Shown here piece after piece: positions 1 to 56,939 of a stretch of DNA of 56,939 bases; the first letter of the stretch is position 1, and each line of letters starts with the position of its first letter. The notes under the pieces were generated by a model. The model searched no databases, was not told where the DNA came from, and saw nothing but the letters and a program-made list of their open reading frames with translations. The translations under genes were made by a program, and so were the position numbers. The stretch is from Betaproteobacteria bacterium. Lineage in GTDB: Bacteria > Pseudomonadota > Gammaproteobacteria > Burkholderiales > Usitatibacteraceae. The stretch is taken from positions 1-56,939 of the forward strand of contig JBBIJT010000002.1 of assembly GCA_037445795.1 (NCBI GenBank), read 5' to 3'.

Positions 1-17
1 TGGACAAGAATCCGCTG

Positions 18-581
18 GTGCTGCTGGAGCTGGTCGAGCGGCTGGCGAACCTCATGCGGGCGGAGCTGCGCAAGGCCGGGGCCGACGAGAACCTCCAGCC
101 CGTCCACCTGCACGCGCTCATCTATCTTAGCAAGGCGAACCGCTACTCCAACACTCCGCAGGCGCTCGCCGCCTACCTCGGGCTCACGAAGGGGACGGTC
201 TCCCAGACGCTGCTGATCCTGGACCGCCGCGGCCTCATCGAGCGCTACCAGGACGACGTCGACCGCCGTGTCGTCCGGCTTCGCCTGTCCACGGACGGCG
301 AGCAGCTCCTCTACGAGGCGCAGCCGGCGCTCGCCTGGCAGAACGCCACCCGCAACATCAGCCCCAACCGCATCCGCAACGCCACCTCGGCCCTGCGCGA
401 GACCCTCGCCACGTTCCAGGAGGACAACGAGGGGTCGATGTTCGGCCAGTGCACCGACTGCGCCCACTGCCAGAAGCTCTCGCAGCGCATCTTCCGGTGC
501 GGCCTGATGGGCGACCGGCTGTCGGGGCCGGAGACGCGGCGCCTGTGCTGGCTGTTCGAGGCGAAGCGGGAGAGCGAGTAG
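18..581 (+). CDS. MarR-family transcriptional regulator with Cys-rich C-terminal extension
   Basis: ORF 18-581. It has a winged-helix MarR-like core (LTKGTVSQTLLILDRRGLIERYQDDVDRRVVRLRLSTDG). The frame stays open back to base 3, so the true start may lie upstream of the window. The C-terminal ~50 aa carries CTDCAHC...C...C cysteines. Confidence 0.8.
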   Translation: MLLELVERLANLMRAELRKAGADENLQPVHLHALIYLSKANRYSNTPQALAAYLGLTKGTVSQTLLILDRRGLIERYQDDVDRRVVRLRLSTDGEQLLYEAQPALAWQNATRNISPNRIRNATSALRETLATFQEDNEGSMFGQCTDCAHCQKLSQRIFRCGLMGDRLSGPETRRLCWLFEAKRESE

Positions 582-585
582 CGCC

Positions 586-2001
586 CTAGGCGGCGGCGAG
601 GCGGGCCCGGCCGCGGGCGATGGCCGCGCGAACCGCCTCCGGCGCGGTGCCGCCGACGTGCCGGCGGGTGGCGACCGAGCCTTCCGCGGTGAGCACCCCG
701 AAGACGTCCGCCTCGACGAGCGGGGAGAAGGCCTTGAGCCTCTCGAGCGGGAGCTCCCCCAGGTCGACGCCGGCGCCCTCGGCCTCCCGCACGGCGCGGG
801 CCACGATCTCGTGGGCGTCGCGGAAGGGCACGCCCTTGCGGACGAGGTAGTCGGCCAGGTCCGTCGCCGTCGCGAACCCCTCCGCCAGCGCGGCGCGCAT
901 GCGCTCCGGCCGGGCCGTCACCCCGCCGAGGAGCTCGGCGAGGATGGTGAAGGTGTCGGCGAGCGTGTCGGCGGCGTCGAACAGGGGCTCCTTGTCCTCC
1001 TGGTTGTCCTTGTTGTAGGCGAGCGGCTGCGCCTTCACGAGGGTGAGGAGGGCGACCAGCGCCCCGTAGACGCGGCCCGTCTTGCCGCGCATGAGCTCGG
1101 GCACGTCCGGGTTCTTCTTCTGCGGCATGATCGAGGAGCCCGTGCAGAAGCGGTCTGCAATGTCGACGAACCCGAAGCGCGGGTTCATCCACAGGACGAG
1201 CTCCTCCGAGAGGCGCGAGACGTGCGCCATGGCGAGCGCGCCGCATGCCAGGAACTCGATGGCGAAGTCCCGGTCGGAGACGGCGTCCAGCGAGTTCTCG
1301 CACACCCCGTCGAACCCGAGCTCCGCGGCGACCGATTCCCGGTCGATGGGGTAGCCGGTGCCCGCGAGCGCGGCGGACCCGAGCGGCAGCCGGTTCACGC
1401 GGCGCCGGCAGTCCGCCAGGCGCTCCGCGTCGCGGGAGAACATCTCGAAATAAGCCATCAGGTGGTGGCCGAAGGTCACCGGCTGGGCCACCTGCAGGTG
1501 CGTGAAGCCCGGCATCACCGTGGCGGCGTTGGCCTCGGCGAGGTCGAGGAGGCGGCCGCGCACGGACTTGAGGAGGGCGAGGAGCGAGTCGATTTCGGCG
1601 CGCAGCCAGAGCCGGATGTCGGTCGCGACCTGGTCGTTGCGCGAGCGGCCGGTGTGCAGGCGCTTGCCGGCATCCCCCACGAGCTCCGTGAGCCTCGCCT
1701 CGATGTTGAGGTGGACGTCCTCGCGCGCCACGGACCACCCGAAGCGCTCTTCGCGGATCTCGGCGCCGACCTGCCCCATGCCGCGCTCGATGGCCGCGAG
1801 GTCCGCGCCGGAAAGGATCCCCTGCCGCGCGAGCATCCGGGCGTGCGCGAGCGAGCCGAGGATGTCGAATTCGGCGAGCCGCCGGTCGAACGCAACGGAG
1901 GCGGTATAGCGCTGCATGAGCCGGTCGGCGGGCTCGGCGAAGCGGCCCGACCAGGCCTGGGCCGGCGCCGTCGCGCCGCGCTTGGAGTCTTTTTCTTGCA
2001 T
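586..2001 (-). CDS. argH: Argininosuccinate lyase
   Basis: The 471-aa protein starts at ATG 2001 (MQEKDSKRG...) inside the longer track ORF 586-2958. Fumarate-lyase family signatures TGRSRNDQV and [12 protein letters not shown] are present. The ORF upstream of 2001 is R/D/G-rich shadow. Confidence 0.95.
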
Positions 2002-2094
2002 GGAGTCGGCGGGGTCGGGAAGAATGGCTGCGTGCCGAGTATAAATCAGACGGGTGCGGGCATCCGGTTGCCGAACTTCTGCAACCTGGGGGTG

Positions 2095-3048
2095 ATGCTT
2101 CGCGCCATGGTCATCGCCAATCTCTTCGTCCTCGCGGCGGCCGTGCTTCGCTCGCGCAGCCCGGCCGATTTCGGCGGCCACTTCCTCGTGGTCGCGGCCT
2201 TCGCCGAGCCCGTGCTCATCGTCTCGCTCACCGTCCTCTGCGCCGGCCGCCGCCTGCTGGAGCTCCTGCGCTATCCGGCGGCCATCGCGGCGGTCGTGGT
2301 CCTCGAGCTGGGGCTCGCGTGGGCGTGGGTGGAGGCGTTCGGGGGGCTCTTCCCCGAGCAGGCGCCGGCCTCCCCCTTCCACGTGGCGTTCGCGGTCGCC
2401 TGCGCGACGGGCGTCATCCTGGTGTACTTCGACCTGCGCGCCCGCGCGCTCTCGCCCGCCATCGCGGAGGCGCGCATCCAGGCCCTGCAGGCGCGGATCC
2501 GGCCGCATTTCCTCTTCAACAGCATCAACGCGGTGTTGTCGCTCATCCGCTCCGACCCGCGCCGGGCCGAGCGCGCGCTCGAGGACCTGGCCGACCTCTT
2601 CCGCGTCCTCATGGCCGACGAGCGCACCCTTGCGCCCCTCGCCAAGGAGATCGACATCGCCCGCCAGTACCTGGCCATCGAGGAGCTTCGCCTGGGCGAG
2701 CGCCTGCGGGTGGCGTGGCGGGTCGAAGGCATGCCCGCCGACGCGCTCGTCCCGGCGATGATCCTCCAGCCGCTGGTGGAGAACGCCGTCTACCACGGCA
2801 TCGAGCCCCTCGAGAGCGGCGGCGAGATCGCGATCGAGGTGACCGCCACGAAGGAGGAGGTCGTCATCCGGCTCGCGAACCCCGTCCGCGCCGGCGGCGA
2901 CCGCCATTCCGGCAACCGGATGGCGCTCGCCAACATCCGCGAGCGGCTCCAGCTGCACTTCGACGCCGAGGCCAGCATGCGCTCGAGCACCGGCGACGGC
3001 CGCTACGAGGTCGTCATCCGCCTTCCCTACATCGCCGCCCCCCGATGA
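2095..3048 (+). CDS. algZ: LytS/AlgZ(FimS)-type sensor histidine kinase
   Basis: This is the C-terminal part of track ORF 658-3048, with ATG at 2095 (GTG at 2092 is an alternative). It has N-terminal TM segments, then the His_kinase motif [12 protein letters not shown] and the ATPase N-box [14 protein letters not shown]. It lies divergent from argH and overlaps the downstream LytTR regulator by 4 nt (ATGA), the same order as Pseudomonas argH-algZ-algR. Confidence 0.8.
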
Positions 3049-3803
3049 CGCTGGCCGACTCGCGCGTTCCCCGCATCCTCATCGCCGACGACGAGGCGCC
3101 CGCCCGCTCGCGGCTTCGCGACCTGCTCGACGACTGCCGGCCCGAGTTCCCGCTCGTCATCGTGGACGAGGCGAGGAACGGCCGCGAGGTGCTGGAGATC
3201 GTCGGCCGCGAGAAGGTGGACATCGTGCTGCTCGACATCCGCATGCCGGAGATGGACGGCATGGAGGCGGCGCGCCACCTGGCCGGCATGGAGGAGCCCC
3301 CCGGCATCATCTTCACCACCGCCTTCGACGCCTACGCGATCAAGGCCTTCGAGGTGAACGCCATCGACTACCTGCTCAAGCCCATCCGGGCGGAGCGGCT
3401 CCTCGCGGCGCTTCGCAAGAGTGTGGCCGCCGCCCCCAGCCGCGAGGCGCTGGCCGCGGCGGCCACCCTGCCGCGCCGGCACCTGAGCGTGCACGAGCGC
3501 GGCAAGATCCACCTCGTCCCTGTGGCGGACATCCTCTACCTGCGCGCCGAGCTCAAGTACCTCACCGTCCGCACCGCCGCCCGGGAATTCCTGGTGGAGG
3601 AATCCCTCACCCGCCTCGAGGAGGAGTTCGGCGAGGCCTTCGTGCGCGTTCACCGCAACTGCCTGGTCGCGCGGGCGGCCATCGAGGGCTTCGAGAGGAA
3701 CTCCGCGGAGAGCGAGTCGGGCTGGGCCGTGATCGTGCGCGGCACGGGCGAGCGCCTCGCCGTGAGCCGCCGGCAGCAGCACGTCGTGAAGGACTTCCGG
3801 TAG
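3045..3803 (+). CDS. algR: LytTR-family response regulator (AlgR-like)
   Basis: 252 aa from ATG 3045 ([17 protein letters not shown]...). The receiver domain shows [14 protein letters not shown]. The C-terminal LytTR domain shows [10 protein letters not shown]...[11 protein letters not shown], closely resembling my recollection of P. aeruginosa AlgR. Confidence 0.85.
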
Positions 3804-3807
3804 AAGG

Positions 3808-3849
3808 GGGACAGGTTCGGAAATCGGGGACGGTTTCGGAACCCGTCCT
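3808..3849. repeat. Degenerate, inverted copy of the 38-nt palindromic intergenic element
   Basis: The sequence is gggacaggt...ggggacggtttcggaacccgtcc. It shares the blocks GGGACAGGT and GGGGACGGTT with the reverse complement of the elements at 31433-31470 and 31906-31943. It sits between the convergent stops of algR and the LysR gene. Confidence 0.6.
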
Positions 3850-3864
3850 CCGTTACCGCCGGCC

Positions 3865-4767
3865 CTACTCCCAGTAGGGCGGATCCCCGAAGGTCTTCTT
3901 CATGAAGTCGATGAAGAAGCGCACCTTGGCGGGGAGCAGCCGGCGCTCGGGAAACACGGCGTAGACGTTGTTGCCGGGCACGGCGAACTCGTCGAGCACC
4001 GCGACGAGGCGCCCCTTCTTCACCTCCTCGCTCACCTCCCAGGCGCTGCGCAGCGCGAGCCCCTCGCCGGCGAGCGCCCAGCGGGTGAGCACCTCGCCGT
4101 CGTTGCACTGGAGGTTGCCGTTCACCCTGATGGCCACCGGCTTGCCGCGGTCGTGGAAGTGCCACGTGTCGGCCAGGCCGTCCTCGGTGCTCGTGACCAG
4201 GCAGTTGTGGCGGGCGAGGTCGGCGAGCGTGGCGGGGCGGCCGGCGCGCTTCAGGTAGGCGGGCGAGCCGCAGACCACGCGGTGGTTGCGCGCCAGCTTC
4301 ACCGCGACGAGGTCGGCGCTCTTCAGGTCCGCGATCCGGATCGCGAGGTCGAAGCGCTCGTTCTTGAGGTCCACGATCCGCTCGGAGAGGTGGAGCTGGA
4401 CGGCCAGGTTGGGATGCGCCGCGACGAACGCCGGAAGGTGCGGCGCGATGTGCTTGCGGCCGAAGGCCGTCGGCGCGGTGACGATGAGGCGGCCGGCCGC
4501 GTTCTTGGCGCCGACGGTCAGCGCGTCCTCGGCCGAGCGCAGCTCCTCGAGCACCCGGTGGCAATCCTCGTAGAATGTGGCTCCCTCGGGCGTGAGCGTC
4601 ACCTTGCGCGTGGAGCGCTTGAAGAGCTTCACCCCGAGCCGTTCCTCGAGCTGGTCGATGCGCCGGCCCACCATCGCCGGGGTGATCCCCTCCTCGCGGG
4701 CGGCAGCGGACAGGCTGCCGCGCTGCGCGACATCCACGAAGGTGGTGAGCTCCTTGAACTTGTCCAT
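3865..4767 (-). CDS. LysR-family transcriptional regulator
   Basis: 300-aa ORF with an N-terminal HTH (LSAAAREEGITPAMVGRRIDQLEERLGVKLFKRSTRKVTLTPEG) and a LysR substrate-binding domain. It is divergent from aceB. Confidence 0.9.
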   Translation of the reverse strand: MDKFKELTTFVDVAQRGSLSAAAREEGITPAMVGRRIDQLEERLGVKLFKRSTRKVTLTPEGATFYEDCHRVLEELRSAEDALTVGAKNAAGRLIVTAPTAFGRKHIAPHLPAFVAAHPNLAVQLHLSERIVDLKNERFDLAIRIADLKSADLVAVKLARNHRVVCGSPAYLKRAGRPATLADLARHNCLVTSTEDGLADTWHFHDRGKPVAIRVNGNLQCNDGEVLTRWALAGEGLALRSAWEVSEEVKKGRLVAVLDEFAVPGNNVYAVFPERRLLPAKVRFFIDFMKKTFGDPPYWE

Positions 4768-4806
4768 GGCCGACTCGAAGTATAAGACCTTTTGCGACGG
4801 CTGGCG

Positions 4807-4831
4807 ATTACCCCCAATCCAGTAAGGTAAT
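4807..4831. promoter_or_regulatory. Candidate LysR-type operator (inverted repeat ATTACC-N13-GGTAAT)
   Basis: attacccccaatccagtaaggtaat is an AT-rich island in otherwise GC-rich DNA. It lies 40 nt upstream of the LysR start and 79 nt upstream of the aceB ATG. Confidence 0.35.
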
Positions 4832-4909
4832 AGACTCTACGACTGAACCCATGGGGCGCCCCCGGCCGCAGTCCGGCGGAGCGCTCCAGAATCCCGAAAG
4901 GCACAGAAG

Positions 4910-6511
4910 ATGGATACGAAGATCGCTCTACCCGCCGGAATGGAGATCACGGGCGCGCTCAGGCCGGAGTTCGGCCGCGTCCTCACGCCGGATGCGCTCG
5001 CCTTCGCCGCGAAGCTGCTGCGCCAGTTCGGCCCGCGCCGTGTGGAGCTCCTCGCCGCCCGCGCCCTGCGGCAGAAGGAATTCGACGCCGGGAAGATGCC
5101 CGACTTCCTCCCCGCGACGAAGAGCGTCCGCGACGCCGACTGGAAGATCGCCGACCAGCCGAAGGACATCCTGGACCGCCGCGTGGAGATCACGGGCCCG
5201 ACCGACCGCAAGATGGTGATCAACGCCCTCAACTCGGGCGCCTCCACCTTCATGGCCGACTTCGAGGACGCCAACTGCCCCACGTGGGCGAACATGATCG
5301 AGGGCCAGGCGAACCTCATGGACGCGGTGCGCCGCACCATCACGTTCGAGCAGGCGGGCAAGTCCTACCGGCTGAACGAGAAGACCGGCGTCCTCTTCCC
5401 GCGCCCGCGCGGCTGGCACCTGGACGAGAAGCACGTGAAGCTCGACGGCAAGCCCGTCTCCGGCGGCATCTTCGACTTCGCGCTGTACTTCTTCCACAAC
5501 GCGAAGGAGCTGCTCGCCCGCGGCTCCGGTCCCTACTTCTACCTGCCCAAGATGGAGTCGCACCTGGAGGCGCGCCTCTGGAACGACATCTTCACCGTGG
5601 CGCAGAAGGAGGTGGGCGTGCCCCACGGCTCGATCAAGGCGACCGTCCTCATCGAGACCATCGTGGCCGCCTTCGAGATGGACGAGATCCTCTGGGAGCT
5701 GCGCGACCATTCCGCCGGCCTCAACATCGGCCGCTGGGACTACATCTTCTCGTGCATCAAGAAGTTCCGCTCGCACCCCGGGTTCTGCCTGGCCGACCGC
5801 GCGCAGGTCACCATGACCTCCCCCTTCATGCGCGCCTACGCGCTGCTGCTGGTGAAGACCTGCCACCGCCGCAACGCCCCCGCGATGGGCGGCATGGCGG
5901 CGCAGATCCCCATCAAGAACGACCCCGCCGCCAACGAGGCCGCCATGGAGAAGGTGCGCGCCGACAAGCTGCGCGAGGTGACCGACGGCTGCGACGGGAC
6001 GTGGGTCGCCCACCCGGGCCTCGTGCCGATCGCGAAGGAGGTCTTCGACAAGCACATGCCGCAGCCCAACCAGTACGGGAAGCAGCACCCGGAGGTGAAC
6101 GTCACGGCGGCGGACCTGCTGAACTTCAAGCCCGAGGGGCCCATCACCGAGGCGGGGCTTCGCAACAACATCCAGGTCGGCATCCAGTACATCGGCTCCT
6201 GGCTGGGCGGCAACGGCTGCGTGCCCATCTTCAACCTCATGGAGGACGCCGCCACGGCCGAGATCTCGCGCTCGCAGGTCTGGCAGTGGATGCGCTCGCC
6301 CAAGGGGGCGCTGGCCGACGGCCGCAAGGTGACCAGGCAGCTCTTCCACGAGATCCTGGTCGACGAGCTGAAGAAAACGCCGTCGATCGTGGGCGCCGAG
6401 GCCTACGCCGCCGGCAAGTACGCCGAGGGCGCCAGGCTCTTCGAGGAGATCACGGCCTCGGACGAGTACGTCGAGTTCCTCACGCTGCCGGCCTACAAGG
6501 CGCTCGCCTGA
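4910..6511 (+). CDS. aceB: Malate synthase A
   Basis: 533-aa ORF. Motifs typical of malate synthase A are present: [37 protein letters not shown]. Confidence 0.93.
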
Positions 6512-6607
6512 GGCAGAATATCCTGCACTGCGGCCGCCGCATTCGCCGTATCGAGCGAAGCCGGCGGGAGGCCACGATGGCGTCGTCCCTCTGGGAAGGA
6601 GGCGTCG

Positions 6608-6916
6608 ATGAAGCCGGGCGAAGTGTCGGAGTTCTTCTTCGTGGGCGCGGGCTCCATGCCCGGGCTCATCGCGTGGCTGGGCGACCCGGGTCTCGCCGTG
6701 ATCGTCCTCGTGGCGCTGCTCCTGGCGGCATGCCTGGGCGCGATGGCCGACCCCGAGGCGCCGTTCCGGACGATGTCCGCTTCCGATCCGCGCGGCGAGC
6801 CGGGCGGCGAGGCTAGTCGGGCATCCTCCACGCGGTGCCGCACTTGCGACAGCGCACGCGCAGCCAGGGATGGGGAAGGGGCCGCGCCTCGGGGTCGAGG
6901 TACGGCCCCTCCGTGA
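6608..6916 (+). CDS. Possible small membrane protein (hypothetical)
   Basis: A strong SD (ggaaggagg) sits 5 nt upstream of ATG 6608. The first ~65 codons have G/C-rich third positions and encode one hydrophobic segment (GLAVIVLVALLLAACLGA). The last ~100 nt overlap the convergent gene 6813-7235, which is unusual. Confidence 0.3.
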   Translation: MKPGEVSEFFFVGAGSMPGLIAWLGDPGLAVIVLVALLLAACLGAMADPEAPFRTMSASDPRGEPGGEASRASSTRCRTCDSARAARDGEGAAPRGRGTAPP

Positions 6917-7235
6917 CGAGCCCCGAGGCGAGGATCTCGAACCGGGCGTAGGCCTTGCACGCCGGGCAGCACGAGCGGCTGCCGTAGACTTCGGCGCGCT
7001 CGAGCACCGTGATGTACCGCCGCCACGAGCGCCATCCCACCACGATGGCGCCGAAGATGGTGGCCAGCAGCGCCGCGGGCTTCCAGCCGAGCTCCGCGAA
7101 GGTCAGCGCCTCGAGGCAGGCGGCGACGGTGATCCCGGCGAGGAAGCAGGTGGTGAACGCGAGGTGGCTTTCGATGAGCTGCCGCTCGTACCACTTGCGG
7201 AACCCCACCCGGCGGATGCGCGCGGCGATGTCCAT
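6813..7235 (-). CDS. Hypothetical membrane protein with C-terminal zinc-ribbon (CxxC...CxxC)
   Basis: 140-aa ORF with two predicted TM helices, then CCPACKAY...CRKCGTAW. It is the last gene of the minus-strand lipA-DUF4124 run, with a 10-nt gap. Confidence 0.6.
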   Translation of the reverse strand: MDIAARIRRVGFRKWYERQLIESHLAFTTCFLAGITVAACLEALTFAELGWKPAALLATIFGAIVVGWRSWRRYITVLERAEVYGSRSCCPACKAYARFEILASGLVTEGPYLDPEARPLPHPWLRVRCRKCGTAWRMPD

Positions 7236-7245
7236 CGCCCGGAGG

Positions 7246-7686
7246 CTATCTCGGCGCCGGCTTCGGTTGCGGCCGCGGCGGCATGGGGCGGGGCGGCCCG
7301 GGCTGGACGGGCCGGTTGGGCCAACCGCCGTAGATGATGACCGGCTGGTCGCGCGCCGCCTCGCGCTCGAGCGCTTCCCGCTCGAGCTGCCTCTCGCGAT
7401 CGAGCCGCTCCTGCCGCAGGCGCGCCTCCTCGGCCTCGCGGGCCGCGCGCTCGTCGAGGCGCTTCTGGGCCTCCTCGCCCTTGCGCAGGATCTCGTCGCG
7501 CTTCGAGGGATCGTAGTCGGTGTTGGCCGGCGTGGCGTCGACCTTGCGCTCGTCGTCCGCCTTCGGGCAGGGCGCCTGCTGGTAGGTCACCTTCCCGTCG
7601 GGCGAGGTGCAGCGGTAGAACTGCTGGGCCATGGCCGGCGCCGCCGCGAGCGCCAGGGCGAGGAAGGCGAGGCGTGCGCGTGCCAC
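7246..7686 (-). CDS. DUF4124-domain secreted protein (E/R-rich coiled coil, Pro-rich tail)
   Basis: A GTG at 7686 gives the signal peptide VARARLAFLALALAAAPAMA. This is followed by the DUF4124 hallmark FYRCTSPDGKVTYQQAPCP. The track ORF extends to 7752 but would overlap the upstream paralogue. Confidence 0.75.
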   Translation of the reverse strand: MARARLAFLALALAAAPAMAQQFYRCTSPDGKVTYQQAPCPKADDERKVDATPANTDYDPSKRDEILRKGEEAQKRLDERAAREAEEARLRQERLDRERQLEREALEREAARDQPVIIYGGWPNRPVQPGPPRPMPPRPQPKPAPR

Positions 7687-7694
7687 CGCCGGCC

Positions 7695-8117
7695 TCAGCT
7701 CGTGGGCTTGGTCTGCGGGCGGGCCTGCCCCGGCTTGGCGGGGAAACCCCAAGGCGTGTCCCAGGGGATGTCCTCGACGGGCCGCTTCTCCAGCTCGCGC
7801 TGGCGGCGCAGCCGCTCCTCGCGGGCGAGGGCCTCGCGCTCGCGCATCCGCTCGACCTCGCGGGCGCGGGCGTCGCCCGCGAAGCGCCCGGCCAGGTCGC
7901 TGCCGCGGGCCGCCTCGCGCTCGAGGAGGACGCGCGCCTCGACCTCGTCGCGGGAATCCGGGCGGTTCACGTCGATGCGCTTCTGGCCCCGGTCCGTCGG
8001 GCAGGGCGTGTCCTGGTAGGTGACGCGCCCGTCCGTCCCGGTGCAGCGGTAGAGCGTCTGCGCCGCGGCTGCAGTGCAGGCGAGCGCGAGGGCCGCGGCG
8101 ACGAAGGCGCGGATCAT
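7695..8117 (-). CDS. DUF4124-domain secreted protein (paralogue)
   Basis: ATG at 8117 ([40 protein letters not shown]). The start overlaps the lipA stop (ATGA). Confidence 0.8.
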
Positions 8118-9067
8118 GCGGCCCCCGAGGCCTTCGCCTGGCGGTCGGCGTGGTAGCTGGAGCGGACCATGGGCCCGCAGGCGGCGCTCGCGAAGCCCAT
8201 GCGCGCGGCCTCCTCCTCGAACATCCGGAACTCGTCCGGGTGGACGAAGCGCGTCACGGGCAGGTGGCTCCTCGACGGCTGGAGGTACTGGCCGACGGTG
8301 AGCATGTCCACGCCGTGCGCGCGCAGGTCGCGCATCACGCCGAGGATCTCGTCGTTCGTCTCCCCCAGCCCGACCATGAGGCCCGACTTCGTCGGCGTGC
8401 CGGGGCGCGCGGCCTTGAAGTCCCCGAGGAGCTTCAGCGAGTGGGCGTAGTCCGAGCCGGGGCGCGCCTGCGCGTAGAGGCGGGGCACCGTCTCGAGGTT
8501 GTGGTTCATCACGTCGGGGGGGGCTGCCGCGAGGATGGCGAGCGCCCGGTCGAGGCGCCCGCGGAAGTCCGGCGTGAGGATCTCGATCTTCGTCGCCGGC
8601 GAGCGCTCGCGCACGGCGCGGATGCAGTCGACGAAGTGCTGCGCGCCGCCGTCGCGCAGGTCGTCCCGGTCGACGCTCGTGATCACCACGTAGGAGAGCC
8701 CCATGGCGGCGATGGTCTCGCCCAGCGCGCGCGGCTCGTTCGCGTCGAGCGGCTGCGGCCGGCCGTGGGCCACGTCGCAGAAGGGGCAGCGACGCGTGCA
8801 CAGGTCGCCCATGATCATGAACGTGGCGGTGCCGTGGCCGAAGCACTCGCCGATGTTGGGGCAGGAGGCCTCCTCGCACACGGTGTTGAGCTTCGCCTCG
8901 CGCAGGATGCGCTTGATCTCGTGGAAGCGCTCGCCGCCGCCGGCGCGCGCGCGGATCCAGTCGGGCTTGCGCAGCGGCTCGGCCGCGACCACCTTGATCG
9001 GGATCCGCGAGGTCTTGCCGGCGCGCTTGGCGTCCAGCTTGGCTTCGGGCGTGCGTGGGTCGGCCAT
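8114..9067 (-). CDS. lipA: Lipoyl synthase
   Basis: 317-aa ORF. It has the [12 protein letters not shown] auxiliary cluster motif and the radical-SAM CTRRCPFC motif. Confidence 0.96.
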
Positions 9068-9075
9068 GGAGGCTT

Positions 9076-9723
9076 TCAGGGGGCCGCGAGCGCGGCGACG
9101 AGGTGCTCCTGCCAGCGGCTCTGCACCGCGGCCATCGTATCACGCACCCCCAGGTCGGCGAGCCGCGTGGCCGCGAGGCCGGGGTAGCCGCACGGGTTGA
9201 TGCGGGAGAAGGCCGCGAGGTCCGCGTCGACGTTGAGCGCGATCCCGTGGAAGCTGCACCCCCGCGACACGCGCAGCCCCACCGCCGCGATCTTGGCGCC
9301 CGAGACGTACACGCCCGGCATCCCGGGCTGGCGCTGCGCCTGCACGCCGTAGCCCGCGAGCAGGTCGATCACCGATTGCTCGAGCCGGCGCACCAGCTCC
9401 TTCACGCCGAAGCCGGCGCGCTTCAGGTCCACGAGGGCGTAGGCGACGAGCTGGCCCGGGCCGTGCCAGGTCACCTGCCCGCCGCGGTCGATGCGCACGA
9501 CGGGGATGGGGCCCGCGTCCAGCACGTGCTCCGGCTTGGCGGCGAGGCCCAGCGTGATGACCGGCGGGTGCTCGACGAACCACAGCTCGTCGGGCGTGGC
9601 CTCGCCGCGGGTGCGCGTGAACTCCTGCATCGCGCGCCAGACGGGCTCGTACTCGGCGCGCCCCAGGGCGCGGATCGCGGTTCCCGCGGTCGGGGAGCGG
9701 GCCGGCACCCGGTCGACCCTCAC
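9076..9723 (-). CDS. lipB: Octanoyltransferase (lipoyl(octanoyl) transferase)
   Basis: 215 aa from GTG 9723, which overlaps the ybeD stop (GTGA). The motif [16 protein letters not shown] is typical of LipB. Confidence 0.9.
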
Positions 9724-9998
9724 AGCACCATCATCACCATCGGGTGGCCGGACAGGTCCCGGTAGAGGGCGTCCAGCTGGTCGCGCGAGCGCGCGTTGAT
9801 GGTGACGGTGACGGAAAGGTACTTGCCCGCCTTCGAGGGGCGCATCTCCATCGAGGCGGGGTCGAAGTCCGGCGCGTGGCGAAGCACCACCTCGAGGACG
9901 GCCTGGGCGTAGCCGTCCTCGCGCCGCCCCATCACCTTGATGGGGAATTGCGTCGGGAACGTGAGGAGGGGCTTCTCCCCGGGGCCGTCGGATCGCAT
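9720..9998 (-). CDS. ybeD: DUF493/YbeD-family protein
   Basis: 92-aa ORF (FPTQFPIKVMG...SVTVTI...) in the conserved position upstream of lipB. Confidence 0.85.
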   Translation of the reverse strand: MRSDGPGEKPLLTFPTQFPIKVMGRREDGYAQAVLEVVLRHAPDFDPASMEMRPSKAGKYLSVTVTINARSRDQLDALYRDLSGHPMVMMVL

Positions 9999-10016
9999 CG
10001 CCCTTCGCGGCCGGCC

Positions 10017-10889
10017 TCAGTCGGCGACGGCCGCCGCGGAGGCGAGCCGCGCCTTGTATTCCTGGAAGAGCGCGTGCATGCGCCGGAACACCGGGCCGGG
10101 AACGCCCTTGCCCACGGGCTTGCCGTCGAGCGTCGTCACCGCGAGCACCTCCTTGGTCGACGAGGAGAGCCAGATCTCGTCGGCGGAGCGCACCTCGGCC
10201 TCGGTGACGGGGCGGACGTCGAAGCGGACCTTCCCCTCGCGGGCGAGGTCGGTCAGCAGCTCGTAGGTGATGCCGAGCAGGATATGGCTGTCCTGCGGGG
10301 CGGCCGCCACGGCGCCCTCCTTCACGATGAAGACGTTGGAGGCCGCGGCCTCGGTGAGGAAGCCGTCGCGGAAGAGGATGGTCTCCGCGGCGCCCGCGTC
10401 GGCCGAGACCTGGCGCGCGAGCACGTTTCCGAGGAGGGAGGTCGACTTGATGTGGCACTTCTCCCAGCGGAAGTCCATCGCCGAGACGCAGGCGACGCCC
10501 TTCTCGACCATCTCCCGCGAAGGCGTCGACAGCGGCGACACCATCATGAAGACCGTGGGCGTGAGCCCCTGGGGGATGACGTGATCGCGCTTGGGCGGCA
10601 CGCCGCGGGTGACCTGGATGTAGACCGCCTGGTTGCCGGGGTGGTGGGCGAGCAGCCGGTTCACCTCGGCGATCCACCCGTCGACCGTGTGCGGGTTGGC
10701 GAGCCGGATCTCGTCCATCGAGCGCTGCAGGCGGTTGAAGTGCTCGCGCGCGCGCAGGAGCTTTCCGCCGTAGGCCGGGATCACCTCGTAGACCCCGTCG
10801 CCGAAGATGAAGCCCCGGTCGAGGGGGGAGATGCGGATCTGGTCGAGGGGGAGCAGCTCGCCGTTGAAGTGCGCGATCGGGGAGGTCAT
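10017..10889 (-). CDS. dat: Class IV aminotransferase, probably D-amino-acid transaminase
   Basis: The sequence MTSPIAHFNGELLPLDQIRISPLDRGFIFGDGVYEVIPAYGG is typical of fold-type IV PLP enzymes. I prefer the start at 10889 (ATG) over the track start 10925, which would overlap the dac gene. Dat versus IlvE/PabC cannot be resolved by eye. Confidence 0.8.
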   Translation of the reverse strand: MTSPIAHFNGELLPLDQIRISPLDRGFIFGDGVYEVIPAYGGKLLRAREHFNRLQRSMDEIRLANPHTVDGWIAEVNRLLAHHPGNQAVYIQVTRGVPPKRDHVIPQGLTPTVFMMVSPLSTPSREMVEKGVACVSAMDFRWEKCHIKSTSLLGNVLARQVSADAGAAETILFRDGFLTEAAASNVFIVKEGAVAAAPQDSHILLGITYELLTDLAREGKVRFDVRPVTEAEVRSADEIWLSSSTKEVLAVTTLDGKPVGKGVPGPVFRRMHALFQEYKARLASAAAVAD

Positions 10890-10894
10890 GTCGG

Positions 10895-12019
10895 TCACCG
10901 GAAGAGGAGGCGGATCGTGTCCCACCCGCGGGAGAGGAAGCCCGCCGCCGGGACGTCCTCGAGGGCCACGACGGCGAATTCGGCCACGGCCGCATTCGCG
11001 CGGGCGAGCTTCATTATCCCCGCATTCTGCCCCCTGGAGTAGGGCGCCACGAAGGGCTGCACCGTCTGCAGCTGCGCCTGGAGGCCCTGGAATCCGTCGC
11101 GCGGCAGCGTGAGCCAGATGTCGCGGTCGAACCCGAGCTTCACCGAGCCGCTCGTCCCCTTGAAGATCTCGGCGTTGGCGACGACGTCGCCCTTCCGGTA
11201 GAGGCGCTGCGTGTCGTAGGCGAGGAAGCCGAAGTTGAGCAGCTTCTGGTTCTCCGAAACGCGAAGCGAGTCCGACTGGGCCCCCATGACCACCGAGACG
11301 AGGCGGCGCTCGCCTCGCTTCGCGGAGGCCACGAGGCAGTAGCCGGCCGCCTCGGTGAAGCCGGTCTTCACGCCGTCCACCGTGGGGTCGAGCCAGAGCA
11401 GGCGGTTGCGGTTGGACTGCGTGATGCCGTTCCAGGTGAATTCCTTCTGCGAGTAGAGCGCGTACTCCCCGGGGAAGTCGCGGATCACGGCCGCCGCGAG
11501 CACGGCCATGTCGCGCGCGCTCGCGTAGTGGTTGGGCGCCGGGAGCCCCGTCGCGTTCACGAAGTTCGACTGGCGAAGCCCCAGCCGCTTCGCCTCGCGG
11601 TTCATGAGCTGCGCGAAGGCCTCCTCGGTGCCCGCCACCGCCTCGGCCAGCGCGATGGTGGCGTCGTTGCCCGACTGCACGATCATCCCGCGCATGAGGT
11701 CGGCGACGGTGACCGGCTTCCTCGGCTCGATGAACATGCGCGAGCCGCCCGCCCGCCAGGCCTTCTCCGACACCGTGGCCACCTGTGCCGGGTCGAGCTT
11801 CCGGTCGCGGATGGCCGAGAAGACGAGGTAGGCGGTCATGAGCTTCGTGAGAGAGGCGGGCTCGAAGCGGTCCTCCTCCGACTGCGCCGCGAGCGCCTGC
11901 CCCGAGAGCGTGTCGAGCAGGTAGTAGGCGCGCGCCGCCACGGGCGGGGGCGTGAGGGGCGCGGCGGGCGCGGCAAGGGGCAGGACGAGGGCGAGCAGGA
12001 GAGCGGCGAGGCGTTTCAT
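10895..12019 (-). CDS. D-alanyl-D-alanine carboxypeptidase (PBP5/6 family)
   Basis: ATG at 12019 (MKRLAALLLALVLPLAAPA signal peptide). The SxxK motif (SLTKLMT), SxN motif (SGNDAT) and KTG motif (KTGFT) are all present. The start overlaps the rlpA stop (ATGA). Confidence 0.93.
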   Translation of the reverse strand: MKRLAALLLALVLPLAAPAAPLTPPPVAARAYYLLDTLSGQALAAQSEEDRFEPASLTKLMTAYLVFSAIRDRKLDPAQVATVSEKAWRAGGSRMFIEPRKPVTVADLMRGMIVQSGNDATIALAEAVAGTEEAFAQLMNREAKRLGLRQSNFVNATGLPAPNHYASARDMAVLAAAVIRDFPGEYALYSQKEFTWNGITQSNRNRLLWLDPTVDGVKTGFTEAAGYCLVASAKRGERRLVSVVMGAQSDSLRVSENQKLLNFGFLAYDTQRLYRKGDVVANAEIFKGTSGSVKLGFDRDIWLTLPRDGFQGLQAQLQTVQPFVAPYSRGQNAGIMKLARANAAVAEFAVVALEDVPAAGFLSRGWDTIRLLFR

Positions 12020-12951
12020 CGAGGGGCGTTCTGGGGAGTGGCGGGGGTGATGACGGGGGCGAAATCGAGGGACGCGCGGATCTTGTCGGCGATGGCCTGG
12101 GCTTCGTCGCGGGTCTTGTACGGCCCGAGGCGGACGCGGTGCAGGCCGCCCGCAGACGCGACCTGGATCGGCTCGGCGAGCCACGGCAGCTCGCGCGCCA
12201 CGTGGTTGCGGAAGCTCTCGGCGTTGTCCGCGCTCGAGAACGCGCCCAGCTGCAGGTAGAGGCCCGCCGGCCCGGCGGCGACGAGCGGCGTCGAGATTTC
12301 GGCAGCCTGCGGCTGCGGAAGTTCCGCGGCGGCGAGCGGCGTGACGACGGTCGCGGCGGGCGGGGGGGCCGCGGGCGCGGGCCCGGGAGGGGCCGATGCC
12401 GCCGCGAGCCGCGTCGCGTCGCGGGCGAACACGCGCTCCACCTCGACCAGGCCGCTTCCGGGCGCGGCGATGCCGAGCTTCGCCGCCGCGGCGTAGGACA
12501 GGTCGATCACGCGCCCGTCGTGGAAGGGGCCGCGGTCGTTCACGCGCACGACCACCGACTGGTTGTTCTTCACGTTCGTCACGCGCGCGTAGCTCGGGAT
12601 GGGGAGCGTCTTGTGGGCGGCGGTCATGGCGAACATGTCGTAGGTCTCGCCCGAGGAGGTCTTCTGGCCGTGGAACTTGCGCCCGTACCAGGAGGCGAGG
12701 CCGCGCTCCCGCATGGGCTCGTCGTTCACCACGGGGGCGTACGTCCGCCCGAACACGGTGTAGGGGCGGTTGGCGTAGCGGTGGTAGGGCTCGTCGCGCG
12801 GCACGGCGTCGGGGATCGCGGCGATGTCGGGCGGCACCGATTCCGGCGGCCCGTCGTCGGCGTAGTAGGCCGGCTTCTTCGGCGGCGCCTTGGGCGCGGT
12901 GCCGCAGGCCGCGACGGCCACGGCGACGATCGCGAGGAGCGCCGCGCGCAT
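12016..12951 (-). CDS. rlpA: Septal ring lytic transglycosylase RlpA (DPBB + SPOR domains)
   Basis: ATG at 12951, with a lipoprotein-like signal peptide (AVAVAAC). The DPBB motif is SWYGRKFHGQKTSSGETYD. A C-terminal SPOR domain follows (LYLQLGAFSSADNAE...RVRLGPYKTRDEAQ). Confidence 0.92.
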   Translation of the reverse strand: MRAALLAIVAVAVAACGTAPKAPPKKPAYYADDGPPESVPPDIAAIPDAVPRDEPYHRYANRPYTVFGRTYAPVVNDEPMRERGLASWYGRKFHGQKTSSGETYDMFAMTAAHKTLPIPSYARVTNVKNNQSVVVRVNDRGPFHDGRVIDLSYAAAAKLGIAAPGSGLVEVERVFARDATRLAAASAPPGPAPAAPPPAATVVTPLAAAELPQPQAAEISTPLVAAGPAGLYLQLGAFSSADNAESFRNHVARELPWLAEPIQVASAGGLHRVRLGPYKTRDEAQAIADKIRASLDFAPVITPATPQNAPR

Positions 12952-14048
12952 CAGCTCGACACCAGCTGCTTGTGCGTGGAGATCGACATGAGGATGCCGA
13001 AGCCCACGAGCATCGAGAGCAGCGCCGTGCCGCCGTAGCTCACCATCGGCAGCGGCACCCCGACGACGGGAAGGATGCCGCTCACCATGCCCATGTTCAC
13101 GAAGGCGTAGGTGAAGAAGGTGAGCGTGACGGCGCCCGCGGTGAGCCTCGCGAAGGTGGTCGAGGCGTTGGCCGCGATCATGAGCCCGCGCCCGACGATC
13201 AGCACGTAGAGGACGACCAGCAGGAGGTTGCCGGCCAGGCCGAACTCCTCGCCGTACACGGCGAGGATGAAGTCGGTGGAGCGCTCGGGGACGAAGTCGA
13301 GCTGCGCCTGCGTGCCGTTGAGCCAGCCCTTGCCGAGCACGCCGCCCGAGCCGATGGCGATCGTGGCCTGGATGATGTGGTAGCCGGCGCCAAGCGGGTC
13401 CTCCGTCGGGTCGAAGAGCGTGAGCACGCGCTTTCGCTGGTAGTCGTGGAGCATGCCCCAGAGGAACGGCAGGCTCACCATGCCGGTGACGAAGAGGCCG
13501 GCGAGGATCTTCCACGACAGCCCCGCCAGGAAGATCACGAAGAACCCGGAGGCGAAGATGAGGAGCGCCGTGCCGAGGTCGGGCTGGCGCGCGACGAGGC
13601 CCACGGGCAGCGCGAGGAGGATCGCGGCGACGGCGTAGTCGCGCAGCTGGATCCCCTCCTGGTGGCGGTGGAAGTACCACGCGAGGAGGAGCGGCACCGC
13701 GATCTTCATGACCTCGGACGGCTGGATCGTGGTGAACCCGAGGTTGAGCCAGCGGCGGGCGCCGTTTCGCACCTCGCCGAAGAGGGCCACCCCGACGAGG
13801 AGCGCGAGCCCCGCGGAATACACCGGGATCGCGAGGCGCATCAGGGCCTGCGGCGGGATGTTGGCGACGATCCAGAGCGCGGCGGCGGCCACGGCGATGT
13901 TGCGCGACTGGCCGAGGACGCGGTCGACGGAGGCCCCGCCCGAGGCGGAGTAGACCACGGTGAGGCCGAGCGCGAGGGTGAGCACGAGGCACACCATGAG
14001 GGGCCCGTCGATGCGGCGCGAGATGATGTCGAAGAGGCGGCTAATCAC
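12951..14048 (-). CDS. rodA: Peptidoglycan glycosyltransferase RodA (SEDS family)
   Basis: 365-aa polytopic membrane ORF, RodA/FtsW-like, directly downstream of mrdA with an 8-nt overlap. Confidence 0.92.
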   Translation of the reverse strand: MISRLFDIISRRIDGPLMVCLVLTLALGLTVVYSASGGASVDRVLGQSRNIAVAAAALWIVANIPPQALMRLAIPVYSAGLALLVGVALFGEVRNGARRWLNLGFTTIQPSEVMKIAVPLLLAWYFHRHQEGIQLRDYAVAAILLALPVGLVARQPDLGTALLIFASGFFVIFLAGLSWKILAGLFVTGMVSLPFLWGMLHDYQRKRVLTLFDPTEDPLGAGYHIIQATIAIGSGGVLGKGWLNGTQAQLDFVPERSTDFILAVYGEEFGLAGNLLLVVLYVLIVGRGLMIAANASTTFARLTAGAVTLTFFTYAFVNMGMVSGILPVVGVPLPMVSYGGTALLSMLVGFGILMSISTHKQLVSS

Positions 14049-15942
14049 TCTCGGCCTCGTCGTCGCCCAGGGCCTGCTTGCGCTCGGGGCGCTTGCGCAG
14101 CAGGTAGTAGTCGAAGACCTCGCGCGCGATGGGCACGGCCGTCGAGCTGCCGTGGCCGCCGTTCTCCACCAGCAGGGCGAGGGCGATCTTGGGGTCGTCC
14201 GCGGGCGCGTAGGCGATGAAGAGCGCGTGGTCGCGCAGGCGCTCGTGCACGCGCTTCTCGTCGTACTTCTCCCCGGCCTTCATCGCGACGACCTGCGCGG
14301 TCCCGGTCTTCCCGGCGACGAGGTAGGGGGCGCCCTGCGCCGCGCGCACCGCGGTGCCCCCGGGCCGCGTCACGTCGATCATCGCGGCCCGGACGAGCTC
14401 CACGTGCTCGGGCTTGAGGGCGAGGGGCTCGCCGTTCCTCGTCGGCAGCTCGCGGACCTTCTGCGTGCGCGCGTCCTGCACCGCGCGCACGAGCCGGGGG
14501 TGCACCGGCGTGCCGCCGTTGGCGAGCGTGGCCACCGCCGTGGCGAGCTGCATCGGGGTGGCGAGCCAGTAGCCCTGCCCGATTCCCACGCTGATGGTGT
14601 CGCCGGCGTACCACTTCTGCTTGAAGCGCTGCCACTTCCAGTCGCTCGAGGGCTGCAGGCCCGGGAGCTCCCCGTCGATGTCGACGCCGGTCTTCGAGCC
14701 GAAGCCGAACTGGGTCATGAAGCGGTGGATCGCGTCCACGCCCAGGTCGTTGGCGAGGCCGTAGTAGTACGTGTCGCAGGACACCACGATGGAGCGGTGC
14801 AGGTTCACCATCCCGTGGCCGCCCTTCTTCCAGTCGCGGAAGGGGCGCGCCACGCCGGGCAGCATCCACTGGCCCGGGTCGGAGATGGTGTACTCGGGCG
14901 TGCGCTTGCCGTAGGTGAGCGCCGCGAGCGCCATGAAGGGCTTGATGGTCGACCCCGGCGGGTACTGGCCGCGCAGCGCGCGGTTGTTGAGCGGCTTGTC
15001 GGGCGAGTTGTTGAGCGCGTCCCAGTTGGCCGGGTCGATGCCGTCGACGAAGAGGTTGGGGTCGTAGCCGGGCCGCGAGACGAGCGCGAGCACGTCGCCC
15101 GTCTTGGGGTCGAGCGCCACGAGCGCGCCGCGGTAGTCCTGGAACGCCTCCTCGGCCACGCGCTGCAGCTTGATGTCGAGGGTGACCAGCAGGTTGTTGC
15201 CCGACTGCGGCTCGGAGCGCGAGAGCGCGCGGATGGCGCGCCCGCCGGCGTCGATCTCCACCTGCTCGCTGCCCGTGATGCCGTGCAGCTCCTTCTCGTA
15301 GGCGCCCTCGATGCCGAGCTTGCCGATGTGGTCGGTGCCCTTGTAGTTCGTCGCGAGCCCGGCCGCCTCGATGCGCCGCACGTCGGCCTCGTTGATGCGG
15401 CCGATGTAGCCCACCGCATGGGAGGCGATGTCGCCGTGGGGGTAGGAGCGGAAGAGCCGCGCCTTGATCTCGAAGCCCGGGAAGCGGTAGCGGTTCACCG
15501 CGAACCTCGCCACCTCCTCCTCCGTGAGGCGCGTGCGGATGGGCAGGCTCTCGAAGTTCTTGCTCTCCTCCTGCAGGCGCTTGAAGCGGCGGCGGTCGCG
15601 CGGGGTCACCTCGATCACCTGCGAGAGCTCGTCGATGGCCCGCTCGACGTTGCCCACCTTGCCGGGCGTGACCTCGAGCGTGTAGGCGGAGTAGTTGGCC
15701 GCGAGGACCTCGCCGTTCCTGTCGAGGATGAGGCCGCGGTTGGGGACGACGGGGACCACCGAGATCCGGTTCGCCTCGGCGAGGGTGTGGTAGTGCTCGC
15801 GCTGCACGACCTGCAGCCAGACGAAGCGGGCGACGAGGAGCCCGAAGGCCACGAGCGCCGCGAGCCCCGCCACGGTGAGGCGTGCGCGGAAGACGTTGAG
15901 CTCCGCGCGCTGGTCGCGAAGCGTCTGCCCGACGACGCTCAT
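14041..15942 (-). CDS. mrdA: Penicillin-binding protein 2 (elongasome transpeptidase)
   Basis: ATG at 15942 (MSVVGQTLRDQRAELNVFRARL...). Transpeptidase motifs STIKP and KTGTAQ are present. The start overlaps the mreD stop (ATGA). Confidence 0.94.
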   Translation of the reverse strand: MSVVGQTLRDQRAELNVFRARLTVAGLAALVAFGLLVARFVWLQVVQREHYHTLAEANRISVVPVVPNRGLILDRNGEVLAANYSAYTLEVTPGKVGNVERAIDELSQVIEVTPRDRRRFKRLQEESKNFESLPIRTRLTEEEVARFAVNRYRFPGFEIKARLFRSYPHGDIASHAVGYIGRINEADVRRIEAAGLATNYKGTDHIGKLGIEGAYEKELHGITGSEQVEIDAGGRAIRALSRSEPQSGNNLLVTLDIKLQRVAEEAFQDYRGALVALDPKTGDVLALVSRPGYDPNLFVDGIDPANWDALNNSPDKPLNNRALRGQYPPGSTIKPFMALAALTYGKRTPEYTISDPGQWMLPGVARPFRDWKKGGHGMVNLHRSIVVSCDTYYYGLANDLGVDAIHRFMTQFGFGSKTGVDIDGELPGLQPSSDWKWQRFKQKWYAGDTISVGIGQGYWLATPMQLATAVATLANGGTPVHPRLVRAVQDARTQKVRELPTRNGEPLALKPEHVELVRAAMIDVTRPGGTAVRAAQGAPYLVAGKTGTAQVVAMKAGEKYDEKRVHERLRDHALFIAYAPADDPKIALALLVENGGHGSSTAVPIAREVFDYYLLRKRPERKQALGDDEAESD

Positions 15943-16472
15943 ACGGGCGATTCCCGGCGCATCCGGCGAAGGCCGGGCAGGTAGAGGAGCCAGGTGAGCG
16001 GCGCCCACGCGAGCGAGGCGAGCACCGGCGAGAGCGCCATGGCGAGCCCGGGGAGCGAGGCGCCGAGCAGGAGGTTCAGCAGCAGCACCACGGCCGTCGC
16101 CCCGATGAAGAGGCCCAGCACGTGCAGCGTCTGCTCGAGGAGCGGGAAGGAGAGCACGCGCACGCGCAGCACCTGCGCCCCGTAGGTGGCGACCACGTAC
16201 GCGAGCGCGTGCTGCCCCAGCAGCATCGAGTCGCCCACGTCCATCGCGAGGCCGAGGGCGAAGGCGAGGCCCTGGCCCACGGAGCCGGGCTGGTGGATGA
16301 CCCAGAACACCAGCACCACGAGCACGAGGTCGGGGCGCGCGGCGAGCGCCCAGCCGGCCCACGGCAGCGAGTTGAACAGGTAGGCGGCCACGAACGAGGC
16401 GAGGATGAGGCCCGCTCCGGCGGGAACCCGCATCACGTCGCGCGCGACGGGAGTCAGGTCGGCCGGTCTCAT
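15939..16472 (-). CDS. mreD: Rod shape-determining protein MreD
   Basis: 177-aa hydrophobic ORF between mreC and mrdA, with a 4-nt overlap on mreC. Confidence 0.88.
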   Translation of the reverse strand: MRPADLTPVARDVMRVPAGAGLILASFVAAYLFNSLPWAGWALAARPDLVLVVLVFWVIHQPGSVGQGLAFALGLAMDVGDSMLLGQHALAYVVATYGAQVLRVRVLSFPLLEQTLHVLGLFIGATAVVLLLNLLLGASLPGLAMALSPVLASLAWAPLTWLLYLPGLRRMRRESPV

Positions 16473-17389
16473 GGCTGGCGCCTCGGCTTTCCCGGGCCGC
16501 GGTCCTTGGCGGGGCGCTTCTCGTCGGCGCGCGCCTCGGGCGCGGGCGGGGCCGCGGGCCGCTGCGCCGTGAGGATGCGCACGAAGCGATGGTTGTCGAC
16601 ACCCGCCGCGGGCCGCGCCGTGATCTTGGCGAACATGTAGGCCGCGTTCTTCTCCACCCCGGTCACGCGCGCCACGACGAGCCCCGCGGGGTAGGTGCCG
16701 TCGATGCCCGAGGTCACGAAGAGGTCGCCGTTCTGGATGTCGGCGGACACGGGCATGAAGGGCACGTCGATGGAACCGTCCTTGCCCGAGCCCACGGCGA
16801 TGGCGCGAAGCCCGTTCCTCGTGAGCATCACCGGCACGGACTGGTCCTTCTCGGTGAGGAGCGTCACCTCGCTGGTGAACGTGCCGACCGCGGTCACCTG
16901 GCCCACCACGCCCTGGCCGTCGATCACCGGCATGCCGGACTTCACGCCCTGGGTGAGCCCCTTGTCGAGGATGAGCTTCCTCACGAAGGGGTTGCGGCCG
17001 TAGGAGAGCACCTCCGCCAGCACGCCGTCGGCGGCGAAGCGGCTGCGCTCGGGGGTCATCGCGAGCAGGTGCGCCTGCTCGGCCGCGAGGAGCTTCGCCT
17101 GCTGCGCCTCGGCCGCGTTCTCGAGGAGCTTCGCCCTGAGCTGCTCGTTCTCGCGCAGGAGCCTGTCCTGCGACGAGAAGTAGTCCGTCACCCGCGCGAG
17201 CGCCATGGCGGGCGCGCCGGCGGCCTGCTGCAGCGGGGCGACGAGCACGGAGAGCGACAGCCGCACCGCCTCGAGGGCGCCGAAGCGGTGGTCCGCGATC
17301 ATCGTCGCGATCGCGAGGAGTGCGAAGAACGTGAGGCGGGCGAGAGGGCTGGGCCCGCGGTGGAAGAACGGAGGCGGCTCGTGGATCAC
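16469..17389 (-). CDS. mreC: Rod shape-determining protein MreC
   Basis: 306-aa ORF with an N-terminal TM segment, a coiled coil (ENEQLRAKLLENAAEAQQAKLL) and a beta-rich periplasmic domain. It sits in the expected position after mreB. Confidence 0.9.
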   Translation of the reverse strand: MIHEPPPFFHRGPSPLARLTFFALLAIATMIADHRFGALEAVRLSLSVLVAPLQQAAGAPAMALARVTDYFSSQDRLLRENEQLRAKLLENAAEAQQAKLLAAEQAHLLAMTPERSRFAADGVLAEVLSYGRNPFVRKLILDKGLTQGVKSGMPVIDGQGVVGQVTAVGTFTSEVTLLTEKDQSVPVMLTRNGLRAIAVGSGKDGSIDVPFMPVSADIQNGDLFVTSGIDGTYPAGLVVARVTGVEKNAAYMFAKITARPAAGVDNHRFVRILTAQRPAAPPAPEARADEKRPAKDRGPGKPRRQP

Positions 17390-17402
17390 GCCGGCGCGGG
17401 CG

Positions 17403-18500
<1,098 letters not shown>

Positions 18501-18550
18501 CTATAATAGCCCAAAATCACGATGAATTAAGGCCTTAGAGCGCCTTTCGC

Positions 18551-18835
18551 ATGCTGTCCCTCGATGAAGTCCGCCGCATCGCCGAGCTCGCCCGGATCGA
18601 AGTCCCTGAGGGGCGCGTTGCGGCATTGCAGCAAAGCCTCAACGGCATCTTCGGCCTGATCGAGCAGATGCGCGCCGTCGACACCACGGGAGTCGAGCCC
18701 ATGGCGCACGCGGTGGACGTGACGCAGCGCCTGCGCGAAGACCGCGTCACGGAGAGCGACCAGCACGTTCTGTTCCAGGCCGCGGCGCCGCAGGTGGAGG
18801 ACGGCCTCTACCTCGTGCCGAAGGTCATCGAGTAG
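18551..18835 (+). CDS. gatC: Asp/Glu-tRNA(Asn/Gln) amidotransferase subunit C
   Basis: 94-aa ORF ([18 protein letters not shown]...) upstream of gatA and gatB. Confidence 0.93.
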
Positions 18836-18881
18836 CTCCGCGCGGCCGGCGAAGCGTCGCCGCGCCCCGACACGCCTGCCC

Positions 18882-20344
<1,463 letters not shown>

Positions 20345-20348
<4 letters not shown>

Positions 20349-21775
20349 AGTGGGAAGTCGTCATCGGGCTGGAAACGCACGCGCAGCTGTCGACCGCGTC
20401 CAAGATCTTCTCCGGCGCGGCGACCGCGTTCGGCGCCGCGCCCAACACGCAGGCCTCGGCCGTGGACATCGCCCTGCCGGGCGTGCTGCCCGTGCTCAAC
20501 AAGGGCGCCGTCGAGCGCGCCATCCGCTTTGGCCTCTCGGTGGGCGCCACGATCGCGCCGCGCAGCGTCTTCGCGCGCAAGAACTACTTCTACCCCGACC
20601 TCCCGAAGGGCTACCAGATCAGCCAGTACGAGCTTCCCGTGGTGTCTGGCGGCGAGATCGCGATCCTCGTGGACGGCGCCGAGAAGCGCGTGCGGCTCAC
20701 GCGGGCGCACCTCGAGGAGGACGCCGGCAAGAGCCTGCACGAGGACTTCCACGGAATGACCGGCATCGACTTGAACCGCGCCGGCACGCCGCTGCTCGAG
20801 ATCGTGTCGGAGCCCGACATGCGAAGCGCGAAGGAGGCGGTGGCCTACGCCAAGGCGCTGCACTCGCTCGTGCGCTGGATCGGCATCTGCGACGGCAACA
20901 TGCAGGAGGGCTCCTTCCGCTGCGACGCCAACGTCTCGGTGCGGCCGATGGGCTCGGAGAAGCTCGGCACGCGCTGCGAGATCAAGAACCTCAACTCCTT
21001 CCGCTTCCTCGAGAAGGCGATCGAGCACGAGGTGCGCCGCCAGGTCGAGCTCATCGAGGACGGCGGCACGGTGCGCCAGGAGACCCGCCTGTGGGACCCG
21101 CAGAAGGGCGAGACGCGCTCGATGCGCTCCAAGGAGGACGCGCACGACTACCGCTACTTCCCGGATCCCGACCTGCTGCCGCTCGCGATCTCCGCGGACT
21201 GGGTCGCCCGGGTGCGCTCCACGCTGCCGGAGCTGCCGGCGGCCATGCGCGCGCGCTTCGTCGCCGACTACGGCCTGGCGCCCGTCGATGCGACCACCCT
21301 CACCGCGACCCAGGCGATCGCCGCCTACTTCGAGGAAGTCGTGCGCGGCGTGGGCGGGGAGCCCAGGGCCTGCGCCAACTGGGTGCTGGGCGAGCTCTCG
21401 GCGCTCCTCAACCGGCTCGAGGTGGAGGCCGACGCGAGCCCGGTGCCCGCGCGCGCCCTCGCGGGCCTCGTGAAGCGCGTGCTCGACGGGACGGTATCCG
21501 GGAAGACCGCGAAGGACGTGTTCGAGGCGATGGCGGCAGGCGAAGGCGAGGCCGACGCCATCATCGGGAAGCGGGGGCTTCGCCAGATCTCCGACAGCGG
21601 CGCGATCGAGGCGCTGGTGGACCAGGTGCTCGCCGCCAACCCGAAGCTCGTGGAGGACTGGCGCGCCGGCAGGGAGAAAGCCTTCAACGCGCTGGTGGGG
21701 CAGGTGATGAAGGCCTCGCAGGGCAAGGCCAACCCCGCGCAGGCGAACGCGATCCTCAAGGCGAAGCTGGGCTGA
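20345..21775 (+). CDS. gatB: Asp/Glu-tRNA(Asn/Gln) amidotransferase subunit B
   Basis: ATG at 20345 overlaps the gatA stop (ATGA). The protein reads [15 protein letters not shown]...[15 protein letters not shown]. Confidence 0.96.
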
Positions 21776-21814
21776 GGGCCGCGCCACCGCGGCGCGGGCC
21801 GGGCGAACCGCGGG

Positions 21815-22546
21815 TCAGTTCGTCGGCACGATGTAGATGTTGTACCGCTTGGTCGTCTGCTTCGCCGGGTCGGCCCTCTTGCTGGCGGCCTCGATCTCCT
21901 TCGGGTCGCGAAGGTCGAGCTTGCCCTCGGCCTTGAGGTTCTTGAGCTCCCGCCACCGCTTCTTGTCGGCGTCGTACTTTTCGCGGACCTGCTGCATCTC
22001 CTTCTCGTAGTCCGCGATGGAGCGCACGAGCGCGGCGCGCTCGGCCTTGGTGCGCTCGAGGTCGGCTACGAGCTGAGCCGGCGCCTCGCGGGTCTTCCCG
22101 GCGGCCTTGCTCTTGCCGGCCTTGTAGAACTCCATCTCCGCCTCGAGCTCCTGCAGGCGCTTGTCGACGGCGACCGTGCGGTCCTGGGCGCTCTTGATGC
22201 GGCCCTCGATGGGCTTCAGGTTCAGGTCGCGCGAGGTGTCGATGTCCTTCTCGGAGCTGTAGGTCGCGAGGAGCGCGAGATCCTTGCGCCGCTGCTCGGC
22301 GGCGGCCTTCTCGGCCTCCACCTTCCGGGCGGCCTCCTCCCGCTTGGCCTTGACCTGCTCCGGGGTCAGGGTGGGCTCGATCGTGCGCAGGACCATCCCG
22401 GACCGGCTCACCTCCTGCATCGGCACCGTGGCGCAGGCCGCGGGAGGGGTGTCTCCGATGTGGGTGATGCCCTTCTCGTCCTTGCACTTGTAGGCCGCGT
22501 GCGCCGCGGGAGCGGCCACCATCGCCAAGATCAGCAGTCTCTTCAT
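21815..22546 (-). CDS. DUF4124-domain secreted protein with long K/E-rich coiled coil (third paralogue)
   Basis: ATG at 22546 (MKRLLILAMVAAPAAHAAYKCKDEKGITHIGDTPPAAC), followed by ~200 aa of charged heptad-like sequence. Confidence 0.75.
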   Translation of the reverse strand: MKRLLILAMVAAPAAHAAYKCKDEKGITHIGDTPPAACATVPMQEVSRSGMVLRTIEPTLTPEQVKAKREEAARKVEAEKAAAEQRRKDLALLATYSSEKDIDTSRDLNLKPIEGRIKSAQDRTVAVDKRLQELEAEMEFYKAGKSKAAGKTREAPAQLVADLERTKAERAALVRSIADYEKEMQQVREKYDADKKRWRELKNLKAEGKLDLRDPKEIEAASKRADPAKQTTKRYNIYIVPTN

Positions 22547-22610
22547 CACGCCCTTCCTTTGCGCCCCGGCCGGCCGTCTTCGCGCCCGTGCCGCCAAGCC
22601 TGTTGTGGTT

Positions 22611-23273
22611 TCAAACCCCGTATCGCCGCCGGTACTCCTCGATGGCGGGAACCTGGTCACGAAGCCCGGCCCGCCCCCGGAGGGTGGCGAGCACGTCTTC
22701 GAGCGTTGCAATGGCAGTAACGGGGATGCCGTGGTTTCGGCTGACTTCCTGGGTGGCCGAAAGCTCCCCCAGCCCCCGCTCCTGGCGGTCCAGAGCAATT
22801 AGCACACCAGCCGGCACGGCCCCGGCGCCCCGGATCATCGCTTCCGACTCCCGGACAGACGTGCCGGCCGAGATCACGTCGTCGATGATCATGACGCGGC
22901 CCCGAAGTGGTGCGCCGATGATGTTCCCGCCCTCGCCATGGTCCTTCGCTTCCTTGCGGTTGTACGAGAACGGCACATTGTGACCCATTTCAGCCAGCGC
23001 CACGGCCGTCGCGGAGGCGAGGGTGATGCCCTTGTAGGCCGGGCCGAAGAGGAGGTCGAAGGCGATGCCCGAGGCCAGCGCCGCCCGCGCGTAGTACCGG
23101 GCCAGCTCCCCGAGGCTCGCCCCGTCGTGGAACAGCCCGGCGTTGAAGAAGTAGGGGGAGAGGCGCCCCGCCTTGGTCTTGAACTCGCCGAAGCGCAGCA
23201 CGCCGGTCCGGATGGCGAACTCGACGAACTGGCGGCGGAAATCCTGGCCGGAGGGGGGCTGGGCGGCGTCCAT
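22611..23273 (-). CDS. pyrE: Orotate phosphoribosyltransferase
   Basis: 220-aa ORF with the PRPP-binding motif [13 protein letters not shown]. Confidence 0.95.
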
Positions 23274-23332
23274 GGGTAGCGACCGTTAGAATGTGAGGCT
23301 ATTTTCGCCGAAAAACGGGAACGGGACATCCC

Positions 23333-24105
23333 TTGCGAATCATCACCCTCAACGCCAACGGCATCCGCTCGGCCGCCTCCAAGGGCTTCCTCGACTGGAT
23401 GAGGCGCCAGAAGGCGGACCTCGTCTGCCTCCAGGAGATCAAGGCGCAGGAGGCCGACCTCCCGAAGGAGATCCTCGCCCCGGCGCGGCACCACGCCTTC
23501 CTCCACCCCGCCGAGAAGAAGGGCTACAGCGGCGTGGCCGTCTACGCCCGCAAGGAGCCGGACCGCGTGGTGCTGGGGCTCGGCATCAGGGACATCGACG
23601 CCCAGGGCCGCTACCTCCAGCTCGACTACGGCAACCTCTCCGTGGTGTCCATCTACGTGCCCTCCGGTTCCTCGGGCGAGGAGGCGCAGGCGCGCAAGTT
23701 CTCCTTCATGAAGCGCTTCATGCCGCGCCTCAAGTCGATGATGGCCTCGGGACGCGAGTTCATCCTGTGCGGCGACTGGAACATCGCGCACAAGGAGATC
23801 GACCTGAAGAACTGGCGCTCGAACCAGAAGAACTCGGGCTTCCTGCCGGAGGAGCGCGCCTGGCTCACGAGCGCCTTCGACCACGTGGGGTGGGTGGACG
23901 TGTTCCGCACCCTCAACCCGCTGCCGGAGCAGTACACGTGGTGGTCCAACCGCGGCCGCGCGTGGGAGAAGAACGTGGGATGGCGCCTCGACTACCAGAT
24001 CGCCACCCCCGCCATCGCCGGCTGCGCCGAGTACGCCCGCATCTACAAGGACCGGCGCTTCTCGGATCACGCTCCCCTCACCATCGACTACGACTTCTCG
24101 CTGTA

Positions 24106-24106
<1 letters not shown>
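23333..24106 (+). CDS. xthA: Exodeoxyribonuclease III
   Basis: TTG start at 23333. The protein reads RIITLNANGIRSA...LQEIK...GDWNIAH...SDHAPL. Confidence 0.93.
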
Positions 24107-26016
<1,910 letters not shown>

Positions 26017-26072
26017 GCGTTTTCGGAGGTGCGGCCGCGCACGTCGACGCGGCCTCACCCACCGGAGGCCCC

Positions 26073-26450
26073 ATGCATCTCGAATCCGCATTGCCCATCG
26101 TGAAAGCGCTGGCGGACGGCGTGAACCCCGTCACCGGCGAGGCATATCCCGAAGACAGCCCCTACGCCGAGCCGCGTGCCCTTCGCGCGCTCTTCTCCGC
26201 CGTCGACCTCATGCAGCGCGAGGTGGAAAAGGAGAAGCGGCGCGAGCGGCTCCCCGCCAATTTCGGCAAGCCCTGGACGGAAGGCGAGGACCGCGACATC
26301 GCGGTGGCCTTCGACGCCGGCGCCAACATCGCCGACATGGCGCGCAGGCACGCGCGCACGCAGGGCTCCATCCGCCTGCGGCTCGAGAAGCTGGGCAAGC
26401 TCCCGCCTTCCGGCGAGGCGCGCTACGAGGTCAGCCCTCGCGCTGCTTGA
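26073..26450 (+). CDS. Small hypothetical protein with Myb/SANT-like helix-turn-helix
   Basis: A GGAGG sits 4 nt upstream of ATG 26073. The segment [44 protein letters not shown] resembles a Myb/SANT repeat. The 3' end overlaps convergent msrB by 20 nt. Confidence 0.6.
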
Positions 26451-26829
26451 GCCTGAGCGCCGCCGAGTTCATGCAGTAGCGGCGCCCCGTGGGCTTCGGG
26501 CCGTCGTCGAACACGTGGCCGAGGTGGGCGTCGCAGTTCGAGCACACCACCTCGGTGCGCACCATCAGGTGGCTCAGGTCCTCGCGCTCCTCGACCGCGC
26601 CGGGCGTCGCCGGCTCGAAGAACGAGGGCCAGCCGCAGCCTGCGTCGAACTTCGTGTCGGAGACGAAGAGGTCCTGCCCGCAGCACACGCACTGGTAGGT
26701 GCCGGCCGTCCAGCAGTCGTCGTACTCGCCGGAGAAGGGGCGCTCGGTCGCGGCCTTGCGCGTCACCTCGAACTGCTTCGGGGTGAGGAGCTTCTTCCAC
26801 TCGTCGACGGTCTTGAAGAGCTTGGCCAT
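26431..26829 (-). CDS. msrB: Peptide-methionine (R)-S-oxide reductase
   Basis: ATG at 26829 ([22 protein letters not shown]...). Two CxxC zinc motifs (CVCCG, CSNCD), GWPSF and the catalytic RYCMNS are present. Confidence 0.95.
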
Positions 26830-26947
26830 GGCGGCGCCTTCCGGGGGCAGGAGGCTGCATTCTATTCGCGTCCGCGGCGGCCGGTTCGCCGGGCCGGGCC
26901 GGCCGCGAATACACTGGAGCGGTGAAGAACGTCGCGGAACGCCTGTC

Positions 26948-28045
26948 GTGAAGCGCCTCGCCTGCATCGTGGCCGCCGCCGTCCTGTCCGTGGGCGTGCG
27001 GGCGGCGGAATTCGGGACGCCCGGTGGCCCCGAGCCGGCCAACCTCGGCGAGGTGATGGAGACCTTGCGCCGGGATCCCTACGACCTCGAGCTGCTCATC
27101 AGCTTCGGCACCTCCAAGGGAGGTTCCGCCGGGCACCTCGCGCTCGCCCTGCGCGACTCCGCGCCCGGCGACGACCTCGTGTACTCCGCCAACTTCTACG
27201 CCGACCGCGACCCGAAGCACGCCAGGGACTTCTACACCGACGAGCTCATGGTCGCCATCCCGAAGCGGGAGTACCTGTACGGCACCCGCTCGACGTTGGG
27301 CCCGAAGGCCTCCTTCGGCCTGGACTACGGCGAGGTCTACAAGCGCTCGGTCATCGGCGTGCGCGTCCGCGGCGTGCCGGCCGCCGAGAAGGAGGCGCTC
27401 GCCGCCTTCTTCCGGCGCCTCAACGACGATTTCCGCCGCCGCGCGCGGGACGCCGAGTACCACGACCGCGAGGTGAAGTACGACTACCTGCGCCTCAACT
27501 GCGCGAAGACGATCGGCTCCGCCTTCCGGTTCGGCGCGGGGTACCGGGACCTGGAGGTGGAGGGCACGAAGGTCCTGCCGGGGCTCTCGAGGGTGGTGGC
27601 CGCGGCCAACGCCAACATCCCCACCGAGATGGCGCTGAAGCTCCTTGAGGCGTGGAACGCGCGCGGCTACGGGCTCGACGTCGTTCTCTACCGGAAGTAC
27701 GCGGGCTCGACGTGGGTCGATCCGCACGACGAGGAGAAGGTGGCGTTCGGGGACCTGCCCAACCGCTTCCCCTCGGTGCTTTCGCGCGACTTCCGCAAGG
27801 AGGCCGGCGAGTACGAGGACTACGACAACCTCTTCGCCATGTATCTCTTCTACAACCTCGGCCGCTACGGGGTGCGCGTCGACGGCGCCGCGGGTCGGCT
27901 CGAGATCGCGCACCGCAAGGATCCGCTCGCCTATCGGGAGGCCGCGGCGCTCGCCGCCGGGAGCGCGCGTTCCGACAGCGAGAACTACCGCCGCCACGCC
28001 CGGTTCCGCCCGAAGGGCCGCCGCGTGGGCGAGGCGGACGAGTAA
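26948..28045 (+). CDS. Secreted hypothetical protein with His...Asn-Cys motif pair (possible NlpC/P60-LRAT-like or DUF4105-like fold)
   Basis: GTG at 26948 gives the signal peptide [23 protein letters not shown] recognise no family with confidence. [12 protein letters not shown] and [15 protein letters not shown] resemble the His-box and NC-box of permuted papain-like acyltransferases or hydrolases. Confidence 0.6.
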
Positions 28046-28109
28046 GTGGCCGCCCGTGACCTCGTCCTGGCAGCGAAACGCCGGCGCGGTGCGCCGGTTC
28101 GCGCGGCTG

Positions 28110-28985
28110 ATGCGTTTGGGGGCGTGGCTGCAGTCGCTGCCGGCGCGGCTCGTGCCTGCACCGGTGCGGCTGGTGCAGATCGGCTCCGCCTTCTGGCAAT
28201 CGCGGGCGCTCCACGTCGCGGCGCGGCTCGACATCGCCACGGTGCTGGGCGACGGGGAGCTCGGCGCCGAAGCGATCGCCGCCCGGGCTGGCGGGCACCC
28301 GGATGCCGTCGCGCGCCTCATGCGGTTCCTGGCCGCGATGGGCGTCTTCGAGGAGACGGGGCCGGCGACGTTCCGCAACAACCGCGTCTCCGCCTGCCTG
28401 CGCGCCGACCACCCGCAGTCGGTGCGCGCCATGGTCCTCATTCACAACTCGGAGGCCATGAGCCGCCCGTGGTACGAGCAGCTGGAGCGCGGCGTGCGCG
28501 AGGGCACGCCGCCTTTCGTCCTCGCGCACGGGCAGGAGCTCTTCGCCTGGCTCGACGGCCACGCGGAGATGAACGCCCTGTTCTCGCAGGCCATGGACAG
28601 CGTCGAGGCGCTGGCCGGCACGAGCTTCGCCACGGACTTCGACAGGGTCGTCGATGTGGGCGGGGCCCGGGGCCACTGGGCCGCCCACCCGGCAGCGGGC
28701 GTGGACCGGCTTCGGTTCGAGGCGGGCGACGTGCTCGCGTCGGTGCCCGCGGCGCAGGGCCCGCGGGACGCCCACCTCCTGTCGGCGGTGCGGCACGGCT
28801 TCGACGACGGGACGGCCGCGGACCTCGCCGGCGCCTCGTTCGACATGCAGATGTTCATGGGCACGCGGGGCCGCGAGCGCACCCTCGCGCAGTGGCGCGC
28901 GCTCTTCGAACGCGGCGGGGTCGAGCTTGAGGAGGTGGTGGGGCTGCGATCCTTCGGCAGCCTGCTGGTGCTGCGGTCCGCCTGA
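28110..28985 (+). CDS. O-methyltransferase family-2-like protein with truncated SAM-binding domain (possible gene remnant)
   Basis: The N-terminal dimerisation/wHTH-like region is intact (FWQSRALHVAARLDIATVL...VARLMRFLAAMGVFEE). Motif I (VDVGGARGH) is followed almost at once by RLRFEAGD, and HGFDDGTAADL is followed almost at once by ASFDMQMFMGTRGRERT. The protein is ~291 aa, versus roughly 330-350 aa as I recall for typical family members. In-frame GTGs at 28056 and 28089 are alternative starts. Confidence 0.6.
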   Translation: MRLGAWLQSLPARLVPAPVRLVQIGSAFWQSRALHVAARLDIATVLGDGELGAEAIAARAGGHPDAVARLMRFLAAMGVFEETGPATFRNNRVSACLRADHPQSVRAMVLIHNSEAMSRPWYEQLERGVREGTPPFVLAHGQELFAWLDGHAEMNALFSQAMDSVEALAGTSFATDFDRVVDVGGARGHWAAHPAAGVDRLRFEAGDVLASVPAAQGPRDAHLLSAVRHGFDDGTAADLAGASFDMQMFMGTRGRERTLAQWRALFERGGVELEEVVGLRSFGSLLVLRSA

Positions 28986-28989
28986 CGCC

Positions 28990-30060
28990 TTACGCCAGGC
29001 ACCCCTCGAGCAAGCGCAGGAAATTCCCGCCGATGAAGGCGGCGATGTCCTCCTGCGTGAGGCCCGCATCGCCCATGGCCGCCATCAGCTTCGGCAGCGA
29101 AGCGATGGACGTCCAACCTTCGACCAGGCGCGGCAGGCCACCCCCGCCATCGGTCCCCAGGCCGCAGTGCTCGATCCCCAGCCGGCGCTTCATCTCGGCG
29201 ATCTCCTCGGCCCAGTGCCTGAGCGTCGTCCGCTGCGATCGGTTCCCGGAATAGGCGAACGGCCACGTGCATACGACGCCGCCAGTCTTCGCGATCATTT
29301 CCAGTTCCTGCCACGGCCGCAGGCGGCGCAGCCCCGGGCCGTCCTCGCCGGCAAGGAGCGGGCTCGTATGGGAGTCGACCAAGGGCCTTGCGCAGACTTC
29401 CGCGATGCCCTTCAGGGTGCCGCCCTTCGCGTGCGCGACGTCGACGAGCATTCCCAGCGAATTCATCCGCTCGACGACCTGGATGCCGAAGCGGGTCAGC
29501 GGACCATCGGACCCCGAGCGCTGGTTGCAGCCGATCTCGTTGTCGCGATCGTGGACGAGCGTCATCATCCTCACGCCCTCCTGGTGGAACGCGTCGAGGT
29601 TGCGCAGGTTGCCTTCGAGCGCGTCGCCGCCTTCGATCGCCTTCAGGCCGCCGGGAGCTCCGGGCTTCGCGATGAGCGCGCGCAGGCCGGAAGCGTCCCG
29701 CACGGGACGAAGGTCTCCCCTTTCCTCGAGCCGCCGGACCTGCCCCAGCTGGTCCAGGGTGTCGCGAAAGGGCGAGCCGAAGCGGCCGCGGTGGAAGGCC
29801 ATGTCCCCGACGGCCGAGAACGCGCAGAGCGTCATCCCTGCCTGCCGGATGATCTCGAGGGTCGGCGTCGAGGGATCGTAAGTTCGGCTTCCGTGAAGCT
29901 GGCCGGGATGGGCGTGGGCATCGGCGAACAGCAGCGGCTCCGATCGCGCTGCATCCTTCGGGGAGGGTCCCGCAGCCTCCGAACCTCGCGCCAGGCCGTT
30001 GAAGACGGCGACCACCCCGGCGGTGGCGGCATATCCGGTGAACTGCCTCCTGTCCATCAC
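28990..30060 (-). CDS. Membrane dipeptidase (peptidase family M19) with Tat-like signal
   Basis: 356-aa ORF with the N-terminal twin-arginine sequence [20 protein letters not shown]19-like metal ligand blocks are present: ADAHAHP, LVDVAHA, VDSHTS and GLGTDGGG. Confidence 0.8.
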
Positions 30061-30164
30061 TTCCCCAGCGGCCGAGGATAGAATCCATTGTAGCGAGTGC
30101 CGCAGGGTGCGTCGCCGGCGGCAAGGGCGCGCAGGGCCCCGCTTCCGGTATCCTCTCCCGCACC

Positions 30165-31427
30165 TTGCCGACCCACGACTACACCGCCGTTTTCCGCGAC
30201 CGCCGCCTCGCGGTCATCCTCCTCCTCGGCTTCTCCTCCGGCCTTCCCCTCGCGCTGACGGGCGGCACGCTGCAGGCGTGGATGACCGTGGAGGGAGTGG
30301 ATCTCTCCACCATCGGCATCTTCACGCTCGTGGGGCTGCCCTACACGTGGAAGTTCCTGTGGGCGCCGATGATGGACCGCTTCGTGCCTCCGTTCCTCGG
30401 CCGGCGGCGCGGGTGGCTCCTCCTCACGCAGCTCTCGCTCGCTGCGCTCATCGCGGCGATGGCCTTCGCGTCCCCCAGGGGCGACCTCGCCTGGCTTGCG
30501 CTCCTCGCGGTGCTGGTGGCCTTCACCTCGGCCTCGCAGGACATCGTGTTCGACGCCTACCGGACGGACGTCGCCAGGCCCAAGCAGCGCGGCCTCGCCG
30601 CGGCCTTCACCGTGGTGGGCTACCGCGTCGCGATGCTCACCTCCGGCGCCGCGGCCCTCGTGCTGGTGGCGGGGTCGGGCTTCATTCCCGCGCTGGGCTG
30701 GAAGAGCACCTACCTGCTCATGGCGGGGCTCATGGGCGTGGGCGCCCTCGCGACGCTGTGGGGGCCGGAGCCCGAGGCCGCCGCGCCGCCGCCGCGCACG
30801 CTGGAGGAGGCCGTGTGGGCGCCGCTCAAGGAATTCTTCTCGCGGCCCGGCGCCTGGGCGCTCCTCGTGCTCATCGTCCTCTACAAGCTGGGCGACGCGT
30901 TCGCGGGCTCGCTCACCACCGCGTTCCTGCTTCGCGGGGCGGGCTTCTCGCTGGACGACGTGGGCTACGTGAACAAGGGCATGGGGCTCGCGGCCACCAT
31001 CTTCGGCGCGCTCTTCGGCGGCGCGCTCATGGTGCGGCTGGGCCTCTTCCGCGCGCTCATGACCTTCGGGATCCTGCAGGCGGTGTCGAACCTCGGCTTC
31101 ATGGCGCTCGCCGCCTCGGGGAAGAGCTGGCCCCTGATGATCTTCGCCGTCGGCTTCGAGAACCTCTGCGGCGGGATGGGCACGGCGGCCTTCGTCGCGC
31201 TCCTCATGGCGCTCTGCGACCACCGCTTCACCGCCACGCAGTACGCGCTCCTGTCCGCGCTCGCCGCCTTCGGCCGCGTCTACGTCGGCCCGGCCGCCGG
31301 CTACGCCACGGACCCGAAGTACCTCGGCCTCTCGTGGACGGTCTTCTTCTTCCTCACGTTCCTCGTCGCGCTTCCTGGGCTGGTTCTTCTTTGGTGGAAG
31401 CGCGAATCCCTCAGCGCCCTCGGCTAG
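30165..31427 (+). CDS. ampG: Muropeptide MFS permease AmpG
   Basis: TTG start. The N-terminus ([55 protein letters not shown]) closely parallels my recollection of the E. coli AmpG N-terminus. Confidence 0.9.
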
Positions 31428-31432
31428 AATTC

Positions 31433-31470
31433 GGGGACGGTTCTCCGGAACCGTCCCCAATACCTGTCCC
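31433..31470 (+). repeat. 38-nt palindromic intergenic element, copy 1
   Basis: The sequence is ggggacggttctccggaaccgtccccaatacctgtccc. It forms an 11-bp perfect stem (GGGGACGGTTC/GAACCGTCCCC) with a 4-nt loop and a 12-nt tail. It fills the gap between the ampG stop and the VOC ATG. Confidence 0.9.
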
Positions 31471-31471
31471 C

Positions 31472-31894
31472 ATGACGATGCCCCCGTTCCACCTCGCCTT
31501 TCCCGTCCGCGACCTCGAGGAGGCCCGCCGCTTCTATGGAGGCCTGCTCGGCTGCCCCGAGGGCCGCAGCTCCCCGGACTGGATCGACTTCGACTTCCAC
31601 GGCCACCAGATCGTCGCGCACCTGTCGCCCGACGAGGCCGGCCACCGCAACACCAGCGCCGTCGATGGCGACAACGTGCCGGTGCGCCACTTCGGGCTCG
31701 TGCTCCCGATGCCCGAATGGCACAAGCTCGCCGACCGGCTGAAGGCTGCCGGCATCAAGTTCGTGATCGAGCCCCACATCCGCTTCAAGGGCCTTCCGGG
31801 CGAGCAGGCGACGATGTTCTTCCTCGACCCTTCGGGCAACGCCCTCGAGTTCAAGGCCTTCGAGGACCCCTCCCGGCTATTCGCCAAGCAGTAG
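31472..31894 (+). CDS. VOC-family (glyoxalase/bleomycin-resistance/dioxygenase fold) protein
   Basis: 140 aa from ATG 31472 ([28 protein letters not shown]...HFGLVL...[15 protein letters not shown]). Confidence 0.8.
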
Positions 31895-31905
31895 GGACAC
31901 GTTCC

Positions 31906-31943
31906 GGGGACGGTTCTCCGGAACCGTCCCCAATACCTGTCCC
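31906..31943 (+). repeat. 38-nt palindromic intergenic element, copy 2 (identical to copy 1)
   Basis: This copy matches 31433-31470 at 38/38 positions in the same orientation. It fills the gap between the VOC stop and the convergent metW stop. Confidence 0.9.
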
Positions 31944-31944
31944 G

Positions 31945-32529
31945 CTAGCGGCGGCGGAAGCGGAAGACGCCGAGGCTGCCCAGCAGGTTGGGCAGCGTCC
32001 CCACGATCCTGCCCTGGTGCAGCACGCGCTCGTCGAGGATCTCCGCGCCCACCTGCACGCAGAGCGCCTCGAAATCCTTGACCGTGCACAGGTGGATGTT
32101 GGGCGTGTCGTACCACTGGTAGGGCAGCGACTCCGACACCGGCATGCGCCCCTTGAGGATCGCGAGCCGGTGCCGCCAGTAGCCGAAGTTGGGGAAGGTG
32201 ACGATCCCCTCGCGCCCCACGCGCAGCATTTCCGCGAGGAGCAGGTCCGAGCGGCGCATCGCCTGGAGCGTCTGCGAGAGGATCACGAAGTCGAAGGCGT
32301 CGTCCTCGAAGTTGGAGAGCCCCGTCTCCAGGTCCACCTGGATCACGTTCACGCCGTGGCCCACGGCCGCGAGTACGCGGTCGGGGTCGATCTCCACGCC
32401 GTAGCCCTTGACGCCGCGCGTGGCCGCGAGCCCGGCGAGGAGCTGGCCGTCGCCGCAGCCCAGGTCGAGCACGCGCGCGCCCTCCGGGATCCACGAGGCG
32501 ATGAGGTCGAAGTCGAAACGGGGCGTCAT
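31945..32529 (-). CDS. metW: Methionine biosynthesis protein MetW
   Basis: ATG at 32529 overlaps the metX stop (ATGA). The protein reads [28 protein letters not shown]. Confidence 0.92.
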
Positions 32530-33752
32530 GCGGCCCTCCCCTTGGCGGCGTAGCCCTTCATCTCCTCGAGCTCCGTGCCTCCGACGACGAGCGCCCGCTC
32601 GCGCCGGCCCGCGCCCACCTCCTCCGCCACGTTGTCCATGTAGGCCGCCACCACCCGGTGGTAGTGCGCGTCGTCGAGCAGGAACGCGTCGTGCCCGTGC
32701 GGCGCGTCGATCTCGGCGTAGGTCACGTTCTTGCCGCCCTTCACCAGCGCCTTCACGATCTCGCGCGAGCGCTCCGGCGGGAAGCGCCAGTCGCTCGTGA
32801 AGGAGGCCACCAGGAAGCCCGCCTTCGCCGCCGCCACTGCCTTGGCGAAGTCGCCGCCCGTCTCGCGCGCCGGGTCGAAGTAGTCCAGCGCCTTGGTCAT
32901 GATGAGGTAGGTGTTGGCGTCGAACACCTGCGCGAACTTGTCGCCCTGGTAGCGCAAGTAGGACTCGATCTCGAACTCCACGTCGTAGTTGAAGCCGTAG
33001 TCGTCGCCCTTGATCTCGCGCCCGAACTTCTCGCCCAGCAGGTCCTCGGAGAGGTAGGTGATGTGGCCCAGCATGCGGGCGAGCTTGAGGCCGCGCGCCG
33101 GGAAGGTCTTCATGGCGTAGAAGTTGCCCCCGTGGAAATCCGGGTCCGAGACGATCGCCTGCCGCGCCACGTCGTTGAAGGCGATGTTCTGCGTCGAGAG
33201 CTTGGGCGCCGCCGCGATCACGATGGCGTGCGCGATGCGGTCCGGGAAGTCGAGCGTCCACTGCAGCGCCTGCATGCCGCCCAGCGAGCCGCCCATGGCC
33301 GCGGCGAGGCGCCCGATGCCGAGGCGGTCCATGAGGCGCGCCTGCGAGGCGACCCAGTCCTCGACGGTGACGAGCGGAAAACCGGCCCCGTAGGGCTGGC
33401 CGGTGGAGCGGTCGATGGTGGCCGGCCCCGTGGAGCCGTGGCAGCCCCCGAGGTTGTTCACGCCGACCACGAAGAAGCGGTCGGTGTCGATCGCCTTGCC
33501 GGGCCCGATCATGTTGTCCCACCAGCCCAGCTTCTTCGGGCTGTCGGCGTGCCAGCCGGCCACGTGGTGGTTGCCGGAGAGCGCGTGGCAGACGAGCACC
33601 GCGTTGGACCGGTCGGCGTTGAGCCTGCCGTAGGTCTCGTAGACGAGCTCGTAGGAGGCGAGCGTGCGCCCGCCCTTGAGGATCAGGGGCTCGAGGAAGC
33701 CCGCGCGCTGCGGCGCGACCTCTCCCACGGAGCCGACAGGAATTTCGCTCAT
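32526..33752 (-). CDS. metX: Homoserine O-acyltransferase (MetX family)
   Basis: ATG at 33752 ([10 protein letters not shown]...). The alpha/beta-hydrolase nucleophile elbow is GGSLGGMQ, and [13 protein letters not shown] is typical of MetX. The track ORF start at 33839 would read through a terminator hairpin, so I rejected it. Confidence 0.93.
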
Positions 33753-33771
33753 TGCACGACGCCCGAGAATG

Positions 33772-33804
33772 AAAAAACCCGACCGGCTATCGCGGGGTCG
33801 GGTT
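33772..33804 (-). terminator. Intrinsic terminator inside the metX leader (attenuator)
   Basis: The minus strand reads AACCCGACC-ccgcgatagcc-GGTCGGGTTTTTT. That is a 9-bp stem followed by a T-run of 6, ending 19 nt before the metX ATG. No gene lies upstream on this strand, because DUF502 is divergent. Confidence 0.75.
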
Positions 33805-33890
33805 CTCTTCGGGAGACCTGCCTCTCGCTTTAGCCGCATTTATTTCGCGCCCGCAAGCTGAGCTCAAATTCGGCGCGTGGGCCCATTATA
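33805..33890 (-). promoter_or_regulatory. metX promoter -10 (TATAAT) plus structured 5' leader; candidate riboswitch/attenuator
   Basis: On the minus strand a perfect TATAAT lies at 33890-33885. It is followed by an ~80-nt leader containing a 6-bp GC helix (CGCGCC...GGCGCG). The loop of that helix carries GCUU, which could pair with the AAGC of a downstream GCUAAAGC tract. Confidence 0.5.
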
Positions 33891-33995
33891 CGGGCGCCGC
33901 GGCCCGGCGCGCCAGCGCAGGGCCCGGATGATCCGGATCAAGGCCTCGCGGGAGCGCGCGCGTAGCGTGGGCTGGCAGTCCGCAAAGGAGGGCAC

Positions 33996-34589
33996 ATGAA
34001 AGAAACTCTCGGGTACGCCGCCAAGGCCACGCTTCGCGGGCTGCTCATCGTGGCCCCGATCTATCTCGCGATCCTGCTGCTGCTCAAGGGGATGAAGTCG
34101 GTGGCGAAGCTGGTGAGCCCGTTCACGCAGCTGCTTCCGGCGTGGGTCCCGGCCGAGGAGGCGCTGTCGCTGCTCCTCGTCTTGGCGATCTGCTTCCTGA
34201 TCGGTGCTTCCGTGGGCACCCGGGCAGGCGAGGGCGCCCGCCGCTGGATCGAAGGGGCGCTCCTGCAGAGGATCCCCGGCTACTCGCTCCTGCGCAGCCT
34301 CACGCAGCAGGTGGCTGGCGAAAGCCGGGAGAAGACCTGGAAGGCCGCCCTCTTCCAGAGCGACGAGGCGCTGGTTCCCGCCTTCATCATCGAGGAGCTG
34401 GACGACGGGCGCTACACCGTCTTCGTCCCGTCGATCCCCACGCCCTTCGCCGGCGCGGTCTACGTCCTCGACCGCCAGCGCGTGCATCCGGTGGACGTGC
34501 CCTTCACCGACGCCGTCAAGGTCGTCTCGCGCTGGGGTTCCGGCGCGAAGGACCTCGTGGCGGCGATGGAGAAGGGCGGCAAGCCCTAG
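33996..34589 (+). CDS. DUF502-family membrane protein
   Basis: 197-aa ORF with two N-terminal TM helices (GLLIVAPIYLAILLLLKG, LSLLLVLAICFLIGA). The C-terminal block (YTVFVPSIPTPFAGAVYVL) is typical of DUF502. Confidence 0.75.
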   Translation: MKETLGYAAKATLRGLLIVAPIYLAILLLLKGMKSVAKLVSPFTQLLPAWVPAEEALSLLLVLAICFLIGASVGTRAGEGARRWIEGALLQRIPGYSLLRSLTQQVAGESREKTWKAALFQSDEALVPAFIIEELDDGRYTVFVPSIPTPFAGAVYVLDRQRVHPVDVPFTDAVKVVSRWGSGAKDLVAAMEKGGKP

Positions 34590-35146
34590 TTCAGGTCGTC
34601 GTCCTTGTAGTACTTCGTTCCCTTGGCGGTGAGCTCGAGGGCGAGGCCGTCGCCCGTGAGCTGGTACAGCCACACGCCGGGCGCCACGGCGACGGCGCCC
34701 TGGTAGGAGTCGCCCTTGCCGCCGGCCTTGGCCGCCGCGGTGGCCTGCGCGCCGATGGCCCACCCGGAGGTGACGAACTCGTTGAGGGCCTTGTCCGTCT
34801 CGAACACCCACACGAGCTGGAACTTCTTCACGCCGAAGCCGATCCCCGCCTGGACCTCCGCCATCTTCATGTAGGTGACCGCCTTGGTCTTGTTGTTGAC
34901 GGCGATGCCCTTGCCCGAGCCGCCGCCCGCCACGAAGATCTTCATGCCGAAGTTGCTGAAGGCGGCGTAACCGGCCGCCGATTCCACCGCCTTCTTCGCG
35001 GACGGCTGCACCTTGTAGACCGCGGACAGGGCCGACTGGCCCGCCTTCTTCACTTCCGCCTGCGATTCCGCCTTGCTGGCCGCCAGGGCCAGGCCGGGTG
35101 TCGCCATCGCGAGTGCCACGGCGAGGATCATCGTGCGTCTTTTCAC
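34586..35146 (-). CDS. Secreted SYLF (DUF500/Ysc84-like lipid-binding) domain protein
   Basis: 186-aa ORF with signal peptide MKRRTMILAVALAMATPGLALA. SYLF-like blocks are present: FVAGGGSGKGIAV, QAGIGFGV, WAIGAQATAAA and GLALELTAKG. Confidence 0.6.
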   Translation of the reverse strand: MKRRTMILAVALAMATPGLALAASKAESQAEVKKAGQSALSAVYKVQPSAKKAVESAAGYAAFSNFGMKIFVAGGGSGKGIAVNNKTKAVTYMKMAEVQAGIGFGVKKFQLVWVFETDKALNEFVTSGWAIGAQATAAAKAGGKGDSYQGAVAVAPGVWLYQLTGDGLALELTAKGTKYYKDDDLN

Positions 35147-35168
35147 TGCGCTCTCCTTTCGTCGCTGT

Positions 35169-35819
35169 TTAGAACGTCATTCCGACCGACGCGACGAACA
35201 CCTGGTCCGTCGTGCCGGGATTGAACCACCAAGCGCCAAGGGTGAAGGCGCCGATCGTGGCCTGGGCGAACGGCCCGCGCTGGATCTCGCGGTCCGTGCC
35301 GTAGACGCGGGTACGCTGGGCCACGATGCCGGCCCTGAGCCGCTCCAGCGGCCGGAAGGCCACCTCGCTCCACGCGTAGTTGTAGGTGCTCGCCCCCTCG
35401 GTGCGGTCGCGCACGTGCTCGAATTCGACGTATAAGTCGAACCGGCCGGCGGCCACGCTCGCCTCGAATCCGGCGATCGGCCCGCGCACGTCGCCGGCCG
35501 CGCCGCCCACGATCGGCGTGAGTTCGAATTTGACCTCGTCCCCGCCGGAGAACGTCCACCCGGCGAAGGCCGACCGGGCGTGCCGGCCCTCGTAGTTCAC
35601 CCGGGCTTCGAGGTGGAGCGCGGCGCGGTCCGCCGCGAAGATGCCGGAGGCGTAGCCGTCGCCGCCCCTGGGCGCATTCCAGTAGCCGTTGGCGGCGAAT
35701 TCCCAGCCGGGCTTTTCGGGGTTCGCGGCCCGCCGCCCTTCCGCAGCCGCTTCCTGCGCCGACGCGGCCCCCGCGGCGAGCAGGAAGGCGAATGCCGCGA
35801 TGACTGCCTTGCCGTTCAT
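35169..35819 (-). CDS. Small outer-membrane beta-barrel protein (hypothetical)
   Basis: 216-aa ORF with a signal peptide (AAGAASA/QE), alternating hydrophobic beta-strand pattern and a C-terminal ...VGMTF. The start overlaps the VIT stop (ATGA). Confidence 0.6.
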   Translation of the reverse strand: MNGKAVIAAFAFLLAAGAASAQEAAAEGRRAANPEKPGWEFAANGYWNAPRGGDGYASGIFAADRAALHLEARVNYEGRHARSAFAGWTFSGGDEVKFELTPIVGGAAGDVRGPIAGFEASVAAGRFDLYVEFEHVRDRTEGASTYNYAWSEVAFRPLERLRAGIVAQRTRVYGTDREIQRGPFAQATIGAFTLGAWWFNPGTTDQVFVASVGMTF

Positions 35820-36487
35820 CCGCCGAGCGCCGTGATCGCGACGACGAGGGCTGCGCCGAGCCCCATGAGGACGAACCCCGTCCGCAGGCTGCCATAGCCG
35901 GCGTAGCGCCCCAGCGCCAGCCCGCCGAGGAAGAGCATCGCGAGCGCCGTGACGCGCGAGGCGACCATCGCCGAGCCGACGTCCTTGAACAGGATGAAGG
36001 GAACGACCACGGGGAAGGTCGCCGCGACCACGATCAGGAAGATGGCCACGGCGGCGAGCGCATCGTCGCGTCCCAGCGTCGGCCGGTCCGGAATGGAGGG
36101 CATCGCGACGATCCGCCCGCGGATCGCCTCGATCTCCGTTTCCGTCACGAGGCCCGGCGTGGCCTGCGACAGTGCGCGCGCGACGTGGGCCCGGCCGGCC
36201 GCGGCGTCAGGCGCGCTGCGAACGGCCTGCGCGAGCGTGAGCTTCCGGCCGCGCTCCGTGATGGTCCGCACGAGGTACATCACGGCGTCCACCAGCCCCC
36301 AGGCGAGGTTGCAGCCGAGGGCCGCGATGAACATGGTCCGGATCTCCTCCCGTCCCGCCGTGGCCGCGGACACCGCGCCGATGAAGGTGAGGGCCATGAA
36401 CAGCCCGAAGAGCATTTCGGACACGCGGTCGACGGGACTGAGGATCGATCCGCGGTCCTCTTCTTCGTGGGTCGTCTGCTCGCTCAA
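35816..36487 (-). CDS. VIT1/CCC1-family (Fe/Mn) transporter-like membrane protein
   Basis: 223-aa ORF whose TTG start overlaps the sulP stop. The N-terminal cytoplasmic region, the SEMLFGLFMALTFIGAVSAA block and the C-terminal TM helices resemble short bacterial VIT-family proteins. Confidence 0.55.
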   Translation of the reverse strand: MSEQTTHEEEDRGSILSPVDRVSEMLFGLFMALTFIGAVSAATAGREEIRTMFIAALGCNLAWGLVDAVMYLVRTITERGRKLTLAQAVRSAPDAAAGRAHVARALSQATPGLVTETEIEAIRGRIVAMPSIPDRPTLGRDDALAAVAIFLIVVAATFPVVVPFILFKDVGSAMVASRVTALAMLFLGGLALGRYAGYGSLRTGFVLMGLGAALVVAITALGG

Positions 36488-38187
36488 GCGGGGGCTCCTT
36501 TCGAGGTGTCACCTCGCGCCTGGAAGGCCGCCACCGCGTCCTCCACCGTGAAGTGCATGCGGCTGCGCCCGAGGGTCTCGGCGAGCGGCGTGCGCCGGAT
36601 CATTTCGAGCGCCTCCGGGTTCAGGGCGGCGAGCCAGAGCTCGATCCCGTGATCGCGAAGCTGCGCCTCCGCCGCGACGAGCATCCGCAGCGCCGTGAAC
36701 TCGAACCCGGGGATGGCGCCGCAGTCGAGGAGACAAACCCGGGGCTGGTGCTGCGTGACCAGCGCGCGCATCTTCTCGCCGAAGGCGGAAGCGTTGCCGA
36801 AGTACATGCGGCCCTGCGTCCTCAGGATCAGCAGCCCCGGAATCGCCTCGTCATCGGGATGTTCCTCGGTGCGTGGCCGGAACACGTGCGTCCCGGGCTT
36901 GCGGCCCAGGACGTGGACCGGGGGATTGTTCGCGAGGTGCATCAGCCCCGCCATGGACAGGAGCACGGCGACGAGGATGCCGTTGAGCGTGCCCAGCACC
37001 ATCACCCCGAGGCAGGCCGCGAACGCCCACCGGAACTCCATCGTGCGGACGCGGTGGATCTTCTCGAGCTCCGTGGGGCTGATGAGGCCGACGGAGTAGG
37101 CGATCACGACGGCGGCCAGCGTGGCGTTGGGCATCGGCGCGAGGACCGGCGCGAGGAAGAGCATCGTCGCGAGCGCGGCTGCCGCCGTTACGAGCTCGGC
37201 CGCCTGCGTGCGGGCACCCGCTCCGCGGTTCACGTTGGTCTGCGACGTGCCGCCGCCCGCGGGCATCGCGCCGAAGAGCCCGCCGATGGCGTTGGCCGCG
37301 CCGATGCCCACCAGCTCCTGGTTGGAATCCGGCCTCGGGTCTCCTTCCCGCGCGAAGGCGCGCCCCGCCGCGATCGATTCCGTGAAGCTCATGAGCGCGA
37401 TGCCGGCCGCCGCGGGCCACATTTCGAGGACGAGGGAGAGGTCCGGGAGCGTGAGGGAGGGGAATCCGCCGGGGATCGTTCCCACGACGCTGACACCCTG
37501 CGCCTTGAGGCCCAGCATCGCCGAGGCCGCGATGCCGCCGGCCACGGCCACCAGCGGCGCCGGCGCGCGCGGCACGAACTTCTCGAACACCCCGATCACG
37601 GCGAAGGTCCCCACCGCGACGGCGAGCGTGGCGATGGAAGTCGACGGGACGTGCTGCGCGATCGCCACGACGTCGCGGAAGAACCCCGCCTTGTCGATGT
37701 GGATGCCGAGAAGCTTCGGGAACTGGTCGACGACGATGACGAAGCCGATCCCCGCCTTGAAGCCGGTGAGCACCGGGTCCGAGATGAAGTTCGCCACGAA
37801 GCCGAGCCGGAAGAGGCGGGCGGCCAGCAGGAGCGCGCCCACCAGGATGGTGAGCGTGGCGGTCGCGGTGACGGGGCTCAGGCCCGGGTGCGCCTGCACC
37901 GCGGCGCCCAGCGCGGTCGCGCCCAGGATGGCGATCGTCGTCGTGGTGCTCACGCTCAGCAGCCGCGACGTGCCCAGGAGGGCATAGACGACCATCGGCA
38001 GGAACGCGGTGTAGAGGCCCACCTGGAGCGGAAGCCCCGCGATCGTCGCGTAGGCCATCGCCTTCGGAATCACGATGGCGGCCGTCGTTAGGCCGGCGAC
38101 GACATCCGCTTTGAGCCACGATTTCTCGTAGGCCGAGATCCAGCCGATCGCGGGGATCAAGGGCGTGCCGGGATGGGAAGTGCTCAT
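36484..38187 (-). CDS. SulP-family anion permease with C-terminal STAS domain
   Basis: ATG at 38187 (MSTSHPGTPLIPAIGWISAYEKSWLKADVVAGLTTAAIVIPKAMAYATIAGLP). It has a polytopic core and a STAS-like tail (LLILRTQGRMYFGNA...LDCGAIPGFEFTAL). Confidence 0.9.
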   Translation of the reverse strand: MSTSHPGTPLIPAIGWISAYEKSWLKADVVAGLTTAAIVIPKAMAYATIAGLPLQVGLYTAFLPMVVYALLGTSRLLSVSTTTTIAILGATALGAAVQAHPGLSPVTATATLTILVGALLLAARLFRLGFVANFISDPVLTGFKAGIGFVIVVDQFPKLLGIHIDKAGFFRDVVAIAQHVPSTSIATLAVAVGTFAVIGVFEKFVPRAPAPLVAVAGGIAASAMLGLKAQGVSVVGTIPGGFPSLTLPDLSLVLEMWPAAAGIALMSFTESIAAGRAFAREGDPRPDSNQELVGIGAANAIGGLFGAMPAGGGTSQTNVNRGAGARTQAAELVTAAAALATMLFLAPVLAPMPNATLAAVVIAYSVGLISPTELEKIHRVRTMEFRWAFAACLGVMVLGTLNGILVAVLLSMAGLMHLANNPPVHVLGRKPGTHVFRPRTEEHPDDEAIPGLLILRTQGRMYFGNASAFGEKMRALVTQHQPRVCLLDCGAIPGFEFTALRMLVAAEAQLRDHGIELWLAALNPEALEMIRRTPLAETLGRSRMHFTVEDAVAAFQARGDTSKGAPA

Positions 38188-38304
38188 CGATCGCCTCTCG
38201 AGTTGGTCCGCGACACGGGCACCCCCGCTGCAGTTGGCGCAGCCGCGGGACATCCGGCCCAGTATGCGGGAAAGCCGGCCCCGGAGGCGAGGAACCCCGG
38301 CCTT

Positions 38305-38835
38305 TCAGGGCTCGAGGCGCCGGACGGGACCGCTGCCGTCCCAGCGCAGTGCTTCCTTCCGGATCATTTCGTATACGCCCCGGTTGTCGGCGCCCAGCGA
38401 GGTGAGCTTGAGCGTGGTGCCGGGATGCCCCTTGGAGGCGAAGTAGGCGAATCTCACGGCAGGCGAGCTGACCACGCCCGACTGCGCGATGCGCAGGCCG
38501 GCTTCCGTGGCGCGCCGCAGGTCGCTGTCGTAGTGATCGCTGAGAAATCCCAGGTGGTGCAGCCCCTCGTGCCCGGCCGCCAGGAAGTCCCGGTAGAGGC
38601 TCGGCCTGTCGTCGCGCGGCTGGATCAGCTCGATCTGCATGTCGCCCGAATAGGTGAGCGCCACGCTTCCCTCGACGCGCCCCGACTCGTCGTCGTAGCG
38701 CAGCACCCCGAGGTGCACGCGCTCGAGGTAATAGAACGGGCCGATGCGCAGGGCCCGGGTCCAGTGGGCCATGGCCGCATCGATGTCGCGCACCACGTAT
38801 CCCAGTTGGCGGATCGGACCGAAGAACTGACTCAT
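38305..38835 (-). CDS. VOC-family (glyoxalase/extradiol dioxygenase fold) protein
   Basis: 176 aa from ATG 38835 (MSQFFGPIRQLGYVVRDIDAAMAHW...HHLGF...), with ATG 38844 as an alternative. The rest of track ORF 38305-41928 is a shadow of the LAL gene. Confidence 0.8.
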   Translation of the reverse strand: MSQFFGPIRQLGYVVRDIDAAMAHWTRALRIGPFYYLERVHLGVLRYDDESGRVEGSVALTYSGDMQIELIQPRDDRPSLYRDFLAAGHEGLHHLGFLSDHYDSDLRRATEAGLRIAQSGVVSSPAVRFAYFASKGHPGTTLKLTSLGADNRGVYEMIRKEALRWDGSGPVRRLEP

Positions 38836-38908
38836 CGTTGGCATCCTCGACGCATGCGGTGGCGGTCGTTGTCGCATCACCCGGGAGCCATTCTCGGAAA
38901 TCGGGCCT

Positions 38909-38943
38909 CGGGCGGCCCCACTCGTGCCGGGGGGGGCCGCCCG
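38909..38943. promoter_or_regulatory. GC-rich inverted repeat CGGGCGGCCCC-N13-GGGGCCGCCCG in the VOC/LAL divergent gap
   Basis: An 11-bp perfect inverted repeat read directly from the sequence. It lies 74 nt upstream of the VOC ATG and 118 nt upstream of the LAL ATG. Confidence 0.3.
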
Positions 38944-39060
38944 GGAGTCGCCTGGAGGCGGCCGGCGTTCCGCTTGGGGTGGCGTTTGCGGTAACCTTTC
39001 GGAGATGACGCAGCGCAGCCGCGCAGAGCCGCACGCGGACATCGAGGAGAGAGCAGGAAG

Positions 39061-41763
39061 ATGACGCCGGGTGCGAGAGACCCGCAGCTCGTCCTGAAAG
39101 CCACGCCGCCCAAGCTTCCCAAGACGCTTCTGGCACGGCCGCGGCTGAGCTGCTACGGCCCGGAGCTCGCCGACAAGCCCATCCTTCTTGTCCACGCGCC
39201 GTCGGGCTTCGGAAAGACGTCGCTGCTCGCGCAGTGGCGGCGCGAAGCGCTGCAACACGGGGCGGTGGTCGCCTGGCTGACGCTGGACGATCGCGACGAC
39301 GGGGCGCGCATCGTCCAGTCGCTGTCGGTCGCCCTGAGCATGAGCGGCGGACGGCGAAGCGCCGGTCCTTCGTATTCGCGGGCCGACGCACAGGTCGAAG
39401 GCGACTTCGAAGGGATCACGGCTTGGCTGGCCGACGTGGCCGAGATGGCCGTCGAGACCGTCCTCGTCCTCGACGAGGCGCATGCGCTGCCGGAAGCGAC
39501 GGCGAGCACGATCCTCGTGTACCTGCTGAACAACGCGCCGGCCAACCTCCGGGTCGTCGTGGCTTCGCGCAAGCCGGTCGGGCTGCCGGTCTCGGACATG
39601 CTCGCCCATGGCCAGGTCCGGTCCCTGGATGCCGACGACCTGCGATTCCGGCTCACGGAAACGATCGAGATCCTCACGGCGAGATTCGGGTCCCGCATCG
39701 ACTCCGACGCCTGCGTGCGCCTGCACGATCTCACGGAGGGCTGGCCCCTGGGCCTGCAGCTCGCCATCGCCACCATCGAGAGGAGCGCGAACGTGCGCGA
39801 GGCGATCGCCGCGTTCTCGTCCCGCTCCGGCGACATCCAGCGCTACTTCGTCGAGTGCCTGGTCGACCGCCTTCCGAAGCAGCTCGCGGATTTCCTCACC
39901 GCGGTCTCCTTCGTGGATGCCCTGCACCCCCTCCTGTGCGAGGCGATCACGCAGGGTGGAGATTGCGCCCAGGCGCTGGCGAAGCTGCGGGATGCGACGC
40001 CGATCTTCGTCGAAGGCGTCGACAGCGAATGGTCGCGCATCCACCCGCTCGCGCGGGACTTCCTCAAGGAACGCTTCGAGGCGCTTCCGGCCGCCGAGCG
40101 CCGCGAGTTCCATGCGCGCGCGGCAAGCTGGCTCGCCGGGCACGAGCTGCACGAGGAGGCGGCCCGGCAGGCCCTCCGGGCGGGCCAGGACGCGCTCGCC
40201 TTCGACCTGATCGAGCGAAGTCTCTACGGGATCGTGGTGAGCGGGCAGATGTCGCGGGTCCTGGAATGGATGGAGCGCCTGCCGGCCGCGGAGCTCGAGC
40301 GCAGGTCGCGGCTGAGGCTGGCGGCGGGATGGACCTTCGCCCAGAGCGACCAGCACGCGGAAGCGGCGAAGCTCGTCGGTCCGATCGTCGCCGATCCGGC
40401 TGCGGACCCCGGGGATCGCTTCGAAAGCGCCGAGATCTGCGCCACCGCGGCCATCTTCGCCGACGACATGGAGGGGGCGGAGCGGATCTTCTCGCCCTCG
40501 GTGGATTCGCTCGCCTCGCGATCCGTGATGCAGCGCGGCGTGGCCGCCAACCTGCTCGCGGTGCGGGACCTCTATCGGGGCGCCCCGGAACAGGCGCGCC
40601 TGCGCTACGCGCAGTTCTCCGGCCCGGAGTGGGAAAGCGTCGGGGTCTACACCCACGGGTGGGGCGACTGGATCGTCGGCGTGAGCTACCTGTGGGAGGG
40701 GCAGGTTGTCCTCGGCGAAGACGCCTTGCGTGCGTCGCTGGCACGTGCCGAGCAGGAAAGCGGGCGCCGAAGTCCCATCGCCGTCATGCTGGCCTCCGCG
40801 CTCGCTTCGGTCCTCTGGGAGCGCGACCTGACCGCCGAGGCGGCGGCCCTGCTGGCCAACCGCCTCGACGTGCTCGAGCGCCGTGCAGTGCCGGAGGCCA
40901 TCATCATGGGCTACGTGACCGCCGCGCGCGTGGCGACGATCGGTGGCCTGGAACGGCGCGCCTACGACCTTCTCGACAATCTCCACGCGCTGGGCGAGGC
41001 GCGTGGGCTGCCCCGCCTTTGCGTCGCGAGCCTCGCCGAGCAGATTCGCATGCACGCCCTGCGCTCGCACGCCGAGGCCTGCGCGAGCCTCGCCGGCCGG
41101 CTCGATCGGCTCACGACGCCCGAGCAGTACGCGCGGTGGAGCGCGGTCGGGGCGCTCGTGCAGACCTGGGTCGGGCTGGCCCGCGCCTATGCGGCGGTAG
41201 TGCGGCAGGATTGGCAGCAGGTGCAGGCCGAGCTCAAGGCCATCGGCCCCGTGGCGGACGGGCTGCGCCGCGGCCGGGACGGCATCCGGATCCGCCTCCT
41301 GCGGGCGCTCGCCCTGAAGCGCTGCGGCGAGGACGGTGACGCCCTTTTCGCGGAGGGCGTGAGCCTCGCGGAAACTTATGGACTGGAGCGGATGCTGGTG
41401 GACACGCATCCCGATCTCGTGGACTGGGCCCGGCGCATGGGGAATGCCCGGTCGGGGGAGGCCGGCGCGACCACGACTCACCGACTCGCGGTGCCGTCCG
41501 CGCCCGCGCCGGCTCGGCCTGCGGCGGGGACACACCCGCATGCCCGGGTTTCGCCCAGCGCCCTGCTCACGCCCAAGGAGCGGGAAGTGCTGCAGCTGCT
41601 GGCCGGCAACATGTCCAACAAGCAGATCGCGCTGGCCCTCGGCGTGGGCGTCGAGACCGTCAAGTGGCACATGAAGAACCTGTTCGACAAGCTCAACGCC
41701 GGGACCCGGAAGCACGTCCTCGACCGGGCGCGCATGCTCGGCATCCTCGATTCCCTTGCCTGA
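39061..41763 (+). CDS. Large ATP-binding LuxR-family regulator (LAL / MalT-like STAND)
   Basis: 900-aa ORF with an N-terminal P-loop (LLVHAPSGFGKTSLL) and a long helical TPR-like middle region. The C-terminal LuxR HTH reads LTPKEREVLQLLAGNMSNKQIALALGVGVETVKWHMKNLFDKL. Confidence 0.9.
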   Translation: MTPGARDPQLVLKATPPKLPKTLLARPRLSCYGPELADKPILLVHAPSGFGKTSLLAQWRREALQHGAVVAWLTLDDRDDGARIVQSLSVALSMSGGRRSAGPSYSRADAQVEGDFEGITAWLADVAEMAVETVLVLDEAHALPEATASTILVYLLNNAPANLRVVVASRKPVGLPVSDMLAHGQVRSLDADDLRFRLTETIEILTARFGSRIDSDACVRLHDLTEGWPLGLQLAIATIERSANVREAIAAFSSRSGDIQRYFVECLVDRLPKQLADFLTAVSFVDALHPLLCEAITQGGDCAQALAKLRDATPIFVEGVDSEWSRIHPLARDFLKERFEALPAAERREFHARAASWLAGHELHEEAARQALRAGQDALAFDLIERSLYGIVVSGQMSRVLEWMERLPAAELERRSRLRLAAGWTFAQSDQHAEAAKLVGPIVADPAADPGDRFESAEICATAAIFADDMEGAERIFSPSVDSLASRSVMQRGVAANLLAVRDLYRGAPEQARLRYAQFSGPEWESVGVYTHGWGDWIVGVSYLWEGQVVLGEDALRASLARAEQESGRRSPIAVMLASALASVLWERDLTAEAAALLANRLDVLERRAVPEAIIMGYVTAARVATIGGLERRAYDLLDNLHALGEARGLPRLCVASLAEQIRMHALRSHAEACASLAGRLDRLTTPEQYARWSAVGALVQTWVGLARAYAAVVRQDWQQVQAELKAIGPVADGLRRGRDGIRIRLLRALALKRCGEDGDALFAEGVSLAETYGLERMLVDTHPDLVDWARRMGNARSGEAGATTTHRLAVPSAPAPARPAAGTHPHARVSPSALLTPKEREVLQLLAGNMSNKQIALALGVGVETVKWHMKNLFDKLNAGTRKHVLDRARMLGILDSLA

Positions 41764-41767
41764 CCTC

Positions 41768-41786
41768 CCCGACCGTCCTGGTCGGG
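41768..41786 (+). terminator. Hairpin just after the LAL stop (possible terminator, no T-run)
   Basis: The hairpin is cccgacc-gtcct-ggtcggg, a 7-bp perfect stem starting 5 nt after the TGA. Confidence 0.3.
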
Positions 41787-41805
41787 ACGCCCCGGGCGCC
41801 CCTCC

Positions 41806-41821
41806 CCCCCAACGTTGGGGG
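41806..41821. promoter_or_regulatory. Perfect 16-bp palindrome CCCCCAACGTTGGGGG upstream of the DUF1302 operon
   Basis: Read directly from the sequence. It lies ~220 nt upstream of the DUF1302 ATG, in the 278-nt gap after the LAL gene. Confidence 0.3.
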
Positions 41822-42041
41822 TAACGGGCAGCGGCCTCCGGCATAGATTCCACCCTGCGCCATGCCCCGACCGGGGAGGGCCGGCCGGCCGCCGTCCCGC
41901 CTGACCCGGAAGGGCAAGAAAGTGTCACGCCAAGTCAAGTGGAGGCATGCGACGAAGCGTAGTTTCCCTCCGGCCCGAATGGGGCAGGAAGCGAGCCGGG
42001 ACCGCGGGGCAGGCATACAACTTACGAGGAGGAGCACCAGG

Positions 42042-44009
42042 ATGAACGTGCGGGAAGACAAGCTGGCGGGGAGCCGTATCAGGCGGGGCATCGCGGTGGC
42101 GGTGGCCATGGCATTCGCTCCTTCCGCGATGGCGCTGGACTGGGAGATGGACGACGGCTCCAAGCTCATCGTCAACACGACGATCTCGGCCGGCACGAGC
42201 GTTCGCGCGGCCAATCGCGACACCAAGCTGCTCCACCCCGGCAACGCGTCGCTGCAGGGCATCGCGGGCGCCGTGGGTGGGAACACCGACGACGGCGACC
42301 TCAACTATGCCAAGGGCGACGCGTTCTCGACCCTCGCGAAGATCGTGAGTGACATCGAGTACCGCCGGGGCAACTTCGGCGGATTCGTGCGCTTCAAGGG
42401 GTGGTACGACTACGCGCTCAAGAACAACGGCGTCGAGCACGGCAGCTACAACAACGGCTACGCCCCCGGCGCGAAGCTCTCCGATGCCGGCTTCGAGGAC
42501 CTCGCCAAGTTCTCCGGCGCCGAGTTCCTCGACGCCTACCTCTATGGAAGCACGAAGATCGCCGACCAGTACGACACCAAGGTGAAGGTCGGGCGGCACG
42601 TGCTCAACTGGGGCGAGAGCCTCTTCATCCAGGGCCTGAACCAGGTCAACCCGCTCGATGTCGCCGCGCTTCGCAAGCCCGGCACCGAGATCAAGGAAGT
42701 GCTCCTGCCGGTCGGCATGATCTCGGGTAACGTCGGCCTCGCGAAGGGCGCCTCGGTCGAGGGCTTCTACCAGTGGGAATGGAAGAACTCGGTCGTGGAC
42801 GGCTGCGGCACTTATTGGCTGACGGTCGATGGGTCGGTCGGGCCGAATGCCCAGTATGCCTGCCGCGCGGGCTTCAACCAGACCTTCACGGCGGCGCAAG
42901 CCGCGCAGATCGGAGGGCTTCTCGGCAGGCCCATCGCGGTGGGCGACCAGGGCGGCATCCAGGCGGGGGCCTTCATGCCCGCGGTTGCAACCAGGGAAGC
43001 GCGGGACAGCGGCCAGTTCGGCTTGTCGATGCGGTTCCCGGTCGAGGCCCTCGACACCGAGTTCGGCGCCTACGGCATGCGCATCCATTCGCGGACCCCG
43101 ACCCTCAGCGGCATCATCGGCAACTCGCCATTCCCGCTGACCACCGCCCTCCTGGGACCGGCCGGCACGCAGCAGCAGCTGTTCTGGGAGTATCCCGAGG
43201 ACGTCAAGCTCTACGGCTTGAGCGCGGCCACGGCGTTCCCCTGGGCGTCGGTCTCGGCCGAACTGAGCTACTCGCCCAATTTCCCTGTCCAGCTCGCTCC
43301 CGGCGACATGCTGGCGGGTCTCGTCTACGGGTCCAACCCGGCGGCGCTCGCCCTGCTGGGCGTGCCGGCGGCGCTGCGCCCGCTGCTCAACACCTACCGC
43401 GGCCCGCTCACCGACCGCCTGGCAGGCTTGCCTGCCGGCACGGTCTTCCACGGCTACGATCGGCTCAAGAAGACCCAGTTCCAGATGAATGCGATCCAGA
43501 CGATCGCCGACGTCCTGTGGTCGCAGGGGTTCACGGTGGCGGCCGAAGCGGGCATGCAGATCGCGAACGTGCCCGACGCCTCGACGGGCGTCCGCTACGG
43601 CCGCTCGTTCGTGTTCGGCATCGCGAACCACCCGTCCTACGGTCCCGTCCCGGGGCTCGTCGGCGGCTGCCCGCTGCTCAACACGGCCGGCCAGCCGGGG
43701 TGCGAGGCGGACGGCTTCGTGACCCACTTCTCCTGGGGCTATCGCCTGCGCGGCGAGCTGGCCTACGAAAACACGTTCAACCTGGGCATCCTCACCAAGC
43801 CTTCGCTGTTCTGGGGCCAGGACGTGAAGGGCTATTCCGCGGACGGCCAGTTCAACGAAGGCCGCCAGACGCTGGGTCTCGGCCTCGGGTTCGAGTACCA
43901 GAAGCGCTACAAACTCGACCTGAACTACGTCACCTACAACCGCAGCGCCAAGTGGGACCCGCTGCGCGACCGGGACTACTATTCGGCCACCGCCAGCATG
44001 ACGTTCTGA
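42042..44009 (+). CDS. DUF1302-family predicted outer-membrane beta-barrel protein
   Basis: ATG at 42042 is preceded by gaggaggag. The signal peptide is ...AFAPSAMA/LD. The block GGNTDDGDLNYAKGDAFSTLAKIVSDIEYRRGNFGGFVRFKGWYDYALKN matches my memory of DUF1302 proteins. The C-terminal ...ATASMTF is an OMP-type terminal Phe. Confidence 0.85.
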   Translation: MNVREDKLAGSRIRRGIAVAVAMAFAPSAMALDWEMDDGSKLIVNTTISAGTSVRAANRDTKLLHPGNASLQGIAGAVGGNTDDGDLNYAKGDAFSTLAKIVSDIEYRRGNFGGFVRFKGWYDYALKNNGVEHGSYNNGYAPGAKLSDAGFEDLAKFSGAEFLDAYLYGSTKIADQYDTKVKVGRHVLNWGESLFIQGLNQVNPLDVAALRKPGTEIKEVLLPVGMISGNVGLAKGASVEGFYQWEWKNSVVDGCGTYWLTVDGSVGPNAQYACRAGFNQTFTAAQAAQIGGLLGRPIAVGDQGGIQAGAFMPAVATREARDSGQFGLSMRFPVEALDTEFGAYGMRIHSRTPTLSGIIGNSPFPLTTALLGPAGTQQQLFWEYPEDVKLYGLSAATAFPWASVSAELSYSPNFPVQLAPGDMLAGLVYGSNPAALALLGVPAALRPLLNTYRGPLTDRLAGLPAGTVFHGYDRLKKTQFQMNAIQTIADVLWSQGFTVAAEAGMQIANVPDASTGVRYGRSFVFGIANHPSYGPVPGLVGGCPLLNTAGQPGCEADGFVTHFSWGYRLRGELAYENTFNLGILTKPSLFWGQDVKGYSADGQFNEGRQTLGLGLGFEYQKRYKLDLNYVTYNRSAKWDPLRDRDYYSATASMTF

Positions 44010-44049
44010 CGTCTGCCCGCGACAACGAATTCGAACGAGGAGAATGCAA

Positions 44050-45411
44050 ATGGATGTCACGAAATTCACGCGCGTCGCGCTTGCGGCCGTGCTCGCCGGG
44101 GTCATGGGGAGCGCGCTGGCCAAGGGAACGGCGCAGGAGATCGAGCGCCTGGGCAAGGACCTGACGCCGGTCGGCGCGGAAAGGGCCGGCAACAAGGACG
44201 GCACGATCCCCGCGTGGGACGGCGGCCTCACGAAGGCGCCGGCCGGATTCGACGCGAAGAAGGGCTACGCCGATCCGTACGCGACGGACAAGCCGCTCTT
44301 CACGATCACGGCGGCCAATGCCGAGCAGTACAAGAACAAGCTCTCCCCCGGCCAGCTCGCCCTGCTGAAGAAGTATCCCTCGTACAAGATCGTGGTCTAC
44401 CCGACCCACCGCAGCGCGGCACTCCCGCAGGAGCAGTACGATGCCATCCGCAAGTTCGCGGGCACGGCCGAGCTCACCTCGGGCGGCAACGGGGTGGCCG
44501 GAAGCGGCACCAGCTCCATTCCCTTCCCGTTTCCGAAGGCCGGCGAGGACGTCCTGTGGAACCACAGCTTCCGCTGGCGCGGCGGCGGCATGGAGCGCGA
44601 CGCGTCCTGGTACAACGTGACGGCGAACGGGTCGAGCTTCCGGGTGTCGTTCACCGACAAGTTCATCTTCGAGAACGTCGGCTACATGGACGTCAAGCGC
44701 GACAACATGAACTTCGTCTGGATGGGCTACTACCGGACGCCGGCCACGCTCGAGGGCACGATCATCCTCGTCTGGGACACGATCGACCAGAGCAAGGAAG
44801 CGCGCTCGGGATGGGTCTACAACGCCGGCCAGCGGCGGGTCCGGCGGGTTCCCGAGCTTTGCTGCGACTGGGCGGCCGACGGCACCGACGGCCTGCGCTT
44901 CACCGACCAGTACGACGCGTGGAACGGGCAGACCGACCGCTACACCTGGAAGCTCGTCGGCAAGAAGGAGATGTACATCCCCTACAACGACTACAAGCTG
45001 ACCGACAAGTCGCTCAAGAGCGCGGACGTGCTCAAGCCCGGGCACCCGAATCCGGATCTCGTGCGCCACGAGCTGCATCGCGTGTGGGTCGTCGAGGGCA
45101 CGCTCAAGGCCGGCGCGCGGCACGTCGTCGCCAAGCGCACGATGTATTTCGACGAGGACAACTGGCAGAACGCCGCCGCGGATCTCTACGACTCGCGCGG
45201 CCAGCTGTGGCGCTTCCAGGAGACTTACGCGATGCAGATGTACGACGCCACGGTTCCCCTCTATTCCGGCATCAGCTACTACGACCTCAACTCCGGCGCC
45301 TACCAGATGTTCGCCACCACGTTCGAGGACAAGCGCCCGCCTGTCTTCGGCGTGAAAGGAAAGCTCGCCGACTTTCAGCCCGACTCGCTGCGGCGGCTGG
45401 GCGGCAAGTAA
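44050..45411 (+). CDS. DUF1329-family (LolA-like fold) periplasmic protein
   Basis: GAGGAG lies 7 nt upstream of ATG 44050. The track start 44044 is only 1 nt from the SD. The signal peptide is ...VMGSALA/KG. The sequence IERLGKDLTPVGAERAGNKDGTIPAWDGGL is characteristic of DUF1329. Confidence 0.85.
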   Translation: MDVTKFTRVALAAVLAGVMGSALAKGTAQEIERLGKDLTPVGAERAGNKDGTIPAWDGGLTKAPAGFDAKKGYADPYATDKPLFTITAANAEQYKNKLSPGQLALLKKYPSYKIVVYPTHRSAALPQEQYDAIRKFAGTAELTSGGNGVAGSGTSSIPFPFPKAGEDVLWNHSFRWRGGGMERDASWYNVTANGSSFRVSFTDKFIFENVGYMDVKRDNMNFVWMGYYRTPATLEGTIILVWDTIDQSKEARSGWVYNAGQRRVRRVPELCCDWAADGTDGLRFTDQYDAWNGQTDRYTWKLVGKKEMYIPYNDYKLTDKSLKSADVLKPGHPNPDLVRHELHRVWVVEGTLKAGARHVVAKRTMYFDEDNWQNAAADLYDSRGQLWRFQETYAMQMYDATVPLYSGISYYDLNSGAYQMFATTFEDKRPPVFGVKGKLADFQPDSLRRLGGK

Positions 45412-45493
45412 TCTCGCGTCCGTCGCCGGCGTGGCGGTCCTCCCGGGGGCCGCTTCTCCGGCAGCGGCCGCACCCTGAAATCGCGGGCACACC

Positions 45494-46471
45494 ATGAAAT
45501 CCGTCCGGATCACGCTGGCGAGCCTCGCGGCCGCGGCCGCGGCACTGGCGCCCGCATTCTTCGCGTCGGCACAGGCCCCGCAGGCGCCGGCCGCGGCGTT
45601 CGTGCCCGAAGCGAACATCCCGCGCGTCGATCGCGTGCGCCTGATCTGCCTCGCGCGAGCCGGCAGCCGGCTGGTCGCCGCCGGCGAGCGCGGCCGCATC
45701 CTCACCTCGGACGACGACGGCAAGTCCTGGGCGGTGGCGAGCACCCCCACGTACAACACGCTCACCTCCGTCACCTTCGTCGACGACAAGGTGGGTTTCG
45801 CGACGGGACACCAGGCCACGCTCCTCAGGACCGGGGACGGTGGCAGGACCTGGCAGGCTGCCTCGCTGCAGATGGGCGAGAAGGCCACGCTATTCGCGCT
45901 CCGGATGCAGGGCGATCGCGGCATGGCCGTCGGGGCCTATGGCGCCTTCGTCGAGACGGCGGATGGCGGGCGCACGTGGAAGGAGCGCCGCATCGGCCCC
46001 GGGGGGTTCGACCGGCACCTGAACGGCATCGCCGCGGTCGGACTGGACACGCTCGTGATCGCCGGCGAGGCCGGCACCCTGCTGCGGTCGAAGGACCGCG
46101 GCGCGAAGTGGGAAGTGCTCAAGTCGCCCTACGAGGGTTCCTTCTTCGGAATCGTCGCGATCAAGGGCGGAGCGGCCATCGCCTACGGGATGCGCGGCAA
46201 CGCGTTCCGGACCGGCGATGGCGGCAATACCTGGCAACGCGTCGACCTCGGCGGCTACAAGGGCGCCCTCCAGACCGGTTCGGAGCTGGCCGACGGCACC
46301 GTGGTGCTCGCCGGCGCCGACGGGATGCTCGCCACGAGCAACGATGAGGGCAGGTCCTTCGTGACCCAGCCCATCGCCGACCGTCGCACGGTCGCCGCGC
46401 TGCAGCGCACCGGCGACGGCCAGTGGCTCACCGCGGGACTATTCGGCCTGCGCGCGGCCAAGGTGCGCTGA
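45494..46471 (+). CDS. Secreted YCF48-like BNR/Asp-box beta-propeller protein
   Basis: 325-aa ORF with a signal peptide and six Asp-boxes: SDDDGKSW, TGDGGRTW, TADGGRTW, SKDRGAKW, TGDGGNTW and SNDEGRSF. Confidence 0.85.
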   Translation: MKSVRITLASLAAAAAALAPAFFASAQAPQAPAAAFVPEANIPRVDRVRLICLARAGSRLVAAGERGRILTSDDDGKSWAVASTPTYNTLTSVTFVDDKVGFATGHQATLLRTGDGGRTWQAASLQMGEKATLFALRMQGDRGMAVGAYGAFVETADGGRTWKERRIGPGGFDRHLNGIAAVGLDTLVIAGEAGTLLRSKDRGAKWEVLKSPYEGSFFGIVAIKGGAAIAYGMRGNAFRTGDGGNTWQRVDLGGYKGALQTGSELADGTVVLAGADGMLATSNDEGRSFVTQPIADRRTVAALQRTGDGQWLTAGLFGLRAAKVR

Positions 46472-46511
46472 ATCCCCCGCGCGCGAGCGCCCCGACTTCA
46501 CGAGCCGCCCC

Positions 46512-48887
46512 ATGACCGGACCCAAGCAGCTTTCGCGCAACCACTTCGGCTCGTCGTGGGTCGGCATCGTCTCGTACTACATCTTCCACTGGCGCAAGCC
46601 CCTGCTCGCGGTCTTCGCTCTGGTCACCCTGGCGCTCACGTTCTCCGCGACGCGGCTCGAGGTCCAGGCCGGCTTCAACAAGATGCTGCCGCTCGAGCAT
46701 CCGTACATGAAGACCTTCCTCAAGTACCGGGACGAGTTCGGCGGCGCCAACCGCGTGCTCGTGGCGGTGAGGGCGCGGAACGGCGACATCTTCAACGCGA
46801 AGGCGCTCGCCAAGCTGAAGGCCATCCACGACGAGGTCTTCTTCATCCGCGGCGCGGAACGCTCGAGCGTGCTTTCGCTCTACAGCCCTCCCGCCATGTT
46901 CATGGAGGTCGTGGAGGACGGCTTTGTCTCGGGCCCCGTGCTGCCGTCGAACTTCGACGGCTCGCCGGCCGCGTTCGAGGCGTTTCGCGCGAACCTGCTG
47001 AAGTCACAGTGGATCGGGCGCCTCGTCGCGAACGACTTCACGGCGGCGATGGTCTCGGTCACGCTGCTCGACAACGATCCCGAGGGCGGGGGCAGGCTCG
47101 ACCTGAGGCGCGTCGGCGCCGACCTGGAGAAGATCCGGGCCGAGCACGAAGACGCCGACTTCGAGGTGGAGATCATCGGCTTCGCCAAGGCCACGAGCGA
47201 CATCGCGGGCGGGGCGGCGGGAGTCCTCGTTTTCTTCGGCATCGCGGCGCTGATCACCGCCGCCCTCCTGTACTGGTATTCGGGCTCGTTGATGCTCACC
47301 GCGCTTTCGTTGGTGATCGCCCTGGTGCCGGTGGTCTGGCTCCTGGGGCTGCTGCCGGTGCTGGGCCTGAAGCTCGATCCGCTGTCGATCCTCGTGCCGT
47401 TCCTGATCTTCTCGATCGGGGTGAGCCACGCGGTGCAGATGACCAACGCGTGGAAGCTCGAGATGCTGCACGGCGCGGACGGCGTCAGCGCCGCGCGCAT
47501 CGCGTTCGTGAAGCTCTTCATCCCGGGCGCAAGCGCTCTCCTCGCCAACGGGATCGGCTTCCTCGTGATCGCGCTGGTCAAGATCGAGATCGTGCAGGAG
47601 CTCGTGTTCACGGCGACGCTGGGCGTGTCGCTGATGATACTGACCAACAAGGTACTGCTTCCCATCCTCCTTTCCTACAGCAAGCTCAGCGCGAAGGATG
47701 CCGGGAAGCTGCACGGGCGCGAGGGCATCGGCGATCCCATGTGGCGCCGCCTCGCCTGCATCGCCACCCCGAAATACGCGGTAGTGGTGATCGCGCTGGC
47801 CGCCGTGTCGCTGGCCGCAGGGCTGTGGAAGGCGCGCGAGCAGGTGATCGGCGACCTGGGACGCGGCGTTCCGGAGCTCCGTGCGGATTCCCGCTACAAC
47901 CGGGACGTCGACGAGATCACGAAGCGCTTCGCCGTGGGCGTGGACGTGCTGCAGGTGATCGCCGAGGGGAAGGAGCCCGCCACCTGCAACCGGTTCGAGG
48001 TGCTCGACGCCATCGACCGCTTCGAGTTCCTGATGCGCCAGACCGATGGCGTCCAGTCCGTGCGCGGCCTGGCCGGGTTCGTGAAGGAGGCGACCGTCGG
48101 CTTCTCGGAGGGCGACGTCAAGTGGGCGGCGATTCCCGACACCAAGGAGCAGCGCAACCAGGCGGCCGGGTTCTCGACCCGAAGCGGCACCGACCTCATC
48201 AACCGCGACTGCTCGGTGATGAACGTGTCCATCTTCACGAAGGACCACCAGGCCGGGACGCTCGCCCACATCGTGCGCGAGGTCAAGCGATTCAAGGGGG
48301 CCTTCGACAACGACGCGCTCACGTTTCAGCTCGCCACCGGCAATGCGGGCGTCATGGCGGCCACCAACGAGGCGGTCGCCGCGGCGGATCATTGGGTCAA
48401 CTGGGCGCTGTTCGGGGCGGTGACGCTGCTTTGCCTCGTCACGTTCCGGTCGCTGTCCATCACCGCGTGCGTGGTCCTGCCGCTGGGGCTCGTCACCGTG
48501 CATTGCTACGCGCTGATGGCCCAGCTCGGCATCGGCATGAAGGTGAACACCCTGCCCGTGGTGGCCCTCGGCGTGGGCGTCGGCGTGGACTACGGCATCT
48601 ACCTCTTCGAGGTGATGCGCCATGAAATGAAGAGCCGCGCGATGAGCCTCGAAGCCGCCTTCTTCGAGGCGCTGCGCCAGCGCGGCACGGCTTCGCTGTT
48701 CACCGCGATCACGATGACGATCGGGGTCGCGACCTGGCTCTTCTCCGACCTCAAGTTCCAGGTCGACATGGGCATCCTGCTCGCCTTCATGTTCCTCGTG
48801 AACGCCTTCGGTGCGATCCTCCTGCTGCCGGCGCTGGCCGCGTTCCTCGTCCGTCCGTCGAGGAAGCGCGAGGAAAAGACGGCCTGA
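46512..48887 (+). CDS. RND-superfamily / MMPL-like inner-membrane transporter
   Basis: 791-aa ORF with two repeats, each an N-terminal TM helix, a large periplasmic loop and a 5-TM bundle (for example LVFFGIAALITAALLYWYSGSLMLTALSLVIALVPVVWLLGLLPVLGL). This resembles HpnN/MMPL-type exporters rather than AcrB, which is longer (my recollection is about 1000 aa or more). Confidence 0.85.
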   Translation: MTGPKQLSRNHFGSSWVGIVSYYIFHWRKPLLAVFALVTLALTFSATRLEVQAGFNKMLPLEHPYMKTFLKYRDEFGGANRVLVAVRARNGDIFNAKALAKLKAIHDEVFFIRGAERSSVLSLYSPPAMFMEVVEDGFVSGPVLPSNFDGSPAAFEAFRANLLKSQWIGRLVANDFTAAMVSVTLLDNDPEGGGRLDLRRVGADLEKIRAEHEDADFEVEIIGFAKATSDIAGGAAGVLVFFGIAALITAALLYWYSGSLMLTALSLVIALVPVVWLLGLLPVLGLKLDPLSILVPFLIFSIGVSHAVQMTNAWKLEMLHGADGVSAARIAFVKLFIPGASALLANGIGFLVIALVKIEIVQELVFTATLGVSLMILTNKVLLPILLSYSKLSAKDAGKLHGREGIGDPMWRRLACIATPKYAVVVIALAAVSLAAGLWKAREQVIGDLGRGVPELRADSRYNRDVDEITKRFAVGVDVLQVIAEGKEPATCNRFEVLDAIDRFEFLMRQTDGVQSVRGLAGFVKEATVGFSEGDVKWAAIPDTKEQRNQAAGFSTRSGTDLINRDCSVMNVSIFTKDHQAGTLAHIVREVKRFKGAFDNDALTFQLATGNAGVMAATNEAVAAADHWVNWALFGAVTLLCLVTFRSLSITACVVLPLGLVTVHCYALMAQLGIGMKVNTLPVVALGVGVGVDYGIYLFEVMRHEMKSRAMSLEAAFFEALRQRGTASLFTAITMTIGVATWLFSDLKFQVDMGILLAFMFLVNAFGAILLLPALAAFLVRPSRKREEKTA

Positions 48888-48900
48888 TCGACCGGCCCGC

Positions 48901-48920
48901 GGTTCGCGATTACGCGAACC
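48901..48920. terminator. Perfect hairpin between convergent operons (8-bp stem, 4-nt loop)
   Basis: The hairpin is ggttcgcg-atta-cgcgaacc, starting 14 nt after the RND stop. The loop contains the TAA stop of the convergent GST-like gene. There is no T-run on either side. Confidence 0.35.
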
Positions 48921-50013
48921 TGACGGTCAAGCCGGAGATTTCCAGCCGCGGAATGTCGAGCGCCAGCAAGCGAGCGCCGCCCGAGTCCTCGACCCAACGG
49001 CGGACGCGTTCGCCGTCCTCCGCGGGCATGGCCGCTAGCAAATCGAGCGCGCGCTGCACCAGCCACAGCGTGAACGGAACCGCGAGCCGCGAGTGCGTGC
49101 CGTCCGCCAGGGGATAGCTCACCGTGCCGAGGAAGCGCTCGATGCGCTTGCCGCTGACGGGCACGGGCTCGGCCCGGCGCAGCTCGTCGAGCGTGGCCTC
49201 GACATAGGGCAGGAATTCGTCGAAGAGGCTGCGGATGACGGGCCCCAACGTCGCCGGCAATGGAGTGCCGATGGCGGGGAACGGGGGCGCTTCCTTCGTG
49301 AGGTAGGGCTGGTTCATCCGCCACACCCACGCATGGAGGTTCGGGCGCGGCAGCACGAACTCGTCGCGCGACCAGGGATCGCGGGTGACGTGTCCGAAGA
49401 AGGGCACGATCAGGCCGAAATCGAAGCGCGTCGCACGCTCGCCCAGCAGGTAGGGATGCTCGGCGAAGTGGGCGTCGAGCGCATCCATGTTTTGCCGGGC
49501 CCAGCGCCAGATGAGCGGCTGCGTCTCCACGGTGGCGCCGATGCGCGGCAGGTGGGCCTGGATCTTGCGCGCGACACTGCCCACGAGCGCGTTCTTCACG
49601 GCCTTCGGGAAGCCGAACAGCATTCCCTCGCCGAGCTCCTCGTACCACCAGGGATACTCGGTGCGTCCCAGCCAGCGCGTCGCCAGGTCGAAGGGCATCC
49701 AGAATTCGCTCGCCCAGACGCCGGCCAGCGTCGTGAAGAACGCGTGCACCGGATCGGGAGGAAGGATCGGGTCGTCCGGGTATCGCGCCTCGAGGCGGTC
49801 CAGGATGACCTCGCTATCGGCGATCCACTCGCCTTCGGGGGTGATGAGGACCGGAACCGTGGGGTCACCGAAGCGCCGCGCGATGGTGACGTTGTACGTC
49901 CACAGGGTAGGAACCCGCTCGACGTAATCGATGCGCTTCTTGAGCAGGTAGCTGCGCACGCGCGCGCTGTAGCGCGAGCAGAGGGCGCCAAGCAGCAAGG
50001 GGACGTTCTGCAT
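48910..50013 (-). CDS. GST-like protein (thioredoxin-fold N-domain, GST-like middle, ~150-aa unknown C-terminal extension)
   Basis: I prefer ATG 50013 (MQNVPLLLGALCSRYSARVRSYLLKKRIDYVERVP...VPVLITPEGEWIADSEVILDRLEARYP), with GGAAGGA 9 nt upstream. ATG 50022 is an alternative. Confidence 0.65.
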   Translation of the reverse strand: MQNVPLLLGALCSRYSARVRSYLLKKRIDYVERVPTLWTYNVTIARRFGDPTVPVLITPEGEWIADSEVILDRLEARYPDDPILPPDPVHAFFTTLAGVWASEFWMPFDLATRWLGRTEYPWWYEELGEGMLFGFPKAVKNALVGSVARKIQAHLPRIGATVETQPLIWRWARQNMDALDAHFAEHPYLLGERATRFDFGLIVPFFGHVTRDPWSRDEFVLPRPNLHAWVWRMNQPYLTKEAPPFPAIGTPLPATLGPVIRSLFDEFLPYVEATLDELRRAEPVPVSGKRIERFLGTVSYPLADGTHSRLAVPFTLWLVQRALDLLAAMPAEDGERVRRWVEDSGGARLLALDIPRLEISGLTVRFA

Positions 50014-50096
50014 GTTCCTCATTCCTTCCTGTCCGGCACGGGCTCGAACAGGGTGATGAATTCCTCGACCGCGGCCGGCAACCGGACCGCACGGAC

Positions 50097-50516
50097 TCAG
50101 GCGCCGGAGAGCTTCGCGGCGAGCTTCAGGATCCAGTAGAGCACGATCGCCACTTGCGCGAGGAACAGGGCGAAGCGCACGTTCACCGCCATGACGCTGG
50201 TCGAGTAGAGGTGCACGATGGACTGGCCCACGCGGCACCCCAATGCGAGCAATGCCAGGGGGTCGGTGATGGCCGTCGAACCGGTCGAGAGCGCGATCAG
50301 GAGCGTGCCGCCGAAGAAGGGGAAGCTCTCGTAGCAGTTGGCATGCGCGCGCACCAGTCGGCCCGCGAAGGGGTACATGTCCGAGCCGTCGGGCCTGAAG
50401 CTGTTGGGCGCACGCTCGCCTTTCAGGACGGCGCCCACGCGAACCCCGCCGATGATCAGGAGCAGGAACAGGAACCAGGCGATGTAGCCGGTCAATGCGA
50501 TGGCGCTTGCGTTCAT
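50097..50516 (-). CDS. MAPEG-family membrane protein (MGST-like)
   Basis: 139-aa ORF with four hydrophobic helices. The block LVRAHANCYESFPFFGGTLLIA resembles the MAPEG conserved region (R-x-H-x-N-x-x-E). Confidence 0.7.
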   Translation of the reverse strand: MNASAIALTGYIAWFLFLLLIIGGVRVGAVLKGERAPNSFRPDGSDMYPFAGRLVRAHANCYESFPFFGGTLLIALSTGSTAITDPLALLALGCRVGQSIVHLYSTSVMAVNVRFALFLAQVAIVLYWILKLAAKLSGA

Positions 50517-50642
50517 GGTGGCTCCGGGGGTGATTGATCGAATGTCGCTGCTTTCAGTGCGAGCGCGTACTCTGCGCCTTGCGCTTCGCGTCCACTGCCG
50601 GCACGGGCCCGGGCGGCAGCCACCACGAGTGCTTCGCCAGGC

Positions 50643-51893
50643 TCAGGCCGGCTTCTCCCGGCTGAGGATATGGATCGCGACGGCCGCCTCCTCGATCCCC
50701 TGCAGGCCGCCGCCGTTCTCCTGCATGGCGTGCCGAACGCCCGGCACCTGCCTTGCCCCTGCCTCGCCGCGCAGCTGCGTGGTGAGCTCGAAGAGCTGGC
50801 CCAGTCCGGTGGCCCCCAGGGGGTGCCCCTTGCTCTCCAGGCCGCCGGAGGGATTGACCGGCAGGCGACCGCCGAGCGTGAATTCGCCGCGCTCGGCCGC
50901 GGCTCCGCCGTGCCCCAGCGGCACGAATCCGAGGTTCTCGACCTGGATGATCTCGCCCATCGCCGAGGCGTCGTGGACTTCGGCCACGCCGATGTCCTCG
51001 GGTCCGAGACCCGCCTGCTCGTAGGCCTGCTGTGCGGCGAGCCGGGAGACGTGCAGCTCCGGCTGGTCGAGGCGGCGGTGGCTGAAGCTGCGCATCACGC
51101 TGGCGGCGACCCGGATGCAGCGGGCACGGTCGGCGCCGATGCGCTGCAAGCCCTCCTCGGTGCAGACGATGGCCGCGGCCGCGCCGTCCGACAGCGGCGC
51201 GCACATCGGCAGCGTGAGGGGGTAGGTGATGGGCGGCGCGGTGAGGATTTCCTCGGTGGTGAAGGGCTTCCGGAACTGCGAGAAGGGGTTGTGCACCGAG
51301 TGCTGGTGGTTCTTGGCCGACACCGCCGCGATCTGCCGCTGCGTCGTGCCGAAGGTCTTCATGTGGTTGCGGCACATCGCGGCGTAGATCGCCATGAAGC
51401 GGCTGTAGGGCCTGTCGGACTCGCTGCCCGGGGGCACCTCGACGCCTTCCCCCATCTTCACGAGCGTCCGGTAGTTCTCCTCGGCGCGCGAGACGTCCCA
51501 TCCGCCCTCGAAGAGCGCGAACGCCTTCGCCTTGTCGGGGATGTTCATCTTCTCCGCGCCGAGGGCGAGCGCCACGTCCGTCGTGCCCGCCCGAAGGCTC
51601 TGCACCGCGAGGTGGAAGGCCGTGCTGCCCGAGGCGCAGGCGTTTTCGACGTTGTAGATGGGAATCGAGTCGATGCCGATCTTCGAGAAGACCACCTGGC
51701 CGGGAATGGAGAGCTGGCCCTGGAGGTAGCTCTGCGTCATGCCCGAATAGACGGCGGTGCCAATGTCCCTGGCTGCGCAGCCGGCGTCCTTGAGGGCGCC
51801 CTGGAGAGCCTCGCGCGCGAGGTCGTCGAGCGGGCGCTCGGGGTGGCGCCCGAACACCGTCATGGCGATCCCCGCGATGAAGACGTCGGTCAT
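50643..51893 (-). CDS. SCPx/lipid-transfer-protein-type thiolase
   Basis: 416-aa ORF (MTDVFIAGIAMTVFGRH...) with the active-site Cys in NVENACASGSTAF and C-terminal blocks NPSGGLESKGHPLGATG. Confidence 0.88.
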   Translation of the reverse strand: MTDVFIAGIAMTVFGRHPERPLDDLAREALQGALKDAGCAARDIGTAVYSGMTQSYLQGQLSIPGQVVFSKIGIDSIPIYNVENACASGSTAFHLAVQSLRAGTTDVALALGAEKMNIPDKAKAFALFEGGWDVSRAEENYRTLVKMGEGVEVPPGSESDRPYSRFMAIYAAMCRNHMKTFGTTQRQIAAVSAKNHQHSVHNPFSQFRKPFTTEEILTAPPITYPLTLPMCAPLSDGAAAAIVCTEEGLQRIGADRARCIRVAASVMRSFSHRRLDQPELHVSRLAAQQAYEQAGLGPEDIGVAEVHDASAMGEIIQVENLGFVPLGHGGAAAERGEFTLGGRLPVNPSGGLESKGHPLGATGLGQLFELTTQLRGEAGARQVPGVRHAMQENGGGLQGIEEAAVAIHILSREKPA

Positions 51894-51912
51894 GATGCCT
51901 GCTGCGTCCAGG

Positions 51913-53469
51913 TCATATCGCGCGGCCCGTGTCCTGCCAGTACTTCTGGCGCAGGTCCTTCTTGAGCACCTTGCCCACCGGGCTTCGCGGGAGCGAGGCG
52001 ACGAACTCCACCGACTTGGGCGCCTTCACCGAGCCCAGCTTCTCCTTGCAGAGCGCGATCAGCTCTTCCGCCGTCACGCTCCCTCCGGGGTTCAGCTCGA
52101 CCACGGCCTTCACGGCCTCGCCCCACTTCTCGTCGGGCACGCCGATGACGGCGCAGTCCTGCACCGCCGCGTGGCTCCAGATCACCTGCTCGACTTCGTT
52201 GGGATAGACGTTGAAGCCGCCGGAGATGATCATGTCCTTCTTGCGGTCCGTGATGTGCAGGTAGCCCTCGGCGTCGACGTGGCCGACGTCGCCCGTGTGC
52301 AGCCAGCCGTCGACGATGGTCTCGGCCGTCTTGTCCGGCTGCTTGTAGTAGCCCTTCATCACGAGGTCGCCGCGCACGCAGATCTCGCCCGTCTCGCCCT
52401 TGCCGAGGATGCGGTTGTCGCCGTCGAGGATCTCGACGCGGACGAGCGCATTGGGGCGCCCGACCGAGGTGAGCCGTTCGTCGTGGGCCAGCCTGCCGCC
52501 GACGAAATGCTCGTCGGGGCGCAGGTACGAGATGGAGGCCGGCGCCTCGGTCTGGCCGTAACCGCCGGTCATCACCGGGCCAATCACCTCGATGGCCTTC
52601 TTGAGCTTCTCGAGCGACATGGGCGCCGCGCCGTACATCAGGTACTTGAGGGAAGAGAAGTCGACCTTCTCGATGCCGGGAATCTCCAGCAGGCGGTAGA
52701 TCACCGTCGGGGGCAGGAAGAACTCCGTCACGCGGTGCCTCGCGATCGCGTCGAACATCAGCGCCGGATCGGGCTTCTCGAGCACCACGACCGTGCCGCC
52801 GCGCGCGGTGCAGGGCAGGCCGAGCACGCCGGCGGTGTGGGTCATCGGCGCCGCGGCGAGGTTGACCGGCCGCTCGTTGCCGCCATAGGACACGGCGATC
52901 ATGTAGTTGGCGACGAAGGTCTGGATGCTGCGGTGGGTGTTCATCACCCCCTTGGGCATGCCGGTGGTCCCGCCCGTGGCCATGACCGCGACGACGTCGT
53001 CCATCTGGTAGTCGACCTCCGGCGCGGTGAGGGGCAGGGAGCCGCACCAGGCCTCGAGCGACGGGGCATCCGGCAGGTCGCCGTCGAGGCAGATCCAGAG
53101 CCGGATGCGGGGAAGCTTCGGCCGCAGCTCGGCGATGACCGGCGCGAACGCCTTCTGGAAGAAGACCACCTCGCAGTCGAAGGCATCGAGGATGAACCGG
53201 TTGTCCTCCGCCGAGCCGCGCGGGCTCACGGGAATCCAGGCGAGCCCCGCTCGCCACAGGCCGAGGGTGCACGTCCAGGCCACCGGGTCGTTGAGGGCCC
53301 ACACGGCACCCTTGGCTTCCTTCGGGAAGCCGGCGGCGAGCAGGCCGTTGGCGATGCGGCACGAAAGGTCGCGCACCTCGGTGAACGACCAGGAGCGCTC
53401 GCCCATGATGTAGGCGGCGCCGGCGGGGTTGGCGCGCCAGCCGCGGTCGAGGAAATCGATGATGGCCAT
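51913..53469 (-). CDS. Acyl-CoA synthetase (AMP-forming, ANL superfamily)
   Basis: ATG at 53469. The AMP-binding motif is TGGTTGMPKGV, and YGQTE, GWLHTGDVG and DRKKDMIISGGFNVYP are also present. Confidence 0.93.
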   Translation of the reverse strand: MAIIDFLDRGWRANPAGAAYIMGERSWSFTEVRDLSCRIANGLLAAGFPKEAKGAVWALNDPVAWTCTLGLWRAGLAWIPVSPRGSAEDNRFILDAFDCEVVFFQKAFAPVIAELRPKLPRIRLWICLDGDLPDAPSLEAWCGSLPLTAPEVDYQMDDVVAVMATGGTTGMPKGVMNTHRSIQTFVANYMIAVSYGGNERPVNLAAAPMTHTAGVLGLPCTARGGTVVVLEKPDPALMFDAIARHRVTEFFLPPTVIYRLLEIPGIEKVDFSSLKYLMYGAAPMSLEKLKKAIEVIGPVMTGGYGQTEAPASISYLRPDEHFVGGRLAHDERLTSVGRPNALVRVEILDGDNRILGKGETGEICVRGDLVMKGYYKQPDKTAETIVDGWLHTGDVGHVDAEGYLHITDRKKDMIISGGFNVYPNEVEQVIWSHAAVQDCAVIGVPDEKWGEAVKAVVELNPGGSVTAEELIALCKEKLGSVKAPKSVEFVASLPRSPVGKVLKKDLRQKYWQDTGRAI

Positions 53470-53507
53470 TTCGTGGCTTTCGTCAGGCGCGCGCGGGCGG
53501 GCGGCGC

Positions 53508-54638
53508 CTAGAGCGGCGTGACGGTGGCGCGGGCCAGGCCGCGCTGCTCGAGGAAGCCGAGCAGGTAGCGGTGCCCGAACGCCTTGGATCCCGACGCGAA
53601 GCCGACGCGGGCCGTCTCGCCGTCGAGGAGCTTCAGGACGCCGGCCGTCTGGACGGCGCCGGTCGAGATGTACGGCGTGACGCCGTGGACGGTGGCGCGC
53701 ACGGCGGCGAGCTGGCCGCGGCCGATCGCGAAGTCGACCGTGCGCTGCAGGGTCGTGCGCTCGCGGGGGGGCATCGTGGGCGTCGTGGAGGCGACGAGCT
53801 GCTGCAACACGGCGTCCTGGTGCTCCGCGGGCAGGTGCTTGTACTCCGCCTCCCACTTCTGGCCGAGGCCGTGCACGAGCCGCATCACGTCGTTGTCGTA
53901 GAAGCCCACGCTCGAGACGCAGGCGCGCACGCGCGGGTCGGTCTCGAAATGGATCGGGAGGGAAGTGCCGCCCCACGGCAGCGAGAACACCGGCTGGAGG
54001 AAATCGGGCGACACGACGTTGAACGAGGCGTCGGGCGCGTGCGCGACCAGCTTCTTCTCCCAGAGGAAGTGCGCCGTCGACTGGAAGAGGCCGAAGATCG
54101 AGGCGGTCGAGCCCACCGTGACGCCGGCGGCATCGCGCGGACCCCGCGTCAGGCACGCCGTCTCCAGCGTGTCGACGCCCGGCGTCTCCAGCGCGAGCTC
54201 CGCGGCGATCTCGGAGAACGTGTACATGTAGGCAAGCGACGGCGAGACGAGAAGGCCTGCCTGGCGGAAGTGCTCGCCGAACCGGGCGCGCACCGCGGCG
54301 ATGTAGGCCTGCTCGCCGGTCGTGTCGAGGTGGTGGCAGCCCGCCTTCAGGGCCGCCTCGACCGCCGTGAGGCCGAACCTGGCGAAGGGGCCCACGGTAT
54401 TGCAGACGACCCTGGCGCCCTTGAAGGCCTTCGTGAGCGATTCGACCGTGTGCTCGGCTTCGACAATCTCGTAGGTCGCGGATTCGAGGCGAACGACGCG
54501 CTGGGCCATCATCTCCTTGACGCGCGCGGCATTGCGCGCGACGGCGGTAAAGGGGATGGCCTGGTCGATGAGCCAGTCCATGATGAGCATGCCGGTGTAG
54601 CCACTGGCGCCATAGACGACGACGGGGTGCTTTGCCAT
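53508..54638 (-). CDS. Saccharopine-dehydrogenase-like NAD(P)-binding protein (possible trans-acting enoyl reductase type)
   Basis: 376-aa ORF with an N-terminal Rossmann motif (VVVYGASGYTGMLI). The architecture resembles saccharopine dehydrogenase family proteins. Confidence 0.7.
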   Translation of the reverse strand: MAKHPVVVYGASGYTGMLIMDWLIDQAIPFTAVARNAARVKEMMAQRVVRLESATYEIVEAEHTVESLTKAFKGARVVCNTVGPFARFGLTAVEAALKAGCHHLDTTGEQAYIAAVRARFGEHFRQAGLLVSPSLAYMYTFSEIAAELALETPGVDTLETACLTRGPRDAAGVTVGSTASIFGLFQSTAHFLWEKKLVAHAPDASFNVVSPDFLQPVFSLPWGGTSLPIHFETDPRVRACVSSVGFYDNDVMRLVHGLGQKWEAEYKHLPAEHQDAVLQQLVASTTPTMPPRERTTLQRTVDFAIGRGQLAAVRATVHGVTPYISTGAVQTAGVLKLLDGETARVGFASGSKAFGHRYLLGFLEQRGLARATVTPL

Positions 54639-54678
54639 TTCTCGGTTCCTTTGCTTGAAGTCGGGCCGGGCGGGCGCT

Positions 54679-55959
54679 CTAGTCGCGCGTATAGCCGTTC
54701 TGGTAGAGGAGCGACTGCATCGATCCGAAGCGCATGGTGAGGACGTAGTTCTCGCCGTCCTCGATGAGCGCGGCGCGCGTGTCGCGGAAAATCTTCTCGA
54801 TGGGATATTCCCTCGACGTGCCGTTGCCCCCGAAGAGCTGGAGCGCCTCGTGGACCACCTTCATGGCCTCCTCGGTGACGCTCACCTTCGCCTGCGCGGT
54901 GACGTAGGCGTGGGTCTGCGGCGAAGTCCGGGCGTAGGCGAGGCTGCGGCGGGCGATGGCGCGCGCCATCTCGATTCGCCGCGCCATGTCGCCCAGGCGC
55001 CAGCGCGTGAGCTGGTGGTCGGCGAGCAGCATGCCGCCCTGCTTGCGTTCGTGGGCATACGCGAGCGCCAGCTCGAAGGCCGACCGCGCCACGCCGACGA
55101 ACATCTGGCACATGTGCGTGCCGGCGAAGGACCAGGCGGTGCTCACGTTGCCGTAATAGGCGTCCTTCTCGGCGATCGCGAAGCGGCGCGGGATGCGCAC
55201 GTTGTCGAAGTAGATCTCGCCCTGCGGCAGCGAGCGCTGGCCGATCTTGTCCAGGGGCTTGCCGCGGGAGACGCCGGGCAGGTCGAGGGGAATGATGACG
55301 GTCAGGCCGTTCATGAGGCCATTCTTGCCGATGTACCCGTCGCCGTAGTCGGCCGCGATGTAGGCGAGAGCGACCTGCGCCACGACCCCGTTGGACACCC
55401 AGGCCGAGCACTGGCCGTTGATGACGATCTCGTCGCCCTTCACCACGGCCGTGACGTTGCCCTTGTTGCCGGGGGCGCCGGCGGGCCAGTCCTGGTCATG
55501 CAGGGCGGTCACGTCGGAACCGCGGTCGGGCTGGGTGATGAGCCAGCAGCCGATCTTCCCGGTGCACAGGTCGACGAGTTCCTTGTTGCCCGCGGCGTGG
55601 GCCATCGCCAGGGGGAATCCCGCCACCGTGAGCGAAACGGTAAGGCCCGCGTCGCCCCAGCCCAGCTCCTCGCCGACCATCGACTCGAGGCGGACCGCGA
55701 CGTCGGGCTCGAACTGGGAGTAGAAGGAGGGATCGAGGCCGAGCTTGGCTGCCTCGGCGAAGACCGTCCAGTACGGAGACCCCGGCGCGATCACCTGCGC
55801 GGCCTCCATCCGGTCGAGCTCGCGCCCGATGGGGCGCAGGACTTCCTTCGAGAAGCGGTGCACGGAGGCCTGGACGCTCGTCTCGATCTCGGTGACCGGT
55901 GGCTCGAACCCCGTGAGCCCGACGCTCGGCAGCTGCAGTTCGGTCTTCAGTTTCAGCAT
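54679..55959 (-). CDS. Acyl-CoA dehydrogenase family protein
   Basis: ATG at 55959 (MLKLKTELQ...). ACAD-like blocks are present: ITQPDRGSDV, KPLDKIGQRSLPQGEIYFDNVRIP and LQLFGGNGTSREYPIEKIFRDTRA. Confidence 0.88.
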   Translation of the reverse strand: MLKLKTELQLPSVGLTGFEPPVTEIETSVQASVHRFSKEVLRPIGRELDRMEAAQVIAPGSPYWTVFAEAAKLGLDPSFYSQFEPDVAVRLESMVGEELGWGDAGLTVSLTVAGFPLAMAHAAGNKELVDLCTGKIGCWLITQPDRGSDVTALHDQDWPAGAPGNKGNVTAVVKGDEIVINGQCSAWVSNGVVAQVALAYIAADYGDGYIGKNGLMNGLTVIIPLDLPGVSRGKPLDKIGQRSLPQGEIYFDNVRIPRRFAIAEKDAYYGNVSTAWSFAGTHMCQMFVGVARSAFELALAYAHERKQGGMLLADHQLTRWRLGDMARRIEMARAIARRSLAYARTSPQTHAYVTAQAKVSVTEEAMKVVHEALQLFGGNGTSREYPIEKIFRDTRAALIEDGENYVLTMRFGSMQSLLYQNGYTRD

Positions 55960-56048
55960 GACGTCGTTCCTCGTGTTGTTCGGCCTGGCGCACGAACGGC
56001 GGGCCGGTGGTCGACAGGGTGAAAGACTAGTGGGCGGCTGGCCCCGGG

Positions 56049-56072
56049 CGGCCCCCCAGAGCGGGGGGGCCG
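56049..56072. promoter_or_regulatory. GC-only inverted repeat CGGCCCCCC-N6-GGGGGGCCG in the ACAD/SDR divergent gap
   Basis: A 9-bp perfect inverted repeat read directly from the sequence. It lies 60 nt upstream of the SDR ATG and 90 nt upstream of the ACAD ATG. Confidence 0.3.
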
Positions 56073-56131
56073 GTCGCGACGCTTCGCTGCCATCGTTCGG
56101 TAGCGCCCATGGAGAGGGCGGAGAGGAAGCC

Positions 56132-56938
56132 ATGAGGAAGGCAAAGGCAAGCCCGGAACGCGTGCTGGTGACGGGCGCTTCGACGGGAATCGGCGAGGCG
56201 CTCGCCCGGCGCTTCGCGGCTGCAGGCCACGACCTGGTGCTGGTCGCCCGCAGCGCCGACAAGCTCAGGGCGCTGGCCGCGGAATTGACGAAGCGCCACG
56301 GGATGAGCGCGGTGACGATCGTCGCCGACCTGGCCAAGGAGGCCGAGGCAGCCCGGCTGGCGGCGTCATTGAAGCGTCGTCGCCTCAAAGTGGACATCCT
56401 GGTCAACAACGCCGGCGTCAACCACCAGGGCCATTTCCGCAAGATGGCGCCTGCCGCGCACCAGGAGATCATCCGGCTGAACGTCGCCGCCGCCACGGAC
56501 ATGCTGGCCCACTTCATCCCGCCCATGGTGAGGCGCGGCCACGGGCGCGTACTCAACGTGGCCTCGACTTCCGCGTTCGTTCCGGTGCCGTTCATGGCCA
56601 CCTATGCCGCCAGCAAGGCCTACCTGCTGTCCCTCACCGAATCCCTGAGCGAGGAACTCGCGGGAAGCGGCGTCACGGTGAGCGCCCTGTGCCCGGGCGT
56701 GACCGCGACGCCGATGATGGACCGGATCGGCGCCGCCAATCCCGGCTATGTCCGCCTGGTCGCGTCGACGGTCCTAGATGTCGCCGAGGTCGCCGAGGCC
56801 GGCTACGACGCCTGCATGAAGGGCCAGGTGATCCGCGTTCCCGGCAAGGTCAACCTGCTGACCGCGATTTCCGGGCGGGCCGTGCCCAAGTGGCTCACGC
56901 GGCGCGTGGTCGGCTTCGCCGGGCGATTGACGAACTAG
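56132..56938 (+). CDS. Short-chain dehydrogenase/reductase (SDR)
   Basis: ATG at 56132 is preceded by gagaggaag. The TGxxxGxG motif (VTGASTGIGEA), NNAG and the catalytic YAASKAY are present. The stop TAG lies at 56936-56938, one base before the window end. Confidence 0.9.
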   Translation: MRKAKASPERVLVTGASTGIGEALARRFAAAGHDLVLVARSADKLRALAAELTKRHGMSAVTIVADLAKEAEAARLAASLKRRRLKVDILVNNAGVNHQGHFRKMAPAAHQEIIRLNVAAATDMLAHFIPPMVRRGHGRVLNVASTSAFVPVPFMATYAASKAYLLSLTESLSEELAGSGVTVSALCPGVTATPMMDRIGAANPGYVRLVASTVLDVAEVAEAGYDACMKGQVIRVPGKVNLLTAISGRAVPKWLTRRVVGFAGRLTN

Positions 56939-56939
56939 G

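Follow-up and report, generated by a model that had tools for sequence, protein, structure and literature searches.

The metX leader of this Betaproteobacteria bacterium very probably acts as a SAM-II riboswitch of the transcriptional OFF type that controls the metX-metW operon, and most likely it stops transcription when S-adenosylmethionine (SAM) is plentiful. The window, a stretch of 56,939 nucleotides of genomic DNA, carries this leader on the minus strand. An earlier note had proposed a SAM-responsive leader with SAM-II topology and a premature terminator, and this proposal is now backed by an Rfam match, covariation, gene context and a predicted antiterminator. The leader is an ordinary, conserved SAM-II member that fails only the Rfam score cut-off. 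By analogy with its class, it would be expected to bind SAM, to discriminate against SAH and to terminate transcription at its U tract, while the antiterminator and the switch are computed predictions. The features of the locus are as follows.

33885..33890, minus strand: -10 box TATAAT (from the sequence; all 18 genus/family leaders have a -10-like hexamer ahead of P1)
33846..33877, minus strand: P1 helix, CGCGCC at 33877-33872 with GGCGCG at 33851-33846, closing a 20-nt loop (fold; covariation)
33864..33871, minus strand: L1 third strand, G-A-A-U-U-U-G-A, one base longer than the SAM_alpha consensus (Rfam alignment)
33852..33862, minus strand: 5' strand of the pseudoknot helix P2, with P2a at 33862-33860 and P2b at 33856-33852 (Rfam alignment, covariation)
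33824..33836, minus strand: 3' strand of P2, doubling as the 5' arm of the predicted antiterminator (Rfam alignment, covariation, folding)
33784..33836, minus strand: predicted antiterminator, 33836-33831 with 33789-33784 and 33828-33826 with 33794-33792, plus inner linker helices (-23.9 kcal/mol)
33772..33804, minus strand: intrinsic terminator, stem 33802-33796 with 33784-33778 plus two A-U pairs, 11-nt apex (-14.7 to -17.3 kcal/mol)
32526..33752, minus strand: metX, homoserine O-succinyltransferase, the regulated gene (NF047916, 655 bits, cut-off 560)
31945..32532, minus strand: metW, second gene of the operon, overlapping the metX end (TIGR02081, 262 bits, cut-off 189.5)

Class identity and aptamer structure

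The TATAAT that had been noted at 33890-33885 (minus strand) is present, and the exact hexamer occurs in nine of the 18 genus/family leaders. The promoter assigned there stands as far as its -10 box is concerned, which is real and conserved; the -35 box upstream of the leader is poor in this strain, and a promoter consensus scan of the window called none at the metX leader. Transcription would start near 33878 (minus strand). The leader then measures about 107 nt to the terminator end, not the roughly 80 nt given by the earlier note, and about 126 nt to the ATG, of which the aptamer takes up about 54 nt. As had been read, the leader lies directly upstream of metX, whose ATG at 33752 (minus strand) opens MetX 19 nt past the terminator U tract, and the gene adjoining the leader on the other side (33996-34589, plus strand; weak DUF502 match) is divergent from metX. 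This adjoining gene differs from relative to relative. In the region 33996-41763, upstream of the leader, the window encodes the DUF502 gene, a Ysc84/SYLF lipoprotein, two genes without a Pfam match, a sulfate permease-STAS gene and a LuxR/AAA regulator.

The Rfam family RF00521 (SAM_alpha) matches the leader over its full length on the minus strand, with 21.8 bits (E 0.011) against a gathering cut-off of 36. Since this score falls below the database cut-off, standard annotation misses the leader, and a scan of the whole window at gathering thresholds returned no match. The low score is due in part to one extra base in L1. The Rfam scan that had been suggested as a check thus finds SAM_alpha 14 bits below its cut-off; to take the lack of an Rfam hit as refutation, as was also suggested, would have misled, because the match lies below the gathering score. 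For RF01726 (SAM-II long loops), SAM-SAH, SAH and SAM-I/IV, as well as for the SAM-V models, no match with E <= 10 was found in 33600-34100. Among 20 chosen homologous loci, 14 gave a SAM_alpha match with E <= 0.5 and five reached the cut-off of 36, four of these being betaproteobacterial, with the same core (Usitatibacter 38.6, Bordetella 37.7 and 36.3, Novimethylophilus 36.9 bits).

A model trained on 60 sequences, none of them from the family of the window, gives the aptamer 64.5 bits (E about 3.5e-12, a rough value); this score is partly circular, as the pattern behind the training sequences was itself taken from the window. The RF00521 cut-off is an operational one: of 121 genomes in the order, 63 gave a match to RF00521 with E <= 0.05 and 19 reached the cut-off. 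The new model matches 90 of the 121 with E <= 0.001 by score alone, five of which supplied training sequences.

For the covariation analysis, we used a pattern of three core motifs, which occurs at no fewer than 121 loci from named genomes spanning the alpha-, beta- and gammaproteobacteria. The 147 listed pattern matches fell to 130 when the core was limited to 47 nt, then to 122 distinct sequences and finally to 121 aligned ones, one Helicobacter match being removed by eye. Six SAM-II homologues (L029, L035, L038, L042, L079 and L085) carry a hairpin inserted in L3 and were excluded from the alignments. Among the 121 aligned homologues from the listed matches, P1 shows two-sided changes at all six pairs, with 93% of cells paired, and the outer pair of P2a shows 36 two-sided changes. 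The covariation score was 0.255, compared with 0.082 for shuffled alignments and at most 0.084 for slid registers. An additional P2b pair, G33852-C33836, is formed in 97 of 103 ungapped rows, six of them with two-sided changes (A-U and C-G swaps), and PMC2258182 predicted a further Watson-Crick pair that may be this one. Because the search pattern fixed the four central P2b pairs, these do not vary and provide no covariation evidence. Covariation among homologues, which the earlier note had named as a check, is therefore seen in P1 and in the flanking P2 pairs.

Two details of the first reading needed correction. The 6-bp GC helix is real, and the loop that it closes has 20 nt instead of 22. 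The pseudoknot pairing of GCUU with AAGC is a shifted register, with no two-sided changes and a G-C pair broken in 18 of the 121 aligned homologues; on this covariation we dropped it for the SAM-II register, in which UUGC pairs with GC-U-AA (the U being left out for SAM) and a distal P2a follows, with covariation at both ends. All P2 pairs, namely P2b with one unpaired U and the distal P2a, can form in the window.

The SAM-pocket bases of the window match the Rfam consensus, including three L1 uridines, two U-A pairs, the SAM-pairing U and the amino-acid-binding A. When the SAM-V pocket described in PMC6061858 is mapped onto the leader, U33868-U33866 would be the triplex uridines, the adenine of SAM would have U33832 as its partner, the sulfonium would look onto U33855-A33831 and U33867, and A33829 would hold the amino acid end.

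The leader shares the single stem with an H-type pseudoknot, the L1 and P2 core, a promoter located a few bases ahead of P1 and a terminator behind P2 with the metA motif of Corbino et al. 2005 (PMC1273637), the paper that defines SAM-II (RF00521) and shows SAM binding for an Agrobacterium member. Both lie upstream of methionine genes, many SAM-II members are described there with this promoter and terminator arrangement, and a Bordetella member appears in a figure legend. The leader differs in its score (21.8 bits against the cut-off of 36), its extra L1 base and its 3-bp P2a. According to PMC2258182, SAM-II is linked to terminators most often in alpha- and betaproteobacteria, and PMC6061858 describes most SAM-II members as transcriptional; SAM-II with terminators in betaproteobacteria is a matter of record, published in 2005-2007. 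The SAM-V riboswitch (Huang and Lilley 2018, PMC6061858) shares the SAM pocket and has a seven-base third strand like the L1 of this genus; SAM-II is reported there to bind SAM virtually identically to SAM-V, with nearly superimposable structures. SAM-V has a 4-bp P1, a P3 hairpin and a Shine-Dalgarno sequence directly after P2, with control of translation. We rejected SAM-V membership, as the window has a 6-bp P1, no P3, a terminator platform and no Rfam SAM-V match.

Conservation, gene context and other elements of the genome

A search of 41 genomes turned up MetX in 37, and 30 loci were taken from these. Twenty of them belong to the family of the window, and two of these end inside metX, leaving 18 leaders including that of the window. 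The aptamer, the terminator and the -10-like hexamer just upstream of P1 are present in all 18, and the DNA further upstream diverges, which makes a chance occurrence implausible. Six of ten metX loci from other families of the order also match the aptamer pattern. A MetX-like frame lies downstream of 23 of the 122 listed scan matches. Pfam was run on 72 of 116 mechanically picked downstream frames, the omitted ones being mostly of alphaproteobacterial type, and 34 of the 72 gave matches: 18 Cys/Met PLP enzymes, eight homocysteine methyltransferases, two PAPS reductase domains, two ABC ATPases and one each of homoserine succinyltransferase, SAM synthetase, amino acid kinase and OsmC. As a side observation, five homologues (L065, L149, L049, L079 and L153) stand before PAPS-reductase-domain, amino-acid-kinase and ABC ATPase genes, which are not core methionine genes. 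In three other genomes (L120, L068 and L074), two aptamer-like copies stand in series with a terminator behind the first; tandem SAM-II is known (PMC9481103).

The same genome holds a second SAM-II copy before metH (G000:C41:23485-23563, minus strand, equal to L031:1501-1579; 34 bits) with its own terminator, and this copy is predicted to switch, its terminator probability being 0.13 when free and 0.99 when blocked. A SAH riboswitch precedes ahcY (G000:C18:3682-3756, plus strand, locus L156; 69.6 bits, cut-off 37).

We also observed a tandem leader on G000:C8 (L157:915-1401, plus strand), in which a SAM-I/IV riboswitch (RF01725, 63.7 bits, cut-off 41.1) carrying a terminator-like hairpin and a U tract is followed by a SAM-II-like aptamer at 1061-1118 (44.1 bits with model R1, 19.3 with RF00521). 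Two examples of this order, SAM-I/IV and then SAM-II, are given in PMC9481103. The tail of the aptamer runs into a predicted hairpin that would cover the likely ribosome-binding site of an ORF of 74 aa, for which Pfam gave no match. The start of this ORF was found in two of 40 relatives, each time behind a SAM-II-like aptamer and with no SAM-I/IV match there, and its likeness to the relatives is confined to the first 25-45 residues, so that it may be a short peptide or a remnant.

Terminator, predicted antiterminator and rival explanations

Structural work on SAM-II centres on a translational metX member, whereas the leader in the window has a terminator. Its arms are 33804-33796 and 33784-33776, with U6 at 33777-33772 (minus strand), and the region folds with z = -2.8. 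The textbook terminator followed by T6 that had been noted is hence real as a terminator, but the six uridines include the last two bases of the 3' arm, which were counted twice. The consensus scan missed this terminator because the apex exceeds its 8-nt loop limit. A terminator-like call on the plus strand (33783-33801) was set aside because it falls within this hairpin and its U tract is poor. A longer terminator stem reaching across the sequence ahead of the start codon was also set aside, as by eye the relatives differ there.

When successive prefixes of the leader were folded with the P2 strands free, an antiterminator was predicted that encloses the linker helices as well as the entire terminator 5' arm. 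Its -23.9 kcal/mol compares with -14.7 kcal/mol for the terminator (-17.3 with the two A-U pairs), an advantage of 6.6 to 9.2 kcal/mol. In an RNA that stops at the final stem base, the terminator probability was 0.006 with the P2 strands free and about 0.97-0.98 with the P2 strands and L1 blocked or with the P2 3' strand shuffled; the blocking imitates the SAM-locked pseudoknot, to which no energy was given. Shuffling the 11-nt P2 3' strand left a terminator probability of at most 0.05 in only one of 500 trials, and shuffling the tail and linker did so in ten of 500. All 18 genus/family leaders are predicted to adopt this nested antiterminator fold. If the U tract can pair as well, the terminator prevails in the absence of any blocking (0.94 at 33772), and the switch and its read-through would therefore depend on co-transcriptional timing. 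A search of expression runs turned up none with half of the sequence words sought, and four RNA runs proved to be contigs of relatives, which bear on neither start, end nor strand.

Among the homologues as a whole, a terminator was called behind 89 of the 147 listed matches, of which five were dropped for position and 56 were left after removal of near-duplicates. In these 56 leaders, the aptamer tail pairs with the 5' half of the terminator at a mean z of -1.41, negative in 47, and swapped partners did as well in two of 10000 permutations; this is the best of eight segment pairings and kinship was removed only in part, which inflates the statistics. Several homologues form tail/terminator duplexes of 9-11 bp. 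An equilibrium switch is predicted in 25 of the 56 non-redundant homologues from the listed matches, and the unblocked terminator probability is at most 0.5 in 26 of them, compared with 11.6 expected from shuffled tails. The genus relative L014 shows no equilibrium switch. Among the other candidate partners, the P1 5' strand gave no signal in the 56 leaders and was rejected together with the P1 3' strand, which gave z = -0.75 with the 5' half of the terminator but was equalled by 724 of 10000 swaps. The P2 5' strand with the 3' half of the terminator gave a weaker second signal (z = -0.85, 181 of 10000 swaps as good), and this pairing may serve some members. As reported in PMC9373788, the terminator behind the SAM-II aptamer of S. 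meliloti metA is not predicted to be controlled by the riboswitch, and termination control is predicted for S. meliloti metZ; the metZ figure of that paper may already show a similar antiterminator.

On these predictions, the switch would work as follows. Transcription would begin near 33878, and P1 would fold first. At high SAM, the ligand would sit between the L1 uridines and P2b and lock the pseudoknot, so that 33836-33824 would be held, the terminator would form and an RNA of about 107 nt would be released. At low SAM, the free 33836-33824 would pair with the emerging 5' arm and apex of the terminator, and because this antiterminator is more stable than the terminator stem, we propose that the polymerase would pass the U tract and transcribe metX-metW.

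An aptamer that binds SAM beside an independent terminator, giving a fixed low read-through and a small RNA while SAM acts on RNA stability or translation, is an improbable alternative, yet it has the S. meliloti metA precedent (PMC9373788), the full-length equilibrium fold with its terminator in the absence of ligand, and the 31 of 56 homologues that fail the equilibrium switch test on its side. The stability advantage of the antiterminator over the isolated terminator, its need for the exact P2 3' strand and its recurrence throughout the genus/family leaders argue against it, and so does the start codon, which lies 72 nt beyond the aptamer and past the terminator. Another reading holds that the aptamer derives from SAM-II and that the extra L1 base has altered or abolished its ligand response, with weaker SAM binding or with sensing of SAH or methionine. 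This base, an A, is found in 15 of the 18 genus/family leaders, and the scored leaders with it reach 21.8-24.7 bits with RF00521, compared with 26.8-31.0 for the three without it. We regard such a change as quite unlikely, since every pocket base is kept, one platform is common to leaders with and without the extra base, and the genome has its separate SAH riboswitch before ahcY; moreover, the base is probably tolerated because the third strand of SAM-V spans seven bases (G5-G11, one of them bulged), the same length (PMC6061858).

The best Rfam match of the region is RF02424 (Bp2_287; 33.4 bits, E 8e-6, plus strand, below the cut-off of 70 bits), a family filed as an sRNA and detected as RNA by RT-PCR in its source paper (Khoo et al. 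2012, PMC3521395), and the functional RNA could accordingly be a trans- or antisense-acting sRNA of the plus strand. The -10 box, the U tract and the G-U-tolerant covariation are, however, all read on the minus strand, towards metX; the RF02424 match in Paraburkholderia (L077) likewise runs opposite to the aptamer and the metZ frame, and the source paper itself proposed a cis-acting methionine element. This makes an sRNA very unlikely. Hardly credible is ribosome-dependent attenuation, or an upstream start, at the AUG at 33839, which lies inside L3 in frame with metX and with no intervening stop: the AUG is missing in seven of the 18 genus/family leaders that are otherwise complete, and by eye it is followed by no run of Met/Cys codons and has no evident Shine-Dalgarno sequence.

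The metXZ element and Bp2_287

A "novel" metXZ element was described before metXW or metZ in 35 betaproteobacterial genomes by Leyn et al. 2014 (PMC4239095), whose available text assigns it no ligand or SAM-II link and reports SAM_alpha in alphaproteobacteria only. It shares with the present leader the position before betaproteobacterial metXW/metZ, a pseudoknot (regions 1-4 and 2-6) and a terminator with a U tract, and as matched by this text description it appears to be the same riboswitch. PMC4239095 speculates that regions 3 and 4 form an antiterminator, whereas here the P2 3' strand and tail are best supported. Bp2_287 belongs to the same sequence family. RF02424 matches the window and the loci of ten of 13 relatives, always on the opposite strand, and in Paraburkholderia (L077:310-487) it reaches 159.5 bits, again opposite to the SAM-II aptamer. 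Bp2_287 is filed as an sRNA gene, modelled opposite to the aptamer and the downstream gene, and RF02424 looks to have been modelled in the reverse complement; a 2024 review (PMC10987360) still lists Bp2_287 as an sRNA.

Taken together, the metXZ element and, on the wrong strand, Bp2_287 are probably the betaproteobacterial form of SAM-II, which would occur in most genomes of the order, mostly below the Rfam cut-off. Its members would share a platform in which the 3' pseudoknot strand serves as antiterminator partner of the 5' arm of the terminator, with a long nested hairpin and an L1 of SAM-V length in this genus. Our literature search, which covered sources outside subscription journals and extended to SAM-II antiterminators and Burkholderia metZ riboswitches, returned no paper linking the metXZ element or Bp2_287 to SAM-II and no direct biochemical test of SAM-II termination control.

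No new class, ligand or pathway is implied. The gain lies mainly in annotation: a methionine leader published as ligand-unknown receives a likely ligand, SAM; an Rfam family seemingly modelled on the wrong strand is flagged; and among 121 genomes in the order, the Rfam cut-off recovers SAM-II in 19, compared with 90 matched by a retrained model on score alone. The predicted antiterminator supplies specific mutations for probing transcription control by SAM-II, and if the unified reading of the metXZ element and Bp2_287 is true, the leader would be a compact natural test case for SAM-II control of termination.

Follow-up and report, generated by a model that had tools for sequence, protein, structure and literature searches.

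A four-gene cassette from a betaproteobacterium very probably encodes an AmeABCD-type transporter of hydrophobic cargo

We analyzed a 56,939-nt stretch of contig JBBIJT010000002.1 from a Betaproteobacteria bacterium (hereafter, the window) and found that four of its genes very probably encode a hydrophobic-cargo transporter of the AmeABCD type. The products of g1, g2, g3 and g4 share 40, 47, 41 and 55% identity, respectively, with those of ameABCD of Castellaniella defragrans (our locus L077), described in a 2018 deletion study as a "tetrapartite RND transporter" with a proposed efflux role (PMC6394551). The quartet is a further copy of a widespread and already named cassette rather than an unnoticed system. 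A preliminary description, made from the sequence alone, had proposed a module that spans the envelope, with an RND protein as energiser, two soluble proteins in the periplasm and a barrel in the outer membrane; this architecture was borne out, and a hydrophobic cargo was a sensible inference. It had also held that the quartet was known only from surveys, which is no longer accurate given the name AmeABCD and its deletion phenotype, but its remark that cargo, direction and structure lack biochemical definition still stands. The features of the cassette are:

41764-42041, + strand: intergenic leader/promoter region of the cassette, from sequence reading
42042-44009, + strand: g1, DUF1302 outer-membrane beta-barrel (predicted), AmeA homologue, 655 aa
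44050-45411, + strand: g2, DUF1329 periplasmic protein, AmeB homologue, 453 aa
45494-46471, + strand: g3, secreted Ycf48-like beta-propeller, AmeC homologue, 325 aa
46512-48887, + strand: g4, HAE3/MMPL-like RND permease, AmeD homologue, 791 aa

The four genes are co-directional, and the gaps between them, earlier put at about 40, 82 and 40 nt, are exactly 40, 82 and 40 nt. The g2 reading frame has two possible starts (44044/44050); we placed the starts of g1 and g2 at 42042 and 44050 because the window's own database products are 655 and 453 aa long. An AGGAGG ribosome-binding site lies 8–9 nt ahead of the g1 ATG, and a search of the leader region (41764-42041) for a sigma-70 consensus promoter found none. 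The N-termini of g1, g2 and g3 are signal-peptide-like; each has an AxA site and lacks a lipobox Cys, in agreement with the initial reading of g1 and g2.

Pfam profile searches placed g1 in DUF1302 over its full length (509 bits, cut-off 23.2) and g2 in DUF1329 (445 bits, cut-off 23.1), the families first proposed for them. The AF2 model of g1 (pLDDT 88.7, pTM 0.85) consists mainly of long antiparallel strands, and the protein ends, as previously noted, in ...SMTF with a terminal Phe. Foldseek matched this model to generic porin/Occ barrels only (TMq 0.30–0.37); a sequence search found no relative of g1 in the PDB, where DUF1302 has no solved structure. On its model, g1 is predicted to be an outer-membrane barrel. 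For g2 (pLDDT 89.7, pTM 0.89), Foldseek retrieved LolA3 (9tp6, TMt 0.86) as well as 4z48, 3bk5, 3buu, LolA, LolB and RseB/MucB, and a profile search also matched 9tp6 (E=1.9e-5). The LolA-like fold suggested for the family is thus upheld, as a model-based assignment, for the C-terminal half of DUF1329; the N-terminal domain of g2 (~150 aa) has no solved relative, nor is there a solved full-length DUF1329 of this type. We also noted a clade-specific vicinal Cys-Cys in g2.

Thompson et al. suggested that DUF1302 and DUF1329 might instead act as an esterase of the outer membrane and so supply the fatty-ester hydrolase that is missing, given that no esterase accounts for the use of Tween 20 or butyl stearate as growth substrates (10.1101/2020.07.04.188060). 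We consider this very improbable. A LolA carrier fold and a porin-like barrel are not hydrolase-like; a Ser-His-Asp triad in g1 is unlikely because no His is conserved at ≥95% among 60 homologues; the DUF pair is linked to the RND gene in all 67 flanked loci (see below); and the same authors' group later reinterpreted the pair as transport components (PMC10866462).

The two remaining proteins also proved to be what was first proposed, a YCF48-related propeller and a 791-aa RND/MMPL-like protein. g3 matched PSII_BNR (82.9 bits) and BNR in Pfam and Ycf48 chains in the PDB (E about 1e-20), and direct reading gave six Asp-boxes of the form S/T-x-D-x-G-x-(T/S)-(W/F). g4 matched MMPL (60.6 bits, cut-off 20.5), while ACR_tran (27.5 bits) and Patched (22.3 bits) fell slightly below their cut-offs; its top NCBIfam match was HAE3 (TIGR00921, 143.8 bits, under the trusted cut-off). 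Its hydropathy layout (TM1, a loop of ~185 aa, TM2-6, TM7, a loop of ~195 aa, TM8-12) gives a 1+5/1+5 arrangement with two periplasmic loops of ~190 aa each, and the SSD region (TM2-6) has a weak sequence match to NPC1-related sterol transporters. To position the TM residues of g4, we aligned it by profile with NCR1 and with AcrB-type chains. Two pairs, D693-Y694 in TM10 and S305-H306 in TM4, are invariant across 19 homologues and align with AcrB-type D407/D408 and the NCR1 GxxxD position; the TM10 Asp-Tyr pair is presumably shared with MmpL3. TM4 carries Ser-His where RND relatives carry the canonical Asp, hence proton coupling is not assured.

A census retrieved 80 loci with g4 from species-representative genomes, 67 of them with enough flanking sequence. 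The quartet was complete in 67/67 of the latter and in the same order in 61/67, so the expected co-conservation of the four families was confirmed and the quartet is not a chance neighbourhood. That the four proteins act together is taken from published cofitness of the families in Shewanella, Kangiella and Pseudomonas (10.1101/072470). Published models are consistent with physical contact: AF-Multimer gave an ipTM of 0.84 for DUF1302-DUF1329 (PMC13499233), and others predicted a strong RND-propeller contact, with DUF1329 touching both RND and barrel (PMC10866462).

We infer the hand-over order, proton coupling, direction, cargo and regulator link of the module as follows. It would work as a proton-driven relay from RND and propeller through the LolA-like carrier to the barrel. 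In g4, Asp693-Tyr694 (TM10) and Ser305-His306 (TM4) are the likely relay residues, and the g3 propeller would be seated on its periplasmic domain. The RND protein would pass cargo to g2, which may dock beneath the g1 barrel, and from g1 the cargo would enter the outer membrane or cross it. Such a relay could act like a valve for overflow or efflux, protecting the inner membrane from overload by poorly metabolisable hydrophobics (neutral esters, terpenes and similar). We give this full reading, in which the direction is outward and the cargo exogenous, a probability of roughly 0.45.

We tentatively favour transport outward, which we judge nearly as likely as not, over import. The characterised bacterial RND members (HAE1, MmpL3, HpnN) move their cargo outward, and extracting a hydrophobic molecule from a membrane costs energy whereas inserting one does not, which argues against an energised importer. 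To our knowledge, import has been demonstrated for no bacterial RND protein. A WS/DGAT wax-ester synthase gene, encoding a biosynthetic enzyme, lies directly upstream of the quartet and co-directional with it in 10 related loci, which fits neutral-ester export and speaks against uptake. In C. defragrans, Ame proteins were induced on monoterpene, and the deletion strain was less tolerant of limonene above 5 mM and accumulated more Nile Red; the Nile Red difference, however, was small and seen in CCCP-treated cells only, which is odd for a proton-driven pump (PMC6394551). Family mutants with pleiotropic envelope and motility phenotypes (10.1101/072470) likewise count against import. Catabolic enzymes and activator-type regulators, which are usual for uptake genes, dominate the neighbourhoods and weigh against the outward reading.

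The same parts could run inward, as RND-assisted uptake of bulky hydrophobic nutrients, which we regard as less likely but as a serious rival. The barrel would admit the cargo, DUF1329 would ferry it through the periplasm much as NPC2 does with sterol, RND and propeller would insert it into the inner membrane like NPC1, and an acyl-CoA ligase would trap the released acid. The ame mutant grew poorly when unfunctionalised monoterpenes (hydrocarbons) were the only carbon source, but normally on oxygenated monoterpenes and on acetate with limonene at ≤5 mM (PMC6394551), a pattern that an uptake defect explains equally well. [quoted passage not shown] Also favouring uptake are the NPC1-related match of the SSD region, activator-type regulators (MalT-like, AraC, LuxR PP_0767) and acyl-CoA ligase/ACAD genes that adjoin the quartet in many lineages. 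Among 64 compact-quartet loci, ACAD was found near 22 and an AMP-ligase near 16, and in Usitatibacter relatives an acyl-CoA ligase gene is divergent from g1.

Alternatively, the module may export to the outer membrane a lipid of the cell's own envelope, or another component of the cell wall, for housekeeping or remodelling, with substrate phenotypes secondary to an altered outer membrane. This is the proposal of Price et al., who drew on cofit, pleiotropic phenotypes and on a mutant with altered motility (10.1101/072470). Outer-membrane vesicle/nanopod preparations contain DUF1302 and DUF1329 (PMC3110197), HpnN, an HAE3 relative, takes endogenous lipids outward, as the ApeL/M/N trio is proposed to do, and the window copy has mreBCD, PBP2, rodA and metX around it in a core region of the chromosome. 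We nevertheless consider this improbable. Cassettes occur repeatedly inside substrate-specific catabolic islands (monoterpenes, phenanthrene, steroids) and are substrate-induced (PMC6394551; 10.1101/072470); their neighbourhoods, rich in acyl-CoA enzymes, change from one lineage to another, which is the pattern of an accessory module; and no lipid-biosynthesis genes adjoin the cassette in the window.

The genes around the quartet bear on its regulation and setting:

39061-41763, + strand: MalT-like LAL/STAND regulator, 900 aa, with Pfam AAA_16/AAA_22 NTPase and C-terminal GerE/LuxR HTH
48910 to about 50001, - strand: GST-like protein
50097-50516, - strand: MAPEG protein
50643-51893, - strand: SCP-x-type thiolase
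51913-53469, - strand: long-chain-fatty-acid-CoA ligase, read from translation and NCBIfam
53508-54638, - strand: DUF5938/NAD-binding protein
54679-56601, - strand: ACAD

The regulator gene is co-directional with g1 and 278 nt upstream of it; in NCBIfam its product scores best against MalT (residues 14-646, 226 bits, under the 537 equivalog cut-off). It is a candidate activator, analogous to the LuxR-type PP_0767 of P. putida, that probably switches the cassette on. The preliminary description was right that a STAND regulator is adjacent, but called it dedicated, which was only an inference: a MalT-like gene lies within 10 kb in only 9/67 related loci, others having AraC or TetR regulators instead. 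The convergent operon (48910-56601) is listed as genomic context only. Its non-generic members were beside the quartet in 0/80 related loci, and of the context first drawn from it only the general recurrence of acyl-CoA ligases and dehydrogenases as neighbours holds. Across 29 neighbouring ORFs scanned (586-56601), none matched an HlyD/MFP or TolC/OEP family, in line with the view that this is not a classical tripartite pump. No cargo-identifying feature was found in the window.

AcrAB-TolC and MexAB-OprM resemble the module as envelope-spanning systems of the RND superfamily, proton-driven as is proposed for the module, but these tripartite HAE1 pumps have the MFP and TolC components that it lacks, and a permease of ~1050 aa rather than one of 791 aa that scores below the ACR_tran cut-off. 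HpnN and MmpL3 share with g4 the size class, a pair of small domains in the periplasm and a cargo of hydrophobic lipid (proposed for g4); however, they have no barrel, propeller or LolA-like protein dedicated to them, g4 has Ser-His in TM4 where they have Asp-Tyr, and g4 scores only 50 against the HpnN model TIGR03480 (cut-off 752). The eukaryotic sterol-transfer systems NPC1/NPC2 and yeast NCR1/NPC2, like the module, combine an RND-superfamily protein with SSD-like TM2-6 and a small soluble hydrophobic-ligand carrier. This analogy is one of logic only; NPC2 has an Ig-like rather than a LolA fold, the direction is from lumen to membrane, and there is no outer-membrane barrel.

A further analogue is the ApeL/ApeM/ApeN trio of aryl-polyene clusters (LolA-like, RND and LolB-like), proposed to place aryl-polyene lipids in the outer membrane (PMC8253772). 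In both systems the partner of the RND protein is a periplasmic protein of LolA fold and not a membrane-fusion protein, but the trio has a LolB-like lipoprotein in place of the large barrel, no propeller and a biosynthetic-cluster setting. P. putida KT2440 has the same four families, cofit, with a LuxR-family positive regulator adjoining the DUF pair and a fatty-acid CoA ligase nearby. Its set is split between two loci, whereas the window and other P. putida strains (e.g. L051) have a single cassette, and it has a known fatty-ester phenotype. AmeABCD itself has the same four families in the same order, with sizes of 605/451/316/787 aa (the ORFs at L077 are 605, 451, 329 and 813 aa) compared with 655/453/325/791 aa in the window. 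Window g1 is ~50 aa longer than AmeA, and g2 is set apart by its clade-specific cysteines. AmeABCD lies in a monoterpene island, and the window copy in a core chromosomal region, where a MalT-like regulator and an unrelated operon of acyl-CoA genes flank it; both are without MFP and TolC, and both have acyl-CoA enzymes nearby.

The window has a G+C content of ~70%, as a result of which raw ORF lists are crowded with shadow frames. A third-position G+C filter singled out four co-directional genes (hereafter g1 to g4), separated by intergenic gaps of 40, 82 and 40 nt:

42042-44009, + strand, g1, DUF1302 outer-membrane protein, 655 aa
44044/44050-45411, + strand, g2, DUF1329 periplasmic protein, 453 aa
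45494-46471, + strand, g3, Ycf48-like propeller
46512-48887, + strand, g4, RND permease, 791 aa

Protein-database entries for g1 (655 aa) and g2 (453 aa) place their first codons at 42042 and 44050; an AGGAGG site lies 5' of g1. In Pfam searches, g1 matched PF06980 (DUF1302, 509 bits, all of the 541-position model) and g2 matched PF07044 (DUF1329, 445 bits), with LolA_like PF17131 at a sub-threshold 22.5 bits (cut-off 30). PSII_BNR/Ycf48 (82.9 bits) and BNR were returned for g3, and MMPL (60.6 bits) for g4, with Patched-SSD sub-threshold and ACR_tran at 27.5 bits, under its cut-off of 28. The top NCBIfam matches were Ycf48 for g3, far below the equivalog cut-off, and HAE3 for g4 (143.8 bits, below the cut-off of that generic model). 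Signal-peptide-like N-termini with an AxA end and without a lipobox Cys were seen in g1, g2 and g3. The C-terminal residue of g1 is Phe, six Asp-boxes were counted in the translation of g3, which Ycf48 PDB chains match at E about 1e-20, and g4 has 12 TMS in a 1+5/1+5 RND layout with two periplasmic loops of ~190 aa each. The preliminary description of these four genes, made from the sequence alone, was thus borne out in all particulars (ORFs, families, signal peptides, Asp-boxes, RND layout and neighbour scan), including the Pfam placement of g1 in DUF1302 and g2 in DUF1329. No paralogues of g1 to g4 were found elsewhere in the window, and scanning it for Rfam families and tRNAs gave no matches. 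Scanning 38200-49300 yielded no promoter-like sites, and terminator-like sites were no commoner there than in shuffles; these scans are uninformative on operon boundaries.

We consider it highly probable (about 0.9) that the quartet is a hydrophobic-cargo transporter of the AmeABCD type. AmeABCD has been described as a "tetrapartite RND transporter" that comprises a DUF1302 protein (outer membrane), a DUF1329 protein (LolA superfamily), a COG4447 protein (Ycf48-like) and an HAE3 RND permease (Puentes-Cala et al., 2018; PMC6394551). One of the related loci that we fetched with g4 (L077) comes from Castellaniella defragrans DSM 12141. Two ORFs there, at 605 and 451 aa, are exactly as long as published for AmeA and AmeB, and AmeC and AmeD are contained in the next two ORFs. 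AmeA, B, C and D are 40, 47, 41 and 55% identical to the corresponding window proteins. In the published work, every AmeD-lineage member was found in such a cassette, a monoterpene induced all four Ame proteins, and the ame deletion strain grew poorly on unfunctionalised monoterpenes, was less tolerant of limonene above 5 mM, and retained somewhat more Nile Red (PMC6394551). The preliminary claim that the quartet had only been noticed in surveys therefore fails, as AmeABCD is already named and has deletion phenotypes (PMC6394551).

Further published data concern these families. Price et al. observed cofitness of all four in several bacteria and suggested that a cell-wall component is exported (10.1101/072470); we judge it rather improbable that the cassette exports an endogenous envelope lipid. 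In P. putida, none of the quartet homologues was needed on laurate or myristate (10.1101/2020.07.04.188060), and a contribution to growing on hydrophobic substrates, or to tolerating them, is known only for C. defragrans (PMC6394551) and P. putida (10.1101/2020.07.04.188060). AlphaFold co-folding predicted DUF1302-DUF1329 and RND-propeller contacts, with DUF1329 touching both (PMC10866462), and an ipTM of 0.84 was reported for the predicted DUF1302-DUF1329 contact (PMC13499233). We found no transport assay, bound ligand or experimental structure in the literature on the four families, and no DUF1302 relative in the PDB; the earlier statement that the biochemistry is undefined stands to this extent. 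The open question on cargo and direction is real, and is already recognised in several papers.

Next, we investigated how widely the quartet is conserved. A search with DUF1329 gave at least 7,931 protein clusters at E <= 1e-10. Scanning one genome per species with g4 returned at least 560 relatives, of which the best 80 loci were fetched and their content was determined by tblastn with the four window proteins. These loci span Beta- and Gammaproteobacteria (Usitatibacter, Rhodocyclales, Burkholderiales, Steroidobacteraceae and Pseudomonas), and the closest relatives among them are Usitatibacter MAGs (76% identity for g4 and 79% for g2). All four genes were present in 67/67 loci with enough flank, and the remaining 13 of the 80 are incomplete, each ending at a contig edge. 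The g1-g2-g3-g4 order was kept in 61 of the 67, three have the order g3-g4-g1-g2, and another three have the usual order with an extra copy of DUF1329 following g4; the co-occurrence expected in the preliminary description is thus seen among these loci. Immediately after the RND gene, at least eight of the fetched loci (L007, L022, L031, L033, L035, L041, L046 and L063) encode an additional DUF1329 paralogue, which is 41-49% identical to g2. Some cassettes therefore have a pair of LolA-like carriers, compared with one in the window.

An AlphaFold2 model of g2, built on a 58-sequence alignment (pLDDT 89.7, pTM 0.89), contains a LolA-type sheet that spans residues ~180 to 430. Its best Foldseek matches were P. 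gingivalis LolA3 (9tp6, TMt 0.86), 4z48, 3bk5 and 3buu, and after these LolA, LolB and RseB/MucB. A 19-homologue sequence profile of g2 also matched 9tp6 (E = 1.9e-5). Only profile and fold searches, not phmmer, reached 4z48 and LolA3 from g2, and phmmer against the PDB gave no usable match for either g1 or g2. No solved counterpart exists for the N-terminal 150 residues of g2, where the best-conserved motif of DUF1329 is located. Upon inspection of the alignment, we noted vicinal Cys273-Cys274 (PELCCDW, window 44860-44865) where the family consensus reads PDLAYDN. The Cys-Cys pair occurs in 19 of the 58 aligned homologues, and hence is a clade-specific feature; it possibly forms a vicinal disulfide.

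The model of g1 (pLDDT 88.7) is a large barrel with long loops, and its PDB fold matches by Foldseek were limited to generic porin and Occ barrels (TMq 0.30-0.37). Two Cys pairs are conserved in g1 homologues, and no His is conserved at >= 95%, which disfavours a serine-hydrolase barrel. To the idea that the DUF1302/DUF1329 proteins constitute an esterase we give next to no credence, and we rejected it because of the two folds and because g1 has no conserved His.

In g4, Ser305-His306 (TM4) and Asp693-Tyr694 (TM10) are invariant in 19 homologues. Profile alignment placed Ser305-His306 at the GxxxD position of an NPC1-related protein, and Asp693-Tyr694 at the Asp-Asp pair of AcrB-type pumps; the TM4 Asp of NPC1-type relatives is thus replaced by Ser-His. 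As far as can be judged from the alignments, g4 would keep one canonical acidic relay residue and have a titratable His as its partner, an arrangement compatible with proton coupling. Ser-His/Asp-Tyr is presented here as a putative asymmetric proton relay.

The quartet is preceded by a co-directional gene, 278 nt upstream, for a 900-aa MalT-like LAL regulator (39061-41763, + strand) with an N-terminal STAND NTPase (AAA_16/AAA_22), a sensor region and a C-terminal GerE domain (LuxR HTH). It scored 226 bits against the MalT model (residues 14-646), below the equivalog cut-off of 537, and so is not MalT itself. As a universal partner of the quartet it was rejected, being present in just nine of the best 80 of at least 560 loci. 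Farther upstream are SulP, metX, an ABC-F ATPase, gatA, mreBCD, PBP2 and rodA, and on account of these housekeeping genes we place this copy of the quartet in the core chromosome rather than in a catabolic island. The cell-shape cluster mreB-mreC-(mreD)-PBP2-rodA (12951-18446, - strand), then followed by gatA (18882-20348, + strand), together with malate synthase (4910-6511) and lipoyl synthase (8114-9067) farther along the window, likewise mark the region as core chromosome. Three ORFs with a strong coding signal (third-position G+C 0.89-0.94) had no Pfam match (26828-28045, + strand; 35816-36487, - strand; 7012-8019, + strand), and the second of these was also without an NCBIfam match.

Downstream of the quartet lies a convergent operon (48910-56601, - strand), with only 22 nt separating its stop codon from that of g4. 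Its products are an acyl-CoA dehydrogenase (ACAD), a DUF5938/NAD-binding protein, a long-chain-fatty-acid-CoA-ligase-like protein, an SCP-x-type thiolase, MAPEG and GST-like proteins, an unusual mix of glutathione transferases and beta-oxidation-like enzymes. The recognisable domains of the 640-aa ACAD begin only at ~residue 350, and the DUF5938 protein has a saccharopine-dehydrogenase-like NAD domain. The longest ORF listed here (51890-53362, - strand) has no Pfam match and was dismissed as a shadow frame; a GC3 frame plot put the real gene, an AMP-binding acyl-CoA ligase, in another minus-strand frame (51913-53469). The operon was rejected as a conserved partner of the quartet: it adjoins none of the other copies among the best 80 of at least 560 loci, in which only generic ACAD matches (24-29% identity) were found.

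Clustering the flanking ORFs of 64 compact loci gave acyl-CoA dehydrogenase (22 loci), AMP-ligase (16), OYE (14), SDR (13), Zn-ADH (13), alpha/beta-hydrolase (12), sulfatase (11) and WS/DGAT (10). Neighbourhoods of the Usitatibacter class have a divergent AMP-ligase; those of the Rhodocyclales class, including ame, an upstream ACAD and a downstream ligase; Steroidobacteraceae-like ones run ACAD, TetR, WS/DGAT, quartet, OYE; and those of the Pseudomonas class have dehydrogenases and sulfatases together with AraC. These classes are lineage-specific, and the cassette behaves like a movable unit that is plugged into varied hydrophobic-compound metabolism. In the closest Usitatibacter relative, the ORF next after the RND gene (L001:12291-14621, 776 aa) has SMP-30/gluconolactonase-like and Vgb-lyase-like propeller matches, and the P. 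putida BNR/RND operon also holds a putative lactonase, PP_2021. The WS/DGAT wax-ester/triacylglycerol synthase is directly 5' of the DUF1302 gene and co-directional with it in ~10 Steroidobacteraceae-like loci (L012, L013 at 3062-4732, L015, L021, L024, L027, L036, L049, L070 and L079), often with ACAD and TetR before it. This adjacency hints that, in that clade, neutral fatty esters could be the cargo and transport could be outward.

The anatomy of the cassette supports a relay, in which a proton-driven RND permease would work with the propeller docked on its periplasmic face, and the LolA-fold carrier (g2) and the dedicated barrel (g1) would complete the path. As to direction, we tentatively favour the outward handling of exogenous hydrophobic substrates. 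Energy is required for extraction from a membrane, not for insertion, and, to our knowledge, every characterised bacterial RND moves its cargo outward. The WS/DGAT gene immediately upstream of the quartet in one clade, and a parallel trio of LolA-like, RND and LolB-like proteins in aryl-polyene clusters, point the same way, as do the limonene-tolerance and Nile Red data for Ame (PMC6394551) and pleiotropic envelope phenotypes (10.1101/072470). The published case for efflux is nevertheless weak, because the Nile Red effect is small and was seen only under CCCP. Import, which we regard as possible but doubtful, would have a PMF-driven RND and its propeller take bulky hydrophobic nutrients (neutral fatty esters, terpenes or steroids) from the LolA-like carrier, itself loaded at the dedicated barrel. 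Consistent with import, the P. putida growth defect is ester-specific and private to the mutant, and hydrocarbons as sole carbon source do not support the Ame mutant, which grows normally on acetate with moderate limonene. Catabolic neighbourhoods, activator-type regulators and the NPC2-to-NPC1 precedent inside the superfamily also argue for it. If true, import would give bacteria an equivalent of NPC2-to-NPC1 transfer, and the cassette would be an energised route, independent of TonB, for taking up lipophilic substrates.

Cassettes of DUF1302, DUF1329, propeller and RND genes abound in Beta- and Gammaproteobacteria. They are present in almost all P. aeruginosa, where PA3923 is presumably the DUF1302 protein, and adjoin genes for breaking down terpenes, fatty esters, steroids and aromatics. 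Solving the cassette would close a real gap in the understanding of how Gram-negative bacteria move water-insoluble molecules through the periplasm with neither a membrane-fusion protein nor TolC. The window adds one more well-formed example, and with it a few points that can be put to use: DUF1329 has a LolA fold in its C-terminal half, the Ser-His/Asp-Tyr TM pair offers mutagenesis targets, and a wax-ester synthase recurs as a neighbour in another lineage. Apart from the residues and folds, this locus, which is from an uncultured-looking relative of Usitatibacter, offers no special handle; P. putida and C. defragrans already allow the same questions to be asked.

Lastly, we compared the quartet with known systems. 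In a classical HAE1 AcrAB-TolC pump, a membrane-fusion protein and a TolC-type channel accompany the permease; their absence, noted in the preliminary description, was confirmed: neither an HlyD/biotin-lipoyl-like protein nor a TolC/OEP match turned up when the quartet and 29 ORFs around it (586-56601) were scanned, and g1 is a DUF1302 protein. Nor does g4 pass as an HAE1 permease (~1050 aa), given its 791 aa, an ACR_tran score below the cut-off (27.5 < 28) and 20.7 bits against the 1250 of NF000282. The hopanoid transporter HpnN was likewise rejected (TIGR03480, 50.2 bits against a cut-off of 751.85), as was the photosystem II assembly factor Ycf48/HCF136 for g3 (NF010237, 102.9 bits against 326), whose relationship to Ycf48 is at the domain level only. 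With the Lol pathway, g2 shares an open beta-barrel fold of the LolA type (Foldseek: LolA3, LolA, LolB and RseB), but lipoprotein sorting is not indicated, since PF17131 stays at 22.5 bits (< 30), the partner is an RND protein, and no LolCDE-type ABC genes are nearby. By contrast, the window has each part of AmeABCD: a DUF1302 protein with a signal peptide, a LolA-like DUF1329 protein, a COG4447/Ycf48-like propeller and an AmeD-lineage HAE3 permease of ~790 aa, in the collinear and co-conserved order A-B-C-D.
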